Source: Candidatus Aldehydirespirator sp. (lineage in GTDB: Bacteria; Actinomycetota; Acidimicrobiia; Acidimicrobiales; Aldehydirespiratoraceae). From it: a stretch of 64,000 nt of DNA. Shown here piece after piece: positions 1 to 64,000 of the stretch. The stretch spans positions 1,764,154-1,828,153 of the forward strand of contig OZ252146.1 in NCBI GenBank assembly GCA_965248735.1, in the 5' to 3' direction. The notes under the pieces are model-generated. The model was not told the DNA's origin, did no database searches, and worked only from the letters and a program-made list of their open reading frames with translations. The translations under genes and the position numbers were made by a program. Each line of letters opens with the position of its first letter. Position 1 is the stretch's first letter.

Positions 1-164
1 CCGCTGCCGCCTGCGTCGCCGCCTACTGGGGAACTGCAGCCCGGCGCGAGCACCGACACCGCGGCCAGCGCCATCGCCCACCGTCGAGTCCGGCCCCGGT
101 GGCAGTCACCGGTGAGGCTGCCCGCCGCCATAGGGGCCGAATCTACTTTGGGACCGCTCGGATG

Positions 165-245
165 GGTTGCCGCCTCGCGATGGAGCATCTCGTTTCCCGC
201 TCCTGTTCGCTGCGCTCACGGGCAGCTCGGGCCTACTCGACCGAA
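165..245 (-). repeat. Intergenic repeat family, copy A (reverse-complement orientation relative to copies B and C)
   Basis: 192-233 GTTTCCCGCTCCTGTTCGCTGCGCTCACGGGCAGCTCGGGCC is the reverse complement of the core at 13837-13878 (2 mismatches by my count) and 5340-5381. It lies upstream of the MscS gene, outside any convincing CDS. Confidence 0.75.
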
Positions 246-389
246 ATCAGTAGAGAAACTCGTCATATAGGAGCAATACTCGTGCAGATTTGAGGCGAGC
301 TTGACGTAGAGCTACTCACGGGCCACTCGGGCCACGGCCTCGCTTCCGCTCGGCCTCTGGGCCGTGATCGGGGGCCGTTCCCCTAGGGT

Positions 390-1499
390 GTGGCGATGCT
401 CGCACTTGCTCAGACATCCACCGGACTCGCAGACGCCTGCGGCGAGACGAACCGCGGCTTCGTCTGCGAGCGGGTCTACGACTGGACCGAGAACGGTGGT
501 CTGGCCACCGCGGCCGACTGGATGCTCGACCGGCCCATACGCATCGCGCTCATCCTGGTGGTGGCGTGGATCGTCACCCGGTTCGCCAAGCGGGCCATCG
601 TGCGGTTCACCAAGCGCATTGCCTCGGCGTCGAGCGACTCGCGCCTGCACAAGCTGCGCGAGAAGGGTCCGGGCCGGGTGCTGGTCGACGATGTGGCCCG
701 GGCCCGGGCCGAGTCGCGGGCCGAGACGCTCGGACACGTGCTGCGCAGCATTGTGGTGGCATTGGTGTGGACGTTCGCGGTGCTGATAGTGCTGGGCGAG
801 ATCGGCGTGAACCTCGGTCCGCTGATCGCGGGCGCGGGCATCGGCGGCGTGGCGCTGGGCTTCGGAGCCCAGTCGATCGTGAAGGACTTCCTGTCGGGTC
901 TGTTCATGCTGATCGAGGACCACTACGGGGTGGGCGACTGGGTCGACCTGGGCTACGCCTCCGGCACCGTTGAGGAGGTGTCGCTGCGGTCCACCACAAT
1001 CCGAGACATCAAAGGCACCGTGTGGCACATCCCCAACGGCGAGATCGCCCGGGTCGGCAACTTCTCGCAGCTTTGGGCGAAGGCTCTGGTCGACATCGAG
1101 GTGTCTTATGACACGGATGTCCGCGTCGCGATGGGGGTGATGCAGCGGGTGGCCGATGAACTCTGGAACGATCCGGAGTGGGGTGGCGACGAAGTCTCCG
1201 AGGCGCCGGCGGTCTTTGGCATTCAGAGCCTGGGCGCGTCCGGTGTCGGCCTTCGGTTGTCGGTGAAGACCGAGCCGTCGATGCAGTGGGCCGTGGAGCG
1301 CGAGATTCGCTTGCGCCTCAAGGAGGCCTTCGACGAGGCCGGCATCGAGATCCCGTTCCCGCAGCAGACCGTGTGGTTCGGCGACCAGAGCGGCCAGTCC
1401 GCCTCCACACTGTCCGAGGCCGAGCAGGCCGCCTTCCGGGCGCTCCACGAGGCGCAGCACGGCCCGAGACCCGAAGACGTATTGGAAGACGACTGCTAG
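390..1499 (+). CDS. Small-conductance mechanosensitive channel (MscS family)
   Basis: 369-aa ORF with N-terminal TM helices and an MscS-type core (GAQSIVKDFLSGLFMLIEDHYGVGDWVDLG, GTVEEVSLRSTTIRD, WHIPNGEI). GTG start at 390. Confidence 0.9.
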   Translation: MAMLALAQTSTGLADACGETNRGFVCERVYDWTENGGLATAADWMLDRPIRIALILVVAWIVTRFAKRAIVRFTKRIASASSDSRLHKLREKGPGRVLVDDVARARAESRAETLGHVLRSIVVALVWTFAVLIVLGEIGVNLGPLIAGAGIGGVALGFGAQSIVKDFLSGLFMLIEDHYGVGDWVDLGYASGTVEEVSLRSTTIRDIKGTVWHIPNGEIARVGNFSQLWAKALVDIEVSYDTDVRVAMGVMQRVADELWNDPEWGGDEVSEAPAVFGIQSLGASGVGLRLSVKTEPSMQWAVEREIRLRLKEAFDEAGIEIPFPQQTVWFGDQSGQSASTLSEAEQAAFRALHEAQHGPRPEDVLEDDC

Positions 1500-1584
1500 C
1501 CGCTCGCCGAGGCGGGCACAGACCAGGCGCTCAGAGGCCGACCCTCACACGAGGCCGATGAACGGGGTTAACGAACGCAACCCC

Positions 1585-1620
1585 TTGACAGCGCATATTT
1601 GTAAGGTAATGTTACTAACA
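1585..1620 (+). promoter_or_regulatory. Putative sigma-70-type promoter with a short imperfect palindrome (possible ROK-repressor operator) upstream of the ROK regulator gene
   Basis: TTGACA at 1585-1590, 16-nt spacer, TAATGT at 1607-1612. AGGTAA-TG-TTACTA at 1604-1617. AT-rich patch in a GC-rich context. The start codon at 1623 implies a leaderless or very short-leader transcript. Confidence 0.4.
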
Positions 1621-1622
1621 AT

Positions 1623-2816
1623 ATGGCGGAGGGGTCAGGTTCGGGCGTTCTGAGACTGCTCAGCGGGCAGCGGACAATCGACGCCCTGTTCGCCGCGCAT
1701 CCCCGGCGGATGTCTCGCGCCGGCATCGCTCGCGTCAGCGGCCTGTCGAAGCCCACCGTGTCGGCCCTGATGGCTGATATGGAATCGGCCGGACTGGTGC
1801 GCGTCGCGGACGAAAGCCCCCTGTCGGGATCCATCGGACGTCCGGCCGCCCTCTACGAGTTGGTCCCCGCCGCCCGGCACTCGGTGGTGGCCGACATCGG
1901 CGCCACGAAGATTCTCGTTGGCGTATGCGACCTGTTCGGCAACCTTGTCGCTGAGCGGGAGCTGGAGACGGGCCCCGACGCCCGGGCTGCGCTGGAGCAT
2001 CTCATCGATGCGGCGTCGGAGATGCTCCGAGACATCGACGGTCCGTGCCGCGCGGTGTGCGTCGGCGTGCCCGGCATCTACCGGCCCGACCGCGACCGCG
2101 TCGAGCAGGCGTTCAATCTCCCGGGCTTCGACAGCCTGGCGCTGCATGCCTGTCTCACCGAGCGACTCGACGGCCGTGTCCACGTGGAGAATGACGTCAA
2201 CCTGGCCGCGCTCGGCGAACTGACCGAGCTGGGCGACGACCAGTCCGACGGGGACTTCGCGGCCATCTCCATCGGCACGGGCATCGGCCTGGGGATGGTG
2301 GTGGGCGGAGACCTCTACCGGGGTGGCACCGGGTCGGCAGGCGAGCTGGGCTCCCTGCTGCTGACTGTGCCCGAGCCGGGTGCGGCGCCGGTGACGCTCG
2401 AGGATGTGGCGTCGGCGCCGTCGATCCGCAAGCGGTTCGGGCGGGCCATCGAGGGCGGCCATCGCTCGGGCCTGGACGCGAGCGCCGATGTTCCGGAGAT
2501 CTTCGGGGCGGCGGAGACCGGCGACACCGCCGCGGCTGCCGCGCTGGACGAGGCCGCGGCAGCGATGGCGCTGGCGGTGTCGCACCTCTGTCTGATCGCC
2601 GACCCGACGCGCATCGTGTTCGGCGGTGGAGTGGGGGCAAACCCGGTGTTCGTGGACGCCGTCCGGGACCGCCTGGCCCGGCTCGTGGCCACGCCGCCGG
2701 AGCTGGCTGCCTCCACCCTTGGCCGCCGGGCGGCGCTGGTGGGAGCGGTGTCGATGTCGCTGCGGTTCGTCCGCGAGTCCCTCGTCGCGGAGATCCTCGG
2801 AGACCAGCAACGATGA
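1623..2816 (+). CDS. ROK-family transcriptional regulator (NagC/XylR-like: N-terminal wHTH plus ROK sugar-binding domain)
   Basis: 397 aa. N-terminal wHTH (MSRAGIARVSGLSKPTVSALMADMESAGLV) followed by an actin-fold ROK domain (VVADIGATKILVGVCD, ENDVNLAALGE). ATGA overlap with the next gene at 2813-2816. Confidence 0.85.
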   Translation: MAEGSGSGVLRLLSGQRTIDALFAAHPRRMSRAGIARVSGLSKPTVSALMADMESAGLVRVADESPLSGSIGRPAALYELVPAARHSVVADIGATKILVGVCDLFGNLVAERELETGPDARAALEHLIDAASEMLRDIDGPCRAVCVGVPGIYRPDRDRVEQAFNLPGFDSLALHACLTERLDGRVHVENDVNLAALGELTELGDDQSDGDFAAISIGTGIGLGMVVGGDLYRGGTGSAGELGSLLLTVPEPGAAPVTLEDVASAPSIRKRFGRAIEGGHRSGLDASADVPEIFGAAETGDTAAAAALDEAAAAMALAVSHLCLIADPTRIVFGGGVGANPVFVDAVRDRLARLVATPPELAASTLGRRAALVGAVSMSLRFVRESLVAEILGDQQR

Positions 2817-4060
2817 GCGCCGCGGCGCGGGTCGCAGCCGCAGTCGACGGTGAAGCGGTGGTGGAGCTCGTTCGCGAGGCCACCCGGATCCCGAGCGTCA
2901 CCCCTCACGAGGAGGCCTTCGCCCGCTGGGTTTGGCGCCGGATGGATGAGTCCGAGGCGTTCGACACCGCCGACCTCGCCGAGTGTGAGCCGGGCCGGCC
3001 CAACGTGTGCGGCGCGGCCGGAGGCGGTGCCGGGCGCTCGCTGCTGCTGGCCGGCCATCTCGACACGGTCGCCACCGACGACTGGTCCCAGCATTGGGGG
3101 GGCACCGACCGGGAGGACCCCTTCGGCGCCCACATGATCGACGGCGAGATATGGGGCCGGGGAGTCGCCGACCAGAAGGCAGGGATCTGCGCTGTCATCG
3201 AGGCGATCCGGGCCTTTGAGCGGGCAGGACTGAAGCCCGGCGGCAGGGTGTCGACGCTGTTCGTCTGCGACGAGGAGTCGGGTCAGCCCGGCAGCGGCGT
3301 CTCGGCCGGAATGCGAGCCGCCGTCGAAGGCCGCGCTGGTCCTCGTCCTGCCGCCGACTTCGCCATCTACACCGAGCCGACCACCTCTGCGATCTACACC
3401 GCGCAGATGGGCTTCCTCATTGCCGACATCGCCTACACGGGCGTCTCCGCCTACTTCGGCCGGCCCGAACTCGGCGTCGACGCCCTGCGGGCCGGGCACC
3501 GCCTGCTCGACCGGCTGTGGGAGCACTCCGACCAGCTGCGGGAATCGGTGCCTGCCCATGAGCTGCTGGGAGAGGCCTTCCTGCTGGTCACCTCGGTCAC
3601 CTCCGGTGGCAACATCGCGGTGCCGGGCCGCTTCGAACTGTCGCTGATCCGCAAGGTCCTGCCCGGCGAGAGCCTCGACGCCGCAGCCGAGCACATACGC
3701 GCCATCGCCGCCGCGGTTGCCGACGAGCACGGCGTGGACTGCGCCGTGGAGTTCAGCGCACCCCGGGACCACCCGTTCGGCGGCACGCCCGACGAGATTG
3801 CGGCCGACCATCCAGGAGTGGCTGCGCTGGCCCGGTCGATCGAGGCGGTGACCGGCGAACCCGCCCGGATCGAGGGAGCGCCGTACTGGTCGGAGAAGCC
3901 GTTCCTGCGGGACCTGCAGATACCCGGCGTGTACTTCGCCCCCGGCGACATCTCCAACTGCCACACCCCCTTCGAGCGGCTCGCCATCGGCGAGCTGGTG
4001 ATTGCCACCCGGACCCTCGCGCACTTCATCGCCCAATGGTGCGGTGCCCACGATCCATAA
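2813..4060 (+). CDS. M20-family metallohydrolase (ArgE/DapE/acetylornithine deacetylase-like deacylase)
   Basis: 415 aa with M20 signatures (LLLAGHLDTV, GRGVADQKAG, CDEESG). Translationally coupled to the ROK regulator. Confidence 0.8.
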   Translation: MSAAARVAAAVDGEAVVELVREATRIPSVTPHEEAFARWVWRRMDESEAFDTADLAECEPGRPNVCGAAGGGAGRSLLLAGHLDTVATDDWSQHWGGTDREDPFGAHMIDGEIWGRGVADQKAGICAVIEAIRAFERAGLKPGGRVSTLFVCDEESGQPGSGVSAGMRAAVEGRAGPRPAADFAIYTEPTTSAIYTAQMGFLIADIAYTGVSAYFGRPELGVDALRAGHRLLDRLWEHSDQLRESVPAHELLGEAFLLVTSVTSGGNIAVPGRFELSLIRKVLPGESLDAAAEHIRAIAAAVADEHGVDCAVEFSAPRDHPFGGTPDEIAADHPGVAALARSIEAVTGEPARIEGAPYWSEKPFLRDLQIPGVYFAPGDISNCHTPFERLAIGELVIATRTLAHFIAQWCGAHDP

Positions 4061-4083
4061 ACCGGACCCAAAAGGGAGGGGTC

Positions 4084-5280
4084 ATGACAACCAAATACAA
4101 GAAGCCCAAGTGGCTGCTGATTGCGTCGATGCTGGCGGTGTTCGCGGTCTTTGCCGCCTCGTGCGGCGACGATGACGACGGCGCGTCACCGGCGACCACC
4201 ACAGCCGCGCCTACGACCTCAGCCGCGGCGACCACCACGGCTGCGCCTACGACAGCCGCGCCTGAGCCGGCGCCTGAGCCGCCCAAGACCCAGGGACCGG
4301 GAGGCGAGGAGGCCGTGGCGTCCAGCGAGATCACGCTGAGCGACGCCGAGGTCGCCGAGGTGCAGGCGGGCGGTTACACGGCCGCCCTGCTTTGGCACAC
4401 CGCAGGCGCGTTCACCGACGCGGTGAGCCAGGGCGCCCGCGATGCCTTCGAGGAGCTCGGGATCGAGGTCGTCGCCGAGACCAACGCCGACTTCGACGCG
4501 GCCCAGCAGGCCAACGACGTGGAGACGGTCATGGCCCAGAGCCCCGACATCATCATCAGCCTGGCCATCGGCCCCGACGCGGGCGCCGAGGCGTTCCGCC
4601 CGGCGGTCGACGCGGGCGTGCAACTCGTTTTCCTGTCGAATGTGCCCCAGGGCTACGTGCACGGCCAGGACTACGTGGGCATCGTCACCGACGACCTGGC
4701 CGCCATGGGCATCACCGCCGCCAACCTGCTCGCCGACGCGCTCGGCGGCGAGGGCGAGGTCGGCTATATCTTCCACGACGCCGCCTACTACGTCACCAAC
4801 CAGCGCGACCAGGCCTTCAAGGCCTGGATCGAGATCAACTATCCCGGCATAGAGATCGTCGCCGAGCAGGGCTTGGCCGACCCGGCCGCCGCGGAGGAGA
4901 TCGCCTCGGCGATGCTGACCCGCAATCCCGATCTCGACGGCATCTACGCCCCGTGGTCGGCGGGTCCGGCCGACGGCGTCCTTGCCGCGCTGCGAGCCGC
5001 GGGCGCCTCCGATGTGGCCCTCGTGACCATGGACCTCGACACCAACGTGTCGCTCGACCTGGTGGAGGGCGGGAACGTCGTGGGCATAGCCGCCGACGAG
5101 GCCTACAACCTCGGCCGCACCATGGCCATCGAGGGCGCCTACGGGCTGCTCGGAAAGCCTGCTCCGGCGTTCGCGGTAGTGCCGGCCATCGGCGTCACCG
5201 CCGACAACATCGTCGAGGGCTACCGCCAGTCGCTGGTCGCAGAACCGCCTCAAGAGGTTCTCGACGCCCTCGGCGGCTAG
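4084..5280 (+). CDS. Sugar ABC transporter substrate-binding lipoprotein (periplasmic-binding-protein type I, ribose/xylose-like)
   Basis: ATG at 4084 preceded by AAAGGGAGGGG. Lipobox LAVFAASCG followed by an Ala/Thr/Pro linker, then a PBP fold. The ORF-track start at 4036 overlaps the M20 gene and lacks an RBS. Confidence 0.85.
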   Translation: MTTKYKKPKWLLIASMLAVFAVFAASCGDDDDGASPATTTAAPTTSAAATTTAAPTTAAPEPAPEPPKTQGPGGEEAVASSEITLSDAEVAEVQAGGYTAALLWHTAGAFTDAVSQGARDAFEELGIEVVAETNADFDAAQQANDVETVMAQSPDIIISLAIGPDAGAEAFRPAVDAGVQLVFLSNVPQGYVHGQDYVGIVTDDLAAMGITAANLLADALGGEGEVGYIFHDAAYYVTNQRDQAFKAWIEINYPGIEIVAEQGLADPAAAEEIASAMLTRNPDLDGIYAPWSAGPADGVLAALRAAGASDVALVTMDLDTNVSLDLVEGGNVVGIAADEAYNLGRTMAIEGAYGLLGKPAPAFAVVPAIGVTADNIVEGYRQSLVAEPPQEVLDALGG

Positions 5281-5282
5281 GA

Positions 5283-5400
5283 GGCCGAGCGGATAGACCG
5301 CAGTTCGTGAGGATCTCGCGAGGCACTGAGCGAGGCCGTGGCCCGAGCGGCCCGTGAGCGAAGCGAACAAGAGCGGGAGACAAGGTGCTTCACCGCGAGG
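5283..5400 (+). repeat. Intergenic repeat family, copy B
   Basis: Starts GGCCGAGCGGAT 3 nt after the stop at 5280. Core GGCCCGAGCGGCCCGTGAGCGAAGCGAACAAGAGCGGGAGAC at 5340-5381. About 105 bp alignable with copy C. Confidence 0.8.
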
Positions 5401-5505
5401 TGTTGGATCCATTGGTGCTGCCTCAGAGGCAGACTGCCCGAAGCTTCGGCGGCGGTCCCGGGTTGAGCCGCCGCCGGGGCCGAGGGCAAGCTGGATGAGG
5501 AATCG

Positions 5506-6507
5506 ATGACCGAAGACTCCGCCGCGGCCGGGCTGCTGCCTGCTGCCGCCCACCGATGGCTGGCACGGCGGCGCCGGGACGTGGGGCTGCGCCCGTACGT
5601 GGTGTACGTCGCCGCGTTGCTCATCTTCGCTCTGTTCGCGGTGATCCTGCGAGACGACGGGTTCCTCACGGCCTCCAACCTCCTCAACATCGGTCGGCAG
5701 GCGGCCCCGATAGCGGTGATGGCGGTGGGTATGGCCTTCGCTCTGGCCGCGGCGGAGATCGACCTGTCGGTCGGATCGATCGCGGCCCTCTCGTCGCTGG
5801 TGGCGGCCGAGGCGGTGGGCAGCTACGGGTTCGCGGCCGGTGTGGCCGCGGCCTTGGCGGTCGGAGCCGCCATCGGGCTTGTCAACGGCGTGATCACCGT
5901 GAAGGTGCGCATCCCGTCGTTCCTCGTGACCTTGGGGATGCTCGGCATCGTCAGCGGCATCGCCCGCAACATGAACAATCTGCAGTCGCTGCCGATTCGA
6001 AACGACACCTTCCTGGCCGTCTTCGGCGCCGGATCGGTGGGGCCGATCTCATCGCTGCTGATCTGGACCGCCGTAGTCGGCCTGATCGGGCATCTCGTGC
6101 TGCACCAACTGCGCTGGGGCCGCCATGTGCTGTCGGTGGGCGCCGACCGCGCCGCAGCAGGAGCGCTCGGCATCAACACCGCCCGCATACGCATCACCGC
6201 GCTGATGACCAGCGCGGCCGCGGCCTCGTTCGCGGGCGTGCTGCTGGCGGGCCGGCTGGCCATCGGGCGTCACGATCTGGGCGAGAACCTGCTGCTCACC
6301 GTGATCGCGGCCGTGGTCATCGGCGGCACCAAGCTGTTCGGCGGCCGAGCCTCGGTAGCCGGCGCGATAGCTGGGTCGGTGGTGATGGCCATGCTCAACA
6401 ACGGGCTGATCCTGATGGGCCTTCGGGTCGCGGATCAGCTGATCGCACGGGGCGTGATCATCATCTTGGCGGTGGCCCTGAGCATGCGAGAGCAGAAGGA
6501 GACCTGA
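5506..6507 (+). CDS. Sugar ABC transporter permease (RbsC/XylH-like, BPD type 2)
   Basis: 333 aa, polytopic membrane protein with typical RbsC-like segments (GRQAAPIAVMAVGMAFALAAAEIDLSVGS, VVIGGTKLFGGRASVAG). Confidence 0.9.
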   Translation: MTEDSAAAGLLPAAAHRWLARRRRDVGLRPYVVYVAALLIFALFAVILRDDGFLTASNLLNIGRQAAPIAVMAVGMAFALAAAEIDLSVGSIAALSSLVAAEAVGSYGFAAGVAAALAVGAAIGLVNGVITVKVRIPSFLVTLGMLGIVSGIARNMNNLQSLPIRNDTFLAVFGAGSVGPISSLLIWTAVVGLIGHLVLHQLRWGRHVLSVGADRAAAGALGINTARIRITALMTSAAAASFAGVLLAGRLAIGRHDLGENLLLTVIAAVVIGGTKLFGGRASVAGAIAGSVVMAMLNNGLILMGLRVADQLIARGVIIILAVALSMREQKET

Positions 6508-6508
6508 C

Positions 6509-7717
6509 GTGTTTCTCCGGTCGTTGCTGGGGCGCAGCCCGCAGTTCGTGCAGGCCGCCGTCGAGCTTCATCAGGCGGGTCAGATCCCGGCCAACAGCTG
6601 CGTTCTCGACCTCGACGCGATCGAGGCCAACACGGCCGGGCTGTGCCGGCAGGCCCACCGGCTGGGCCTCACCGTCTACGCCATGACCAAGCAGATTGGC
6701 CGGGCCCCGGGGGCGCTGGCGGCCATGACCTCCGGCGGCGTCGACGGCTTCGTGGCGGTGGACATGGCCTGCGCCCGACCGATCGTCCGGGAGGGCCACA
6801 ACCTCGGCCACCTCGGTCATCTGGTGCAGGTCCCCCGGGCCGAGGCCGCCGACGCGGCCGGGCTTGAACCCGACTACTGGACCGTGTTCTCCGAGAACAA
6901 GGCCGCGGAGGCCTCGGCCGCGGCCCACCGCGTCGGACGGTCCCAGAGGCTGCTGGTCCGGGTGTTTGCTGACGGCGACGACTTCTACCCCGGCCACGAG
7001 GGCGGTGTCGCGCTGCACGACCTGCCCGCCATGATCGACCGCATCGCCGGACTGGCCGGAGCGGAGTTCGCCGGGCTCACCACCTTCCCGGCCCTGCTGT
7101 TCGACGCGGCCTCGGGCGGGGCCCGCATCACCCCCAACGTCGAAACCCTGGCCCGGGCCGCGGAGATCGCCCGCCGCCACCCGACCTGCCCGCAGACGCT
7201 GGAGATCAACGCGCCGGGCACCACCTCCACTGAGGTGCTCGGGTTGCTGGCCGAGTCCGGTGCCACCCAGGTTGAGCCCGGTCACGGGCTCACCGGAACC
7301 ACGCCCCTGCATGCGGTGCAGGATCTTCCCGAGCAGCCCGCGGTGCTCTACCTCAGCGAGGTGGCCCATGTCCACCAGGGGGTGCCGCTCTGCTTCGGAG
7401 GGGGGCTGTACATCGACCCGGTGTTCGGCGACTACGGCGTGCGAGCGGTTGTCGCCCACGACCCGTCGGAGGTCTCGACGGAGCCCGTGCCGGTGGACAT
7501 GCCCGACCCTGGCGCCATCGACTACTACGCCAGGCTTCATCCCGGCGACGGTCGCCCAGTGGCCGAGGGCGCGACCGTAGTCTTCGGATTCCGGGTCCAG
7601 GCCTTCGTCACCAGGACGCTCGTGGCCGGCCTCAGCGGCGTGTCCCAGGGCCGGGCCCGGGTGGCGGGCGTGTGGAACGGCTTCGGCGACGAGGTCTCCG
7701 TCGGGGGTTCGTGGTGA
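6509..7717 (+). CDS. YhfX-like PLP-dependent enzyme (alanine-racemase N-terminal fold)
   Basis: 402 aa. The N-terminal half (AVELHQAGQIPANSCVLDLDAIEANT...VYAMTKQIGRAP...GHLGHLVQVP...FYPGHEGG) matches my recollection of E. coli YhfX-type proteins. It sits between the permease and ATPase genes. Confidence 0.6.
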   Translation: MFLRSLLGRSPQFVQAAVELHQAGQIPANSCVLDLDAIEANTAGLCRQAHRLGLTVYAMTKQIGRAPGALAAMTSGGVDGFVAVDMACARPIVREGHNLGHLGHLVQVPRAEAADAAGLEPDYWTVFSENKAAEASAAAHRVGRSQRLLVRVFADGDDFYPGHEGGVALHDLPAMIDRIAGLAGAEFAGLTTFPALLFDAASGGARITPNVETLARAAEIARRHPTCPQTLEINAPGTTSTEVLGLLAESGATQVEPGHGLTGTTPLHAVQDLPEQPAVLYLSEVAHVHQGVPLCFGGGLYIDPVFGDYGVRAVVAHDPSEVSTEPVPVDMPDPGAIDYYARLHPGDGRPVAEGATVVFGFRVQAFVTRTLVAGLSGVSQGRARVAGVWNGFGDEVSVGGSW

Positions 7718-8493
7718 GGGGAGCCGCCAGCGCCGCCGCGCTCGAGGTGGAGGGCCTGTGCAAGTCGTTCCGGGCGGTTCGGGCGCTCGACCATGTGGCG
7801 CTGAGCCTCCACTACGGCCGGGTCACGGCCCTGCTCGGCGACAACGGCGCAGGCAAGTCGACGCTGGTCAAGTGCATCTCCGGCGTGTATGCGCCCGACG
7901 CGGGAGTGGTCCGGGTCGACGGGACCGAGCAGTCCATCGTCTCGCCCGAGGCGGCCCGGTCGCTGGGCATCGAGACGGTCCATCAGACGCTGGCCGTGAT
8001 CGACCCCCTCGACGTGGTCGAGAACCTGTTCCTCAACCGCGAGCACACCCGGGGCGGTCGGCTCGGCGCGTGGCTCGGGGTGCTCGACAAGAAGCGCATG
8101 CGGGCCGAGTCCAACGAGATCCTCGGACGCCTCGACATCCGCATCCCGTCGCTGCGCCGGTCGATGAGCGCGCTGTCGGGCGGCCAGCGCCAGGCGGTGG
8201 CCATAGGCAGGGCGGCGGCCTGGGGCCAGCAGATCGTGCTGCTCGACGAGCCCGCCGCCGCGCTGGGCGTCGAGCAGGCGGCTCGGGTGCTCGACCTGAT
8301 CCGCAGCCTGCGCGACGCGGGCGTCGCGGTGCTGCTCATCACCCACAACATGGACCGCGTCACCGAGGTCTGCGATCGGGCCGTGGTGCTGCGCCAGGGC
8401 CGCAAGACCGCGGAGGTGGACGTGGCCGACGCGACCAAGGACGACCTCGTGGCCTATATCACCGGCGCCAGAACCGACGATCCCGAACCATGA
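7711..8493 (+). CDS. ABC transporter ATP-binding protein (single NBD)
   Basis: Walker A GDNGAGKST, signature LSGGQRQ, Walker B VLLDEP. GTG at 7711/7714 overlaps the upstream stop (GTGGTGA). Confidence 0.9.
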   Translation: MVRGAASAAALEVEGLCKSFRAVRALDHVALSLHYGRVTALLGDNGAGKSTLVKCISGVYAPDAGVVRVDGTEQSIVSPEAARSLGIETVHQTLAVIDPLDVVENLFLNREHTRGGRLGAWLGVLDKKRMRAESNEILGRLDIRIPSLRRSMSALSGGQRQAVAIGRAAAWGQQIVLLDEPAAALGVEQAARVLDLIRSLRDAGVAVLLITHNMDRVTEVCDRAVVLRQGRKTAEVDVADATKDDLVAYITGARTDDPEP

Positions 8494-9272
8494 GCGACGA
8501 GTCCAAGATGCAGCTTGGGATCGATGTCGGGGGCACCAGCATCAAAGGCGCGGTGGTCGATCTGAGCGCCGGCGAGCTGGCCGGGGGCATCCACACCGAG
8601 CCGACGCCGGCGACGGCCACGCCGGTCGACGTCGTGGCCGCGATCGGCCGGATCGCCGCCGCGGCGGCCTGGTCCGGCTCGGTTGGGGTGGCTCTGCCGG
8701 GGGTGATCGACGGGGCGTCACTGCGCCATGCCCCCAATCTGTCCAGCGTGTTCCAGGAGGATGCTGCGCTGGCGTGCCTGCGAGCCTCCGAAGGCGCCAA
8801 TGCCGTGCTCATCAACGACGCCGACGCAGCCGGGCTGGCCGAGCTGACCTACGGCGACGCCGGGCTCGACCGCGACGGGCTCACGATCGTGCTGACTTTC
8901 GGGACAGGCATCGGCAGCGCCCTGCTCCACAACGGCGATCTCATCGCCAACTCCGAGTTGGGGGGCCTCGTCGGCACCAACGGACGTTTCGAGGAGATCG
9001 CGTCGGGCAGGGCGATCTCCAACGAGGAGCTCTCACCGGTCGAGTGGGCCAGGCGGGCCCAGCCCTTCTTCGACGAGCTGGAGGCCATGCTCAACCCGTC
9101 GCGCTGGGTGGTGGGCGGCGGGCTGAGTGAGAACTTCGACCGGTTCGCGTCGAGGCTCAAGCTGTCGAAGCCCATCTCGGTGGCCCATCTCGGAGTCCAC
9201 GCCGGCATTGTCGGCGCGGCCGTGGCCGCTCGCCGTGCGGACCGCGGCTCGGGCGACGCCGCGGCGCGGTGA
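8490..9272 (+). CDS. ROK-family sugar kinase (polyphosphate glucokinase PpgK-like)
   Basis: 260 aa starting MSDESKMQLGIDVGGTSIKGAVVDL. ATGA overlap with the ATPase stop. Lacks an HTH domain. DADAAG and TFGTGIGSA motifs. Confidence 0.8.
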   Translation: MSDESKMQLGIDVGGTSIKGAVVDLSAGELAGGIHTEPTPATATPVDVVAAIGRIAAAAAWSGSVGVALPGVIDGASLRHAPNLSSVFQEDAALACLRASEGANAVLINDADAAGLAELTYGDAGLDRDGLTIVLTFGTGIGSALLHNGDLIANSELGGLVGTNGRFEEIASGRAISNEELSPVEWARRAQPFFDELEAMLNPSRWVVGGGLSENFDRFASRLKLSKPISVAHLGVHAGIVGAAVAARRADRGSGDAAAR

Positions 9273-10030
9273 GGATCGTTGTCGCCGAGTCTGGAGATGC
9301 GGCCGCACGCGTGGCCGCGGACCTCGTCGAGCGGTTCATCGTCGCCTCGCCGTCGCCTGCGCTCGGCCTGGCCACCGGCGCAACGATGCAAGGGATCTTC
9401 GCCGAGCTGGTCCGGCGCCACCGCGAGCAGGCGCTGAGCTTCGCCGGCGTCCACGCATACCTGCTCGACGAGTACCTCGACCTCGACCGGCACGACCCGT
9501 GCGCATATCGCAACGTCGCGCAAGAACTGCTGGCCCACCATGTCGACATCGGACGTGATGCGGTTCACGGACCGAACCCCGACGCAGTCGACCTGGAAGC
9601 CGAGTGCGCCCGCTACGACAACGAGGTGCGGGAGGCGTCGGTCGGGCTACAGCTGCTGGGCATCGGATCCAACGGCCACATCGCCTTCAACGAGCCCGGT
9701 TCGCCGTTGGACAGCATCACCCGGGTGGTGGCGCTGAGCGAGCGGACCCGGGCCGACAACGCTCGCTTCTTCTCCGCCGGCCGGCCCGTGCCCGCCCGGG
9801 CGATCACCCAGGGCATCGCCACCATCGGTGTCGCGGCCGAGCTCGTGCTGGTGGCCTGCCGAGAGCACAAGGCTCGTGCCGTGGCCGGCGCCGTCGAGGG
9901 TCGGGTCACCGAGGAGGTCCCCGCCTCGGCGATCCAACTCCACCCAAGGGTCACAGTCGTGTTGGATCTGCCCGCCGCTTCCCGCCTCTCCCGGTTGGGG
10001 CAGCTTGGTGAGGATAAGCACTTTTCATGA
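9269..10030 (+). CDS. nagB: Glucosamine-6-phosphate deaminase
   Basis: 253 aa. LGLATGATM, LDEY, LLGIGSNGHIAFNEPGS motifs typical of NagB. GTGA overlap with the kinase gene. Confidence 0.9.
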   Translation: MRIVVAESGDAAARVAADLVERFIVASPSPALGLATGATMQGIFAELVRRHREQALSFAGVHAYLLDEYLDLDRHDPCAYRNVAQELLAHHVDIGRDAVHGPNPDAVDLEAECARYDNEVREASVGLQLLGIGSNGHIAFNEPGSPLDSITRVVALSERTRADNARFFSAGRPVPARAITQGIATIGVAAELVLVACREHKARAVAGAVEGRVTEEVPASAIQLHPRVTVVLDLPAASRLSRLGQLGEDKHFS

Positions 10031-10074
10031 TGTTTGGAGTTGCATCGTGGTTCGGTGTCTTCTAGGCTCAGGGC

Positions 10075-10473
10075 GTGGAGTCGGTATCGCTCGTTGATCT
10101 GGGACCGGTCATCGCGGCTGTTCTTGGCCCGATGCTGGCCTTTGTCGTCGTTTCGATGCGGTATCAGCATCTCGACGGCGTGAAGACGCGCGAGCTGATC
10201 GAGCGGTCCAGCAAGGAGACTCTCGAGAAGGCCGGCGAGCTCATCGAGCGATCCGTCGGGGGCCTCGAACGGTCTGTCGGCTCCCTCGGCGACGAACTTG
10301 GCGAGCACAAGCGCGAAACCAAGGAAAGCTTCAAGGACATCAGAGCAACTTTGAAGGAGGTGACTCGGAGCCTCGCTGACGCCCGGGAAACGCTGGCCCG
10401 CGTCGAAGGGCATCTGGGGATCGGAGCACCTCGCCATGGCGAGACGGGTGAGATAGCTGGAGACGCTGCCTAA
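10075..10473 (+). CDS. Hypothetical N-terminally membrane-anchored coiled-coil protein
   Basis: 132 aa. One N-terminal TM helix (GPVIAAVLGPMLAFVVV) followed by repetitive charged heptad-like sequence. No family recognised. Confidence 0.45.
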   Translation: MESVSLVDLGPVIAAVLGPMLAFVVVSMRYQHLDGVKTRELIERSSKETLEKAGELIERSVGGLERSVGSLGDELGEHKRETKESFKDIRATLKEVTRSLADARETLARVEGHLGIGAPRHGETGEIAGDAA

Positions 10474-10503
10474 GCGACCACGGCCCGAACGACGGAGCCA
10501 GCG

Positions 10504-11283
10504 ATGCGGTACGGACGAGTATCTCTAGACGGCAAGCCAAGGTGGGCCCGTCTAGACGGCGACGCCGTCCACATCCTGCGGGGCTCGCCCCTAGGAGGCG
10601 AGTCGGCCGTCGAAACCACGCTGCCCCTCGCGGGCGCGACATTCCTTCCGCCGGTGGTGCCGTTCGTGTTCTACGCGGTCGGCCTGAACTACCGCGGTCA
10701 CATCGAGCACCAGAGGGCGGCGGGCCGGGAGGTCGCCGTCCCCGAGCGTCCCGAGGTGGGCTACCGGGCGAACAACGCCTTGATCGGGCACGGCGAGGCC
10801 ATACTCGTGCCGCCCGACGTGACGGGCCGCTTCGAGGCCGAAGGCGAGGTCGTGGCCGTTCTCGGCCGCCGCCTGCGCAATGCGTCGCGGGCTGAGGCAC
10901 AGGAGTCAGTGTTCGGCTGGACCATCGGCAACGACGTGAGCGCTCGCGAGTGGCAGCGGGCCGACCGCTCGTTCTGGCGCAGCAAGAACAGCGACACCTT
11001 CAAGCCGATGGGTCCCTGGATCGAGACCGACGTCGATCCCATGGCTCAGACCACCATCGTGCGGGTGAACGGCGAGACCCACGCCGAGTTCCCGACTGGC
11101 GACATGGTGTTCGACCCGTGGGATTTCATCGTCGAGGCGTCGCGCTACATCACCTTCCATCGCGGCGACGTGCTGTGGATGGGCGCCGACTCGAACTGCC
11201 AGATCGCGCCGGGAGACGTCGTGGACGTCGAAGTCACGGGCATAGGCGTGCTCTCCAATCCTGTTCGACTCGACGCTGGCTGA
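10504..11283 (+). CDS. Fumarylacetoacetate hydrolase (FAH) family protein
   Basis: 259 aa. FAH-fold motifs (GLNYRGH, EAEGEVVAVLG, GWTIGNDVSAR, KNSDTFKPMGPW). Confidence 0.85.
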   Translation: MRYGRVSLDGKPRWARLDGDAVHILRGSPLGGESAVETTLPLAGATFLPPVVPFVFYAVGLNYRGHIEHQRAAGREVAVPERPEVGYRANNALIGHGEAILVPPDVTGRFEAEGEVVAVLGRRLRNASRAEAQESVFGWTIGNDVSAREWQRADRSFWRSKNSDTFKPMGPWIETDVDPMAQTTIVRVNGETHAEFPTGDMVFDPWDFIVEASRYITFHRGDVLWMGADSNCQIAPGDVVDVEVTGIGVLSNPVRLDAG

Positions 11284-11339
11284 CCGGGCACAGCGGCTCG
11301 TCCGGCCGAGCTGCACCTCCCGATCGTCGGCTACCCCGG

Positions 11340-12002
11340 TCAGGCAGGACGGCGTGTGACCATCGAGAGGCCGTCGCCGACCGGCAGCATCGACACCAGC
11401 ACCCGCTCGTCGGCGACGACGTGGGCGTTGAAGGACCGGAGGGCCTCGGTGGCGGACTCGGTCTGGCTCAGATCGGCCACCTGGCCGCTCCAAAGGACAT
11501 TGTCCACCAGGATCACGCCTCGCTGCGACAACCGCGGCACCAACTCGGTGTAGTAGTCGATGTAGGCCTCCTTGTCGGCGTCGATGAAGGCCATGTCGAC
11601 CCGCGGCACTGTGGGCAGGGCTCTGAGGGTGTCCAGTGCCGGACCTATGCGCAGATCGATGCGGTCGGCCACGCCGGCGCGCTCCCAGTGCTCGCGGGCG
11701 ATAGCGGTCCACTCCTCCGATATGTCACAGCACAGCAGCTGTCCACCCGGTGGCAGTGCTTTGGCCACGGCCAGGGCCGAGTAGCCGGTGAACGTGCCGA
11801 TCTCCACCGCGAACCGCGGCTGCAGCAGGCTGGTCAGCATGGTCATGAAGGCGCCCTGGGCGGCGCCGACCTGCATGACGCTCAACTCGCCGAGCGCGGC
11901 CGTTGCCTCGATCAGCCCCCGCTGAACTTCGTCGGGTCCGGTGGAGTGTGCGTCGACATAGCTGGAGAGAATCTCGTCGATGAAAGAGATGCGGGGGCTC
12001 AT
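11340..12002 (-). CDS. Class I SAM-dependent O-methyltransferase (caffeoyl-CoA OMT-like, family 3)
   Basis: 220 aa. VEIGTFTGYSALAVA SAM-binding motif and FIDADKEAYIDYY metal/substrate motif. Confidence 0.85.
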   Translation of the reverse strand: MSPRISFIDEILSSYVDAHSTGPDEVQRGLIEATAALGELSVMQVGAAQGAFMTMLTSLLQPRFAVEIGTFTGYSALAVAKALPPGGQLLCCDISEEWTAIAREHWERAGVADRIDLRIGPALDTLRALPTVPRVDMAFIDADKEAYIDYYTELVPRLSQRGVILVDNVLWSGQVADLSQTESATEALRSFNAHVVADERVLVSMLPVGDGLSMVTRRPA

Positions 12003-12301
12003 GGTCCGTCGATGCTAGCGACGGGCCCGGACCAGTGGCATACAGAGGCCCGGGCTGACAACTTGCGCCGTCGATCCTAGTGGTGTGTCGTCCAAATGGC
12101 TGGGGCAGCGCGGAAGGCCTAAGCCCCAGCTTGGAATCGCTCCGGGCGCCCCGGTCAATTCCGCGACGGGCCACTAGGAGACTCCAGAGAACCGGCCGGC
12201 TTGTGGAGGAACGGCAGACAACAGCTAATATATTCAAAGTAGACCAGTATCGCGGCCTTTCGTCTGGGCGCCAAGTGCCAGCTCGACCAGGAGAAAGCAG
12301 C

Positions 12302-12670
12302 ATGGCGCCGCTGTTGATGACCGCAGAGTTCACGCTCTTCGGGTTGTTGATGTTCAACCTGGGGCTGTTCGTCCCCGTCGCCAGGAACAAGTGGCACCGC
12401 TGGCGGATGAAGCGCGAGCGAGCCGGCCGCGGCGACGGCAAGACCATCACCAAGAACGACATTCGCGAGGAACTGTGCCGCGACCCGGTGGCCGTCGACA
12501 TGTTCATGAGCGACAGCACACCCGAAAACGTCCAGCGCTACCTGTACCTGGAGGCCGAGCGCAGAGCGATCATGCGCAAGCGCAGGCAGCTCGCCGAAAA
12601 CGAGAACGACTTCTTCGCCCCGCCCCGGCGGCCCGGCCCCGACCCGGGTTTCAGCGGCTGCCGCAACTAG
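12302..12670 (+). CDS. Hypothetical small membrane protein
   Basis: ATG at 12302 preceded by AGGAGAAAGCAGC. One TM helix (FTLFGLLMFNLGLFVPV) then a basic/charged tail. The upstream part of the ORF-track entry (12080-12301) looks non-coding (low GC). Confidence 0.45.
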   Translation: MAPLLMTAEFTLFGLLMFNLGLFVPVARNKWHRWRMKRERAGRGDGKTITKNDIREELCRDPVAVDMFMSDSTPENVQRYLYLEAERRAIMRKRRQLAENENDFFAPPRRPGPDPGFSGCRN

Positions 12671-12768
12671 CCGGCCCGGGCGCCCGCCCAGTCGGCTGCC
12701 GCGATCAGCCGGCCCGGGTGCCCGCCCAGTCGGCTGCCGCGATCAGCCGGCCCGGGTGCCCGCCCGTG
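12669..12768. repeat. 38-bp tandem repeat, about 2.6 copies, beginning at a stop codon
   Basis: AGCCGGCCCGGGYGCCCGCCCAGTCGGCTGCCGCGATC at 12669-12706 and 12707-12744, partial third copy from 12745. The first unit overlaps the TAG at 12668-12670. Confidence 0.85.
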
Positions 12769-12799
12769 GCGCGCCGGCGCGCCGTAGCATCGTGCGGCG

Positions 12800-13753
12800 A
12801 TGGCCTCGATCACACCGCCGGGCGGCTGGACCTACGGGGTCGGGCTGCCCATCCAGACGCTCACCGCGACATTGGCCGACCCCTGGGAGCACACCGCCAC
12901 CGTCGACGACCTGGTGCGCATCGCCCGCAAGGCCGAGGCCACTGGCCACCACTTCGTGGGGGTCTGCGACCACGTGGCCATACCCGACAACGACTACGCG
13001 GCCCACATGGGCACCACCTGGTACGACACCGTGGCAACCCTGTCGTACCTGGCCGCCCGCACCGGAACCGTCAACCTGGCCTCCGCGGTGTGGATCGCCG
13101 CCTACCGGCACCCGCTGCAGACCGCCAAGTCCTTCGCCACGCTCGACCACCTCTCGGGCGGGCGGGCCATCCTCGGCGTGGGCGCGGGGCACGTGGAGGC
13201 CGAGTTCGAGGCCCTGGGGGTGGACTTCGAGGCCAGGGGCCGGCTGCTCGACGAGACCCTGGAGGCAGTCAGGGGAGCCTTCGCCGGCACCTACGTGAGC
13301 CACTCGGGCGAGGAGTTCAGCTATTCCGACGTGGGGGTCGGCCCCGCGCCGGTGCGCGAGTTGCCCATCTGGGTGGGCGGAAGTGGCCGGGCCGCCTGGC
13401 GACGAGCCGGACGACTGGGCGACGGCTACGTGCCGATGGGCAACCCGGTATCGCAGTACGGCGAGATCATCGACACCATGAACGCGGCTGCGGCTGCCGC
13501 GGGGCGTGACGGCGCCCGCTTCGACGTGGGCTTCATGCCGCCGTGGTGCTACCTGCTGGCCGACACTGCCCCGGAGGGCCTCCCCCCCGTGATGTCGTGC
13601 GGCGTCGAGCCCCTCGCTGCCAGCATCCGCGCGGCACGGGCCGCCGGGGCCAACACCTTCCATCTCAAGTTCCGGGCCCGCACCCTCGAGGAGTACCTGG
13701 AGCAGTTCGACGCCTTCGCGGAGTCGGTCGTCCCCCTGGTCAACGAGACCTGA
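12800..13753 (+). CDS. LLM-class (luciferase-like) F420-dependent oxidoreductase
   Basis: 317 aa. TIM-barrel LLM pattern (HHFVGVCDHV, LDHLSGGRAILGVGAGH, LPIWVGGSG) as in actinobacterial F420-dependent LLM enzymes. Confidence 0.8.
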   Translation: MASITPPGGWTYGVGLPIQTLTATLADPWEHTATVDDLVRIARKAEATGHHFVGVCDHVAIPDNDYAAHMGTTWYDTVATLSYLAARTGTVNLASAVWIAAYRHPLQTAKSFATLDHLSGGRAILGVGAGHVEAEFEALGVDFEARGRLLDETLEAVRGAFAGTYVSHSGEEFSYSDVGVGPAPVRELPIWVGGSGRAAWRRAGRLGDGYVPMGNPVSQYGEIIDTMNAAAAAAGRDGARFDVGFMPPWCYLLADTAPEGLPPVMSCGVEPLAASIRAARAAGANTFHLKFRARTLEEYLEQFDAFAESVVPLVNET

Positions 13754-13778
13754 CTGGCGCCGCTGCGGCGGCGCCAGA

Positions 13779-13895
13779 GGCCGAGCGAATGGGCGCGAAT
13801 CACCGGGCGACCTCGCAAGACGCTGAGTGAGGCCGTGGCCCGAGCGGCCCGTGAGCGCAGCGAACAAGAGCGGGAAACACAACACCGCACCGCGA
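13779..13895 (+). repeat. Intergenic repeat family, copy C
   Basis: GGCCGAGCGAAT... with core at 13837-13878. Lies between convergent genes (stops at 13753 and 13923). Confidence 0.8.
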
Positions 13896-13922
13896 CGCGC
13901 TGGCCAGCGATTGCGCTCAGTC

Positions 13923-15596
13923 CTAGTTGACTCGGCGGTCGCGGCCGGCCCAGAGCCGGTCGCGCAGGGCGAACTTCTGGATCTTGCCGGTGGCGGTCTT
14001 GGGCAGCTCGCCGAAGGTCACCGACTTGGGGGCCTTGAAGCGGGCGATGCGGGACTTCACATGCTCCGCCAGGTCGGCCTCGGTCACGGCTGCGCCGGGC
14101 CGCAGCACAACGAACGCGGCCGGCACCTCGCCCCAGGTGTCGTCGGGGGCGGCCACCACCGCGCACTCCACCACGTCGGGATGCGACGCCAGGGCCTGCT
14201 CCACCTCGATGGAGGCGATGTTCTCGCCGCCGGAGATGATCACGTCCTTGGACCGGTCCCGCACCTCCACATAGCCGTGGTCGTGCATCACGGCCACGTC
14301 CCCGGTGCGGAACCATGTGCCTTCGGGCCCGTTCACCGAAGCGGCCGCGGTGGCGTCGGGATCCTTGTAATAGCCGAGCATCACGTTGTTGCCCCGTATG
14401 GCGATCTCGCCCTGGGTGGTGCCGTCGGCGGGCACGTCGGCCCCGTCGGCGTCGATCACCCGCACCGACGAGGTCACCAGCGTGCCCACCCCCTGGCGGG
14501 CCTTGATCCGGGCCTGCTCGCCGTCGGGGAGTTCGTCCCACTCGCGGCGCCAGTCGCAGATCAGCGACGGGCCGTAGGTCTCGGTGAGGCCGTAGAGGTG
14601 GGTCACGTCGATGTTGAGCTCCGCAAGCTGCGACAGCAGCGTGGGCGACGGGGGAGCGCCGCCGGTGGCCACTTTCACGGTTCGGGGCGCGGGCGCGGCG
14701 TCGGGATGGTTGACCAGGCCGATCAGCACGGTGGGGGCCGCGTTGAAGTGGGTCACGCCGTCTTCGCGGATGTGGCGCCACACCGTGCCCGGCTCCAGGG
14801 TCCGCAGCATCAGATGGACGCCGCCCACCGCAGTGACCGCCCACGGGTAGCACCAGCCGTTGCAGTGGAACATGGGCAAGGTCCACAAGAACACCGCGTT
14901 GCTGTCGAGCCCGCCCTGCGCGGCCATGGCCAAGGCGTTGAGATTGGCTCCGCGGTGCGAGTACATGACGCCTTTGGGCTGGCCGGTGGTGCCCGACGTG
15001 TAGTTGAGGCTGAGCATGGCGTGCTCGTCGGCGATCTCGGCCCGCCGGGGCGCCGCGGCTGCCAGCAGGGCCTCGTACTCGCAGTCGGAGGCGCCTGAGA
15101 CGCCGGCGTCGCTCGACACCACCAGCCGCAACCCCGGTACCTGCTGCTGGATAGATCGGGCCACATCGGCCAGGGCATGGTCGGCGAAGAGCACTCTGGA
15201 CTCGGCGTGGGCCACGATCCAGGCCAACTCTGGTGCCGACAGCCTGGAGTTGAGGGCGTTGAACACCACTCCGGCCATGGGAAACCCGAACGTCGCCTCC
15301 AAGGCCATGGACACGTTGGGGGCCAGCACCGACACCGCGTCGCCGGGCTCGAGGCCCAGGTCGAGCGTGGCTCCGGCCAGCCGCTCGCAGCGCTCGGCAA
15401 GATCCTCGTAGCGGCGCGTCAGCGGCCCGTCGATCACCGCGGGGCGGTCGCCGTGCACCACTCGGGCCCGGTCCAGGAAGGACACCGGCGTCAGCGGCAC
15501 CGGCACGAACGGCGAGGATCCGGGGGCTCGGCCGGAGGTCACGGTGGGCAACGCTATGTGACCCATATCACGAATGCGACAAGCGGTCCCGGCCAT
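13923..15596 (-). CDS. AMP-dependent acyl-CoA synthetase/ligase (medium-chain type)
   Basis: 557 aa. AMP-binding motifs YTSGTTGQPKGV, GEIAIRG, TGD, KIQK. Alternative ATG at 15566. Confidence 0.9.
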   Translation of the reverse strand: MAGTACRIRDMGHIALPTVTSGRAPGSSPFVPVPLTPVSFLDRARVVHGDRPAVIDGPLTRRYEDLAERCERLAGATLDLGLEPGDAVSVLAPNVSMALEATFGFPMAGVVFNALNSRLSAPELAWIVAHAESRVLFADHALADVARSIQQQVPGLRLVVSSDAGVSGASDCEYEALLAAAAPRRAEIADEHAMLSLNYTSGTTGQPKGVMYSHRGANLNALAMAAQGGLDSNAVFLWTLPMFHCNGWCYPWAVTAVGGVHLMLRTLEPGTVWRHIREDGVTHFNAAPTVLIGLVNHPDAAPAPRTVKVATGGAPPSPTLLSQLAELNIDVTHLYGLTETYGPSLICDWRREWDELPDGEQARIKARQGVGTLVTSSVRVIDADGADVPADGTTQGEIAIRGNNVMLGYYKDPDATAAASVNGPEGTWFRTGDVAVMHDHGYVEVRDRSKDVIISGGENIASIEVEQALASHPDVVECAVVAAPDDTWGEVPAAFVVLRPGAAVTEADLAEHVKSRIARFKAPKSVTFGELPKTATGKIQKFALRDRLWAGRDRRVN

Positions 15597-15685
15597 ATGT
15601 TCAACAAGAACACAGTTGAACGAAGCGGGTGAATCGGCTCATGGCAAGTCCGATTGGAAGGCAAGGAAAAAAAGGAGAAGAGGAA

Positions 15686-16048
15686 ATGACATACACACTC
15701 CTAATCGCCGTCGTGGTATTCCTGGCGCTGCCGGCGGTGGCCGCGGCGGCCCGGATCGCCACGCACTACCGCTACGGAGCGCACGGCCGCCCCGACCTCG
15801 AGGCGGGCCACACGAGGGACCTGAGGCCGGCCGAGGCCTTCGTCCGTGCCCGGCACCCCTCGCAGCAGGTTCAGGGCGATGCGTCCGGCTCGCGGACCCG
15901 CACCAAGGATCGGCCTGCAACTCTGAGGCCCGTGTTCCATCTCGGTGCGACGCCAGCCCCCGAACAGCTCAGCCCCTGGCTGTCCGACGAGCACATCCGC
16001 AAGGCGTTCGACCTGGACACGCCCGACCATCGGGGCCGGGCGGCATAG
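15686..16048 (+). CDS. Hypothetical small membrane protein
   Basis: ATG at 15686 preceded by AAAAAAGGAGAAGAGGAA. N-terminal TM helix (LLIAVVVFLALPAVAAAA). No homology recognised. Confidence 0.4.
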   Translation: MTYTLLIAVVVFLALPAVAAAARIATHYRYGAHGRPDLEAGHTRDLRPAEAFVRARHPSQQVQGDASGSRTRTKDRPATLRPVFHLGATPAPEQLSPWLSDEHIRKAFDLDTPDHRGRAA

Positions 16049-16066
16049 GGACCTTCGCCCCCAAAC

Positions 16067-16122
16067 CCCGAAATCCCTGTGGTTGGCGACCTGTAGTGTC
16101 CTCAACCACAGGGATTTCGGGG
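16067..16122. terminator. Strong 20-bp-stem hairpin between convergent genes (bidirectional terminator candidate)
   Basis: CCCCGAAATCCCTGTGGTTG (16067-16086) pairs perfectly with CAACCACAGGGATTTCGGGG (16103-16122). Lies between stops at 16048 (+) and 16138 (-). Confidence 0.7.
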
Positions 16123-16137
16123 CGGCGGCTGCGCCAC

Positions 16138-17952
16138 TCAGATTCGGGCTCGCAGCTCGTGCTTTAGCACCTTGCCCGACGCGTTGAGAGGCAGCTCGTC
16201 CATGAACGTGATGCCGCGGGGTGCCTTGTAGTTGGCCATCCGCTCCCGGCACCACGCCACCAACTCGGCCTCGGCCGCGGCGGTGGTAGCGGCGCCGGGG
16301 GCGGGCACCACGAAGGCGTGGCCCACCTCGCCCAGGCGGTCGTCGGGCCGGCCCACCACAGCCACCTGGCCCACCGCGGGGTGGGCCAGCATCGCGGCCT
16401 CTATCTCGGCCGGGTAGGCGTTGAAGCCGCCGCAGATGAACATGTCCTTGAGACGGTCGGTGATGGCCACATATCCGGCTGCGTCCATGGTGCCGATATC
16501 GCCGGTGTGCAGCCATCCGTCGGCGTCGATGGCGGCCGCGGTGGCCTCGGGGTCGTCGAGGTAGCCGTCCATCACGTTGTAGCCCCGCACCACGATCTCG
16601 CCCGGCTCGCCCCTGGGCAACTCGGCGCCGTCGGGGCCGACGACCCGCACCTCGACGTCGTCGATGGCCCGCCCCGAGGTGGCTGAGATCGTCTCGGGCG
16701 GATCGTCGTGGCGGCACATGGTGGCGATGCCGGACGACTCGGTGAGCCCGTAGCCGGTGACCACCACCTCGAAGCCGAGTCGCTCCCGCATGGCCTCGAT
16801 CATCGGCACCGGAACGGGGGCCGCGCCGGTCACCGCCAGCCGCAGGGTCGACATGTCGAAGCTGTCGAGGTCGGGATGGTTGAGGATGGTCTGGTAGATG
16901 GCGGGCGGTCCGGGCAGCACCGAGATCCGCTCGGCCGGTATGCGGGCCATCACCGACGGCACGTCGAACACCGGGTGCGGGACCATCGTCGCCCCCGTCA
17001 TCAGGCAGGCCAGGATGCCGGCGTTGAGCCCGAAGGAGTGGAAGAACGGGTTGACGATCAGGTAGCGGTCGTCGTGGCGCAGCCCGATCACCTCGGCCCA
17101 GCTCCGGTAGGCCCGGCAGATCGCGCCGTGGTTCAACACCACGCCCTTGGGCCGTCCCGTGGTGCCCGAGGTGAACATGATGTGGCAGGGATCGGAGCGC
17201 CAAACCGGGCGGTGGTGGCTCGGCGCGGCGAGAGCGCTGCCGGTGCCTGCCTGCCCGTCGGCGCCGTCAGCCTCGCGGGGCGCCTCGCCCGCCTCAGCGG
17301 GGGTGATGCCGGTCGCCGGCGCCGCGGCCGCGGCCAGAGCCATGAAGTCGGCGAAGCCCTCGGCACCGGGTGGCACCGGTCCTCGCATCACGACGGTGGT
17401 CTCGAGCGACTCGCGCGTGCCGCCCTGGACCGCCCTGAGCAGGCCCAGGTGGTCGGCGCCCAGGAAGTCGGTCACGCAGAACAGGATCCGGGCCCGCGAC
17501 GCGCCGAGCACGTAGGCGGTCTCGTCGCCTTTGAGGCGGGTATTGATTGGCACGACCACGCCGCCTGCGGCATGCACGCCGAGAGCGGCCACGGCCCACT
17601 CCCAGATGTTGTGCCCCCACACGGCCGCACGGTCGCCTGGCGCGAATCCCCAAGCTCTCAGAGCATCGGCCATGGCACTGACCCGGTCGCGCAGCTCGAC
17701 GAACGAGATCCGCAGATCGCCGTCCACCAGGGCCTCGCCGTCGCCGAAGCGGGCCGCAGCGTCGTCCACGAGTGCCGGGATGGTGTCGGGCACGCCGGGG
17801 GCGGCGTGGGTGCTGCGGGGCGTGCCTGCGGACGACGAAACGGCGGCGAGCGGGCCCGGGGTGTCAGCCAGGCGCCGAAGCGACCGGTTGCCGCTGGGGG
17901 GCGCACCGGCGTGCGCCCGCTGAGGTGACGGGCCGTCAGGGTCCTCAGGCAT
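16138..17952 (-). CDS. AMP-dependent acyl-CoA synthetase/ligase with an internal low-complexity insertion
   Basis: 604 aa. MFTSGTTGRPKGV, GYGLTE, GEIVVRG, TGD and K-terminal motifs. Ala/Gly/Pro-rich N-terminus and an insertion before the P-loop. ATG at 17952 overlaps the P450 stop (ATGCCTGA). True start uncertain. Confidence 0.85.
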   Translation of the reverse strand: MPEDPDGPSPQRAHAGAPPSGNRSLRRLADTPGPLAAVSSSAGTPRSTHAAPGVPDTIPALVDDAAARFGDGEALVDGDLRISFVELRDRVSAMADALRAWGFAPGDRAAVWGHNIWEWAVAALGVHAAGGVVVPINTRLKGDETAYVLGASRARILFCVTDFLGADHLGLLRAVQGGTRESLETTVVMRGPVPPGAEGFADFMALAAAAAPATGITPAEAGEAPREADGADGQAGTGSALAAPSHHRPVWRSDPCHIMFTSGTTGRPKGVVLNHGAICRAYRSWAEVIGLRHDDRYLIVNPFFHSFGLNAGILACLMTGATMVPHPVFDVPSVMARIPAERISVLPGPPAIYQTILNHPDLDSFDMSTLRLAVTGAAPVPVPMIEAMRERLGFEVVVTGYGLTESSGIATMCRHDDPPETISATSGRAIDDVEVRVVGPDGAELPRGEPGEIVVRGYNVMDGYLDDPEATAAAIDADGWLHTGDIGTMDAAGYVAITDRLKDMFICGGFNAYPAEIEAAMLAHPAVGQVAVVGRPDDRLGEVGHAFVVPAPGAATTAAAEAELVAWCRERMANYKAPRGITFMDELPLNASGKVLKHELRARI

Positions 17953-19230
17953 CCCAGGCGACCAGCAGCTCGCGGGGGCCGCGGAAGGTGATGTTCCCGA
18001 AGCGCTGCAGGCTCTGGCCCTCGACCAGTCGCAGCGACGGGATGCGTTCGGTCAGCACCTCCAGGGCTACGGTGGCTTCCAGGCGGGCCAGCCGGGCGCC
18101 CAGGCAGAAGTGGATGCCCTTGCCGAAGGAGATGTGGTTGCGGGCGTTGGGCCGGTGGATGTCGAAGTTGCCGGGGTCCTCGAAGATGTCGGGCTGGTGG
18201 TTGGCCGCGGCCAGGCTCATGAAGATGTTGGTCCCCGCGGGCACCTGCACTCCGGCCACCTCGGCGTCGGTGTTGGCCACCCGGCGCCAGCTCGTCTGGG
18301 GCGACTCGAAGCGCAGCACCTCCTCCAGCGCGGCACCTATGAGCGAGCGGTCCGCGCACAGCTGGTCCCACTGGGCGGGCCGCGACAGCAGGCAGATCAG
18401 CGCGTTGGACAGGAAGTGGCTGACGATCTCATGGCCCGCGAACGACAGGCCGTACACGATCGACTCCACCTCCCGGTAGGCGAGCTCGTCGGGGTCGGTG
18501 TGGTGCACGGCCAAAAGCTCGGAGGTGAAGTCGTCGCCGGGGTCGTGCACCTTGGACGCCACGAAGTCGCGGCAGTAGCGCCAGTAGGCCAGCATCTTGT
18601 GGGCGATCTGCACCTGCTCGGCCTCGGTGGGCTTGCCCCAGCTGAAGGCCAGGCGGTCCGAGCACCACTCCTTGAGCTTCCCGTCGTCGCTGTCTGGGAA
18701 GCCGATGAACCGGAAGATCGTCTCGCCCGGCAGCGGGTGCGCGAACACCGGCACGAAGTCCGCCGGCGACCCGGCGCCCAGCAGGGCGTCGGCGAGATCG
18801 TGGCTGCGGCCGCGGATGTAGGGCTCGAGGATTCGCATGCGCCGGTTGGAGAAGCCCTGCTTGGTGTGGTTGCGGATGCGGCCGTGGTCCGGCGGCTGGC
18901 GGTTGGACATGACCGCCACCGGGTTGAAGTCCGCCGCGGCCAGCACGGCGTGGGCGGTGTGGCTCAGGGGGAACACCGGGTCCTGCACGTTCTGGGAGCC
19001 GAACGTCTCGGGGTCCAGGAACACCTCGCTGAGGTCCTCCATGCGAGTGACAACGAGGTAGCCGAGCTCGCTGGAGTAGAACACCGGCGTGTCCCGCAGC
19101 CCGTCGAGCACCGCGTACGGGTCGGCCAGATAGTCGGGCGCGAACGGGGTGAAGCCGTTGACGGGGCAGCCCGAGGGCGGCGGCGGCACCTCGTCGGGCA
19201 CGCGGTGGTAGGAGGCCTCGGTCTGGGTCA
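17945..19230 (-). CDS. Cytochrome P450
   Basis: Heme-binding FGKGIHFCLGARLA and EVLRFESP (ExxR) motifs. ATG at 19230 preceded by GAGGAAGAC. The ORF-track start at 19390 adds an implausible N-terminus. Confidence 0.9.
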
Positions 19231-19422
19231 TGTCTTCCTCTGCAGCACTCTGTTCGCCCATCTTCGCGCGGTGCGACGGTCGGGCGCCCGCGGTCGTGTC
19301 GTGCCAGGACCCACCGGCGCCGAACTTCCGGGAGTTGTGCCCGTATGTGACCGAAAACCGCCGGAAGTTCGCTCCGAGCCGAGGTGGCACCGCTTCCGAC
19401 GGGCCGCGTTAGGGTCTGAGCA

Positions 19423-20952
19423 GTGGTCAGGACGCTTGCTGCCGCCACCCGCCGGGTGCTGGGATCGCGCCGCCGCGGCACGCGGCCATCGGCCACCGGC
19501 CCGTCGGCGGGGGCCGGTGACGCCGCCCTGGTAGCCGACTTGGAGGCCGCCATCGGGGCCGACCGGGTGCGTGCCGACGCCGCGGCCCGCTATCTGGCCT
19601 CCCGGGACGCCTCCATCTATCTGGAGGGCAGCGCCGGGCCGGTGTGCTACCCCGGCTCGACCTCCGACGTGGTGGCCTGCGTGAAGGTGGCGGCCCGCCA
19701 CGGCCGGGCCGTGTCTCCCCGGGGGGCGGGCACGGGCCTCGCCGGGGGCGCCGCGCCGCTGGGCCAGCCGGTGGTGCTGGCCATGACCCGCATGAACAAG
19801 CTGCTGAAGATCGACCTCGACAACGGCGCGGCCTGGGTGCAGCCAGGCATGGTGAACCTCGACCTGACCCGGGCCCTCGCGCCCCACGGGGTGCATTACG
19901 CGCCGGACCCGTCCAGCCAGGCCGCCTGCACCATCGGCGGAAACGTGGCCAACAACTCCGGCGGCCCCCACTGCCTGGCCTACGGCGTGACCAGCGCCCA
20001 TGTGCTGGCGGTGGAGGTGGTGCTGTCGGACGGGTCGGTCGCCACACTGGGCGACCTGACCGCAGAGCCGGCCGGATACGACCTGAGGGGAGCCTTCGTG
20101 GGGTCGGAGGGCATGTGCGGCATCGCCACCGCGGTGGCTGTGCGGCTCACCCCCAACCCGCCCGCGGTGCGCACCATGCTGCTGTGCTTCGACGACGTGT
20201 CGGACGCGGCGGCCACCGTCAGCGCCATCATCGCGTCCGGGATCGTGCCCGCGGCCATCGAGATGATGGACCAGCGCTGCGTCGTCGCGATCGAGGACTT
20301 CGCCCAGGCGGGCTATCCCAAGGACGCGGCCGCAGTGCTGCTGTGCGAGGTGGACGGCCCCGCGGGGGGCGTGGCCATCGCAGGGGAGCGGATCGCGGAC
20401 ATCGCCCGGCGCAACCAGGCCATCAGCGTGCGCACCGCCGCCGACGACGACGAGCGGGCCCGGCTGTGGAAGGGCCGCAAGAGCGCCTTCGGCGCGGTGG
20501 CCAACGTGATGCCCGACTACTACCTGCACGACACGGTGGTGCCCCGCACCAAGCTGGTGGAGGTGCTCGAGCGGGTCTATGAGATCGTCGACCGCTACGA
20601 CCTCATCGTCCTCAACGTGTTCCACGCGGGCGACGGAAACCTGCACCCGATCCTGGCCTACGACTCCAGGGTGCCCGGCGCCGACGAGCGGGTTCACGCC
20701 GCGGGGCGCGAGATCATCGAGATGTCGCTGGAGATGGGCGGGGCGCTGACCGGCGAGCACGGGATCGGGGTGGAGAAGCGCGAGTACATGAGCCGCATGT
20801 TCAGCGCGGTGGACCTCGACCAGCAGAGCCGCCTGCGGGCCTCGTTCGACCCCTACTGCCGCATGAACCCCGGCAAGGTGCTGCCCAGCGCTCACAGCTG
20901 CTCCGACATCGCTGCGCTGCGGGCCTCCGACGCGGCCGGCGTGTGGGGATGA
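19423..20952 (+). CDS. glcD: FAD-linked oxidase, glycolate oxidase subunit GlcD
   Basis: 509 aa. PCMH-type FAD-binding domain (VSPRGAGTGLAGGA) and C-terminal FAD-oxidase domain (TGEHGIGVEKREYM). Followed by glcE and glcF. Confidence 0.85.
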   Translation: MVRTLAAATRRVLGSRRRGTRPSATGPSAGAGDAALVADLEAAIGADRVRADAAARYLASRDASIYLEGSAGPVCYPGSTSDVVACVKVAARHGRAVSPRGAGTGLAGGAAPLGQPVVLAMTRMNKLLKIDLDNGAAWVQPGMVNLDLTRALAPHGVHYAPDPSSQAACTIGGNVANNSGGPHCLAYGVTSAHVLAVEVVLSDGSVATLGDLTAEPAGYDLRGAFVGSEGMCGIATAVAVRLTPNPPAVRTMLLCFDDVSDAAATVSAIIASGIVPAAIEMMDQRCVVAIEDFAQAGYPKDAAAVLLCEVDGPAGGVAIAGERIADIARRNQAISVRTAADDDERARLWKGRKSAFGAVANVMPDYYLHDTVVPRTKLVEVLERVYEIVDRYDLIVLNVFHAGDGNLHPILAYDSRVPGADERVHAAGREIIEMSLEMGGALTGEHGIGVEKREYMSRMFSAVDLDQQSRLRASFDPYCRMNPGKVLPSAHSCSDIAALRASDAAGVWG

Positions 20953-21103
20953 GCGCTGGATGTCCAGTCTCGAAGGTTGCGATGCACTGGGCGCACGCTG
21001 CCACCGTGGCGAGGCCCAGAATCTCGGTGTTGCGTCCCGGGCCTGAGCTCGGCGATTGGGGCCGCGGCCGGACCGGAAGCGCAATCCGCCTAGAGCGGGC
21101 GCG

Positions 21104-22216
21104 ATGACCGCGTCCAACGGACGGTTCGTGTTCGATGAGGCCCTGACCGGCTTCGCGGCCGAGGTGGGAGCGGACGGGCCCGTATGCGTGCGGGGCGGCG
21201 GCACCCGCTGGAGCCTGGGCGGCGAGGTGGCGCCAGGCACCCGTGAGGTGCGAGCCCCGGCGGGCATCGTCGCCTTCGAGCCGGCCGAGATGACAGTGCG
21301 GGTGCGGGCCGGCACGCTGGTGGCCGAGCTTCACGAGGCTCTGTCCGCGGCGGGGCAGCGCACCGCCCTGCCCGAGCGTCCGGGCGGCACGGTGGGCGGC
21401 GCGCTGATGGCGGGCGAGTCGGGCGTGCTGCGCCTGGGCCTGGGGCCGGTGCGCGACGCCCTGCTGCAGGCCCGCTACGTGTGCGCCGACGGCCAGGTGG
21501 CCAGCGCGGGGGCGGGCACCGTCAAGAACGTCAGCGGCTTCGACCTGTGCCGGCTGCTAGTCGGCTCGCTGGGCACGCTCGGCCTGGTGGGCGAGGTGCT
21601 GCTGCGCACCGTGCCGGTGGGGGAGGTGGAGCGCTGGGTGCGTGTCGAGGGTGCCGACCCCCGGGCCGAGCAGGCCTGCCACGCCGCCATGTCCATCCTG
21701 TGGGACGGTGCCTCGACGTGGGTGCGGCTGGGCGGCTACGGGGTGGATGTGGAAGAGGACCTCGCTCGGCTGTCCGAGGCCGCCTCCGATCCCCCCGCGG
21801 ACGTGGACGATCCGCCCGAACTCCCGGCGCACCGCTGGTCCTGCACCCCCGCGGACGTGGACGGTCCGCCCGAACTCCCGGCGCACCGCTGGTCCTGCAC
21901 CCCCGCGGACGTGGACGGTCCGCCCGAACTCCCGGCGCACCGCTGGTCCTGCACCCCCGCGGACGTGGACGGTCCGCCCGAACTCCCGGCGCACCGCTGG
22001 TCCTGCACCCCCGCGGAGGCCGCGGCCTTCGACACCGACAGCGGAGCCGCGGGCCGCTTCGTGGCTGAGATCGGGGTGGGCGTAGTGCACGCCTCAGAGC
22101 CGCAGCCTCCCGGCCCGGTCGAGCCGGGCGTGGTCGAGCTGAATCGGCGGTTCAAGGAGCGCTTCGACCCTGACGGCCGCCTCAATCCCGGCCGCGACCC
22201 GCTTCGGAGGCAGTGA
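21104..22216 (+). CDS. glcE: Glycolate oxidase FAD-binding subunit GlcE with an internal 4 x 17-aa tandem repeat
   Basis: ATG at 21104. VCVRGGGTRWSLGG FAD-binding motif. Position between glcD and glcF. The repeat is described separately. Confidence 0.8.
   Translation: MTASNGRFVFDEALTGFAAEVGADGPVCVRGGGTRWSLGGEVAPGTREVRAPAGIVAFEPAEMTVRVRAGTLVAELHEALSAAGQRTALPERPGGTVGGALMAGESGVLRLGLGPVRDALLQARYVCADGQVASAGAGTVKNVSGFDLCRLLVGSLGTLGLVGEVLLRTVPVGEVERWVRVEGADPRAEQACHAAMSILWDGASTWVRLGGYGVDVEEDLARLSEAASDPPADVDDPPELPAHRWSCTPADVDGPPELPAHRWSCTPADVDGPPELPAHRWSCTPADVDGPPELPAHRWSCTPAEAAAFDTDSGAAGRFVAEIGVGVVHASEPQPPGPVEPGVVELNRRFKERFDPDGRLNPGRDPLRRQ
21797..22000 (+). repeat. Four tandem copies of a 51-bp unit, in frame inside glcE
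   Basis: GCGGACGTGGACGRTCCGCCCGAACTCCCGGCGCACCGCTGGTCCTGCACCCCC at 21797, 21848, 21899 and 21950. Only the first unit differs (GAT vs GGT). Encodes ADVD(D/G)PPELPAHRWSCTP x4. Confidence 0.95.
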
Positions 22217-22331
22217 TGCGCGCCGTGCACGATTCTTGGTGCGAGTTGTGTGGCTCTGGCACACGTTTCTCACCCGAGAATCGTCTGGACCGGCTCGGCG
22301 GCACACGGTCGTGCGCCCTCCGAAAGCTCTG

Positions 22332-23504
22332 ATGCATCTCGGGCTGGACGACGACGAGCTGGTCGCCTGCGTGTCCTGCGGGCTGTGCCTGCCGCACTGC
22401 CCCACGTTCGTGATCACCGGGCGGGACACCGAGTCGCCCCGGGGCCGGATCGCGCTGATGCGCGCCGTCCAGAACGAGGGCGCGCCCGTCACCGACGACG
22501 TGCTGCGCTCCATGGAGACCTGCGTGCAGTGCCGGGGCTGCGAGACGGCCTGCCCCAGCGCGGTGCCGTTCGGCCACCTGATGGAGGGCACCCGGGCCGC
22601 TCTGGCCGCCGCGGGCCGGATCACGCCGCGCTGGCAGCGCCTGGCGCTGGGAGTGCTGCGCCACCGCCGGCTGCTGCTGGCCGGCTCCACCCTGCTGGCG
22701 CTGGCCATCCGGCTGCGGCTGGTCCCGGCTCGCCGCCTGGGCCTGCCCGCGAGGATGCCGCTGCGACGACCGCCGCTGCGGGCCTCGGGCGACGACGTGT
22801 GGCTCTTCACGGGCTGCGTGATGGACGCCTGGCAGCGCGACGTGCACCTAGCGGTGCAGCGGGTGCTGGAGGCCGCCGGCGTCGGCGTGGAGCCCACGGC
22901 CGGGGCTGCGCCGTGCTGCGGGGCGCTGCACATCCACGCCGGGCTCGAATCCGAGACTGAGGCGATGGCCCGGCAGGTGATGGCCGGTCTGGCCGGAGAC
23001 GACCGTCCCATCCTGGTCGACTCCGCGGGCTGTGGCGCGGCGCTCAAGGACTACGGTCGGATGCTGGGCACCGACGAGGCCCGGGCCTTCTCGGCTCGAG
23101 TGTTCGACGTGCATGAGTGGCTGGCCGAGCACCTGGACGAGCTGCGAGCCCGGCGGCCGGTCGCTCCGCTGGATCTGACGGTGGCCGTCCAGGACCCGTG
23201 CCACCTGCGCCACGTGCAGCGGGCCCATCAGGCGGTGCCGGAGGTGCTGCGCCCGTTCGTCACGAGGGTGGTGGCCCTCGACGACGACGGCCTGTGCTGC
23301 GGGGCCGGGGGCGCCTACTCGGTGATGGAACCCGAGCTGTCCAGAGCGATCCGCGAGCGCAAGACCGCAGCCGTGGCCCGCTCGGGCGCGTCGGTGGTGG
23401 CCAGCGCCAACCCGGGCTGCTCGCTGCATCTCGCGGCTGCCGGCCTGGATGTGCGCCACCCCCTGGAGCTGGTCGACCAGGCCCTCTCCGCGTCCCGCGT
23501 CTAA
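22332..23504 (+). CDS. glcF: Glycolate oxidase iron-sulfur subunit GlcF ((Fe-S)-binding, CCG-domain protein)
   Basis: Two 4Fe-4S motifs (CVSCGLCLPHCP, CVQCRGCETACP) and two cysteine-rich CCG domains. ATG at 22332 chosen; the ORF-track start at 22236 is possible. Confidence 0.85.
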   Translation: MHLGLDDDELVACVSCGLCLPHCPTFVITGRDTESPRGRIALMRAVQNEGAPVTDDVLRSMETCVQCRGCETACPSAVPFGHLMEGTRAALAAAGRITPRWQRLALGVLRHRRLLLAGSTLLALAIRLRLVPARRLGLPARMPLRRPPLRASGDDVWLFTGCVMDAWQRDVHLAVQRVLEAAGVGVEPTAGAAPCCGALHIHAGLESETEAMARQVMAGLAGDDRPILVDSAGCGAALKDYGRMLGTDEARAFSARVFDVHEWLAEHLDELRARRPVAPLDLTVAVQDPCHLRHVQRAHQAVPEVLRPFVTRVVALDDDGLCCGAGGAYSVMEPELSRAIRERKTAAVARSGASVVASANPGCSLHLAAAGLDVRHPLELVDQALSASRV

Positions 23505-23604
23505 CCGCCGCGGCCCGGCTGCGCGTGTCGCGGGGCCCACGACAACGCCCTCTCGCGTCCGCGTCTAACCGCGGCGGCTCGGCTGCGCGTGTCGTGGGGG
23601 CCCA
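23482..23604. repeat. Tandem duplication (about 57-bp unit, 9-bp spacer) of the glcF 3' end plus downstream sequence
   Basis: CCCTCTCCGCGTCCCGCGTCTAACCGCCGCGGCCCGGCTGCGCGTGTCGCGGGGCCCA (23482-23538) recurs with a few changes at 23548-23604. The first unit contains the glcF stop (TAA 23502-23504). Confidence 0.8.
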
Positions 23605-23764
23605 TGTCGAGGCCTTCTGCGTGTCCTGCGCCTAGCGGCCGAGGTGTGAGCGGGAGCTAGCGACGGCGGGATTTCTTGGCGCACCCGGGAACCGGATGCC
23701 CGTGCGCGTCGTCGTAGGAGTCGATCGGGCGCACAGGGCGCCTGCCACCTGGAGGAGGGTGAAC

Positions 23765-25690
23765 ATGGCAATCACGAGACTGCAATGGCTCCGAACAAGA
23801 CCGAACCGGCGCAGGGCAACCTCCGGCGCAGGATGTGGCTCCGGACCCGGAGCGAACCGGCATCGGGCATGGCTGGGGGCGTTGCTGGCGCTGTGCCTGC
23901 TGGCGGTGTCGTGCAGCGGGCCCGGCGACGAGAGCGATTCGGCCGAAATGGCCGCGTCTTCCCCCACAGCGGAGTCCCGCGACGAGTCGGACCGATCTGC
24001 GGCCGACGTCGGCGGGGACCGCGACAGCTCGGGCAGCATCGACCTCGCCCCGTCGACCGCGCCCCGAAGCGGGACGGACGCGACTCAGGAGGCCCCCGCC
24101 GAGGCGACGGCGATGGTCGAGGAGGAGCCGATGGCCGAGGAGGCCGCCGACTACGACTATGCGGCCGCGCCCTCGCCGACCACCGCGCCCTCGCCGACCA
24201 CCACGGCCTACTCGTCCAGCAGCGGCGTGTCCCGGGAGGAGGCGGCCCAGTCGGATCGTGAGCGTCCCGAGGAGGAGCGCCGCCGGTGCCCGGAGTGCCA
24301 GTCCAATACCTTCGAGGACTACGGCGTCAACCCGTTCGTGGACACCTACGAGGACGATCTGTCCACCTTCGCCCTCGACGTCGACACCGCGTCCTACGTC
24401 GTGACCCGCAACTACCTGGAGGGCGGCCAGCTGCCGCCCATCGAGGCCGTGCGGGTGGAGGAGTTCGTCAACTACTTCGACGGCGGGTACCAGCCCGTGA
24501 TCGACGAGTTCAACATTACCCTGGAGGCGGCCCCCTCCCCGTTCAGCGATCCCGACCGGGTGATGCTGCGGGTGGGCGTGCAGGCGCCGGAGGTGCTGTC
24601 GGATCTGGTGATACCTGACAGCGTCGTGCTGGTGCTGGACCGCTCCGGGTCCATGGGCCAGTCCGCGGGTCCCGCCGACCGGCCGATGGAGAGAATGAGC
24701 CTGGTCCACGAGGCCGTCGAGCTGCTGCTGTCGGGCCTGCCGGGGCGCACCCGCGTCGGCGTCGTCGCCTACGACGATCGGGCCGAGACGGTCATCGAGC
24801 CGACCAGGCTGTCGGGCAACGAGGACTGGATCGGCGACGAGATCCGCCGCCGGGTCTTCCCCCGGGGCTCCACCAACGCCGAGGCGGGGCTGGTGCGGGG
24901 CTACGACATGGCTCTGCGCGAGGCCGACGACGGCCGGGCCGTGCTGGTGCTGCTGATGTCGGACGGCGTGGCCAACGTGGGCGCCACCCGCACCGACGAC
25001 ATCCTCGAGGAGATCGGGGAGCGGGGCGACATCGGTCTGTCCACCATCGGCGTGGGCCTGGGGCCGTTCAACGACGAGCTCATGGAGCAGCTGGCCAACA
25101 AGGCTGACGGCACCTACCACTACATCGACACCGTCGACGAGGCCCATCGCATCTTCGTGGAGAACCTCACCAGCCTGCTGGCGTCGGTGGCCCGCGACGC
25201 CAAGATCCAGGTGGAGTTCGACCGGGACAGGGTGATCTCCTACCGGTTGCTCGGGTTCGAGAACCGGGCCATCGCGGATGAGGACTTCCGCGACGACACC
25301 CGCGACGCCGGCGAGGTCGGCGCGGGGCAGAGCTCGACCGCTCTCTACGAGGTGACGCTGGACAGTGGCTGGGATCGTGGCCGCGGCCCGATCGCGACCG
25401 CCACGCTGCGCTACCGCCGCCCGGCCAGCGAGCGCATCACCGAGACGTGGGCCAGCCTGCATCCCGACGACGTGGAGAGCTCGTTCCGCGACGCCGGCGC
25501 CCACTTCCGGCTGGCCGTGGTGGCCGCCGAGTTCGCCGAGGTGCTGCGAGACAGCCCGTTCGTGGAGGACCGCAGCATGGAGGAGCTCAGCTACCAGGCC
25601 GACCGGGTGGCCGACGACCTGCGCCGCGACGACGACGCCGAGGAGCTGGCCGGTCTGATCGACACCGCCCGGCGCATCCGCCGCCGCTAG
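23765..25690 (+). CDS. von Willebrand factor type A domain lipoprotein (YfbK-like: vWA N-terminal domain, vWA, DUF3520-like C-terminus)
   Basis: ATG at 23765 preceded by GGAGGAGGG. Lipobox LLAVSCS. NTFEDYGVNPFVDTYEDDLSTFALDVDTASY N-domain. MIDAS-type DRSGSM. C-terminal FRLAVVAAEFAEVLRDSPF region. Confidence 0.85.
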   Translation: MAITRLQWLRTRPNRRRATSGAGCGSGPGANRHRAWLGALLALCLLAVSCSGPGDESDSAEMAASSPTAESRDESDRSAADVGGDRDSSGSIDLAPSTAPRSGTDATQEAPAEATAMVEEEPMAEEAADYDYAAAPSPTTAPSPTTTAYSSSSGVSREEAAQSDRERPEEERRRCPECQSNTFEDYGVNPFVDTYEDDLSTFALDVDTASYVVTRNYLEGGQLPPIEAVRVEEFVNYFDGGYQPVIDEFNITLEAAPSPFSDPDRVMLRVGVQAPEVLSDLVIPDSVVLVLDRSGSMGQSAGPADRPMERMSLVHEAVELLLSGLPGRTRVGVVAYDDRAETVIEPTRLSGNEDWIGDEIRRRVFPRGSTNAEAGLVRGYDMALREADDGRAVLVLLMSDGVANVGATRTDDILEEIGERGDIGLSTIGVGLGPFNDELMEQLANKADGTYHYIDTVDEAHRIFVENLTSLLASVARDAKIQVEFDRDRVISYRLLGFENRAIADEDFRDDTRDAGEVGAGQSSTALYEVTLDSGWDRGRGPIATATLRYRRPASERITETWASLHPDDVESSFRDAGAHFRLAVVAAEFAEVLRDSPFVEDRSMEELSYQADRVADDLRRDDDAEELAGLIDTARRIRRR

Positions 25691-25743
25691 CGATCTGGCG
25701 GCGCACGGGCTCCTCGAGCATCCGTGACTCACCCCAAGAGGAG

Positions 25744-25804
25744 CCCGCGAAGGGGCTCGGCGGCCCGGCCTGGAGGGGGTTGGGCCGCCGAGCCTCTTCG
25801 CGGG
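25744..25804. terminator. GC-rich 23-bp-stem hairpin downstream of the vWA gene
   Basis: CCCGCGAAGGGGCTCGGCGGCCC (25744-25766) pairs with GGGCCGCCGAGCCTCTTCGCGGG (25782-25804). A related hairpin recurs at 35302-35350. Confidence 0.65.
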
Positions 25805-25879
25805 CATGGCCCTGCGTTCGCGAGAAGGGGATGCGCGCGGTGAACGAGCCTGCATCTGAGGAGCGACCCCGAAGGTCAG

Positions 25880-26379
25880 TCAGACTCGCGTGAACCAGTT
25901 CGAGTCCCCGTGAGTGGCTCGCCAAGCTGCGCCGGGCGCTTGAACCCTTGCTGAACATCGGCCGCTCGTTGGCGTCGGTCCGTCCCCGGCCGGCCACCGC
26001 CGAGCCCTGTTCGCCGTCACCGTGTAGTCTTGCCGGTCGTTCCATCCTCGGCCGTCACCAGCACCTTGATCGTGTTCTTCCAAAGTCAAGGCTCACCTGG
26101 TGGCCATTGTCCGCATCGCCGTCGTCATCAACGGGCGTGATCGCGAACGCGGCGCCGTTGTGGGATGTGGTGGCCGACACCGTGGTCATGGCGACCTTGA
26201 CGGGCGCTTCAACCGTGTGGGTCTCGGTGTCGCTCACGAACTCCAGGCCGATGCCGGACAAGCTGAAGGGCGCTCAGCGTTGCGTCAGCGGCTTGCGGTT
26301 CGTCAGGATCGCTCTCCGGCGCTGGGGCTGCTCATCATTCTGTGGATGTTCGCGATGCGAGTTCTGTCCTCTCATCTGA
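25880..26379 (-). pseudogene. Decayed short paralogue of the giant surface protein (conserved leader plus one cadherin-like beta-sandwich domain, multiple frameshifts)
   Basis: Minus-strand ATG at 26379 encodes MRGQNSHREHPQNDEQPQ, near-identical to the giant gene N-terminus, and stops after 33 codons. Downstream frames give ...NGHQVSLDFG / KNTIKVLVTAEDGTTGK / DYTVTANRA. This is the same motif as GFQVDL..GSNTIKVGVTAEDKVATTTYDVVVTR, split over three frames. Confidence 0.7.
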
Positions 26380-26441
26380 ATTCCCCTACGAGTTGCCGGT
26401 TCGTTGTCGGTTCGCGTGAGGTTGTGTGCACGTGGTCCGGC

Positions 26442-29400
26442 TCAGCCCGCGGCGGCGGCGATGAGGTCTCGGGCCCGGTGCAGGAAGGCGGCCATCTGGC
26501 CTCGGGTGACGAAGCGGTGGGGGCAGTAGCTGTCGGGGCGGCAGCCTTGGGTGATCTGGGCCTGCGCGAGGCGGTTGATGTCGTCTTGGAATTGTGAGTC
26601 GTTGTCGTCGCCGAAGCGGTCGTCGTCTGCGGGGGGCAGTTGCAGCGCCCGGTTGAGGAAGGCGGCCATCTGGCCTCGGGTGACGTTGCGGTGGGGGCAG
26701 TAGCTGTCGGGGCGGCAGCCTTGGGTGATCTGGGCCTGCGCGAGGCGGTTGATGTCGTCTTGGAATTGTGAGTCGTTGTCGTCGCCGAAGCGGTCGTCGT
26801 CTGCGGGGGGCAGTTGCAGCGCCCGGTTGAGGAAGGCGGCCATCTGGCCTCGGGTGACGTTGCGGTGGGGGCAGTAGCTGTCGGGGCGGCAGCCTCTGGT
26901 GATTCCCTGCTCGGCCAGCCAGAGGATGTCGTCGATGAAGATGCTGCCGGTGATGTCGCCGAACACTCTGACCTCGACGGAGGCGGTGACTGTCTCGTCG
27001 TCGCGGTCGCCTTCGCCCTCGCCGTCGGCGGCGGTGGCGGTCACGGTCACGGTGTAGGTGCCGCCGGTGGGCGGAGTGAAGCTGAACTGCTCGCCGTCGG
27101 CCGTGGCCGCGAACCCGTCGGGGCCGGATGCGCTCCAACTGAGGGTGTGGGCGGCATCGTCGCCGGTGACCGCGGCCGTGAACACGAAGCGCCTCTCGGC
27201 TGCGCCGAAGCCAGGACCGTCGATCTCCACGGCAGCAGCCGCCTCAGGCGCCCCGCCGCCCCCGCCGCCCCCGCCGCCACCGCCGCCGCCTGGCAGCGAG
27301 GGCTGCGTCCGCCGCGGAGCTGTGCCGGCCGTGGTGAAACTGGCGGTCTTGGTCTCGCCGGGGGGGAAGCTGTTGTCATATGACGTCTGGACCTGGTAGC
27401 GGGTGCCGGCGATCAGGCCCTGAAGCTGGAATGATGGGTTGGGGTCGCCGTCGCGTACCGGTCGCCCCTCCTCTTGGGTCCAGTCTTCGGTGCCCGTGCG
27501 GTAGCGCAAGAACACCTGGGCGCCGTTGGGGGCCTGCACCGTGACTGTGACCGTGGTCCCGCTCTCGGTGATGGATCCGTCGTCCACGGCGACCTCGGTC
27601 ACGGCCGGGCCCAGCGTCCGCAGCTCGCTGCTCTGCACGCCGGATGTGAAGTCCGGCGAGATCGTGGCCTCCAGGTCATAGACCGTGTCCGAGACCAGCC
27701 CGGTCAGGTCGAATGTCACGACGGAACCGCCCGCGGTGGTGGTGAGCGTGGGTGGGTCGGGGGTTTGCCACACCCCTGCGTCCCTCACTTGGTAGCGCAG
27801 GCGCGCGGTGTGGGTCTGCCCCGCATCGACGTTCGCGATCAAGACCAGCGCCCGCGCTCCGGTCTGGGTCACGTTGATCGGATTGACGCGCGCGACGATC
27901 GGGTTCTCGCCGAGCGTGGTGAACTGCACCTCCACGGTCCTGTCGATGGGGAACGAGTCGTCCAGCGAGGCCTGAAGCGTCACCTCCTTGTCCGCTTCGA
28001 CGCTGTTGATCTCGTTCCGCGCGGGGCTGAACGTCACCTCAAGGCCCGACGTCGACTTCTCGTCTTGATAGAACCAGGGCCTGATGATCCTGCTGGACTC
28101 GGTTTCATAGCGCAGGTAGACCGTTTGCTCGCTCAAGCTGGGGTTGGCAATCGTGACCGTGACGTTGGCCGAGAACTCCGTCGGGCTGGTGTCGACCCTG
28201 GTGACTTCGTGAACGTCGTTCGCAGAGATCGTCACCGTCTCGGAGAGGGCGCCCAGTGTTACCTGGCTGTCCGTCGGATTCGGATCGGTATCGGCCACCG
28301 GCGCCATCGTGACAGTGAACGTCTCGTCGGGCTCCTCCTCGTTGTCATGGGCAATCGGGATCGACACCGTCTGGGTCGCCTCGTAGGCCGTGTTCCCGCC
28401 AACGGGGACCGGCTGGAAGTCAATCAGGTCGAAGCTGAGCAGGACCCCAGCCAGGGCCGTGTAGTCCGATCCAGCCACCGCCCCGTTCGAGTCGTCGGCG
28501 GTGCTGACCTGTATCTGGCCTGCGCCCTCGCGCGGCGGCTCGTCGCGGCGCGTCCTGATCTTGACCTGCACCGACGTCTCTCGGGTTCCCGTCGACACGC
28601 CCTCCAGCGTCGCCGGCGGCTCGTCGACCGGATTGGGGGTCACCGTCAGCTCGGCGTCGGCCTCGGGGAAGTCGTCGTCATTCACCGTCAACGCCGCCGC
28701 CGCGGAGGATTCGCTGACGGTGTAGTCGCTTCTGACAAGGATCGTCGCGGTGACCTCGGTGTGAGGCTCCCATGTGTCGTCATCAACCGTGTCCACTGTG
28801 AGCGTGGCCGAGGTGTCGCCCATCGGCACCGTCACGGTCGTGGTACCGGAGTTGGCGCCGTCCAGCACCGTCTCACCGTCGGCGGGCTCGGTGACTTCGA
28901 CATCGACCGGTCGCCCGCTGGTCGCCTCAGCCGGCCCGTCGAGCGACACCGTGAAGACGATGTCGTCGCCCTCGGGCTCTTCGGTGCCGGCCACGCTGAT
29001 GCTCGCGACCGGGTGCTGGCGCGTGATCGCCAGCGTGTACGTCAGCGTCGTCATCTCGTCCTGGGCGGTGACCTCGATCTTGACGATCACCTCCACGCCG
29101 ACCGACGGCAGGTCGACCTGGAAGCCGGCCAGCGTTGATGCGTCCGCAAGTGTTGTCGTCCCGTCGCTTTGCAGCCAGACGAACGAGGCCGCGGTGTCCT
29201 TGGTCGCCGGCGTGATCGTGATCTGGCGATCAGGGAAGCCGACCGTCGCGTCATAGTCGGTGGTGGTGCTGACGAAGCCCGTGCCCGCCAACTCGCCCGC
29301 GCTCAGCCCGATGTTCCTCAGGCCGGCGTCGTCGCTCAGGTCGCTGCGAGTGAACTCGACGGTCCGGCTCGCCGTGCCCAGATCGATGTTCCCGTCAGTG

Positions 29401-32400
29401 GGCGCCGGGCCCGTGTCCACCTTCGCCATCAAGACCGTGAAGTGCTCCTCGAACTCGTCCACGAGCTCATCGGTGGTCGTGATCGTGATGTCCTTGCTCG
29501 CACGCCAGCGCATCACGCCGCCGCCGATGTCTTCCTCTGCGAAATCGCCCAGCACGAAGTTCAACGCACCCGCCGCGCCGGCAATAGCGCTGTAGTCCGA
29601 CCCGCCCGTCGCCTCGCCCTTCTTGCAGGTGTCGGGGCAATCGCCGTCGGGATCGGGCCCGTCCATCGTGGTGACCTGGAGCGTGCCGCCGCCCTCATGG
29701 GGCTCCTCGTCGGCCCGCTCTGCCGTCACGGTCACCGTCACCGTCAGCGGGTTGCCCTCATCGACCTCCGACAGCATCTTCACGAGCTGATAGTTCGACA
29801 CCGACAGCTCGGCCGTGGCATCGGGAAAGTCGTCGTCGAGCACCTGCTTCGAGACCGTCGCGGCGCCCGAGATATCGTAGCTGGTCGTGTCGGCGAGGAG
29901 TTCCACGCTCACTGACGCGTGGGCGTCCCAGTCGTCGTCGACGACCGTCGGCACCGACACGTCAACAGAATCGGTGCCCGCCGCGATGACGAAGTCCTTC
30001 CGGCCCGTCTCCAGCGAGTCCACCACCGTGCTCGGATCGGTGATTTCGACGCTGAACGCCGTCTCGTCGGAGGTTGAGCCGTTGCGGGTCACCGTGGCGA
30101 CCACCGGTGTGCCCTCGGGCAGGCTCGGCGGGGTGGCGGGCACGCTGATGGTGAGCTCCGGCAGCTGCCGCGTGATGCTGACGGTGTAGGTGCGCTCCGT
30201 GATCTCGTCCTCGGCCGTCACCAGGATCTTGACCGTGAGCGGCGTGTTCAGCTCCAGATCCACCTGCGCGCCAGGCACGCCCGAGTCGGTGTCCAACGGA
30301 TTGCCGTTGATGTCCTGCACTTGCGCTGTCGCGAAATCAGCTTGCGTCGGCGTCACCGTGACCTGCGGATGGCCGAACGGCACCTGCGCGTCGTAGTTCA
30401 GGGTCCCCGCCGCGAACTCCTGCACGAGACCGCCCGCGCTCAAGCTCAGAGCGGTCAACGAAGCGTCGCTCGAGCGGTCGCTCTGAACGATCGTGACAAT
30501 GTAGTCCGAAGGGTCGGACGGCGGCACCACCTCGATGTTGGCGTGCGTCTGCTGCCCCGCGAGCGTCGACCGTTGGAACACGAAGGCGAACCACTCGTCG
30601 GGCTCCTTGACCGTGTCGTTGACGATCTTGACCTGGCGGGTCCGGCTGAACCGGTAGCGCCAGTCCCGATCGTTCTCGTCGTTGTTGATGTCGACTCTGG
30701 TGAACGAGGCCGCGGGGAACGTCAGGTAGTTGCTGCCGGGCGCGGTGATGTCGCTCGCCGACGCAGTACCGCTAGTAGCCACCGAGAGGCTGATTGAGCC
30801 ACCGTCTGCGTGCGGTTCCTCGTCGCCGTCGGTCGTGACCGTGATCGTCGCGGTGACGGTGTCGCCCGCATTCGGCCCTTCCGTGTCATTCTCCAAGGCC
30901 GTGTTGATGTCGACCGAGTACGTCGCCTCCGCCATCGGGAAGTCATCGTCGAGCACCATCGAGCTCGCCGAACCGGCCGTCGCCGAGACCGTGTGGCCGG
31001 CGTCCGCCTGCACGACAGCCTCGACGGCGGTGTGGGGCTCCCAGCCGTCGTCGGGCTGCGTCGCCACCGTATAGCTGACACTCAGTTGATTGGCCCCGAT
31101 GGTGAGGTCTTGGAGCCCTTCGTCGGCCTCGGCCACCTTGCCGCCGTCGTCGCCTTCGCTGTCCTCATCGACAATGTTCAGGGTGAGGTCGGTCGCCGCC
31201 GCCGAGCGGGCATTGCGACTTACCGTGAAGACCACGTTGGAGCCTTCGGTCACCGACGCGCGTGCCGCGCTCACGCTCAACTCCGGCGGGCCGATCGACA
31301 CGGTCACGGTGTGCGTCTCGGCCGTCACGCCGTCGTCGGCCGTCACCACGATCTTGAACGTGGTGTCGTCGGTGCCCAAGTTGACCTGGTGCCCAGCCGC
31401 AGACGAGGCGTCCGCCAGCGGCATGTCGCCGCTGTCGAGCCAGGCGACGCTCGCATTGGTGTCGGCGTTGGTGTCTGCCAGCGTCGGCGTCACCGTGATC
31501 TGCGAGACGCCGAACGGCACCGTCGCGCTGTACGTGCTGTCGAGGCCGGCCGAGAACGTCCCGCTCAGCGTGCCGCTGCTCCAGCCCACCGACGCGAGGT
31601 CGGTGTTGTCGCTGAGGTTGCTGGCCTCGATCGTGACCGTGCGCGACGTCGTACCGGACAGGCTGATATTGGTGTCGGTTCGACTGTCTTCGGGGCCGGT
31701 CGTCACCGTCGACATCGAAATGGTGAACGTCTCGTCGGGTTCTCTGTTGGAATCGTCGACGATGGTGACGGTGAACGAATCGGTTGCCCGGTAGCGGAAC
31801 GTCTCGGCGTTGGGATCGGGGTCGATGTCGCTCCGGACGAAATCCATGTCCGCAGGGTCGAACGAGACCGCTGCTGCCAGGGTGCTGTGATCCGCGGCGC
31901 TGGCCGTGCCGTAGGCGGTGTCGAGTTGGAGATCGCCGGTCGCTTTGTGAGGTTCTTGGACGGCTCTCGTCGTCACGGTCACGGTCACCGTCACCGTCTC
32001 GCCCTCGGCGACCTTGTCGGGCGCGGAGGGATTAACCGCGAGCGTGGCGTCAGCCCGGGGAAAATCGTCATCCTCGATCGTCTCCGTAGCGCTGGCCTGG
32101 TCCGAACCGATCTGGTAGTTGGGGCTGGGCAGGATCGCGGCAGTGACTTCCGAGTGCGGCTCCCAGACATCGTCGTCAGCGATCATCACTACCAGGCGTT
32201 CGCTTGGATCTCCGGCGCCAATGGTGACCTCATGGGTCCCTATCTGCCCGCTGGCCAGCAGTGTCCCGCTGTCGGTCACCTCGGTGACGCTGACGAGGAC
32301 CACCAGATCCTCGGGCAGGACAGTCTCGATGGTCACTGGGAACGACGCGATTTCCGAATATTCGTAGAACGCGGAACCGCCGCTCGTGCTCTGGATCCGC

Positions 32401-34412
32401 ACCACCGGCAAAGCGCGCGTGACGACCACGTCATACGTCGTGGTGGCCACCTTGTCCTCTGCAGTCACCCCCACCTTGATGGTGTTGCTCCCTGGCGCCA
32501 AGTCGACCTGGAAGCCGTCCTCGGCGTCGTCGGCGTCGGTGAGCTCCGCGTTGCTCTCGTCGAGGATCCTGATCGAGGCGTACGGGTGGGTCGTCGTCGC
32601 GGCGATCGTGGTGCGAGATGTTCCCGAACCGGTTGTGCCCGTGTACGAGGTCAGGCCGGATGAGAACGTCTCTGCCAGTGTCACGTCACTCAGCGAGAGC
32701 CCGCTCAGCGTGGCGTCCGTTCCGACGGCGCCGACGGTCGAACCGGTTGCCGTGGCGGTCCAGGTGCCGAAGTAGGGGCCGTTGACGGCGCGTACCTGCA
32801 CCTGATACGCATTCTGGTTGGGCAATCCTGTGATGGGCTCGGTCACGGCGCTGCTGTCGCTGCGGTCGAGTTCGGTCCACTCCGTGGCCGTGGAGAGCCG
32901 GTAGTGGACGTCATAGCCGGTCGGCGCGACACCGGTGGCGGTGGCCGGGGCGGTCCAAGACACGGCAAGCTGGTGGTCGCCACCAGTGACCATTACGCCC
33001 GTGGGCTGTGCCGGCACGAGCGCCGACTCAACTTCCGCACCGAAAAGGGCGATATTTCCGGCGCGGCCTGACTCGGAAGTCCAAGGGGCCGAGTTGAGTG
33101 AGGTATGGTAGGAGTTGGTGATTGTCCATCCTGCTGCGCTGCCGCTGTCCTGCCCAGTGCCAACTTGATCCCAGCTGAAGCCGCTGCTGGATGGGGCGAG
33201 CACATCAGGCGACAGGACGAGCACGTATGCGGTCGACGGCTCGAGAATGGCATCGTCCGGCGCGCTGAGGACGTACGCCTCAGCAGTGGAGTCGAATCCG
33301 GAGGCGGGGCCGGTCAAGTCGTACACCGCTGGGCCGGGCGTGCCGTCGGCATTCGCTCGGTAAATCCTGCCGACGGCGGTGTCTCCAGGCTCAGCGCCGG
33401 ACACGTCGAGCCACACTTTGTCCAGCACGTAACCGGCTGCATGGGACCCGGTGGTGAAGCCCTGGGCACCCTCAATCAGCTCCGATGTGCTCGAAAAGAT
33501 CGATCCGGCCGTACCGCGAGAAGTTTGATCCCAGTTCTTGACCAGGATTCCGTCTGGACGCGCCTCGGTGGTCAGCCCTGTGAATGCCACCGTGCGGTTG
33601 CCGTCGGCACCGGTCACGGGCCCCTGGTCGGCGTCGGTGTAGATAATGCTGGCCGACGCGGCCACAGGCACGCGCGAGTCCACCACGAGCGTGACCGAGG
33701 TGTCATCGCCCGCGGTGTGGAACACGCTCGACGGCGCAACCGCCGTCTCCAGGTCGACGCTGACCATGAACCGCTCCTCCGCCGGCGTCACCGACGTGTC
33801 GAGCCGCTCGCTGTAGGCCACGACGATCGTTTGACCGTCGTCGGACAGCGTGGCCGAGAGGGCCAAGGCCGGTCCCTCGGCCCGCGTGTAATCGCTGAAC
33901 TGCTGCGTGTCGCCTTCGAGGTTGTAGGCCGCGACTTCGGCCTCATAGGCCGTGAATGCGTTCAGGCCGTCGACTTCGTAGCCAGTCGCATCGGGATTTT
34001 CTATGGTCTCGGCGGTCCAGAGTGAGGTGCCCTGCTCGCGATATTGGACCCTATAGCCGACCAACGCCGGGTCCGACGTCACCGCTGTCCAGGTCAGCGT
34101 GAGCCTACCGGTATTGCCAATATTGGGAATGGGAACGAACGTGACGTCCGTGGGCGCGCCTGGAACGGCGGCCGCAGCGGGCAACGCGGTCAAGGCGAGT
34201 ACGGCCGCCAAGGCCGCGACGGCGCCTAGCAGGGCGGCGCGGCGAAGGCCGATCACCACATCAACGGAGCGGGCGAACATTCCCCCCCTTACGTTGTTGA
34301 GCAGCTCTGGCGTGGCAGTCCGTGCGCGGGATGCAACCGCGCTCACATTGCGCCGCGGCTGGGGCTGCTCATCATTCTGTGGATGTTCGCGATTCGAGTT
34401 CTGACCCCTCAT
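26442..34412 (-). CDS. Giant cell-surface protein, 2,656 aa: signal/TM anchor, FN3 domains, four [cadherin-like beta-sandwich + two Calx-beta-like] modules, FN3-like domains, poly-Gly linker, PKD-like domain, three C-terminal SLH repeats
   Basis: Single uninterrupted ORF. RBS AGGAGGGGGG upstream of the ATG at 34412. FN3 (LTLTWTAV..GYRVQYRE). Cadherin-like modules (DATLSGLSLS...TYDVVVTR and three more). Calx-beta hallmarks (TVTIVDDSNREPDETFTI, SIPIAHDNEEEPDETFTV). 13 x Gly. Three SLH units (VTRGQMAAFLNRAL). Confidence 0.9.
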   Translation of the reverse strand: MRGQNSNREHPQNDEQPQPRRNVSAVASRARTATPELLNNVRGGMFARSVDVVIGLRRAALLGAVAALAAVLALTALPAAAAVPGAPTDVTFVPIPNIGNTGRLTLTWTAVTSDPALVGYRVQYREQGTSLWTAETIENPDATGYEVDGLNAFTAYEAEVAAYNLEGDTQQFSDYTRAEGPALALSATLSDDGQTIVVAYSERLDTSVTPAEERFMVSVDLETAVAPSSVFHTAGDDTSVTLVVDSRVPVAASASIIYTDADQGPVTGADGNRTVAFTGLTTEARPDGILVKNWDQTSRGTAGSIFSSTSELIEGAQGFTTGSHAAGYVLDKVWLDVSGAEPGDTAVGRIYRANADGTPGPAVYDLTGPASGFDSTAEAYVLSAPDDAILEPSTAYVLVLSPDVLAPSSSGFSWDQVGTGQDSGSAAGWTITNSYHTSLNSAPWTSESGRAGNIALFGAEVESALVPAQPTGVMVTGGDHQLAVSWTAPATATGVAPTGYDVHYRLSTATEWTELDRSDSSAVTEPITGLPNQNAYQVQVRAVNGPYFGTWTATATGSTVGAVGTDATLSGLSLSDVTLAETFSSGLTSYTGTTGSGTSRTTIAATTTHPYASIRILDESNAELTDADDAEDGFQVDLAPGSNTIKVGVTAEDKVATTTYDVVVTRALPVVRIQSTSGGSAFYEYSEIASFPVTIETVLPEDLVVLVSVTEVTDSGTLLASGQIGTHEVTIGAGDPSERLVVMIADDDVWEPHSEVTAAILPSPNYQIGSDQASATETIEDDDFPRADATLAVNPSAPDKVAEGETVTVTVTVTTRAVQEPHKATGDLQLDTAYGTASAADHSTLAAAVSFDPADMDFVRSDIDPDPNAETFRYRATDSFTVTIVDDSNREPDETFTISMSTVTTGPEDSRTDTNISLSGTTSRTVTIEASNLSDNTDLASVGWSSGTLSGTFSAGLDSTYSATVPFGVSQITVTPTLADTNADTNASVAWLDSGDMPLADASSAAGHQVNLGTDDTTFKIVVTADDGVTAETHTVTVSIGPPELSVSAARASVTEGSNVVFTVSRNARSAAATDLTLNIVDEDSEGDDGGKVAEADEGLQDLTIGANQLSVSYTVATQPDDGWEPHTAVEAVVQADAGHTVSATAGSASSMVLDDDFPMAEATYSVDINTALENDTEGPNAGDTVTATITVTTDGDEEPHADGGSISLSVATSGTASASDITAPGSNYLTFPAASFTRVDINNDENDRDWRYRFSRTRQVKIVNDTVKEPDEWFAFVFQRSTLAGQQTHANIEVVPPSDPSDYIVTIVQSDRSSDASLTALSLSAGGLVQEFAAGTLNYDAQVPFGHPQVTVTPTQADFATAQVQDINGNPLDTDSGVPGAQVDLELNTPLTVKILVTAEDEITERTYTVSITRQLPELTISVPATPPSLPEGTPVVATVTRNGSTSDETAFSVEITDPSTVVDSLETGRKDFVIAAGTDSVDVSVPTVVDDDWDAHASVSVELLADTTSYDISGAATVSKQVLDDDFPDATAELSVSNYQLVKMLSEVDEGNPLTVTVTVTAERADEEPHEGGGTLQVTTMDGPDPDGDCPDTCKKGEATGGSDYSAIAGAAGALNFVLGDFAEEDIGGGVMRWRASKDITITTTDELVDEFEEHFTVLMAKVDTGPAPTDGNIDLGTASRTVEFTRSDLSDDAGLRNIGLSAGELAGTGFVSTTTDYDATVGFPDRQITITPATKDTAASFVWLQSDGTTTLADASTLAGFQVDLPSVGVEVIVKIEVTAQDEMTTLTYTLAITRQHPVASISVAGTEEPEGDDIVFTVSLDGPAEATSGRPVDVEVTEPADGETVLDGANSGTTTVTVPMGDTSATLTVDTVDDDTWEPHTEVTATILVRSDYTVSESSAAAALTVNDDDFPEADAELTVTPNPVDEPPATLEGVSTGTRETSVQVKIRTRRDEPPREGAGQIQVSTADDSNGAVAGSDYTALAGVLLSFDLIDFQPVPVGGNTAYEATQTVSIPIAHDNEEEPDETFTVTMAPVADTDPNPTDSQVTLGALSETVTISANDVHEVTRVDTSPTEFSANVTVTIANPSLSEQTVYLRYETESSRIIRPWFYQDEKSTSGLEVTFSPARNEINSVEADKEVTLQASLDDSFPIDRTVEVQFTTLGENPIVARVNPINVTQTGARALVLIANVDAGQTHTARLRYQVRDAGVWQTPDPPTLTTTAGGSVVTFDLTGLVSDTVYDLEATISPDFTSGVQSSELRTLGPAVTEVAVDDGSITESGTTVTVTVQAPNGAQVFLRYRTGTEDWTQEEGRPVRDGDPNPSFQLQGLIAGTRYQVQTSYDNSFPPGETKTASFTTAGTAPRRTQPSLPGGGGGGGGGGGGGAPEAAAAVEIDGPGFGAAERRFVFTAAVTGDDAAHTLSWSASGPDGFAATADGEQFSFTPPTGGTYTVTVTATAADGEGEGDRDDETVTASVEVRVFGDITGSIFIDDILWLAEQGITRGCRPDSYCPHRNVTRGQMAAFLNRALQLPPADDDRFGDDNDSQFQDDINRLAQAQITQGCRPDSYCPHRNVTRGQMAAFLNRALQLPPADDDRFGDDNDSQFQDDINRLAQAQITQGCRPDSYCPHRFVTRGQMAAFLHRARDLIAAAAG
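26445..26963 (-). repeat. Three tandem 174-bp (58-aa) SLH-domain repeats at the 3' end of the giant gene
   Basis: FGDDNDSQFQDDINRLAQAQITQGCRPDSYCPHRNVTRGQMAAFLNRALQLPPADDDR repeated. Units 2 and 3 (gene order) look near-identical at DNA level by eye. Confidence 0.9.
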
Positions 34413-34527
34413 CTGAATCCCCCCTCCTAGCTGTCGTTGAATTGATGGCCGCCGATCTCGGGCAGCGGTCTGCCGAGGTCAGCGCCTCTTGCGTCCGTGT
34501 GTCCCGTTTCGGCGACTCGCACGCATG

Positions 34528-34788
34528 TCGGTTCGTTGTTGGTTGGCGTGAGGTTGTGTGCACGTGGTCCGGCTCAGCCCGCGGCGGCGATGAGGTCTCG
34601 GGCCCGGTGCAGGAAGCTCCTCGCACGGTTGCGCCGCCGTCGGCGGCGGTTCCGACAACCGTCTGGGCCAGTGCGTGGGGGACGCCCACGCACTGGGGTG
34701 CGCCTGCGACGATGGAGACCGCGAGGAAGCGATCAGGGCTGCCGGGGTGAGAATGGACACAAATGCTTATATATGTCAGGTCATCCAT
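34528..34788 (-). pseudogene. Remnant of another SLH-protein paralogue (possible 5' leader fused to the last ~13 codons and the 3' UTR)
   Basis: 34528-34615 matches 26395-26490 (3' UTR plus ...FLHRARDLIAAAG stop). Upstream sequence up to the ATG at 34788 encodes a signal-peptide-like stretch (RFLAVSIVAGAP). There is no intact ORF in one frame. Confidence 0.55.
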
Positions 34789-34885
34789 AAGATAGAATCA
34801 TAAGCTTACAAGCAAACATCTGCTGCATCAGCGTTGACGTAAGCCATCGCAGCGACATGCCGTAGAGCAGGGCTGTACGGCCCCA

Positions 34886-35247
34886 CCGGCTCGACCGCCC
34901 TCTACGAGCTGACCCTGGACCCGGACTGGCAGCGGGGGAGGGGCGCGCTGGCCACGGCCACGCTGCGCTACGAACGCCCGGCCAGCGAGCGGATCACCGA
35001 GACCTGGTCCAGCCTGCACGCCGACGACATTGAGAGCTCGTTCCGCGACGCCGGCGCCCACTTCCGGCTGGCGGTGGTGGCCGCCGAGTTCGCCGAGGTG
35101 CTGCGGGACAGCCCCTTCGTGGAGGACCGCAGCATGGAGGAGCTCAGCTACCAGGCCGACCGGGTGTCCGACGACCTGCGCCGCGACGACGACGCCGAGG
35201 AGCTGGCCGGTCTGATCGACACCGCCAGGCGCATCCGCCGCCGCTAG
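34886..35247 (+). pseudogene. 3' fragment (about 120 codons, DUF3520-like region) duplicating the end of the vWA gene
   Basis: Encodes ...STALYELTLDPDWQRGRGALATATLRYERPASERITETWSSLHADDIESSFRDAGAHFRLAVVAAEFAEVLRDSPFVEDRSMEELSYQADRVSDDLRRDDDAEELAGLIDTARRIRRR-stop, colinear with 25328-25690. No start codon or 5' part. The downstream hairpin is also duplicated (35302-35350), with an extra 36-bp direct repeat at 35320-35355 and 35392-35427. Confidence 0.85.
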
Positions 35248-35459
35248 CGGCGACCAGGGCTCCTCCAACTCCCTGTGACTCACCCCTGGAGGGGCCCTTG
35301 CGGAGCTCGGCGGCCCGGTCTGGAGGGGACTGGGCCGCCGAGCCTTTCCCGCGCCGGGACCGTCGAATGGGATCCCGGCACCGCCGACCAGCTGGAGGGG
35401 ACTGGGCCGCCGAGCCTTTCCCGCGCCCGTGCGGCGTAGGCAGTCCTCGGCGGCCGGGC

Positions 35460-36860
35460 TCAGGCGAAGCCGAAGGCAAGGGGCAGGCCCACAACCACCG
35501 CGACGAGCCAGAGCGCGTAGACGGGAGCGTAGGAAGTCTGCCAGTGCTCGACGGCGGCGAACTCGCGGCGACCCCGCCAGAAGCTGAGGTACAGCCAGGC
35601 CGACCAGGCCAGGTTCACCAGCAGCACCACGTTCTCGCCCAGAGCCGCGACCCGGTTGGGGGTGGCGCCGAAGTCGGACAGGCGGCCGACGATAGCGCCG
35701 AGCACCAGCACGTCTACGAGGAGGGCAGCCACCACGAGCAGCAGCAGCAGTAGGTCGAAGAGGCCGCGTGGGGCGTTCCGGTCGCGGGCGACCACGGAGT
35801 AGATCACCAGGCCGAGCACCAGGGCCAGCAATACGTCGAAGAAGATCAGCACACCCCGTCCGACGTCGATCCCCCTGCCGGTCAGGGCCACGGCTAGGAG
35901 GAACGCGGCCAGCAACACTGTGAACATCGGCGCGAACATCCTCGTGAGCACGGGCGCGATCCTCTCCAGCACACCCTGTCTCGACTCGGCCAGCCAGGCG
36001 GCCACCACGACGGCGCCGGCCGCGCCGCATGGCACCAGCCAGAGTCCGATGAACTGGCCGGTGTCGAGCCCGATGGCAGCGAAGATCCCGGCCGTGGACC
36101 CGGCCAGCACGCCGCCGCCCAGGGCGATCAGCCCGAAGTAGATGACCCACTCACCGGTGAAGCGCACGAAGTCCATGCGCTTGTCGTGGGAGCGCCAGTC
36201 GCCTCCGGCATGAGCGAGTCCGACGACGAGCCATAGCAGGATCGGCACGTGCAGCGCCGCCAGCACCTCAGTGTCTGAGGGGTCGGCGCCGTCTTCGAAG
36301 GGGAACGCGTTGAGCGCGGCCGCGGCCACGACGAACGGCACTGCCAGCAGGGCCAGAGTCTTCGGGTTCAGCCGACGCTTCCAGGCGAGGTAGCCGGCCA
36401 GCATGGGCAGCACCAGCAGGCTGAGGTTGCGGGCATAGAACTGGTCGAAGTTCTCGAGTTCGAGGCCGAACAGCTCGGGCGCCTTGACGGCGACCGCCGC
36501 CGCGCAGGCCAGCGAGCCCATCGCTGCGAACTCACGCTTGGCCTCGGCGGTGCCGGCCCCCGATGCCAGCCCCAGCCGTTGCCACAGTCCCCCGGACCGC
36601 CCTGTGGCGGTACTGGCCCGCTCTCCGGCGGCACTGGCCCGCTCTGCGGTGGCTGTGCGGTCTTTGGCGGTCTCGGCATCGTCGTCTGGTCGGGCTTCGG
36701 CGAGGCGGGCGGCGGCTGTGGTGGTGTCGGGCGATGCCGGTACGACGGCGGTCGTGGCCGCGATGGCCTCATCGAGCGCCCCGATCCGCTTGGCCGCGAT
36801 CAGGAACGCCTCGTCGGGTGCCAGCCCCGCGCTGGCGAGCTCGGTGAGCTGGTCTCGCAA
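35460..36860 (-). CDS. Polytopic membrane protein with a soluble N-terminal helical 'prefix' domain (DUF4153-like, tentative)
   Basis: 466 aa. N-terminal LTELASAGLAPDEAFLIAAKRIG, an Ala/Thr/Pro linker, then about 9-10 TM helices. The frame stays open and protein-like upstream to the TAG at 36942-36944, with no ATG/GTG/TTG, so the true start is unresolved. Confidence 0.6.
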   Translation of the reverse strand: MRDQLTELASAGLAPDEAFLIAAKRIGALDEAIAATTAVVPASPDTTTAAARLAEARPDDDAETAKDRTATAERASAAGERASTATGRSGGLWQRLGLASGAGTAEAKREFAAMGSLACAAAVAVKAPELFGLELENFDQFYARNLSLLVLPMLAGYLAWKRRLNPKTLALLAVPFVVAAAALNAFPFEDGADPSDTEVLAALHVPILLWLVVGLAHAGGDWRSHDKRMDFVRFTGEWVIYFGLIALGGGVLAGSTAGIFAAIGLDTGQFIGLWLVPCGAAGAVVVAAWLAESRQGVLERIAPVLTRMFAPMFTVLLAAFLLAVALTGRGIDVGRGVLIFFDVLLALVLGLVIYSVVARDRNAPRGLFDLLLLLLVVAALLVDVLVLGAIVGRLSDFGATPNRVAALGENVVLLVNLAWSAWLYLSFWRGRREFAAVEHWQTSYAPVYALWLVAVVVGLPLAFGFA

Positions 36861-37003
36861 GCGGCTCTCAAGCTGGTCGTCGCCGGTACGGTCCCGCCAG
36901 TCGTCGATCAGGGCCTCGAGTTGTTCGTCGATGCCGGCAAGCTAGCCGCAGTCTCGAAGCCTCCGGTCAGGTCTGCTGTCATGCCATCGGGTTGAATGGG
37001 GCC

Positions 37004-37444
37004 ATGGACCAGTTCATGCAGGCGGCTGTCGACGAGGCGTTGAAGGGACGGGCCGAGGGCGGCATACCGATCGGGGCGGTGCTCGTGCACGGCGGCGAGA
37101 TCATCGGCCGGGGCCACAACCGGCGGGTGCAGATGGGCTCTGCCATCCGCCACGGTGAGACCGACGCGCTCGAGAACGCCGGCCGGCTGCCGGCGAGCGT
37201 CTACCGCGACTCGGTGATTCATACGACGCTGTCGCCGTGCGCCATGTGCGCAGGGGCGATCCTGCTCTATGGCATCGGCGAGGTGGTGGTGGGCGAGAAC
37301 CGCACGTTCATGGGCGAGGAGGCCCTGCTGTCCGAGCGGGGGGTCTCGGTGACCGTGCTCGATGACGAGACGTGCGTGGCCATGATGCGGGACTTCATCG
37401 CGGCCGAGCCCGACCTCTGGAACGAGGACATCGGCGAGGACTAG
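37004..37444 (+). CDS. Cytosine deaminase, yeast Fcy1 type (CDA-fold zinc deaminase)
   Basis: MDQFMQAAVDEAL...IPIGAVLV..GRGHN...HGE...TLSPCAMCAGAILLYGIGEVVVGEN...DLWNEDIGED aligns along its full length with my recollection of S. cerevisiae Fcy1 (HxE and PCxxC zinc motifs, C-terminal WFEDIGE). A TTG at 36992 is also possible. Confidence 0.85.
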   Translation: MDQFMQAAVDEALKGRAEGGIPIGAVLVHGGEIIGRGHNRRVQMGSAIRHGETDALENAGRLPASVYRDSVIHTTLSPCAMCAGAILLYGIGEVVVGENRTFMGEEALLSERGVSVTVLDDETCVAMMRDFIAAEPDLWNEDIGED

Positions 37445-37560
37445 CCCCGGGTCCGAAACGGACGTAGAGGACTAGCTCCGGGTCCGAAACGGACGTAGAG
37501 GGCTAGTTCCGGGTCCGAAACGGACGTAGTTGTACCCCCACAGGGTGGTCAACTACGTCA
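37441..37560. repeat. Three tandem 31-bp units, each with a GTCCG-AAA-CGGAC mini-hairpin, followed by a larger hairpin. Starts at the deaminase stop codon.
   Basis: CTAGCCCCGGGTCCGAAACGGACGTAGAGGA (37441-37471), CTAGCTCCGGGTCCGAAACGGACGTAGAGGG (37472-37502), CTAGTTCCGGGTCCGAAACGGACGTAG (37503-37529). GACGTAGTTG...CAACTACGTC stem at 37523-37559. Lies between convergent genes. Confidence 0.85.
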
Positions 37561-37579
37561 ATTTCGTGAAGGAACGGGG

Positions 37580-38713
37580 CTAGAGACAGGCTTGGGCGGC
37601 TTCGGCGATGCGCCGGCCCCGCAGGTCGCCCATCAAGTCGGCGTCCATGCGGTTCATCACGTAGGCGACACTCATGCGGTTGTCGAAGTCCACCACGGCC
37701 AGCGAGCCGCCCCAGCCGCCCCAGAACATCTGGCCCGGCTCGATGGTGATCTCGCCGAGCTGGAGGCCGAAGCCGAGTCCGTGGCGCATCTGCACCATCA
37801 GGACTTGGTCGGGTCCGTCGGTCTGCTCCTCCAGGGCTCGGCGCACGCCCGCCTCCGACATCAACCGGACCCCGTCGAGGGTGCCTCCGCACGCCAGCGC
37901 GGCGTGGATGCGGGCGATCGATCGGGCGTTGCCGAGGCCGCCCGCGGCGGGGATCTCCGCGGCCCGCCACTCGCGGGTGGCCGGCTCGCTGGCGGTCATC
38001 GGGCAGCTTGCCAGCGTCTTGACCGCTATGGAGTCCACGGAGACCTCCACGCCGTTGACTGTGAGCTTGTCGCCGCCGAACACCGGGGGCACCAGGGCGC
38101 CGACCCTGTGGTCCTCCGAGGCGGGCAGGCTCATCCAGAAGTCGGCCCCGAGCGGCTCGGCCACCTCGGTGCGGAACCAGTCGGCCATCCGCTGCCCGGT
38201 GATGCGGTGGAGGATCTCGCCCTGCAGGTTGCCCTGGGAGACGGCGTGGTAGCCCGAGGCGGTGCCCGGCTCCCACCACGGAGCCTGGGCCGCGAGGTTG
38301 GCCGCGACGCCGTCGGGGTCGTAGAGATCTTCCACCGCGATGGGCGGGTCGAAGCCGGGAAGCCCCGCGGTGTGGGCCATCACATGGCGGACCAGCACCC
38401 CGTCCTTGCCGTTGCGGGCGAACTCGGGCCAGTACTGGGCCACCGGGGCATCGAAGTCCAGCTCGCCCCGGTCGGCCAGCATCAGCATGCAGGTGGCGGC
38501 CATGGTTTTGGTGGTGGAGTAGACGTTGACGATGGTGTCTCGCTGCCAGGGCGCGCCCTCGGTGTCGGCGTCGCCGCCCCAGATGTCGACGACGAACTCG
38601 CCGTCGACGGTCACCGCCGCAGCCGCGCCGATCTCCAGCCCCTCGGCGAAGTTGGCCTCGAGGGCGGCCCGCACCGCCTCGAAGCCGGGCTTGCATGTCC
38701 CATGGATCTCCAT
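37580..38713 (-). CDS. Serine hydrolase of the beta-lactamase/transpeptidase-like family (class C esterase-like)
   Basis: 377 aa. S-x-x-K motif (YSTTKT) and HTAGLPG. Typical EstB/AmpC-like length. Confidence 0.85.
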   Translation of the reverse strand: MEIHGTCKPGFEAVRAALEANFAEGLEIGAAAAVTVDGEFVVDIWGGDADTEGAPWQRDTIVNVYSTTKTMAATCMLMLADRGELDFDAPVAQYWPEFARNGKDGVLVRHVMAHTAGLPGFDPPIAVEDLYDPDGVAANLAAQAPWWEPGTASGYHAVSQGNLQGEILHRITGQRMADWFRTEVAEPLGADFWMSLPASEDHRVGALVPPVFGGDKLTVNGVEVSVDSIAVKTLASCPMTASEPATREWRAAEIPAAGGLGNARSIARIHAALACGGTLDGVRLMSEAGVRRALEEQTDGPDQVLMVQMRHGLGFGLQLGEITIEPGQMFWGGWGGSLAVVDFDNRMSVAYVMNRMDADLMGDLRGRRIAEAAQACL

Positions 38714-39045
38714 GCCCCATCATGGCGCGACATAGCCGCGGTGCGCGCTGGCGAACTGTGCGTCAGTGGTTGACTGCACGCAGGCGACGCGGCGTGGAGG
38801 CCTGCGGCGTGGCCACAGTCATCTTGGTCCAGCGTCGCATCAGCGCGAGTTGACTTATAATTAATCTACTGCTATGACAGCAAGTTAACTTCATCATAAT
38901 ACCCTCATGACAGTTCCCACGACTGCTCTTAATGGCCTTTAGAAACACTGAGCGTGTCTTCGGGCTGTCGAGTACCGCCCAGCTAGCTAGGAAGGATGCG
39001 ATCACCATGTGGCGCTCCAATCAGAAGACATCGAATCGCAAGCCA

Positions 39046-39471
39046 ATGGACAATCAGGAACAGGAAGCGGTGGCCGGAGCCAGGGACGCTCTCGCCCGGG
39101 TGATTGCGGACGGCAGTCACTCTGACCGCTCTCTCGCTATCGAGGCCATCCAGGCAATGGATCGCGGCTGGCACGATGACGGGAGGCGGTATTCCGTGAC
39201 TCACCGGCTGGCGAGGGTGTACGACGCCAGGTTCGGCCTCCTGGGCGCGTTTGCCGAGAACACCGACACATTGCCCGCTGCGGCTTCCAAACAGATGCAG
39301 GCAGCCCTGTACGCGATCGACCACCTTGCCAACGTGTTGTTGACCCGCCTGGCGACCGTGGGCGTGGCCATCTACCCGACGATGGAAGCTCCCTGCGGTG
39401 AGGTGCTGGAGTTGCCGACAGCAGAGAAGGACGACTTGCTGAGCGCCATCGAGCAGGGTTCCCGCGATTGA
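39046..39471 (+). CDS. Hypothetical protein
   Basis: ORF 38932-39471. ATG at 39046 (MDNQEQE) chosen because the upstream part lies in a low-GC, probably non-coding patch. No motif recognised. Confidence 0.35.
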   Translation: MDNQEQEAVAGARDALARVIADGSHSDRSLAIEAIQAMDRGWHDDGRRYSVTHRLARVYDARFGLLGAFAENTDTLPAAASKQMQAALYAIDHLANVLLTRLATVGVAIYPTMEAPCGEVLELPTAEKDDLLSAIEQGSRD

Positions 39472-39553
39472 GCAGCGACTGCGGCCGCGGCAACCGGCAC
39501 GAGGTCGTGGAGCGCGCTCGTGCCACGCGATCGCCTTGAGATATCATCAATGC

Positions 39554-39760
39554 ATGAGTAAGACATCTCTTGAAATCGATCATGATATCGCTACGGAGGC
39601 GGCGAGAATCTTGGGCACGAAGACGCTGCGCGACACTGTCGACGCATCGATGCGCGAGATCGTCAACGCCAAGCGTCGCCTCGAGCTGATCGCCATGCTC
39701 TCAGACCCGGAGCGCTACGACCCGGCCGTTCTCGACGATGCCTGGGGTGGCGAGTCCTGA
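39554..39760 (+). CDS. vapB: Type II antitoxin VapB (RHH/DUF2191-like)
   Basis: MSKTSLEIDHDIATEAARILGTKTLRDTVDASMREIV pattern typical of actinobacterial VapB. Ends 1 nt before the PIN gene. Confidence 0.8.
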   Translation: MSKTSLEIDHDIATEAARILGTKTLRDTVDASMREIVNAKRRLELIAMLSDPERYDPAVLDDAWGGES

Positions 39761-39761
39761 C

Positions 39762-40181
39762 ATGGCCCGTGCCGTCTACCTGGCCGACACGAGCGCTTTC
39801 GCTCGTCTAGGCAAGCCCCATGTCGCCGCGGCCATCGCTCCGCTCGTTGCAGAGGGCAGGATCGCGTTGTGCGCGCCCGTCGCGTTCGAGCTCGGCTTCA
39901 GCGCCCGCAGCGCGGCCGACCACGACGCTGTCATGAGCCGCATCGACGCATTCGAGTCCGTGCCGACGACCGAGGGCGACCACCGGCGGGGGCTCGAGCT
40001 GCAGAGGCTGCTGGCGGGTCGGGGCCGGCACAGGGCTCTGTCCCTTGTCGATGCTCTCGTTGCCTCGACTGCCGAGAGCCGCGGCCTCGCCGTCCTGCAC
40101 TACGACGCCGACTTCGATGTCGTATCCGAGATCACCGGCCAGCCGACTGAGTGGATCGTCGAACGAGGCTCTGCGGACTGA
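39762..40181 (+). CDS. vapC: Type II toxin VapC (PIN-domain ribonuclease)
   Basis: MARAVYLADTSAF (first acidic residue) ... FELG ... LVDALVAST ... HYDADFD. These are the four conserved acidic positions of PIN domains. Confidence 0.85.
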   Translation: MARAVYLADTSAFARLGKPHVAAAIAPLVAEGRIALCAPVAFELGFSARSAADHDAVMSRIDAFESVPTTEGDHRRGLELQRLLAGRGRHRALSLVDALVASTAESRGLAVLHYDADFDVVSEITGQPTEWIVERGSAD

Positions 40182-40316
40182 TGCGCCGGTCCCGCCCGGC
40201 AGGTCGGCGCGACCCGTCAATGATTGAGTTGCGATAGCGGAGCGCCAGCGGGCAGTGTTCGTAAGCCGATCCCGGATAGGCGGGAGCCGGCGGCGAGCGA
40301 GCTTGAGGGAGTGGCG

Positions 40317-40838
40317 ATGGGTTTCCCCCGCGAGGAGATGGAGGAGATGTGGGGCCGGTGGACCGCGGTCAACGAGGCGGCGGAGGCTGCCGACGACTGG
40401 TCCGGGCTCGGTGCCTTCTACACCGAGGATGCGTACTACACGTGGAAGGTGGGCCATCACATGGAGTTCGCCGCCCACGGCCGCCATGAAATTGTCGACC
40501 ATGTGCTGGCGTTCGAGATGGTCGGCTTCGAGGGTTGGACCTACCCCTACCAGAAGGTGGTGGTCGACGACTCCCGGGGCGAGGTCGTCGGGTACTGGCT
40601 TCAGATCACGCCGTTCGAGGACGAGGCGGGCAGGCGGATCCAGACCAACGGGCCGGGGTGCTCGTGGTTCCGGTACGCCGGCGACTTCAAGTGGTGCGAG
40701 CAGATGGACCTGTTCGACGTTGACGATGTGCAGGGGGTCTTGAAGAAGCTCAACAAGCTTGGTCTCTTGAGCGACGAGTTCAAGGCCCGCCAGCAGCGCT
40801 ACCTCGACGGCACGGCCCCCGGCTCGCGCTTCGTGTAG
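40317..40838 (+). CDS. NTF2-like (SnoaL-type) superfamily protein
   Basis: ATG at 40317 after GAGGGAG. About 173 aa with W/Y-rich alpha+beta pattern (WGRWTAVNEAAEAADDWSGLGAFYTEDAYYTW). Assignment from general pattern only. Confidence 0.5.
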   Translation: MGFPREEMEEMWGRWTAVNEAAEAADDWSGLGAFYTEDAYYTWKVGHHMEFAAHGRHEIVDHVLAFEMVGFEGWTYPYQKVVVDDSRGEVVGYWLQITPFEDEAGRRIQTNGPGCSWFRYAGDFKWCEQMDLFDVDDVQGVLKKLNKLGLLSDEFKARQQRYLDGTAPGSRFV

Positions 40839-40861
40839 GCGGCGGGGTCGGGGAGCGGCAG

Positions 40862-41611
40862 ATGGACTCTCTGCGGGGTGCGGCGGTGGTGGTGACCGGG
40901 GCCAGCTCCGGGATCGGCCGGTCCGTGGCCGAGCGCTTCGTGGCGGCCGGTGCCCAAGTCATGACCGGCAGCCGGAGCGAGCCGCCTGACGGGCTGGGCC
41001 GATGGGTCCGCACCGACGTGGCCGACTCGGTCCAGGCCGATGCCTTGGTTTCTGCGGCGGCAGAGGCGTTCGGGCGGGTCGATGTGGTGGTGAACAACGC
41101 CGGTGTGCAGGTGGAGAAGACGGCGGCCGACACCACCGACGAGGAGTTCGACTATGTGATGGGCGTGAACGTGAAGGGTGTGTTCAACGTGTGCCGGGCC
41201 GCGGTGCGCCAGATGCGGGCCCAGGCGGGTGGCGGCGTGATCGTCAATGTCGGCTCGATCTCGGGCCGGGTCTGCGACCACGGCATGGCCGTGTACAACG
41301 CGTCGAAGGCGGCGGTGCACGGCTTGACCTGCTCGATCGCCATCGACCACGGCGCCGAGGGCATCCGCTGCAACGCAGTGCTGCCCGGCTGGATCGCCAC
41401 ACCCATGGCCGACTCCGTCTTCGATCTGGCCGCCGATCCGGGCGCGGCCCGGGCCGCGACGGTGGAGCGTCACCCGGTGGGCCGCCTGGGCCGCCCGGAG
41501 GACGTGGCCGCTCTGGTGCTGTGGCTGGCCGGCGACGAGGCGTCGTTCGTGTCGGGGAGCCTGTTCACCATCGACGGCGGCCTAACCGCCCAGACCCCCA
41601 TCCCCCCCTGA
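40862..41611 (+). CDS. Short-chain dehydrogenase/reductase (SDR)
   Basis: TGASSGIGRS cofactor motif, NNAG, and catalytic YNASKAAV. Confidence 0.9.
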   Translation: MDSLRGAAVVVTGASSGIGRSVAERFVAAGAQVMTGSRSEPPDGLGRWVRTDVADSVQADALVSAAAEAFGRVDVVVNNAGVQVEKTAADTTDEEFDYVMGVNVKGVFNVCRAAVRQMRAQAGGGVIVNVGSISGRVCDHGMAVYNASKAAVHGLTCSIAIDHGAEGIRCNAVLPGWIATPMADSVFDLAADPGAARAATVERHPVGRLGRPEDVAALVLWLAGDEASFVSGSLFTIDGGLTAQTPIPP

Positions 41612-41636
41612 GCCCGGGCCGGCGGGGGGCCGCTCG

Positions 41637-42083
41637 TCAGAGGAGCGCGATCGTCAGCGGCACGGACATCGACACCGCGAACCCGAGGAGCACCGCCGCC
41701 ATCCATCGCGTGTGCTTGGCCAGCGTGAGTTGCAGTCCGGCGAACCCGGTCCTCACCTCGTCCTTGAGCTCGGACAGCTCCTTGTTGGTCTGGTCGAGCC
41801 GGGTGTTGGTTGCGTCGATGCGGGCCCCCTGCCGCAACTCGGAGGCCGCGATCTCGACCATGAGCCGCCCCTCGGTCTCCTTGAGCGCCCCCTCGAACAT
41901 CTTCTCGCTGGCCTTGAGCTCGCGTTGAAGCAGCTTCTCGCTGGCCTTGACGTCGTCCTTGGTGGCGACTTGGTCCCAACCGCTTGGGGGTAGCTGCTCC
42001 ATGAGGGTCCTCGCTGCCTCCTGGCCGATCGCGCCGGTCAACTGGTTGTGCAGCGTCGTGCGTTGCGCCTCGGTGATTGCCAT
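41637..42083 (-). CDS. Tail-anchored coiled-coil protein (DUF1640-like), paralogue 1
   Basis: 148 aa. EQLPPSGWDQVATKDDVKASEKLL, coiled coil, and a C-terminal TM helix (WMAAVLLGFAVSMSVPLTIALL). Paralogous to 42347-42769. Confidence 0.6.
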   Translation of the reverse strand: MAITEAQRTTLHNQLTGAIGQEAARTLMEQLPPSGWDQVATKDDVKASEKLLQRELKASEKMFEGALKETEGRLMVEIAASELRQGARIDATNTRLDQTNKELSELKDEVRTGFAGLQLTLAKHTRWMAAVLLGFAVSMSVPLTIALL

Positions 42084-42346
42084 GGCGGCGCCCCCTCTAC
42101 TCGATGGTCCTCTCGATTAGCGGGGAGCTGCCAAAGGTGCTCCCGATTCACTGTCGACCACGCTGCGGTGATCTCAATGATCCGGACGATGCCGGTATCC
42201 GCACTATAGCATGAGGTCACTTGAACAACCACATCACATCAGTAAGATGAATCTGCTGCCGCAGTCCGGCCATCGGGCCAGCGGCGGCCTCGGAGCAGCC
42301 CTCACGGGCGCCCCCAGCCGATCAACCTTGAACGGACGGAGGCTCC

Positions 42347-42769
42347 GTGATGGCCGCAACCCAAGCACAGCGCGCTGTGCTGTACACGAACTTGGTGGAA
42401 TTGATGGGCGAAGAAGCTGCCGACAGCCTCATGGGCGAGTTGCCGCCCGCCGGCTGGGACCGCATGGCCACCAAGGACGACGTCGCCGGCGCCGAGACGC
42501 GCCTGCAGGCCGCCTTTGCGGCCGCGATAGCCGAGACCAACGTCAAGCTCGCTGAGAGTCACACCAAGCTCGTCGAGGGCCAGGCCAAGCTCGTCGTGAG
42601 CTACGCCGCCCTGATGGTCGCCATGCACGAGGGCTTCGCCGAGGCTGCCAAGGAGCGGGCCGAAATCATCAAAGGCCAGGCCAAGCAGCTCTACGTCATC
42701 GTCTCCACCATCGCGGCGGCCACCATCTCGATCTGGATAGCCCTCTTCACCGGAGCCGCCAGCGCCTAA
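42347..42769 (+). CDS. Tail-anchored coiled-coil protein (DUF1640-like), paralogue 2
   Basis: 140 aa. GELPPAGWDRMATKDDVAGAETRL, coiled coil, and a C-terminal TM helix (YVIVSTIAAATISIWIALFTG). Divergent from paralogue 1 across a low-GC spacer. Confidence 0.6.
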   Translation: MMAATQAQRAVLYTNLVELMGEEAADSLMGELPPAGWDRMATKDDVAGAETRLQAAFAAAIAETNVKLAESHTKLVEGQAKLVVSYAALMVAMHEGFAEAAKERAEIIKGQAKQLYVIVSTIAAATISIWIALFTGAASA

Positions 42770-42911
42770 CTCGATTCGCCCCGTCGCCCTGAGGCCACCG
42801 AGCGATACGACGGTAGATCGTGCGGGCCGCGTGGGGTTGCGATCAGGAACCGACGACTACCTGGCGCGATGGCCGTCCGTCGTCTGCCGTCTCAGCGGCT
42901 GTGCGGATTCC

Positions 42912-43442
42912 ATGAGCACCTCCGCGTTCATCGACGAGTCGATCCGGCGCGATCGCTATCTCATCTGCGCATCGGTGATCGACGCCCGCAACCTCACCGT
43001 CACGCGGCAGGCTTTGCGGTCGCTCCTGAGCGCCGGGCAGCGGCGCATCCACTTCAACAGCGAGAGCGATAGCAGACGACGCCGGTTCCTCAGCGAGATT
43101 GCCTCCCTCGAAGTTGCCAACATCATCTGTAGTGCCAGCGGCCGCGATCAGGTCGGCGCACGCGCCGCGGCGCTCCATGAGGTCGTTGTTCATCTACGCC
43201 GCTGTGGCGTTCGCCGGCTGGTGCTTGAGACACGTCAGGGGCAAGATCATCGCGACCGCGCTGTGATCCGGCAGGTGGTAACTCCCGACTCGGCGACCGT
43301 GTTCAGCTACACCCATCAGACGCCTAGGAGCGAGCCGCTGCTGTGGGTGCCGGACGCGGTCGCATGGGCCTGGGGCCGCGGCGGCGCTTGGCGGCGGAGG
43401 CTCCGGGAACTGCGACTGGTGAGTCGAGAGTGGGAGGTCTAG
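42912..43442 (+). CDS. Hypothetical protein with N-terminal FIDES motif (DUF3800-like / RNase H-like fold, tentative)
   Basis: ATG at 42912 (MSTSAFIDESIRRDRYLICASVI). Further conserved-looking acidic positions (LVLETRQGQDHRDR, LLWVPDAVAWA). The assignment is weak. Confidence 0.4.
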   Translation: MSTSAFIDESIRRDRYLICASVIDARNLTVTRQALRSLLSAGQRRIHFNSESDSRRRRFLSEIASLEVANIICSASGRDQVGARAAALHEVVVHLRRCGVRRLVLETRQGQDHRDRAVIRQVVTPDSATVFSYTHQTPRSEPLLWVPDAVAWAWGRGGAWRRRLRELRLVSREWEV

Positions 43443-43551
43443 GCCGACGACCTCGCAACAAGACGTCGGAAGGCCCGACCGCTCACCGTCCGGTGAGGAG
43501 TCGGGCCCACTTCCTCGGGCTACTGCCCTCGGCGATCTCAAGTATGCAACT

Positions 43552-44250
43552 TCACGCCAGTTTTCGCAAGCGGTGGCCGCGGCTGATGAGTAGAGCGGCT
43601 GCGGCCGCTGCCAGGGACGCCGCTGCTAGGACCTGTGGACCGCAGCCGGTTGACGCGGCTGGGGCGTGCTTTCGCTTCGTGTTGCCCGCCGGCGCCCGGC
43701 CGGGTCGGCGGCCTTGCGGATGATGGCGACGTTCGGGTGCGTCACCGTGCTCGACCCATTCCTCTAGTCGCTCCTTGGCGTCCCAAGATTTGCCCTGGAG
43801 TTGCTGGAGGGTGCTGCGCAGGTAGGCGTGCTCAGAGGCGTCGGCGAGGGCCATCAGCTCGATGTTCTCGTGAAGTCCGGCAATGGTGAGGTTGGCCGAC
43901 CCGACCAGGAACGCCTGCGGGTCTCCAGCGTTGTCGCAGGCCGCCCACACCTTGAGGTGGGCCTCGGAGCGTCCCTGGCTGGAGCGCCCGGTGCGATACC
44001 AGTTGAGCACGGTCACGTTGCTGCGCTGCACGAAGTTGAGCGCGGCGCGGCGGTCGGCGTCGGTGGCTAGGGCGAAGTTGCGGCTCTTCATGTCGCCGAT
44101 GAGCAGCGTCACCGGCCGGCCGTGGGCGTGTTCGGAGAGCCACACGATCCCCGCCACGCTCGCCGACCCCACGCACACCACCAGCGGCCCGGTCGGATGC
44201 GACGCCAAGAACCGCTCCACCCGATCCGCCGCAGTGTCGCTGAGAGCCAC
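43552..44250 (-). CDS. Single-HKD phospholipase D-superfamily nuclease (Nuc/NgoFVII-like) with a hydrophobic C-terminal tail
   Basis: 232 aa, GTG start. HKD motif HLKVWAACD...FLVGSANLT. C-terminal basic linker then AAASLAAAAAALLI. Confidence 0.8.
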   Translation of the reverse strand: MALSDTAADRVERFLASHPTGPLVVCVGSASVAGIVWLSEHAHGRPVTLLIGDMKSRNFALATDADRRAALNFVQRSNVTVLNWYRTGRSSQGRSEAHLKVWAACDNAGDPQAFLVGSANLTIAGLHENIELMALADASEHAYLRSTLQQLQGKSWDAKERLEEWVEHGDAPERRHHPQGRRPGRAPAGNTKRKHAPAASTGCGPQVLAAASLAAAAAALLISRGHRLRKLA

Positions 44251-44340
44251 GAACTCCGAACTCTATACTGCGCCTATATTCATTGTTGCGAATCATGGAT
44301 CGGCCCGCTCCTCGCGGTCTGAACTGTGTCAGGAGGCACC

Positions 44341-45666
44341 GTGGCACTCGAAGCACAACCGGCACGGCTGATCCCGGTAGCGGGGATCGCCGGCAACAAG
44401 GAGTCCGAGTTGCGGGCGGCGTCTGCGCTCTTGGCGGTGTTGTCGATCGTACGGCCGTTCTCGAAGGTGCTGCTCACACCGCTGGGGGCGCCCCGTGGTT
44501 CTAGGGCGAGCGTCGAGGCGTACACGGAAGTCACCTACGACGCACCAGACGGGCGCACCGTCCGGCCTGACGGACTCGTGCGGGTGTCGTTCGGCAGGAG
44601 CATCTTCGAGGCTCTCGTAGAAGTGAAGACTGGCGACGCGAAGCTCGACGTTGAGCAGATCAACGCGTACGTGGAGATTGCCCGCAGGCATGACTACGAC
44701 TGTGTCGTCACCATCTCGAATGAGATTGCACCATCGCCGGGAGTGCATCCAACCGACGGATTGCGGATTAGGGCCAACTCCAAGGTGCAGGTTCACCACA
44801 TGTCATGGACGATGATCCTCGCCGAAGCGGTGAAGGAGCACACGCATCGCGGTGTGGAAGACCCGGAGCAGGCTTGGATCCTCAATGAACTGATTCGGTA
44901 CCTTGAGCATCCGAACTCGGGTGCGCTGGCGTTCTCCGACATGGGTGTCAACTGGACGACCGTGCGTGACGGTGCCCGTGAGGGAACCCTCGATCGGCGA
45001 GACAGCGCGGTCGTCGAGGTCTGTCAGCGCTGGGACCAGCTTCTTAGGTTCGTGGCGCTGAAGCTAGGGGTCGAGATCGGTTCCGATGTCCAAGAGGTGA
45101 TACCAAGGGCGCATCGAGACGACGGGCAGCAGCGCAGCCGGGCCTTCGTCGAGTCGATCTGCGAGGACGGCACGCTCTCCGGCACTCTCCGGGTGCCGGA
45201 CACAATCGCCGACATGGTCGTTGTCGCCGATTTGAGGGCCCGCCTCGTGACGACCGGCGCCACCTTCGATGCGCCTCGTGACCGGGGCGGCAGGGCTCGG
45301 GTCACCTGGCTCACTCGGCAGTTGCGCGATACCGAAGGGTCGCTGATCATCGAGACCTACGGGCGGGGAGCCAGAGCCCCTGTCGTGTCGACTCTGGAGC
45401 AGTTGCTGGAGGATCCGAGATCCGGGCTCGGGGAGTCACGCAAAGACCCCGTCCGATTCCGTGTGCTGCGGCGTTCCGAGATGGGGCAGGGGCGTCGCTC
45501 CGCCCGCAAGCCGGGCTTCATCGACGCGATCCTTGACGCCGTGACCGTCTTCTACGGCGACGTCCTCCAGAACCTCCGAGCCGTCACACCGCCGGCGCCG
45601 CGCCTCGAACGCCGGCCGGACGTCGAGTCTGAGAGCGACTCTGCATCATCTGACCAACAGCAGTAG
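44341..45666 (+). CDS. Uncharacterised 440-aa protein with an N-terminal PD-(D/E)xK (Mrr-like) nuclease-fold core
   Basis: AGGAGG at 44331-44336, GTG at 44341 (alternative GTG at 44326). RPDGLVRV...FEALVEVKTGDAKLDVEQINAYVEIARRHDYDCVVTISNE fits D...E-x-K. The remaining ~300 aa match no family I recognise. Confidence 0.7.
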   Translation: MALEAQPARLIPVAGIAGNKESELRAASALLAVLSIVRPFSKVLLTPLGAPRGSRASVEAYTEVTYDAPDGRTVRPDGLVRVSFGRSIFEALVEVKTGDAKLDVEQINAYVEIARRHDYDCVVTISNEIAPSPGVHPTDGLRIRANSKVQVHHMSWTMILAEAVKEHTHRGVEDPEQAWILNELIRYLEHPNSGALAFSDMGVNWTTVRDGAREGTLDRRDSAVVEVCQRWDQLLRFVALKLGVEIGSDVQEVIPRAHRDDGQQRSRAFVESICEDGTLSGTLRVPDTIADMVVVADLRARLVTTGATFDAPRDRGGRARVTWLTRQLRDTEGSLIIETYGRGARAPVVSTLEQLLEDPRSGLGESRKDPVRFRVLRRSEMGQGRRSARKPGFIDAILDAVTVFYGDVLQNLRAVTPPAPRLERRPDVESESDSASSDQQQ

Positions 45667-45739
45667 ACGCGGTGGTCTAGCCACGATCAGCCGACAGTCT
45701 TGCGCTTACGCTTCGCCGAGGGACACCGATCTTGTTTGC

Positions 45740-45965
45740 ATGGCGGACACCTTCGAGAGTCGGAAGTTCAGCTCGGACGAGCTCGCCGCGATCAAGAAGA
45801 GTCGCCGCCGTTCGCCGCGGCTGGGAGAGGCGAGGGCCGAGGTCCAGACCTTCCGGGCGCCCGCCGAGCCTCATGGACCGCATCAGGGAGCGAGCCGCAT
45901 CCGACGGCACCACTGAGAGCCAGGTGATCAGCGACGCTCTGGACGCCTATCTCTCACGAGGTTGA
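45740..45965 (+). pseudogene. Frameshifted RHH (CopG/Arc-like) antitoxin-type gene
   Basis: ATG at 45740 gives MADTFESRKFSSDELAAIKKSRRRSPRLGEARAEVQTFRAP. The RHH core SLMDRIRERAASDGTTESQVISDALDAYLSRG-stop (to 45965) is in the next frame. A 1-nt indel near 45856-45866 joins them. Confidence 0.65.
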
Positions 45966-46081
45966 GGCACAGCCGGGGTCCCTGCGTAGCGGCTCACTCG
46001 CTCGCCGCCGCGGTTGGGAGAGGCGAGGGTCCAAGGCCGTTGATGCGCTTGCAGCAGGAGTAACGGCCTGAGCTACGAGGT

Positions 46082-46603
46082 CTACCGCTTGGAGATCTGT
46101 CGGCGTGTCCGGTCGTCCGCCAGCGTCGCGATGCAGAGGATGTCGAGTTGCTCGGGGCACTGCTTGTGTGCTGAGGCGAGCGCATCGACTGCTCGTTGCG
46201 CGCACCGTAGCGCGTCCGACGCATCGAGCTTGGTGCATGAATAATCGTGGTCGTAGTCGGCCAAGTGGCGCAAGACATAGAGCGTCTCGAAATTGGTCGC
46301 GAAGTCCAGCAGGTCAGGATGGCAGGCGGGGTTGCCGTGAAGCCAAGGCACCGATCCTGAGGATCGCAGGTCCGAACAGGCGCGCCGCGCTGCTCCGTGG
46401 CTGACGAGTCGGCACACGGCTCGCCTCGCGGCGCCGGGCGGGTAGTGACGGGCGACTTCTGCCGTGAGGGCTGTGAATGCCGCATAGTAGGCCGTCGAGA
46501 TTGCCCGCCGAAGCCGCGGCTTCCGTGGCCGGCCCCGACCGGTGGGCACGAGGTGGCGGGCTGCGTCGAGCAACCCTGCTGGGCTGAGTTCGGACGATGC
46601 CAT
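46082..46603 (-). CDS. HEPN-domain protein (putative toxin)
   Basis: 173 aa. LRRAISTAYYAAFTALTAEVA helix and LRHLADYDH (R-x4-D/H-type HEPN motif). 7-nt spacer after the upstream small gene. Confidence 0.65.
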   Translation of the reverse strand: MASSELSPAGLLDAARHLVPTGRGRPRKPRLRRAISTAYYAAFTALTAEVARHYPPGAARRAVCRLVSHGAARRACSDLRSSGSVPWLHGNPACHPDLLDFATNFETLYVLRHLADYDHDYSCTKLDASDALRCAQRAVDALASAHKQCPEQLDILCIATLADDRTRRQISKR

Positions 46604-46610
46604 GGCGCCC

Positions 46611-46940
46611 TCAGGCTGTTTGGAGCAGTGCGCCGCGCTGGTGGCCGGGTTCTGACAGCTCGTCGGGGGTTCGGAACAGGCAGTGCGCCGTGCCGGCGTC
46701 GCCCACCGTGTCGTACGTCCGCTTCCGGTACCCGTCGAGCACCTCCAACGGCCACTCCTCGTCGTTCGGTGCCGGGATCTCCCACGTCACGAACACGATC
46801 CACCGGTCGTCGTAGTCGTAGTCCGGCTCGAACGAGACGTATCGAGCACGCGCCGCGTCCCCCTCGGAGCGCAACGTCGCGTTCAGCTCCTGGAGGTTGC
46901 TCTTGGTTTGCTCCAAGAGATCCATAGTTTGAGTGTACAT
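46611..46940 (-). CDS. Small acidic protein, upstream partner of the HEPN gene (copy 1); family unknown
   Basis: ATG at 46940 after GGAGAAGGG. 109 aa (MYTQTMDLLEQTKSNLQELNATLRSEGD...WEIPAPNDEEWPLEVLDGY...). No MNT-type GS-x-G/DxD motif. Confidence 0.65.
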   Translation of the reverse strand: MYTQTMDLLEQTKSNLQELNATLRSEGDAARARYVSFEPDYDYDDRWIVFVTWEIPAPNDEEWPLEVLDGYRKRTYDTVGDAGTAHCLFRTPDELSEPGHQRGALLQTA

Positions 46941-47096
46941 ACGCGTCCCTTCTCCGGTGAGACGGCTGCCGGGCGATCCCCCCGGCGGAGCGAGGTCCTC
47001 GCGGTTAGCCTTGAAGATCACCGATCATAGTTCTTTGCATTTTAACAGCATAACATATATTGAAATAGAGTTAAAGGTGTAGAATATGACGCCATC

Positions 47097-47250
47097 ATGG
47101 GCCGCATCGACACGTTCGAGTTGGTGCCGACGACCGAGGGCGACCACCGCCGGGCACTGGCGCATCAGCGGCTGCTCGCGTTCCAGAACCTCCGAGCACT
47201 CACACCACCGGCGCCGCGCCTCGAACGCCGGCCGGATACCGAGTCCGAGA
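47097..47250 (+). pseudogene. Mosaic scar: internal VapC fragment fused to a 3' fragment of a 44341-45666-type gene
   Basis: 47097-47180 (GRIDTFELVPTTEGDHRRALAHQRLLA) parallels vapC 39932-40015. 47181-47250 (QNLRALTPPAPRLERRPDTESE) parallels 45571-45640. Confidence 0.75.
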
Positions 47251-47260
47251 TCCGGTTCCT

Positions 47261-47380
47261 GTGCGGTTCCCGCCCGAGATGCTCGAACGGGTCAAGGCGG
47301 CCGCCGAGGCCGACGACCGTTCTGTGTCGTCATGGATCCGCCGGGCCGTCGACCGCACTCTTCAGGCCGGGCAGTCCTGA
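47261..47380 (+). CDS. Short RHH (CopG-like) ORF, possibly a remnant
   Basis: GTG at 47261. VRFPPEMLERVKAAAEADDRSVSSWIRRAVDRTLQAGQS-stop. Classical beta-strand plus two-helix RHH pattern. Only 39 codons and fused to the scar upstream. Confidence 0.4.
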   Translation: MRFPPEMLERVKAAAEADDRSVSSWIRRAVDRTLQAGQS

Positions 47381-47449
47381 CCCGCGTCTGTCGGCCTGCG
47401 GCGAGATTTCAACTCCCGATCTGCGGTCCTCAGTTCCATAGCCGCGATC

Positions 47450-47566
47450 TCACCGTGTTGCACTTGCGCGTCGAAGTCGAGGCTTGCGCGGGCGACCCCG
47501 ACCCGTGGGCACCAGGTGGCGGGCTGCGTCGAGCAGTCCTGCCGCGCTGAGCTCTGCCGTTGTCAT
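47450..47566 (-). pseudogene. Truncated second copy of the HEPN gene (38 codons)
   Basis: MTTAELSAAGLLDAARHLVPTGRGRPRKPRLRRA matches the first 34 residues of 46082-46603, then diverges and stops. Confidence 0.75.
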
Positions 47567-47573
47567 GGCCCGT

Positions 47574-48863
47574 TCAGGCCGGCTGGAGGGGGGCGTCCCG
47601 TGGAGTGGTGGGCTTTGGGGTTGAGCCTCGGTGTTGGTTGCCGGGTGTGAGCTCGGCTGTGGCGATGGTATCGCGCTCGGGGCTGAGGGTGGCCATGGAG
47701 TGCTCTGAGAGGTAGCGGCGCTCGGTGGCCTGCCATTCGTCGTGGAGGTCGGCCAAGATGGCGCCGACGAGGCGGATGGCGGATGCTTCGTTGGGGAAGA
47801 TCCCCACGACGCGTGATCGGCGTTTGATCTCTTTGTTGATGCGTTCGAGTGGGTTGGTGGACCAGATCTTCTGCCAGTGGGCCCGAGGGAACGCGGCGAA
47901 GGCCAGCACCTCGGGCTTGGCGTTGGCCATGAGCGCTGCGACTTTGGGGAATCGGGCGCCGAGCTGGGCGGCGACTTCGTCCCAGGCGTCGCGCACGGCG
48001 TCGGCGTCGGGCTGCGCGAAGACGGTCCGGAACACTGCGGCGGCCATGTGCTGGTGGGTGCGGGGCACCAGCGCCAGAAGGTTGCGGATGAAGTGCACCC
48101 GGCATCGCTGGCGCCCGGCGCCCTGGATGGTGCGGTCCGCGGCGGCGCCGAGCCCGGCGTGGGCGTCGGCTATCACCAGGCGCACCCCGGTGAGCCCGCG
48201 GGCTCGCAGCGAGCCCAAGAAGTGCTGCCAGAACCCCTCGCTCTCGCTGTCGCCGATGTCGCAGCCCAGGATCTCCCGGTTGCCGTCGGTGGTGACGCCG
48301 GTGGCCACGACCATCGCCATCGAGACGACCTGGGAGACGCGGTTGCGCACCTTGAGGTAGGTCGCGTCCACATAGACGTAGGGGAACTCGACATGGTCCA
48401 GGCGCCGTCCCCGGAACGCCTCCACCATCTCGTCGAGCCCCGCGCAGATGCGCGACACCTCCGACTTCGATATCCCCGACTCCGCGCCCAGCGCGGCCAC
48501 CAGATCATCCACCGAGCGGGTGGACACCCCGGCCACATAGGCCTCCATGATGACCGCGTGCAGGGCCCGGTCGATGCGCCGGCGAGGCTCGAGCACCGAC
48601 GGCAACAACGAGCCCTTGCGCAGCTTGGGGATCCTCAACTCGACGTCGCCGGCCTGGGTGGCCAACAGCCGCGGCCTGTGCCCGTTGCGCTCATTCACAC
48701 GAGCGTCGCTGCGCTCATAGCGCCCCGCGCCGATCGCCTCGGTGACCTCGGCCTCGATCAGCTCCTGGAGCACCAGACGCACCGCGCCGCGCACCAGCTC
48801 CGCACCGCCACCGGCGCGAAACGTCTCCCACAGCTGTGCTGTGTCAGTATCAGAAAGGGTCAT
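47574..48863 (-). CDS. IS256-family (mutator-type) transposase
   Basis: ATG at 48863 after GAGGAGG. 429 aa with typical IS256 features (GVSTRSVDDLV, YLKVR, DAHAGL, QRCRVHFIRN, STNPLERINKEIKRR). The ORF runs through the IR and stops at 47574-47576 in flanking DNA. Confidence 0.9.
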   Translation of the reverse strand: MTLSDTDTAQLWETFRAGGGAELVRGAVRLVLQELIEAEVTEAIGAGRYERSDARVNERNGHRPRLLATQAGDVELRIPKLRKGSLLPSVLEPRRRIDRALHAVIMEAYVAGVSTRSVDDLVAALGAESGISKSEVSRICAGLDEMVEAFRGRRLDHVEFPYVYVDATYLKVRNRVSQVVSMAMVVATGVTTDGNREILGCDIGDSESEGFWQHFLGSLRARGLTGVRLVIADAHAGLGAAADRTIQGAGRQRCRVHFIRNLLALVPRTHQHMAAAVFRTVFAQPDADAVRDAWDEVAAQLGARFPKVAALMANAKPEVLAFAAFPRAHWQKIWSTNPLERINKEIKRRSRVVGIFPNEASAIRLVGAILADLHDEWQATERRYLSEHSMATLSPERDTIATAELTPGNQHRGSTPKPTTPRDAPLQPA

Positions 48864-48980
48864 CGGTGTGTCCTCCTCGATGAGTCGGTGATTTCTCTCA
48901 CCGAGGATCACGCCGATGACCCCCCTAGTGGTGGACCCCAGCGGCTACCTCAAACCCCACCACTCGGTGGGACACTGCCC
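47589..48980 (-). mobile_element. IS256-family insertion sequence (about 1.39 kb) with 8-bp target-site duplication GGCTGGAG
   Basis: Imperfect terminal IRs (GGGGGCGTCCCGTGGAGTGGTGGGC at 47589 vs the reverse complement of the 48980 end, GGGCAGTGTCCCACCGAGTGGTGGGG). GGCTGGAG at 47581-47588 and 48981-48988. Joining the flanks restores a sequence colinear with the uninterrupted paralogue at 46600-46625. Confidence 0.85.
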
Positions 48981-49303
48981 GGCTGGAGCTGTGCGCCGCG
49001 CTGGTGGCCGGGCTCCGACAGCTCGTCGGGGGTGCGGAACAGGCAGAGCGCCGTGCCGGCATCGCCCACGACGTCGTCGGTCCGCTGCCAATACCCGTCG
49101 AGCAGCTCCAGTGGCCACTCCTCGTCGTTCGGCGCCGGGATCTCCCACGTCACGTACACGATCCACCGGTCGTCGTAGTCGTAGTCCGGCTCGAACGAGA
49201 CGTATCGAGCACGCGCCTCGTCCCCCTCGGAGCGCAACGTCGCGTTCAGCTCTTGGAGGCTGCTCTTGGTTTGCTCCAAGAGATCCATGCGTTGAGCGTA
49301 CAT
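48950..49303 (-). CDS. Small acidic HEPN-partner protein, copy 2 (C-terminus altered by the IS insertion)
   Basis: MYAQRMDLLEQTKSSLQELNATLRSEGDEARARYVSFEPDYDYDDRWIVYVTWEIPAPNDEEWPLELLDGY... is highly similar to copy 1. The last 9 codons and the stop lie inside the IS right end. Confidence 0.6.
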   Translation of the reverse strand: MYAQRMDLLEQTKSSLQELNATLRSEGDEARARYVSFEPDYDYDDRWIVYVTWEIPAPNDEEWPLELLDGYWQRTDDVVGDAGTALCLFRTPDELSEPGHQRGAQLQPGSVPPSGGV

Positions 49304-49430
49304 ACGCGTCCCTTCTCCGGAGAGGCGGCTGCCGGGCGATCCCCCCGGCAGCGAGGTCCTCGCGATCGCGCTCACTCGTGTGATCGTGCACGTACCCGTG
49401 CGAGGGCCACCGCAGAGTGGTGGGTGACCG

Positions 49431-50156
49431 TCATGGCCGTGTTGACCACGAGAAAGGGATCGCAAGTTGGCGCTCCCACCAATGCGCTACCTCGGGACGC
49501 CAGTCCGGGTTTATCCGCCGCGCGATGACAACAACGGCTGACACTGCGGCACCTGCCTCTTCCAGTGCATAGGCAGCCGACTGCGACCTTGCCCCGGTGG
49601 TGAACACGTCGTCGAGCAGCAGCACGCGGCGTCCAGCGATTCTTGTTGTCGGCTCGAAGGCTTGACGGTTGGGCCTGCGGTGTGCCGTCTCACCGGGCCC
49701 TCGCCGGAGCAGTTGCTCGAGCGGGCCACAACGATCGGCTCCATTGTCCGAGAGTGCTCGCTCGAGTGGATGAGGCGGCTCGCGATCGGTGGAGGGCACG
49801 ACGCACACGGCGTCCCAACGTCCCAGACGGTCAGCGAGCGGTGCGCTGTGTTGGATGAAGAATCGCTCGACGAGCGCGGCGACCTCCCGGCTCAGTCGCC
49901 GGCGCGTCGACACATCCTCGCTGTCCTTGTAGTTCCGCAGTCGATCTCGCATCGGCGAGGGCTTCGCGTAGAGCGACATGGGCACCACCGGGCGGAGCGT
50001 CCCGAGGCTTTCACGGCAGACGGTGCAGCTGTCGCACAGTTCCGCTGTCTCATCGCGATGTCCCCGGCATATGGGGCAGACATCGGGGCCGTGCGTCGGA
50101 ACGGTGACGCAGTCGGGCGCGAGCGAGTCGCCGAGAGCGGCGAGCGCCGTGTTCAC
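49431..50156 (-). CDS. ComF-like phosphoribosyltransferase (PRTase) with N-terminal Cys-rich zinc-ribbon
   Basis: GTG at 50156, 1 nt after the dprA-like stop. CPICRG...CDSCTVC. PRPP-binding loop VLLLDDVFTTGARS. Confidence 0.8.
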   Translation of the reverse strand: MNTALAALGDSLAPDCVTVPTHGPDVCPICRGHRDETAELCDSCTVCRESLGTLRPVVPMSLYAKPSPMRDRLRNYKDSEDVSTRRRLSREVAALVERFFIQHSAPLADRLGRWDAVCVVPSTDREPPHPLERALSDNGADRCGPLEQLLRRGPGETAHRRPNRQAFEPTTRIAGRRVLLLDDVFTTGARSQSAAYALEEAGAAVSAVVVIARRINPDWRPEVAHWWERQLAIPFSWSTRP

Positions 50157-50157
50157 C

Positions 50158-51096
50158 TCAGGTCCGGAGGGCCAGGTCCCGGATCTCCGATATTGAGCAC
50201 ACCAGATGGACGTTGTCGTGAGCGGCGGCGAGCGAGCGTGCCCAGGGCCGTCTGCCCAGCACCGGCGCCCACAGCAGCACCGGCCGGTTGAACTCGAGGG
50301 TGTAATCCATCTCGATGCGAGTGCCGCTGAGCTCTTCGGCCTCGACGACGACGCTGGCACAGGACAGTCCGGCGGTCACAGCGTTGCGCGCCGGGAAGCT
50401 GGTCTTGGATGGGCGGAGGCCGGGAGGAAACTGCGACACGACTGCGCCGTTGAGGACGATCCGTTCGACGAGCGGGCGATTCTCCGGCGGGAAGACCACG
50501 TCGATGCCTGTGCCGACGACGGCAGTCGTGCGTCCGCCGGCGTCCAGAGCTCCGCAGTGCGCGGCGGTGTCGACACCCCGGGCGAGCCCGGAGACGACAG
50601 TTGTCCCGGCGTCGGCGAGGCGGGCGCCGAGCGAGCGTGCCGCATCGGTTGCCTGCTGGCTCGCGTCTCGGCTTCCGACGATGGCGATGGACTCCGCGCC
50701 GTTGCTGGCGAGCGAGCCGCGGACGAACAGGATCGCGGGCGCATGGGCCGTAGCCGAGAGCAGTTTCGGATAGTCCGGAGAATCGGCCAGGACGATATGG
50801 AAGTTGGCGTAGCGCATGAACAACCCGGCGAGGGCGGCTCGCCACTTGTCTGCACCGTCCTCAAGAGGCTCGTCGAACGGCAGGCGCTGCAGATCGTTCG
50901 CAGTCCACCAGCCGTCGCAGCGTTCGGTCTGCTCGGCCGACGCCAGCAGGTGCACGACCTGATCGTCGGACCAAGACCAGTCGAGGGGCGCATCGAAGCT
51001 GTCGCCGGTCGCGGTCGTCGTGCTACTCCTGCCTTCGTTTCCCCAGGTCGAATATACAACGCTTGCTCCGCCAGGCGAGCAGCTGCTGCGGCGCAC
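50158..51096 (-). CDS. dprA: DprA/Smf-family (DNA-processing protein A-like Rossmann) protein
   Basis: SIAIVGSRDAS...VVSGLARGVDTAAHCGALDAGGRTTAVVGTGIDVVFPPEN...FPARNAVTAGLS..VVVEAEELSG are canonical DprA motifs. The N-terminal boundary is uncertain (GTG at 51096 or a later GTG near 50990). Confidence 0.8.
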   Translation of the reverse strand: MRRSSCSPGGASVVYSTWGNEGRSSTTTATGDSFDAPLDWSWSDDQVVHLLASAEQTERCDGWWTANDLQRLPFDEPLEDGADKWRAALAGLFMRYANFHIVLADSPDYPKLLSATAHAPAILFVRGSLASNGAESIAIVGSRDASQQATDAARSLGARLADAGTTVVSGLARGVDTAAHCGALDAGGRTTAVVGTGIDVVFPPENRPLVERIVLNGAVVSQFPPGLRPSKTSFPARNAVTAGLSCASVVVEAEELSGTRIEMDYTLEFNRPVLLWAPVLGRRPWARSLAAAHDNVHLVCSISEIRDLALRT

Positions 51097-51395
51097 TCCT
51101 GTGGACTGCCGTGGCGGAGCAACTGGTAGTCGTGGCGGTCAACGGGCAACCCTCCGAGGCGGTAGTCCTCCAGACTCTCGTCGATCCGAGTCCATTCCTC
51201 AAGCGCCGAACCGCCGAATATGCCGACTGGGACTACTCCCAGTCCGTCCGCTCGTGCTCGCTCGATCTCGTCGGCCGTACCAGATCCGCCACCAACTGCT
51301 AGGACGATCGGATCGGCGGCCTCGCGGGCGATGGCGGTGATCGCGTCAGCTACGCCGGTGCGACTCACAAGCAGAGGGCCGTCGAGCGGTCCTCG
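51075..51395 (-). pseudogene. SLOG/LOG-like Rossmann fragment (GGGSGT motif) with no in-frame stop before it runs out of frame through the dprA-like gene
   Basis: Frame A reads ...VSRTGVADAITAIAREAADPIVLAVGGGSGTADEIERARADGLGVVPVGIFGGSALEEW...AAAAARLAEQALY, then continues as low-complexity read-through to 50376. Only about half a domain is present. Confidence 0.5.
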
Positions 51396-51592
51396 TCGGC
51401 GGCCTTCATGAAGTTGCGGCTCTTCCTGTTGCCAATGTGCAGAGTCACCGACTAGCCGCTGGATCGTGTGGCGAGCCACACGATCCCCGCCACACTCGCC
51501 GACCTCACGCACACCATCAAGGGCCCGGTCCAACGCGCGGCCAGAAACCGCTCCATCCGATCAGCCGCAGTGTCGCTGAGAGCCGCGGTGGC
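51372..51592 (-). pseudogene. N-terminal fragment (about 75 codons, internal stops) of a second HKD/PLD nuclease gene
   Basis: ALSDTAADRMERFLAARWTGPLMVCVRSASVAGIVWLATRSSG-stop-SVTLHIGNRKSRNFMKAADEDRSTALCL-stop parallels residues 2-75 of 43552-44250. DNA is alignable with 44060-44250. Confidence 0.75.
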
Positions 51593-51747
51593 GCTGGGGT
51601 TGTGCGGCTGGGCTGGCGCGGGCAGCTGGTTCTTGGCGCTCGCGACTGGTGGACAGAGCCTGGCAGGCCGAGACCAGCCGACATGGTCGCCCATTTGCAC
51701 GAAGGCAATCCGCCGCCGCAGGACCGCGACAGGCACTAGATTTCGCG

Positions 51748-52890
51748 CTATAGGCGTTCTCGCAGCACACCTATGATTCTGGTCTTGCCTTGATCTCCAA
51801 GAGGCTGAACTCCATTGTCACCTTGCCAAACCCCGACGGCCGGATCGAGCGCTTCATAGATGTGAAGGGCCACACTGCTCACGCGCTCGAAGTCAGTAGG
51901 CCAATCACTTGCATCTGCCAGTTCCACGATCTGTTCCGACTTATCGTCAAGATAATCGAGCCACTTGACGACGAGATCAGGTCCCAAGAGCGAATCTGAC
52001 TTGCTGCTGTTGACGCTACTTGTTGTGACTACGAAGTTCTCGATCGCCGACAGGCGAGTACGTGACCAAGGAATTACATGATCAAGTGAGATGTTGTCTC
52101 GCCGTATGTGCCGTCCCGTCAGTATGCATCGACTTCCCTGCAACTTCATTAGGCCGATGCGAATACTGTACGGTGGCATCATTCTATCTCGACCAAACAG
52201 ATGCTCGTGTATATCAAAGTCGAGCGCGTTCAGGTGTTCCCCATTGATCTTGGCCACCAGTTGCGCGAACCGGAATTCAATCAATGGACGAAGTACCCCA
52301 GAGTATTTCGTCAATTGTTGGGCAACGTTAGGAAGAAACTCTATCTGGTTGTTGTCGAACGTAAACAAGAAGGGATCAGGCTTTCCAGGAAGAACCTGTA
52401 ACCGTGTGACCGGATTCCGCCACAGATCCTTCTCGACGCGTGCTAGTGACTTGTCAAGTGCCTTCTCCCAATCGTTCTTCCACTCGGGGCTTCGCATCCT
52501 GTGGTCGACCACTTCGAAAGACTGGTGCTCAGAATCTCCAAGCGAACGCTGCCTCAGAAGATCGCGAAGCTCACGAACGTTCTGCATTACGGTTGTATCA
52601 TCAGCTACGGTGTCGTCCTTCCGCTTCTTCTTGCTTGAACTCTGGCGAAGCATCCTGTCTCGGTACGGGCGACCGTGTTCCCAATGTAGGTCTAGATATC
52701 GCTCTGCGAGTGCTCTTCTCGATATCGGTTGATTGTCTTGTATGTGTTCTGAAGCTAGGTCGATCAATGAAAGCAATAGTCCAAGCTTGTTCGTATCTGT
52801 CATGGACGCTCTGTCAAGTATCTCCAAGACACCTTGAATCGGATCGAGAGAAGGTCTATCTGAGTGATGTCCATTGCTCACCCGAGTCAC
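51748..52890 (-). CDS. HNH endonuclease-domain protein (380 aa), markedly lower GC than its neighbours
   Basis: GTG at 52890 lies 1 nt after the DruE-like stop. C-terminal HNH core CILTG...SLDHVIPWS...ENFVVTTSSVNSSKSD. By eye about half G+C versus about two-thirds in flanking genes. Confidence 0.8.
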   Translation of the reverse strand: MTRVSNGHHSDRPSLDPIQGVLEILDRASMTDTNKLGLLLSLIDLASEHIQDNQPISRRALAERYLDLHWEHGRPYRDRMLRQSSSKKKRKDDTVADDTTVMQNVRELRDLLRQRSLGDSEHQSFEVVDHRMRSPEWKNDWEKALDKSLARVEKDLWRNPVTRLQVLPGKPDPFLFTFDNNQIEFLPNVAQQLTKYSGVLRPLIEFRFAQLVAKINGEHLNALDFDIHEHLFGRDRMMPPYSIRIGLMKLQGSRCILTGRHIRRDNISLDHVIPWSRTRLSAIENFVVTTSSVNSSKSDSLLGPDLVVKWLDYLDDKSEQIVELADASDWPTDFERVSSVALHIYEALDPAVGVWQGDNGVQPLGDQGKTRIIGVLRERL

Positions 52891-52891
52891 T

Positions 52892-55800
52892 CTAGCTCTG
52901 TAGAGCAAGCAGGCCACCGAGCACCGCTTCAGCCTCACCGCGGGTCAGTTGGTCATGGAACTCTTGGTTGCGATAGCTCCGGACGCATCCGTAACAGCTT
53001 GTCCTCTTGGCGCAACTGCATCCATTAACGATCTCGTACGCGGCTTCCAGCAGGCGTTGGAGGTTGTCGCGAACGCACTTGACATGACCGGCTCCGCCCG
53101 GAACTGTGTCGAAAATGACCAACGTCTTGCGGTTGTAGGAACTTGTAGGCCCCAGGGTCCCGTCCACGTCTTCTGTCGGGATGCCCAAGGCGGGAGTTGC
53201 GGCCAGCAGAGCGTACAGCGTGCTTCGTGCCTGGGTGACGCTCATCGGTGCCATCAGATCCAGCTCGACTACATCGGTAAGGTATTGATGGCCCAAGTGG
53301 CGCACTCTGAGCAGCCCGCTGCATTCGCGACTAGTGCCGGGGCGGTGATGCGGAGCCGGCGCGTTGGGTGTTGCTTGGGCGACTGTGGGTTCGGTGTGGC
53401 CGCAGGACAAGCAGACCCGGAAGCCGCGTTCGGCTGGGCCGGTGTTGATCACCGTGATGCGCCCCTGTCGGCTGAACTGAGCCTGCACCCTTGAGCGCCC
53501 TATTCGGATTTCCTCGATGCCGGGGACGTCTCCGGCGTAGTCGCTGAAGTAGAACTGCGAGCGCCCCGCCCTCGGTGGCTGCGCTTCACCGGGTTGCTCG
53601 TTGCTGCGGCGGCCTATGAACCCGAACTGGGGAACGATGAACTTGCCGGTGGCGAACGCCCTGCCGCATCCTTGGCACAACTCAGGGGATTCCTCGTCGT
53701 TGTCGGCGGCGTCGATCCGGGTGCTGAATGAGCCGCATGCCTCGCACTCGGCGTAGCGGTAGCCGACTAGAGCCTTTCCCGGCAGTATCCGCAGGCCAGT
53801 GGATTCCCAGATCGCCTTGTCTGCCACAAGCTTGGATCCTGGCGCATACTCGGTGATGCCCATGCGCAGATCGCGCGAGAGGTCCAGCCCGGAGGCATCC
53901 CCGTCGCCTTGGCGCCATACGTCCAAGGTGACCACATCAACCGGAAAGCCGTACTTCGGGAGTACGACCCGCGTGGCTAGATGGTCGATAAGGCGCCGAC
54001 TCTCCAGAGTGGCCTTGACCTTGTATAGAGCGGCTTGGCGTCGTGTTTGCGCGGCGGCCTGGTTGTTGAGGTTCTGATCGCTCAAGTCCCGGATTCGTCT
54101 CGCCGTCTCTCCTATCTCGGCGTCGATCTCTTCGAGGTCGGAGCGGATCTCCTTGATTGCTCGCGCCAACCACCCGTAGTGCTCGCGGTCCGCACCGCCC
54201 TCGTCGTCCATCAGGTCTTGGACCCATCGCCAAGTGTGAATTCCCAGTTCCTCGGCGACTTCTTCTGGGGTGATCCGGGCAACCGCCGCGGCCAGATCGT
54301 CAGGGCGGCTCTGCAGCCACTCCACGAAGTCGTCGACCGCGGCAGGGGCGCCGTCCTGGCCGACGAAGAACGAGGCCACGTTGCCGTGAGGGTCGCCGCC
54401 TCGTTCGACGACGTGGCGGCGCTCGTAGGCGGCGAAGGCAACCGCGTGAATGTGGCGGCGCGCAATCAACGGATTCCGCAACGACAGGATCGGTACGCCG
54501 ACATGACCCTCGATCAGTCGCATCGGCTCCCTGAAGTGGTAGAGGTCGTGGCTTCGGCGGCGGGCGAAAGTGACGACCAGAGCCGGGGTTGAGGCGCGTC
54601 TGCCTGCGCGGCCCGCGCGCTGCACATAGTTCGCGGGCGACGGGGGAACGTTTCGCATCAGGACGGCCTTCACGTCGCCGAGGTCCACGCCGAGCTCGAA
54701 GGTGGTCGTGCAGCTCAATGCGTTTAGCTCGCCGTCCAGGAAATCCTGCTGGAACTGCCTGGCGCGCTGGGTCTCAAGCTGGCCGGTGTGCTCCTCGACC
54801 CTCATGCCCGAGGGCCTCAGCGTCGTGTAGAGGTGCCGGTAGTGCTCCGAGGACGGGCGACCCTCCATTCGAGCAGGTCGGAGCGTCCCGTCGCAGCACC
54901 ATGTGGGGCAGACGTCGGTCACACGGCGCCAAGCGATCTGGCGGCACTTGGAGCACTCGTAGGCGGGATGGTTCTCTGAGACCGGGATCATGGTGATCCA
55001 CTTCGGGTCGATCCTGAACACCGTCCCGTGCTGGCGGACATTCTCGGGCCGCAGCACCTTCTGCCACGGGTTGTTGGCGTCTGTCAGCCAGCGCCAGATC
55101 CCCTTGAGTGCCTCAAGAGGATCGGCGGTGATGCCGCGGCGGTCGAATACTTTGGTCAGGTAGTCGAGGCGGCTGTTGCGGCCTCGTGCCGGTAGCCAAG
55201 CCATCACCTTGTTTGCAGGGCGCCCCTGTCGTGCCGCAGTGACGATGTTGCGTGGGGCGAAGGCTTGGTCTTCGATGTCGACCCCCTCGGGAAGATGCAC
55301 TGCGGCTTGGCGCCGCAGCGTGTCGAGCAGCACTGCCGCAATGTCGATTGCTTCTTTCACGCTGAATCCCAGGTGTTGCAGAGCAGGCGGAGCGGTCACT
55401 GTCCGGGGCACGGCGACAGTGATCTCAGCGAGTCCGACGCCGTCGAGGCTCTGACGGCGGTCTGTTGCCAACACCTCGGCCATCAGCCAGAGGCGCACCT
55501 GTGTGTCTTTGGACCTGGAGCTGTCATCGGGGTCGATCACCAGGCGTTCCTCGGCCAGGCGGCGGATCACCGGCACCAGGTCCTCGAAGCGGAGCTCTTC
55601 GTCGCGATGCTGCTCCAGCGCGTGCCAGATCATGCGGCGCTGTACGGCGCGGGCATAAGTGCGGTCCAAGTAGGGCGCGAAGAACGCGGCGTCCTGCCGG
55701 CTATCTGAGAAGGTCAGCAGCTTGCGTCCCTCGCCGATGGCGGACACTCGGCCGGCGGGGGCCGGCTCAGGCGGAAGGGACTGGTAGAGGGCCGTCGCGA

Positions 55801-57742
55801 TTACGGAAACGGGCGCGTCGTGGCCGGTGAAGAACCTAAGCACGATCGCCGCGGTGGTGCGGCCCGAGCAAGCAGGGCAGCGCCGCAGCGGCTGCCCTCG
55901 CTTCGGCTTGGCGCACGTCACTCCGAGAGATGCTCCTGTGGCACCGCAGCCGCAGGGCTCGCCGATCTCATCGGACAGGTTCCCGCAGGCAGTGCACAGG
56001 CGTCGGCGGTCGACGTCAGCGATCACTTCGTCGTCGTCCACGACGGCTGCCTCGTCCTCGTCGTCGTCATCCACTTGATCGTCCAACAGGAGGTACAGCA
56101 GGCTGCGTTTCTGCGGGGGAGCCTGGCTGACCGTGATGTTCCCGTCTTCGTCCGGCGAGGCCGCGTCGCCGATCAGGTACGCCGCCGAGCAGCGGTTGCA
56201 GACCCCAAACTCGAACATCTGCGAGAGGACGCTCCGCTCTTCACAGTCCGGGCACGTCTGGTGGCGTTCGAGACGCAGGCGCGGCGCTCCGGTGGGATGC
56301 TTCGGGGACTTGCAAAGGAACGCGCCTTCGAGGGCTCGGAGCATGTAGTGGTAGCGCGCTGGCACCAGCGGGGCGGCGTTGCCGTGGGCGTTGGCGCAGA
56401 CTCCGAGCAGCGCGTCGAGTTCGTCGACTCGATGCTGGTCTGCGAACACTCGGGTCTCGATCTCTGAGGCGTCGAGTGGCCCGTCGCGCAGCAGCCTGCG
56501 GAGTCTGAGCACATGCTGCTCCGAGCCGAGCGCCTCGATCAGCGAGAGAGTGTCGCCGTCTCGCTGCGGCGCAGAGGTTGCAGGCACTAGGGCACCTACA
56601 TCGTCGCGGACGTGGCCGGATGCGAGCGCCTCGGCGAAGGCATGAAAGGCCCCTTCGGGCGCCTTCCATTGGGAAGAGGGTACCGGCTGTGGTTCCAGTA
56701 CGGGGGTGACGATGTCCTGGCGGCGTTCGTCATGGCTGTGGTGCTCGACTCGTTCGCCGAAGAGATCTTTCGCGTACTCGGCTATCCGCAATGCGGCGTC
56801 GCTGCCAGTACCGAGTGTCGCGGACGTCCCGACGAAGCGGAGGCGCCCATGTCTGCTCTCATTGACGCGATCTCGTAGCCGCCTGAGCAGCATCGCGATC
56901 TCTGCACCCCGGGCGCCGTTGTAGATGTGCATTTCGTCGAGTACCACGAATCGCCAGTGCTGACCGGTCGGGCCGTCGAAGAACGCAGTGTCTGCCGGAC
57001 GCAACAGGAGGTACTCCAGCATGGCGTAGTTGGTCAGAAGAACATTCGGCGGGGTGTCGCGCATCTGCTCCCGCGAGACAAGCTCCCCCGGGTCCGGGTC
57101 AGCGCCGATGCGGCTGCGGTGTTCCTGTTCGCCTTCGTTACGGCGCTCCGGGGTGGCGCCGGTGTAGCGGCCATATGTGATCTCGGGGAACGGTCGCAGG
57201 AGCCCGCGGATTCGGTTCAGCTGGTCGTTGGCCAGCGCGTTCATCGGGTACAGCAGCATCGCCCGCACTCCGGGCTCGGCCAGGGTGTTGGAGTCGGCCT
57301 CTCTGAGTAGGTGGTCCACTATCGGCAGCAGGTAGCACTCGGTCTTCCCGGAACCGGTGCCGGTCGCGATCACGAGGTTGCGTCCCTCGGCGGCCTTGCG
57401 GAGCGCCGTCTCCTGATGACTGTGTAGCGGCCGGTCCGGCGGCAGGACTCCAGGGTCGAGATCGCGCAAACGCGGGTGCATCAGACCCTCCGCGACCAGC
57501 GACTTGAGCGAACGCCCCATGCGATAGGCGGACGCAGCCTCTAGGAACGGACCGCGGTCACTCTCAAACTGGCTTCCGAGAGCGTTGTAGAGTTCTGCTC
57601 GCAACCTGTCGTCGGCGGGAGCGTAGCGTGCTCTCAGATAACGCAGGTACGAGTTGCCGATGAGCCGGGATGCCCCTATGGGGTCAAGGACCTGCGGTGC
57701 GGCGGCGCCTGGGCGCTCGTCCATGGCGGGTGCAACTTTCAT
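52892..57742 (-). CDS. druE: Very large DEAD/DEAH-box helicase with multiple zinc ribbons and a C-terminal DUF1998 (MrfA-type) domain; DruE-like
   Basis: 1,616 aa. Motif I ATGTGSGKT, motif II VLDEMH, TSATLG, motif VI QRAGRAGRR. Several CxxC pairs. C-terminal NGCSCAKRTSCYGCVRSYRNQEFHDQLTRGEA is typical of DUF1998. ATGA overlap with the upstream gene. Confidence 0.85.
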   Translation of the reverse strand: MKVAPAMDERPGAAAPQVLDPIGASRLIGNSYLRYLRARYAPADDRLRAELYNALGSQFESDRGPFLEAASAYRMGRSLKSLVAEGLMHPRLRDLDPGVLPPDRPLHSHQETALRKAAEGRNLVIATGTGSGKTECYLLPIVDHLLREADSNTLAEPGVRAMLLYPMNALANDQLNRIRGLLRPFPEITYGRYTGATPERRNEGEQEHRSRIGADPDPGELVSREQMRDTPPNVLLTNYAMLEYLLLRPADTAFFDGPTGQHWRFVVLDEMHIYNGARGAEIAMLLRRLRDRVNESRHGRLRFVGTSATLGTGSDAALRIAEYAKDLFGERVEHHSHDERRQDIVTPVLEPQPVPSSQWKAPEGAFHAFAEALASGHVRDDVGALVPATSAPQRDGDTLSLIEALGSEQHVLRLRRLLRDGPLDASEIETRVFADQHRVDELDALLGVCANAHGNAAPLVPARYHYMLRALEGAFLCKSPKHPTGAPRLRLERHQTCPDCEERSVLSQMFEFGVCNRCSAAYLIGDAASPDEDGNITVSQAPPQKRSLLYLLLDDQVDDDDEDEAAVVDDDEVIADVDRRRLCTACGNLSDEIGEPCGCGATGASLGVTCAKPKRGQPLRRCPACSGRTTAAIVLRFFTGHDAPVSVIATALYQSLPPEPAPAGRVSAIGEGRKLLTFSDSRQDAAFFAPYLDRTYARAVQRRMIWHALEQHRDEELRFEDLVPVIRRLAEERLVIDPDDSSRSKDTQVRLWLMAEVLATDRRQSLDGVGLAEITVAVPRTVTAPPALQHLGFSVKEAIDIAAVLLDTLRRQAAVHLPEGVDIEDQAFAPRNIVTAARQGRPANKVMAWLPARGRNSRLDYLTKVFDRRGITADPLEALKGIWRWLTDANNPWQKVLRPENVRQHGTVFRIDPKWITMIPVSENHPAYECSKCRQIAWRRVTDVCPTWCCDGTLRPARMEGRPSSEHYRHLYTTLRPSGMRVEEHTGQLETQRARQFQQDFLDGELNALSCTTTFELGVDLGDVKAVLMRNVPPSPANYVQRAGRAGRRASTPALVVTFARRRSHDLYHFREPMRLIEGHVGVPILSLRNPLIARRHIHAVAFAAYERRHVVERGGDPHGNVASFFVGQDGAPAAVDDFVEWLQSRPDDLAAAVARITPEEVAEELGIHTWRWVQDLMDDEGGADREHYGWLARAIKEIRSDLEEIDAEIGETARRIRDLSDQNLNNQAAAQTRRQAALYKVKATLESRRLIDHLATRVVLPKYGFPVDVVTLDVWRQGDGDASGLDLSRDLRMGITEYAPGSKLVADKAIWESTGLRILPGKALVGYRYAECEACGSFSTRIDAADNDEESPELCQGCGRAFATGKFIVPQFGFIGRRSNEQPGEAQPPRAGRSQFYFSDYAGDVPGIEEIRIGRSRVQAQFSRQGRITVINTGPAERGFRVCLSCGHTEPTVAQATPNAPAPHHRPGTSRECSGLLRVRHLGHQYLTDVVELDLMAPMSVTQARSTLYALLAATPALGIPTEDVDGTLGPTSSYNRKTLVIFDTVPGGAGHVKCVRDNLQRLLEAAYEIVNGCSCAKRTSCYGCVRSYRNQEFHDQLTRGEAEAVLGGLLALQS

Positions 57743-60700
57743 TGGCGGGCCGCTGCGTGAAGCGTTGCCACTGCTGTGAGCAGGCTGCGTGTCGTTAGCA
57801 GCGGCGCGATCTCCGCTGCTTCTAGCACAGCGCGCTCCGCCGTCTCCCGATTTGCCCGGCTGGCGAACTCGTCGGTGACCTTGAAGGCCGCGATGAGAAT
57901 CCTCGCCGGGAACTTGTGCCAGCCTGGAGTACCGGCGGCGGGGCTCAGAGCCTCGATCTGTTGTTGCTGCGTCTCGCTGAGACGCTGCGTGTATGTGGTG
58001 ACTCTGGTGTGGGCGGACATCCAGTCGTTCAACTTCGCTCGGTCCGGCCAGCTCCGCTTGAGCATTTCGAGCGCCGCGATCATATATCCGCCGAATTGCA
58101 AGGGCAGCGAACCCATGGGCGGCAGGGCGTCAGAGAGAGCGTCGAGCCTGCGCGGCTCCAATTCGTCCAGCGGTTGGCTCACAGGTTGCGGTGGCTGCTC
58201 CGGGCCGTCGGCACTAGCTGCGGGGATCCAGCCGGCGAAACTCTTCCAACGGGCCTCGCCATCGTCGTCAAGCACGCGGTCAAACACAGCAGCGGCGATA
58301 GGGGCAGCCTCCCAGAGCACCTCCAGCGTCCGCGGATCCGCCGCGTGGCGGCCAGCGACGGGCATTAACGCGAGCGCCAGCCTCATGAGAGCGTCTGGCG
58401 GCAGCGACCACGCCAGATCCTCGGCGAGCATCTGCGCCATGAGTCCGTCAACGGCCTCGGCAAACTGGAGCAATCTATTCAATGCGGCGATATCGGACCG
58501 GCTGCGACAGGACGCCGCGATCGCCTCCTGTAACTCGGTACGCGCCTCGGCGACGCAGCGGCTGTCGACCTTGGTTGCGCGCCGACTTCCCGACACTGCG
58601 AGTTCCAGAGCCTCAACGGCGACATCGGGCCGCAGCGCCTTGATCTGGGCACTCTCGTCCGTGGCCGATCCCACTCTGACTGTGTCCGTGTCTGCGTCGC
58701 CGGGGGATGGCCGTCGAGGGGCGGTCCAGTCGTCGCGCAACGCGACCTGAGTGATGTACGGACCCGGAGGTGCATCCACGACGCAGTCGAAGTACCCATC
58801 GATGTTATCGAGTATGTCTTCACGCACCGGCTGAGCCCAAGGACGGTGCAACGACCAGAGCCTCAGCTCTCGCCCCCTGAATCGCCTGTTCTCAGTCCAC
58901 CGAACCCCCAGGAGCGCATTGCCAGCCTCGGCGTCCGCTACGATCTCGACCGCGACGTCGGATACCTCGTAGAGCGCCTCGATGACTGCTGCTGGCGCTT
59001 GGGTGCCGTCGGCATCGACCGTCAGGCTCAGTCTCGCCAGCCCCGACGAGGAGACAGTGTCGCGGAACTGAGACAGAGGGAAGGCCCAGCGGCCACGCTC
59101 ACCGCCGGCTCGAATAGGGCCGGCTTCTTGGAGAGCGTCGCTTGCCAGCAGTTGCAGAGCCACACGGGCAGGTCTGCCGCAGCGGACCATCAATGACTCC
59201 ACCTCGCCGGACTCGATCTCGTCGATGCCGATCCGCTGGGTTACTCCGCCGAACACGGGCAGAGCCTCGCCCCGACGGCTAACGGCCCACGAGAGTCTCG
59301 GGATCTTGACCTTCAACTCCACGGCGTTCGCCAAAATGTCGGAGCTGTCGCAGCCTGGAGCGAATTCGACAGTTACGTCGCGGCCGCTGCTGCCGTCAGG
59401 GCAGGTCAGGAGGCAGCTGGCGTGCAGTGTTGCTCGCACGGTCTCATCGGGGCCAACGATGCGATCGGGCAATGCGACATGCAGGTCTCTCACCACGGTG
59501 ACACGCTCGCGCAGGTCGCTGCCCAGCGGTCCGACGACCTCGACGGTTCCGGAGAAGGCGTCGTCGTTGGGAAGCCTCGGGGACAGGTCTCGGCCCTGCG
59601 CGCAGCGAGGCAGGTTGTCGAGTATCGCGGTCCCAGGAGGACCACTCTCGTTGTCGGAGCGCCACCGGACCCGCCACGCCGCAGCGGCTGTCACTTCGGG
59701 TTCTGAGACCACGGGCGCATCGGAATAAACAGCACAGTCGAGTGGGCCGGTCACGCCGCCGACAGGGCTCGACGTGATGGCAGGCCCGGGGTCGGGGCGC
59801 GACACGGGCAGCTTGATCTTGCTGGGTCCGTCGAGGCTGTGGGGGTTGCACAGTGAGATCGCCGTGAGCTCGGAGGTGTCGACGTGCCATAGCTTCCATC
59901 CGTGCCATGTATCGGAGCGGGCGGGCAGTTCCTCCACGAGCGGGACCGGTGTTCCGTCCTCGCTGGCGATCTGGATATCTAGGGCCGCCAATATCAACGC
60001 CTGGCTGCCGCGTACTTGCCGTTGCTCGCGTGTCAGACGCCCCGCTGCGTCGAAGATGTACGCCGCCGCATCCGGATGTCCGGCGAAGCGCGATCTGGCT
60101 TCAATGGCGCGTGAGCGCAGCGTGACGCTCCATCCCCGCGCTGGGGTGAGGGGGACTTCGTGAGTGTCGCGCTGCAACGCCTTGTAGCGGCTCGCGGAAC
60201 TTCCCGTCAGGAGCCATTCGCCGCCGTCAACGACGGGGCGCAGCACAAGGTACGGCCCGTTGCACGAGTAACGGTCGATCCGAACCTGCGGACGAGGTGA
60301 GCGGCGCCCTAGTGCAGCTTTGCCCAAGGATCCGCCATCGAGCAGTGCCTGCATGAGGTAGGTAGGCAGGCCGAGATCCTCCGCCATCTCCGTTACCGAT
60401 GCGCTGGCGATGCCTGTTCCGACCGCCTCGGTGTCGAACACCGCCGTGATCATCCGCTGTACCAGGTCCAGGGCGAACTCGCCGCCGTAGGTGAAGAAGC
60501 GTTGCAGCGGCCGGGTGATCTGAGCGCCCCGCGCCGATGAGCGCAGCACGCTGTCGATCAGATCAGTCGCGTCCTGCAGTCCGCTGCGCAGGTTTGTTCG
60601 CACAAGTTCCGCAGCATCCTGGGCGCAGCTCGCCGGAATCCCGCCATGCAGGAGGATCGGTGTGACGAAACGAAGCCAGCGGCCTGCCTCTGGGACGTCG

Positions 60701-61098
60701 TTGAAGTCCTCGAGTCCCAACTCGCAGACAGCCGCCTCGAACGCTTCGCCCACAATTGAGCTGACCCTGGGGTTGGAGCTTTCAAGCGACTCGATGTTGG
60801 GCCAGAAGGTTCCGTCGTCATAGCATCGGCCACCTTCGCCGACCAGGAACACCGCTGTGACCGCGGGATAGCTGCGTAGGCGCGAGTAATCGCCTGACTT
60901 GGTGGCGCCCATGAAGACCCACCGGGCCATCTGGAAGATGCTTCCCTCAGGCGAGAGATCCAGTTCTCCAACAAGGCGCCGGCCGCGCAACAGGCTACGA
61001 AGCCGCTGTTCGGTGTCCAAAGGGTTCGTACGGTCCCAAGCCGAGACGCCCATGGTACTGGTCGGAGCGCTGCCCGCCGGTGACCTCGTTGTGGTCAT
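57739..61098 (-). CDS. Large protein of unknown function (about 1,120 aa) translationally coupled to the DruE-like helicase; DruH-like by position and size
   Basis: Continuous ORF to 61263. The first ~55 codons are Arg/Pro/Gly-rich and unconvincing, so the ATG at 61098 (or 61053) is preferred. I recognise no catalytic motif. Confidence 0.7.
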   Translation of the reverse strand: MTTTRSPAGSAPTSTMGVSAWDRTNPLDTEQRLRSLLRGRRLVGELDLSPEGSIFQMARWVFMGATKSGDYSRLRSYPAVTAVFLVGEGGRCYDDGTFWPNIESLESSNPRVSSIVGEAFEAAVCELGLEDFNDVPEAGRWLRFVTPILLHGGIPASCAQDAAELVRTNLRSGLQDATDLIDSVLRSSARGAQITRPLQRFFTYGGEFALDLVQRMITAVFDTEAVGTGIASASVTEMAEDLGLPTYLMQALLDGGSLGKAALGRRSPRPQVRIDRYSCNGPYLVLRPVVDGGEWLLTGSSASRYKALQRDTHEVPLTPARGWSVTLRSRAIEARSRFAGHPDAAAYIFDAAGRLTREQRQVRGSQALILAALDIQIASEDGTPVPLVEELPARSDTWHGWKLWHVDTSELTAISLCNPHSLDGPSKIKLPVSRPDPGPAITSSPVGGVTGPLDCAVYSDAPVVSEPEVTAAAAWRVRWRSDNESGPPGTAILDNLPRCAQGRDLSPRLPNDDAFSGTVEVVGPLGSDLRERVTVVRDLHVALPDRIVGPDETVRATLHASCLLTCPDGSSGRDVTVEFAPGCDSSDILANAVELKVKIPRLSWAVSRRGEALPVFGGVTQRIGIDEIESGEVESLMVRCGRPARVALQLLASDALQEAGPIRAGGERGRWAFPLSQFRDTVSSSGLARLSLTVDADGTQAPAAVIEALYEVSDVAVEIVADAEAGNALLGVRWTENRRFRGRELRLWSLHRPWAQPVREDILDNIDGYFDCVVDAPPGPYITQVALRDDWTAPRRPSPGDADTDTVRVGSATDESAQIKALRPDVAVEALELAVSGSRRATKVDSRCVAEARTELQEAIAASCRSRSDIAALNRLLQFAEAVDGLMAQMLAEDLAWSLPPDALMRLALALMPVAGRHAADPRTLEVLWEAAPIAAAVFDRVLDDDGEARWKSFAGWIPAASADGPEQPPQPVSQPLDELEPRRLDALSDALPPMGSLPLQFGGYMIAALEMLKRSWPDRAKLNDWMSAHTRVTTYTQRLSETQQQQIEALSPAAGTPGWHKFPARILIAAFKVTDEFASRANRETAERAVLEAAEIAPLLTTRSLLTAVATLHAAARQ

Positions 61099-61430
61099 CG
61101 GAGGCCGCGCTGTGGCTGGCGGAGAGCCAGGCCTCCGCGGTGAAGCCGCCAGCCGGCAGCGCTGGTTGGCAACCGCCTGCGTACTCCCCCCGAGCCCTCG
61201 ACCAACTTCTGCACTCCAACGCTGATGACGGGTGTCGAGAGAGTACAACCCGGAGTGAAGCATCGTCGGAACTCATGGATGGGGACCGTTTGTGCATCAA
61301 TGTCTTATGGGCGTTCTGGTTACCGGGCATGTTCAAGAATGGCTTGCGGGTGACGTTGCAAAGGCGAGAGAAGCCCGAGACAGTGCTACTTGCTGTGACA
61401 GCCACAGCATCCTGCCGTCAGGGGCTTCGG

Positions 61431-61914
61431 TCACCTTCCTCGGGTCCCGCTCCGCCAAGCGATGTCCCGCAGCCCTGTGATCAACTTGTAGAAGGCTCCT
61501 CTGTGGACCTGCTCATGAATCCGGTCATCGACCTTGACGACCCGCGGGGCGTGCAGCAGCCACAGCGCGCCCGGGTCCTCCATGTAGGGGTCCCAGCCGC
61601 CCTCACCGAACAGCGCCCGGCCCCTGCGGGTGGGCACGCACCTCACCTCCCGTCCCCGGGCGTTGTGCGGGTCGTCGGCGATCAGCCTCGCGGCGGTCCC
61701 CCAGAAGCGGATGGCCCGCACCATGTTCTTGCACTCCGATCTCCACCGGAGCGTCGGCGCGATTGAAGACCTCGGGAGTGTCGGCGACATGGCTATGCGC
61801 CTTGCGGAACCAGCTGTAGCGAGGATGGAACGTCTCATGCCACGCGAACGAGCGCGCCGCCGCCTTCGCCAGCCTCACCGGCTGGCCTAGCAATCTCTTC
61901 GGCCACGGCAGCAA
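61431..61914 (-). pseudogene. DUF4007-like gene, frameshifted and probably C-terminally truncated
   Basis: Frame 1: FAWHETFHPRYSWFRKAHSHVADTPEVFNRADAPVEIGV. Frame 2: KNMVRAIRFWGTAARLIADDP...GALWLLH. Together these form the DUF4007 N-terminal signature (F-x-HE-x-F, LGVGKNMV-x-S-x-R-x-W, LWLLHW) as I recall it. A 1-nt indel lies near 61730-61736. Confidence 0.6.
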
Positions 61915-62039
61915 CGTACTCCACCGGTACGACAGGCTGGCTGATCGCTATGGAGCGGCTGGCCTTGCTCTCGGCACAGGATGGCAGACGAGGCGTAGAC
62001 GGGTGTGGCGAATAGTGACGAGCAATGTATTATCGCTAT

Positions 62040-62333
62040 ATGACATCAGATTATCCGGACTCGGCTGTGTTGATGGACGGCTCCGTGCCGCTCGGCGGGG
62101 TGTACGCCAACCTCGTTCACGTCTGGCACACGGCCTTGGAGTTCACCGTGGAGTTCGCTGTCTCGCTCCCCTCTGGGCCGGACATGCCTGGCGCGGTGTG
62201 CGTGGCGTGGATGAAGGTTCCGCCGCAGGTGGCGTGGGATCTGGCGAGGCTTCTGTCCGATCACGTCGCGGAATATGAGGAAGAATATGGTAGGTTCACA
62301 CCAAGACCACCTGATGATGAAGAGTTATCATGA
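62040..62333 (+). CDS. DUF3467-family protein
   Basis: GVYANLVHVWHTALEFTVEFA matches the DUF3467 core (YANxxxVxHxxxEFxLDF) as I recall it. ATG at 62040 (or 62025). ATGA overlap with the next gene. Confidence 0.6.
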   Translation: MTSDYPDSAVLMDGSVPLGGVYANLVHVWHTALEFTVEFAVSLPSGPDMPGAVCVAWMKVPPQVAWDLARLLSDHVAEYEEEYGRFTPRPPDDEELS

Positions 62334-62557
62334 AGTTCATTCACGTACTGGGCTCCAATCGCCTTGTGTACCAATGGAATCGATCTCTTGAGCCATTCGT
62401 TCCAACCGAGGAGGACCGGAAGAAGCTCTATCGGATGGCTGAGGCCTACGACGAGGCAGAACACGAGCGCGTCGTCAGGCTCGCGTTCCCTTCGCCTCCT
62501 CCCGAATCCTCCTGTGTGTTCACGCCACGTCCGCCCGATGGGGAGGGGCAGTCATGA
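62330..62557 (+). CDS. Small hypothetical protein, paralogue a (RMAEAYDEAEHERVVRLAFP motif)
   Basis: 75 aa. Overlapping ATGA junctions on both sides. Shares a 30-aa core with the next gene. Confidence 0.5.
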   Translation: MKFIHVLGSNRLVYQWNRSLEPFVPTEEDRKKLYRMAEAYDEAEHERVVRLAFPSPPPESSCVFTPRPPDGEGQS

Positions 62558-62739
62558 GGATCGTCTTTGGCAGGCCTCCAGAGGGCTACGTGTTCGCCGT
62601 GCAAGGTTCAATCCCGCCGCCTGACCCAACCCCGGAGCAGCGAGAGAGGATGCGCCGGATGGCCGAGAACTACGACGAGGCAGAGCACGAGCGGATAGTC
62701 AGGATGGCGTTCCCGGCCCGTCCGCCCGGGTCCTCCTAG
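62554..62739 (+). CDS. Small hypothetical protein, paralogue b (RMAENYDEAEHERIVRMAFP motif)
   Basis: 61 aa. PTPEQRERMRRMAENYDEAEHERIVRMAFPARPP parallels PTEEDRKKLYRMAEAYDEAEHERVVRLAFPSPPP. Confidence 0.5.
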   Translation: MRIVFGRPPEGYVFAVQGSIPPPDPTPEQRERMRRMAENYDEAEHERIVRMAFPARPPGSS

Positions 62740-62831
62740 CCGCCGCAGTGGAATAGCGGCCCGCGGCCCGCACCCTCTCGGCGATCTCGCCGACCGCGTT
62801 CGGATGCTAGCAGTTCTGATAGCATCAAGCC

Positions 62832-63041
62832 ATGACGACGACTCGGACTACCTTCACTCTGGACGAGAAGCTGGCCGAGAGGGCCCGTCAGCTCAACATC
62901 AACATCTCGGCAGCCGCCCGCGAGGGGGTCGTCGCCGCGGTTAAGCGGGCCATGGGCGCGGCGGATCGAGCGGCGTACCAGCGATTCCCGGAGCAGCCCG
63001 ACGGCTTCTGGGACGACGCTGAAGCGTGGGGAGCCGAGTGA
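62832..63041 (+). CDS. Type II antitoxin (RHH/CcdA-like), cognate of the downstream MazF
   Basis: TFTLDEKLAERARQLNINISAAAREGVVAAV pattern. GTGA overlap with the toxin gene. Confidence 0.7.
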   Translation: MTTTRTTFTLDEKLAERARQLNINISAAAREGVVAAVKRAMGAADRAAYQRFPEQPDGFWDDAEAWGAE

Positions 63042-63346
63042 ACCGCGGCGACGTGTGGTGGGCTGAGATCGGGCGCAAGAGACGGCCAGTGCTTGTTCTC
63101 ACTCGTCCCGAAGTCATCGACGTGCGCGAGTTGGTCACAGTCGCTGAAATCACCAGCACGGTTCGGGGGCTCGCTGTTGAGGTCCCACTACCGAATTTCG
63201 TGCCCGGCCTTGCGGACGGGTCAGTGGTGAACTGCGACGGCTTGCACACGGTACGGCGCTCGTCGCTGTCAGATCGCGCCGGCGAGTTGGGTGACCGGAC
63301 GATGCGAGCTGTGTGTCGAGCCGTGACCTACGCCCTCGGCTGCTGA
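63038..63346 (+). CDS. mazF: MazF/PemK-family endoribonuclease toxin
   Basis: VNRGDVWWAEIGRKRRPVLVLT...VTVAEITSTVRGLAVEVPL...GSVVNCDGLHTV is the typical MazF SH3-like barrel pattern. Confidence 0.85.
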   Translation: MNRGDVWWAEIGRKRRPVLVLTRPEVIDVRELVTVAEITSTVRGLAVEVPLPNFVPGLADGSVVNCDGLHTVRRSSLSDRAGELGDRTMRAVCRAVTYALGC

Positions 63347-63385
63347 TCGCGCAGCTGTCAGCCGCTGCCGCGTTGCGGCTGTGCG

Positions 63386-63778
63386 TTATGGCTCGACTCG
63401 GTTGACCGTGGGGACCCTATCGATGGTTCGGTCGAACGATGCGATGTCGCCGACACTGGCGGTTTCGGCTACCGCGACCAGGTAGGCGTCGCTGAAGTCG
63501 ATCCGATGGACCTCGTAGACCTCGACAGCCCGCAGCAGCACCGTGGGATCCACGGTCTGGATGCTGGCGAACGTGATGATCGATCGGGCGAGCTCGGCCA
63601 CCCGGTCCCTGGGAACCTCGCAGAAGGACTCCAGCACATACACGACTTCGGCCAGGATCAAGTCCGGCAGTATCAGTGCCTGGGCTGCAGCGAGGTAGGC
63701 AGTGGCCCGAGCGGCCAGGTCGGGTGGGTCGCCTGTTAGGTGACGCACGAGCACATTGGTGTCCAGCAGGGCTGTCAT
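63386..63778 (-). CDS. vapC: VapC (PIN-domain) toxin
   Basis: ATG at 63778 (MTALLDTNVLVRHL). Further acidic positions (LAEVVY, FSDAYLVAVA, SFDRT). ATGA overlap with the upstream antitoxin stop. Confidence 0.85.
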   Translation of the reverse strand: MTALLDTNVLVRHLTGDPPDLAARATAYLAAAQALILPDLILAEVVYVLESFCEVPRDRVAELARSIITFASIQTVDPTVLLRAVEVYEVHRIDFSDAYLVAVAETASVGDIASFDRTIDRVPTVNRVEP

Positions 63779-64000
63779 CGAGCCCGTTGCGCCCGCCGGT
63801 CCCGGGCTGCCAGGCGCACTTCGTCCCAATCCGCGCCTCGCTTGGCCGCGGGCACCTCCACCGTGCCGGCCATCTCCAGCAGGTCGGGGGTCCGGGCCAT
63901 GATCGCCCGATGCTGCTCCACCCTGAATACCACCTGATCTCCAGTCTCCAATGCCAGCGCCTCGCGCACTGCCTTGGGAATCGTCACCTGGCCCTTCGAA
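63775..64000 (-). CDS. vapB: AbrB/SpoVT-family VapB antitoxin, 5' end cut by the window edge
   Basis: ...SKGQVTIPKAVREALALETGDQVVF swapped-hairpin motif. The reading frame is still open at 64000. Confidence 0.75.
   Translation of the reverse strand, partial: SKGQVTIPKAVREALALETGDQVVFRVEQHRAIMARTPDLLEMAGTVEVPAAKRGADWDEVRLAARDRRAQRAR

Follow-up and report, generated by a model that had tools for sequence, protein, structure and literature searches.

Druantia type III is among the commonest defence systems of bacteria, and studies of its mechanism have dealt almost entirely with the PLD-bearing form of E. coli and Pseudomonas. In this form, type III-A, the DruE helicase (~2,100 aa) has a C-terminal tandem PLD nuclease region of ~390 residues, and the DruH protein of E. 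coli (YjiT / STY4851 family; 1,119 aa) consists of a helical domain, six Ig-like domains and a second helical domain; the architecture of DruH has been published (bioRxiv 10.64898/2026.05.12.722862 and 10.64898/2026.05.13.724313). A compact, PLD-less DruH-DruE form has already been described as well and is named III-B in a survey of the YprA family, according to which most helicases of this branch are nuclease-free (bioRxiv 10.1101/2025.09.15.676423; the name is also mentioned in 10.64898/2026.05.13.724758). For example, the PLD-less DruH-DruE pair of M. smegmatis was shown experimentally to defend, a function which needs contact between DruH and DruE, and circularisation and replication of the phage DNA were blocked (PMC13316683). 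Without DruE, the DruH gene was toxic in M. smegmatis. [quoted passage not shown]

The window analysed here, which is the whole stretch of 64,000 nucleotides, very probably holds a further member of the PLD-less group, namely a Druantia type III anti-phage module that consists of two genes, belongs to the compact nuclease-less (III-B) kind and has a very divergent partner protein. The pair sits in an island of defence genes and mobile elements on what is probably a chromosome of the Acidimicrobiia (Actinomycetota) (Table 1). Its assignment to III-B rests on the published description of that kind (representative GIH50614.1) and not on a tree. Like III-B, the window pair has two genes only, in the order partner then helicase, its DruE-type helicase ends at DUF1998/MZB with neither a PLD nor a Vsr nuclease domain, and its large partner is without annotated domain. 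Likewise, the M. smegmatis pair (PMC13316683) is actinobacterial, has overlapping genes and a DruE with only DEAD, Helicase_C and DUF1998, and the sizes are almost identical (MSMEG_1253, 1,132 aa, and MSMEG_1254, 1,667 aa, against 1,119 and 1,616 aa), whereas helicase motifs I and II are spaced differently (K119 to D225 in M. smegmatis, K133 to D269 in the window). The type III-A systems of E. coli and P. aeruginosa agree with the window pair in gene order and coupling, and E. coli DruH matches the window partner in length and in its helical/six Ig-like/helical architecture; the PLD region of type III-A DruE, however, is missing from the window helicase. The Druantia type III-like pair that had been proposed is supported, but the locus is of the PLD-less III-B kind and not of the E. 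coli-type III-A.

Table 1. Features of the DruH-DruE locus and its surroundings. Positions are those of the window unless stated otherwise; residues refer to the partner protein.
Feature	Position	Strand	Size or content	Basis	Remark
DruH-like partner gene	57739..61098	(-)	1,119 aa	ORF and translation	length from the start chosen by the earlier reader
DruE-family SF2 helicase gene	52892..57742	(-)	1,616 aa	PADLOC, Pfam, PDB match, motifs	
ATGA stop/start overlap	57739..57742	(-)		direct sequence reading	couples partner and helicase genes
Partner N-terminal helical domain	residues ~26-254		invariant H151-G-G-I-P155 and conserved E88		
Partner Ig-like beta-sandwich domains	residues ~271-809		about six domains, ~540 residues		
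Partner C-terminal helical domain	residues 812-1118				
HNH protein gene	51748..52803	(-)	351 aa, C-terminal Cas9-type HNH_4 motif	Pfam HNH_4	context, not a conserved part
SspB/DUF4007 remnant	61431..61914	(-)	frameshifted and truncated	PADLOC SspB 2e-20, Pfam DUF4007	context, not a part
Weak DrmC-like PLD ORF	43552-44250 (window); 21014-21694 (L082)				8.6 kb from the pair, not conserved

Both reading frames were confirmed on the minus strand, and the overlap by ATGA that had been described was read directly from the sequence as ...CAATGAAAG...; the DruH-like partner and DruE genes are translationally coupled. The longest partner ORF covers 57739-61263 (1,174 aa). The start at 61098 is reasonable because the gene call of the closest relative (locus L082) begins at the equivalent position and conservation within the partner family runs from ~residue 25 onward. 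The ATG at 61053 is a possible alternative start.

The helicase is clearly recognisable from its sequence as a nuclease-less DruE (YprA/MrfA-like SF2) with intact ATPase and Zn-binding motifs. Seven PADLOC DruE models match it at <=1e-119, led by DruE1 (631 bits, 1.8e-189) and DruE3 (606 bits, 4.4e-182). The formally top match, which covers residues 206-1606 (631 bits), is the type I DruE HMM, but no DruA, DruB, DruC or DruD, nor any DruM, DruF or DruG, was found among the flanking ORFs scanned with PADLOC, and the partner has the DruH architecture. The Pfam domains are DEAD, Helicase_C and MZB (DUF1998; 8e-12). YjiV_N (PF27116), the DruE-specific N-terminal region, was unreported for the window helicase in the local scan and is precomputed on the orthologues of loci L082, L083, L084 and L086 (64-84% identical); orthologues carry YjiV_N, DEAD, Helicase_C and MZB. 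Motif I (GSGKT, 130-134), motif II (DEMH, 269-272) and motif VI (QRAGRAGR, 1041-1048) are all intact. The zinc ribbons and C-terminal DUF1998 of the earlier description are also present, as nine CxxC pairs and an MZB domain at ~1517-1587, 29 residues before the end of the protein; the tetracysteine set of DUF1998/MZB is intact (CLSC-1444 and CYGC-1583). Among solved structures the closest is PDB 9tu7_Y, a DEAD/DEAH helicase of 2,108 aa (E 1.5e-81). Alignment of the core to E. coli DruE gives 25-28% identity over ~1,250 residues and ends at E. coli residue 1712 of 2104; nothing in the window helicase corresponds to the PLD-bearing residues 1713-2104. Similarly, the DruE3 profile is matched only up to position 1673 of 2055, and neither PADLOC, Pfam nor the alignment to E. 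coli DruE revealed a PLD or other nuclease domain in the helicase.

The partner protein was said to carry no recognisable catalytic motif, and it gave no match to Pfam or NCBIfam, nor to PADLOC even at E up to 10; fifteen further members of its family were likewise negative against the curated models. The positive control, E. coli DruH, was matched by 10 PADLOC DruH3 HMMs and by NCBIfam YjiT_fam (NF038336). The PADLOC check proposed earlier identified DruE and left the DruH models silent on the partner. HMMER sequence-profile searches between the partner family and canonical DruH were not significant in either direction (best E 0.011 and 0.051), and hhalign of the family against the single E. 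coli DruH sequence gave Prob 0.1%. The signal appears only when alignment is compared with alignment. The partner-family alignment (A1) matched the canonical DruH alignment (A2) collinearly over 655 columns with Prob 91.2% and E 9.9e-7, local mode gave Prob 93.9% and E 1.5e-7, and a profile of 164 sequences gave Prob 93.3% and E 2.8e-7 on the N-terminal domain. One reversed and eight block-shuffled controls stayed at Prob <=0.8% and score <=28, whereas the real pair scored 79. Since curated models and HMMER detect nothing, the homology rests on profile-profile comparison and architecture. The earlier note had named a lack of DruH similarity as an outcome that would speak against its reading; the curated DruH models do miss the partner, but hhalign links the two families at Prob 91-94% where the controls fail. 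The family-profile search of the PDB found no match for the partner, nor did tblastn against 72,556 plasmids, while the family profile retrieved 1,856 clusters (50% identity) at E<=1e-3 and 935 at E<=1e-30. A homologue search with M. smegmatis DruH peptides deduced from published primers (PMC13316683) gave no significant match; among 12 such peptides compared with the two family HMMs, only a 28-residue C-terminal one fitted the partner-family profile, collinearly and at E 0.0019, which is a weak hint.

In the AF2 model of the partner (pLDDT 86.6), about six Ig-like domains lie between two helical domains, one at either terminus, as in DruH. Foldseek with this model returned generic multi-Ig proteins only (TM-scores <=0.13) from BFVD and from a PDB copy apparently without a DruH structure, and multi-Ig matches only have been published for DruH as well. 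The GG[IL]P motif is invariant both in the partner family and in canonical DruH, and partner E88 aligns with the invariant E75 of the latter. The ssDNA/ATP pocket residues published for E. coli DruH (Y670, N672, Y733, H1062, R1064 and K1067) show no visible conservation where the partner aligns with them, in an alignment that is unreliable at that distance, and the LYAYR motif of canonical DruH has no aligned counterpart in the partner family. Judged by profile comparison and predicted fold, the partner is a genuine though distant DruH homologue with the three-part architecture in common, and the two genes correspond to the DruH-DruE pair that the earlier note had named.

The neighbourhoods of the homologues, which the earlier note had also suggested to compare, agree with a two-gene unit. 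The DruE gene adjoins a partner homologue in 60 of the 62 informative loci, which come from Actinomycetota, Chloroflexota, Gemmatimonadota, Bacillota and Planctomycetota; across phyla the two genes are passed on as a pair. In a Pfam census, no third family recurred among 106 flanking ORFs. The HNH gene, the PLD protein and the Ssp genes were ruled out as conserved accessories by this census together with tblastn over 86 loci. Among the flanking ORFs, the PADLOC scans matched only SspB, ShosA/ShosT, DrmC-like and Cas9-HNH models. The DUF4007 and HNH genes beside the pair, which the earlier note had set apart from the canonical description, are not conserved in related loci; the HNH gene and the SspB remnant are island neighbours and not components of the module.

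As the window DruE is nuclease-less, the missing nuclease might come in trans from the HNH protein next to it, or from the stand-alone DrmC-like PLD protein further downstream, with HNH, DruH-like and DruE genes forming one three-gene cassette. The HNH gene reported downstream is real; it starts at 52803, with a gap of 88 nt after the DruE stop and no overlap. It adjoins the pair both here and in L082, where its orthologue (77% identical) lies upstream of the DruH-like gene instead; the gene order is circularly permuted (HNH-DruH-DruE in L082, DruH-DruE-HNH in the window) with the recombination junction within the last DruE codons, and a DrmC-like PLD ORF occurs in the same island of both. However, in the 84 other related loci neither gene turned up within 10 kb of the pair, the 106 flanking ORFs include only two HNH and two Mrr-type nucleases, and the survey cited above reports most helicases of this branch to be without nuclease. 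The GC content of the HNH gene (51% in the window, with ~65% for its neighbours; range 51-54%, against ~65% for the pair) fits an independently mobile selfish endonuclease, and the three-gene cassette is thus judged improbable. In the PDB search the HNH protein matched solved structures by its Cas9-type HNH motif only, and its interpretation as a ScoMcrA-type phosphorothioate-dependent enzyme was rejected by sequence.

A different role would be to carry out restriction for an Ssp-type DNA phosphorothioation system whose ssp modification genes have been lost from the genome. Directly upstream of the pair lies the SspB/DUF4007 remnant, and in L082 SspA (426 bits), SspC (1,035 bits) and SspD (363 bits) stand directly upstream of HNH-DruH-DruE. 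The DUF4007-like upstream gene of the earlier note is real, but only as a truncated, frameshifted remnant: ~100 N-terminal residues are spread over two frames (61603-61914 and 61431-61838), equivalent to DUF4007 profile positions 44-98 of 288, and the remnant is cut off between 61431 and 61267, the latter being the point where homology to the L082 Druantia cassette starts. The remnant is the only trace of SspABCD in the window. By tblastn, L082 SspA, SspC and SspD found nothing in the window, nor anything in the other 80+ loci beyond one weak cysteine-desulfurase match. Elsewhere the pair adjoins ribosomal operons, type IIG R-M genes, transposases and similar genes, and unrelated systems are commonly co-located in defence islands. 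The pair is intact here though the ssp genes are gone and is therefore independent of them. The Ssp reading is very improbable. Still less credible is that the helicase is a housekeeping MrfA/Lhr-like DNA-repair enzyme beside an unrelated large protein, or one of DISARM/ARMADA type. DruE does belong to the YprA/MrfA superfamily, the PDB search retrieved MrfA (6znp, 5.8e-20) and Lhr (8.7e-15), and weak DrmA and DpdJ matches exist; MrfAB (YprAB) also has in common with the window helicase the SF2 core and the MZB zinc domain, with 3'-5' polarity in characterised relatives, and its helicase is paired with a protein reported by one group as a 3'-5' exonuclease. Grouping with MrfA/Lhr or DISARM DrmA/B, which the earlier note had named as refuting its reading, is contradicted by the scores: the DruE models score 10-fold above any other, the DrmA models reach 8e-19 (65 bits) over ~70 residues only, and the MrfA-like TIGR03817 gives 161 bits, its cut-off being 874. 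The window helicase is twice the size of MrfA and has additional inserted domains and zinc ribbons; it combines helicase and DUF1998 in a single protein, whereas in DISARM DrmA and DrmB (DUF1998) are separate. No MrfB, DrmB/C/MI, BrxHII or PglX partner was found among the scanned neighbours, the link between the partner gene and DruE is strict in all the phyla concerned, and the island consists of defence genes and mobile elements.

If the pair acts as a Druantia III-B module, analogy with the described systems suggests the following course. DruE would load where replicating or recombining phage DNA is single-stranded or has ss/ds junctions, and would unwind it 3'-to-5' using ATP. The DruH-like protein may bind the exposed ssDNA through its helical domains, possibly trimming it as a 3'-5' exonuclease, while its Ig-like array could serve as scaffold and sensor in contact with DruE. 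As the window DruE lacks the fused PLD nuclease, the phage DNA would most likely be neutralised by unwinding and DruH-mediated or host-nuclease processing, as in the PLD-less pair of M. smegmatis.

The locus provides an intact and clean representative of nuclease-less Druantia III from a little-studied actinobacterial class, and it bears on how a DruE without its own nuclease stops phage. PADLOC 2.0, NCBIfam and the Pfam DruH families all miss the partner family, so that an automatic annotation would show DruE as an orphan. Many such systems would be recovered if the libraries of defence finders were extended by a profile of the partner family (A1 or the 164-sequence set). A wider reading, which seems rather doubtful, is that the partner represents a large, phylogenetically broad DruH clade missed by current models, that PLD-less Druantia III is systematically under-counted, and that a mobile HNH was perhaps recruited in this lineage and compensates in trans for the PLD, with HNH-DruH-DruE moving as a unit, as hinted by the permuted order in the two relatives. 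Beyond the annotation gap, the locus is an ordinary resident of a defence island.

The ORF listing and the sequence itself confirm the overlapping gene pair described in the earlier note, which consists of a DruH-like partner and a large helicase in a region of approximately 65% GC. The partner ORF, ending at 57739, and the helicase ORF have the four bases ATGA in common (sequence read, CAATGAAAG). Conservation in the partner family sets in near residue 25, numbered from the ATG at 61098, and the gene call in the closest relative, locus L082, begins at the equivalent base; hence the 1,119-aa version is reasonable, in agreement with the length of about 1,120 aa first proposed.

Features of the gene pair and its surroundings (window nucleotides; residues for parts of proteins)
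Feature	Position	Strand	Detail
Two long ORFs	52892-61263	minus	ORF listing
Helicase ORF	52892-57742	minus	1,616 aa
DruH-like partner ORF	57739-61098	minus	1,119 aa from ATG 61098; start possible up to 61263
Helicase motif I	130		GSGKT; sequence
Helicase motif II	269		DEMH; sequence
Helicase motif VI	1041		QRAGRAGR; sequence
Partner N-terminal helical domain	residues 26-254		AlphaFold2 model
Partner beta-sandwich region	residues 271-809		~540 residues, ~six Ig-like units; AlphaFold2 model
Partner C-terminal helical domain	residues 812-1118		AlphaFold2 model
HNH gene	51748-52803	minus	351 aa; starts 88 nt downstream of DruE
SspB (DUF4007) remnant	61431-61914	minus	~100 N-terminal residues over two frames
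DrmC-like stand-alone PLD ORF	43552-44250	minus	232 aa; weak PADLOC DrmC matches, under Pfam cut-off
IS256/Mutator transposase	47574-48911	minus	intact; Pfam 6e-139
ShosA (DprA-like) + ShosT-like pair	49431-51096	minus	ShosA PADLOC 6.4e-59, 198 bits
Truncated paralogue remnant of PLD gene 5' end	51349-51584		237 nt, 72% identical
Three small consecutive ORFs	62025-62739	plus	102, 75, 61 aa; first with DUF3467 domain
CcdA-like antitoxin + PemK/MazF toxin (type II)	62832-63346	plus	
PIN (VapC-like) + AbrB-type antitoxin ORFs	63386-63987	minus	identified by reading sequence only
Giant ORF	26442-34412	minus	2,656 aa; fibronectin-III-like repeats, C-terminal SLH similarity to B. anthracis Sap
tRNA-Arg(CCG) call	6848-6935	minus	88 nt, ARAGORN

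Judged by its sequence, the helicase is a nuclease-less DruE. All seven PADLOC DruE models match it at ≤1e-119, including DruE1 (1.8e-189, 631 bits, residues 206-1606) and DruE3 (4.4e-182), whereas the next PADLOC families (DpdJ, SngC, BrxH, DrmA) stay below 100 bits. The MrfA-like and Lhr-like equivalog identities were rejected, the NCBIfam scores being far under the cut-offs (161 vs 874 bits), and the proposal of DruE over MrfA/Lhr or DISARM DrmA thus holds. Its Pfam domains are DEAD, Helicase_C, and MZB (the renamed DUF1998), and nine CxxC pairs bear out the ‘several zinc ribbons’ noted previously. The top solved relative is 9tu7, a 2,108-aa DEAD/DEAH helicase (E 1.5e-81), with the MrfA/YprA structure 6znp far behind (5.8e-20). 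In the alignment to E. coli DruE (from plasmid CP057056.1), residues 109-709 correspond to Ec 96-674 and 951-1608 to Ec 1044-1712. Ec 1713-2104, where type III-A has its published tandem PLD nuclease domains, has no counterpart in this alignment, and the helicase ends 29 residues past MZB.

The partner matched no model in Pfam, NCBIfam, or PADLOC, the last even at E up to 10, and neither did 15 of its relatives. E. coli DruH, as a positive control, matches ten PADLOC DruH3 HMMs and NCBIfam NF038336 (YjiT/STY4851 family), so the negative result is not due to absent models. HMMER sequence-profile searches between the partner family and canonical DruH were likewise insignificant in both directions. 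Profile-profile comparison of the two families (28 sequences each) gave Prob 91.2% and E 9.9e-7 over 655 collinear columns; a local run gave 93.9% and E 1.5e-7, with end-to-end extension at low stringency, and a 164-sequence partner profile gave 93.3% and E 2.8e-7, mostly over the N-terminal domain. The reversed template and eight block-shuffled controls reached Prob ≤0.8%, with scores of 18-28 vs 79 for the real pair. The invariant H-G-G-I-P of the partner (151-155) is aligned with the invariant (E)-G-G-L-P of canonical DruH (135-139), and E88 (79% conserved) with the invariant E75.

The AlphaFold2 model of the partner (mean pLDDT 86.6) has exactly the layout found for DruH in two cryo-EM studies (bioRxiv 10.64898/2026.05.12.722862, 10.64898/2026.05.13.724313). 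Foldseek with this model retrieved multi-Ig proteins only, as has been published for DruH. With one genome taken per species, partner relatives were found in 80 loci of Acidimicrobiia and also Chloroflexota, Gemmatimonadota, Bacillota, and Planctomycetota, the best matches throughout being Acidimicrobiia MAGs; judged by these matches, the host of the window probably belongs to that class. A DruE-type helicase adjoins the relative in 60 of these (tblastn). Among the remaining 20 loci, 18 stop at a contig edge, one holds a gene fragment (L044), and one is a real exception within its available DNA (L032). No PADLOC DruH model backs the earlier naming of the partner as DruH, but three independent lines, namely profile-profile similarity, predicted architecture, and linkage to DruE, tie it to DruH. 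The family comprises 1,856 clusters (50% identity) at E≤1e-3 to its profile and 935 at E≤1e-30; a large DruH clade thus appears absent from the annotation models run here (PADLOC, NCBIfam, Pfam). The window DruE is intact, but in the two nearest relatives it is broken: that of L082 (14769-16061) is disrupted by an ISL3 transposase insertion and that of L083 (13368-18198) is split into 1,299-aa and 134-aa pieces.

The DUF4007 and HNH genes had been noted as extra genes around the pair. The former is an SspB remnant covering profile positions 44-98 of 288; it is truncated between 61431 and 61267, the point at which the sequence starts to be homologous to the L082 cassette. The HNH gene (GC 51% vs 65% for the pair; cassette range 51-54%) encodes a protein whose solved-structure matches cover a Cas9-type HNH motif only. 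In L082, whose partner is 78% identical to that of the window, the DruH-like gene is preceded by an HNH gene of 77% identity, which comes right after SspA, SspC, and SspD (426, 1,035, and 363 bits). The low-GC cassette is thus downstream of DruE in the window (51743-52914) and upstream of the DruH-like gene in L082 (8336-9507); therefore HNH-DruH-DruE is circularly permuted between the two genomes, and the junction falls in the final codons of DruE. This arrangement suggests that the HNH gene is mobile or homing, or that the cassette moved via a circular or tandem intermediate.

The proximity of these genes could be taken to mean that HNH supplies a nuclease in trans, or that the pair is linked to phosphorothioation through Ssp. 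Both are improbable, as the other related loci have neither HNH nor any Ssp gene less than 10 kb from the pair. A Pfam census of 106 flanking ORFs in 38 loci found no family more than three times, and individual neighbourhoods hold a ribosomal-protein operon, type IIG R-M genes, transposases, or TraG. By these sequence comparisons, only the two genes form the conserved unit, with DUF4007 and HNH outside the module; the best reading of HNH is an endonuclease cassette that moves independently, and that of Ssp a resident of the island that neighbours the pair in this lineage. SspA, SspC, and SspD (L082 2226-8284) lie directly upstream of the L082 cassette with no obvious SspB, and the window keeps the truncated SspB alone on the same side. 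Decay of the ssp module seems to be taking a different course in each lineage.

The pair has the features of Druantia type III, save that curated DruH models do not recognise the partner. The window DruE lacks the PLD domains that define III-A; in III-A, one study found the PLD active site to be essential and another found it dispensable. The pair fits III-B, a compact DruE without nuclease plus DruH, by published description only (bioRxiv 10.1101/2025.09.15.676423). It is very close in size to the PLD-less pair of M. smegmatis (1,132 + 1,667 aa), of which one primer-derived C-terminal peptide matches the partner-family profile collinearly (E 0.0019, a hint only). The M. smegmatis pair defends against many mycobacteriophages, works only if DruH and DruE are in contact, and prevents phage DNA from circularising and replicating; DruH of this pair is toxic on its own and is neutralised by DruE (PMC13316683). 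In E. coli and P. aeruginosa, DruE unwinds DNA 3'-to-5' in an ATP-dependent manner; it forms dimers and engages phage replication or recombination intermediates at their ssDNA regions or ss/ds junctions. DruH has been reported as an ssDNA-binding protein with a pocket competed by ATP, as a 3'-5' exonuclease whose N-terminal helical domain holds a conserved cleft, and as a nuclease that depends on dimerisation and is likely to sense phage. By extension from these relatives, the window DruE would recognise and unwind exposed phage ssDNA/dsDNA junctions, and the DruH-like protein may use its helical domains, the site of the conserved E88 and HGGIP, to act on the displaced strand. The Ig array could act as scaffold and sensor, and DruH, host nucleases, or both, not a nuclease of DruE, would account for killing of the phage genome.

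The 20 kb around the pair is a defence and mobile-element island. Its DrmC-like PLD gene has a counterpart of 76% identity in L082, 1.4 kb downstream of DruE, and the PLD remnant sits just below the HNH gene; because of this position, ShosTA, IS256, and others between the PLD gene and the remnant look like later insertions. The ShosA gene is overlapped by a weak ShosT-like phosphoribosyltransferase ORF (2.9e-07), and the two are probably a ShosTA toxin-antitoxin defence pair. Two type II toxin-antitoxin pairs (CcdA/PemK-MazF, PIN/AbrB) flank the island. The giant ORF has no PADLOC match and probably encodes a cell-surface protein. The tRNA-Arg(CCG) call lies inside a plus-strand ORF (6509-7717) of strong third-position GC bias and is possibly a false positive. 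The second and third of the small consecutive ORFs repeat RMAE(N/A)YDEAEHER(I/V)VR(M/L)AFP and appear to be tandem copies of one small gene.
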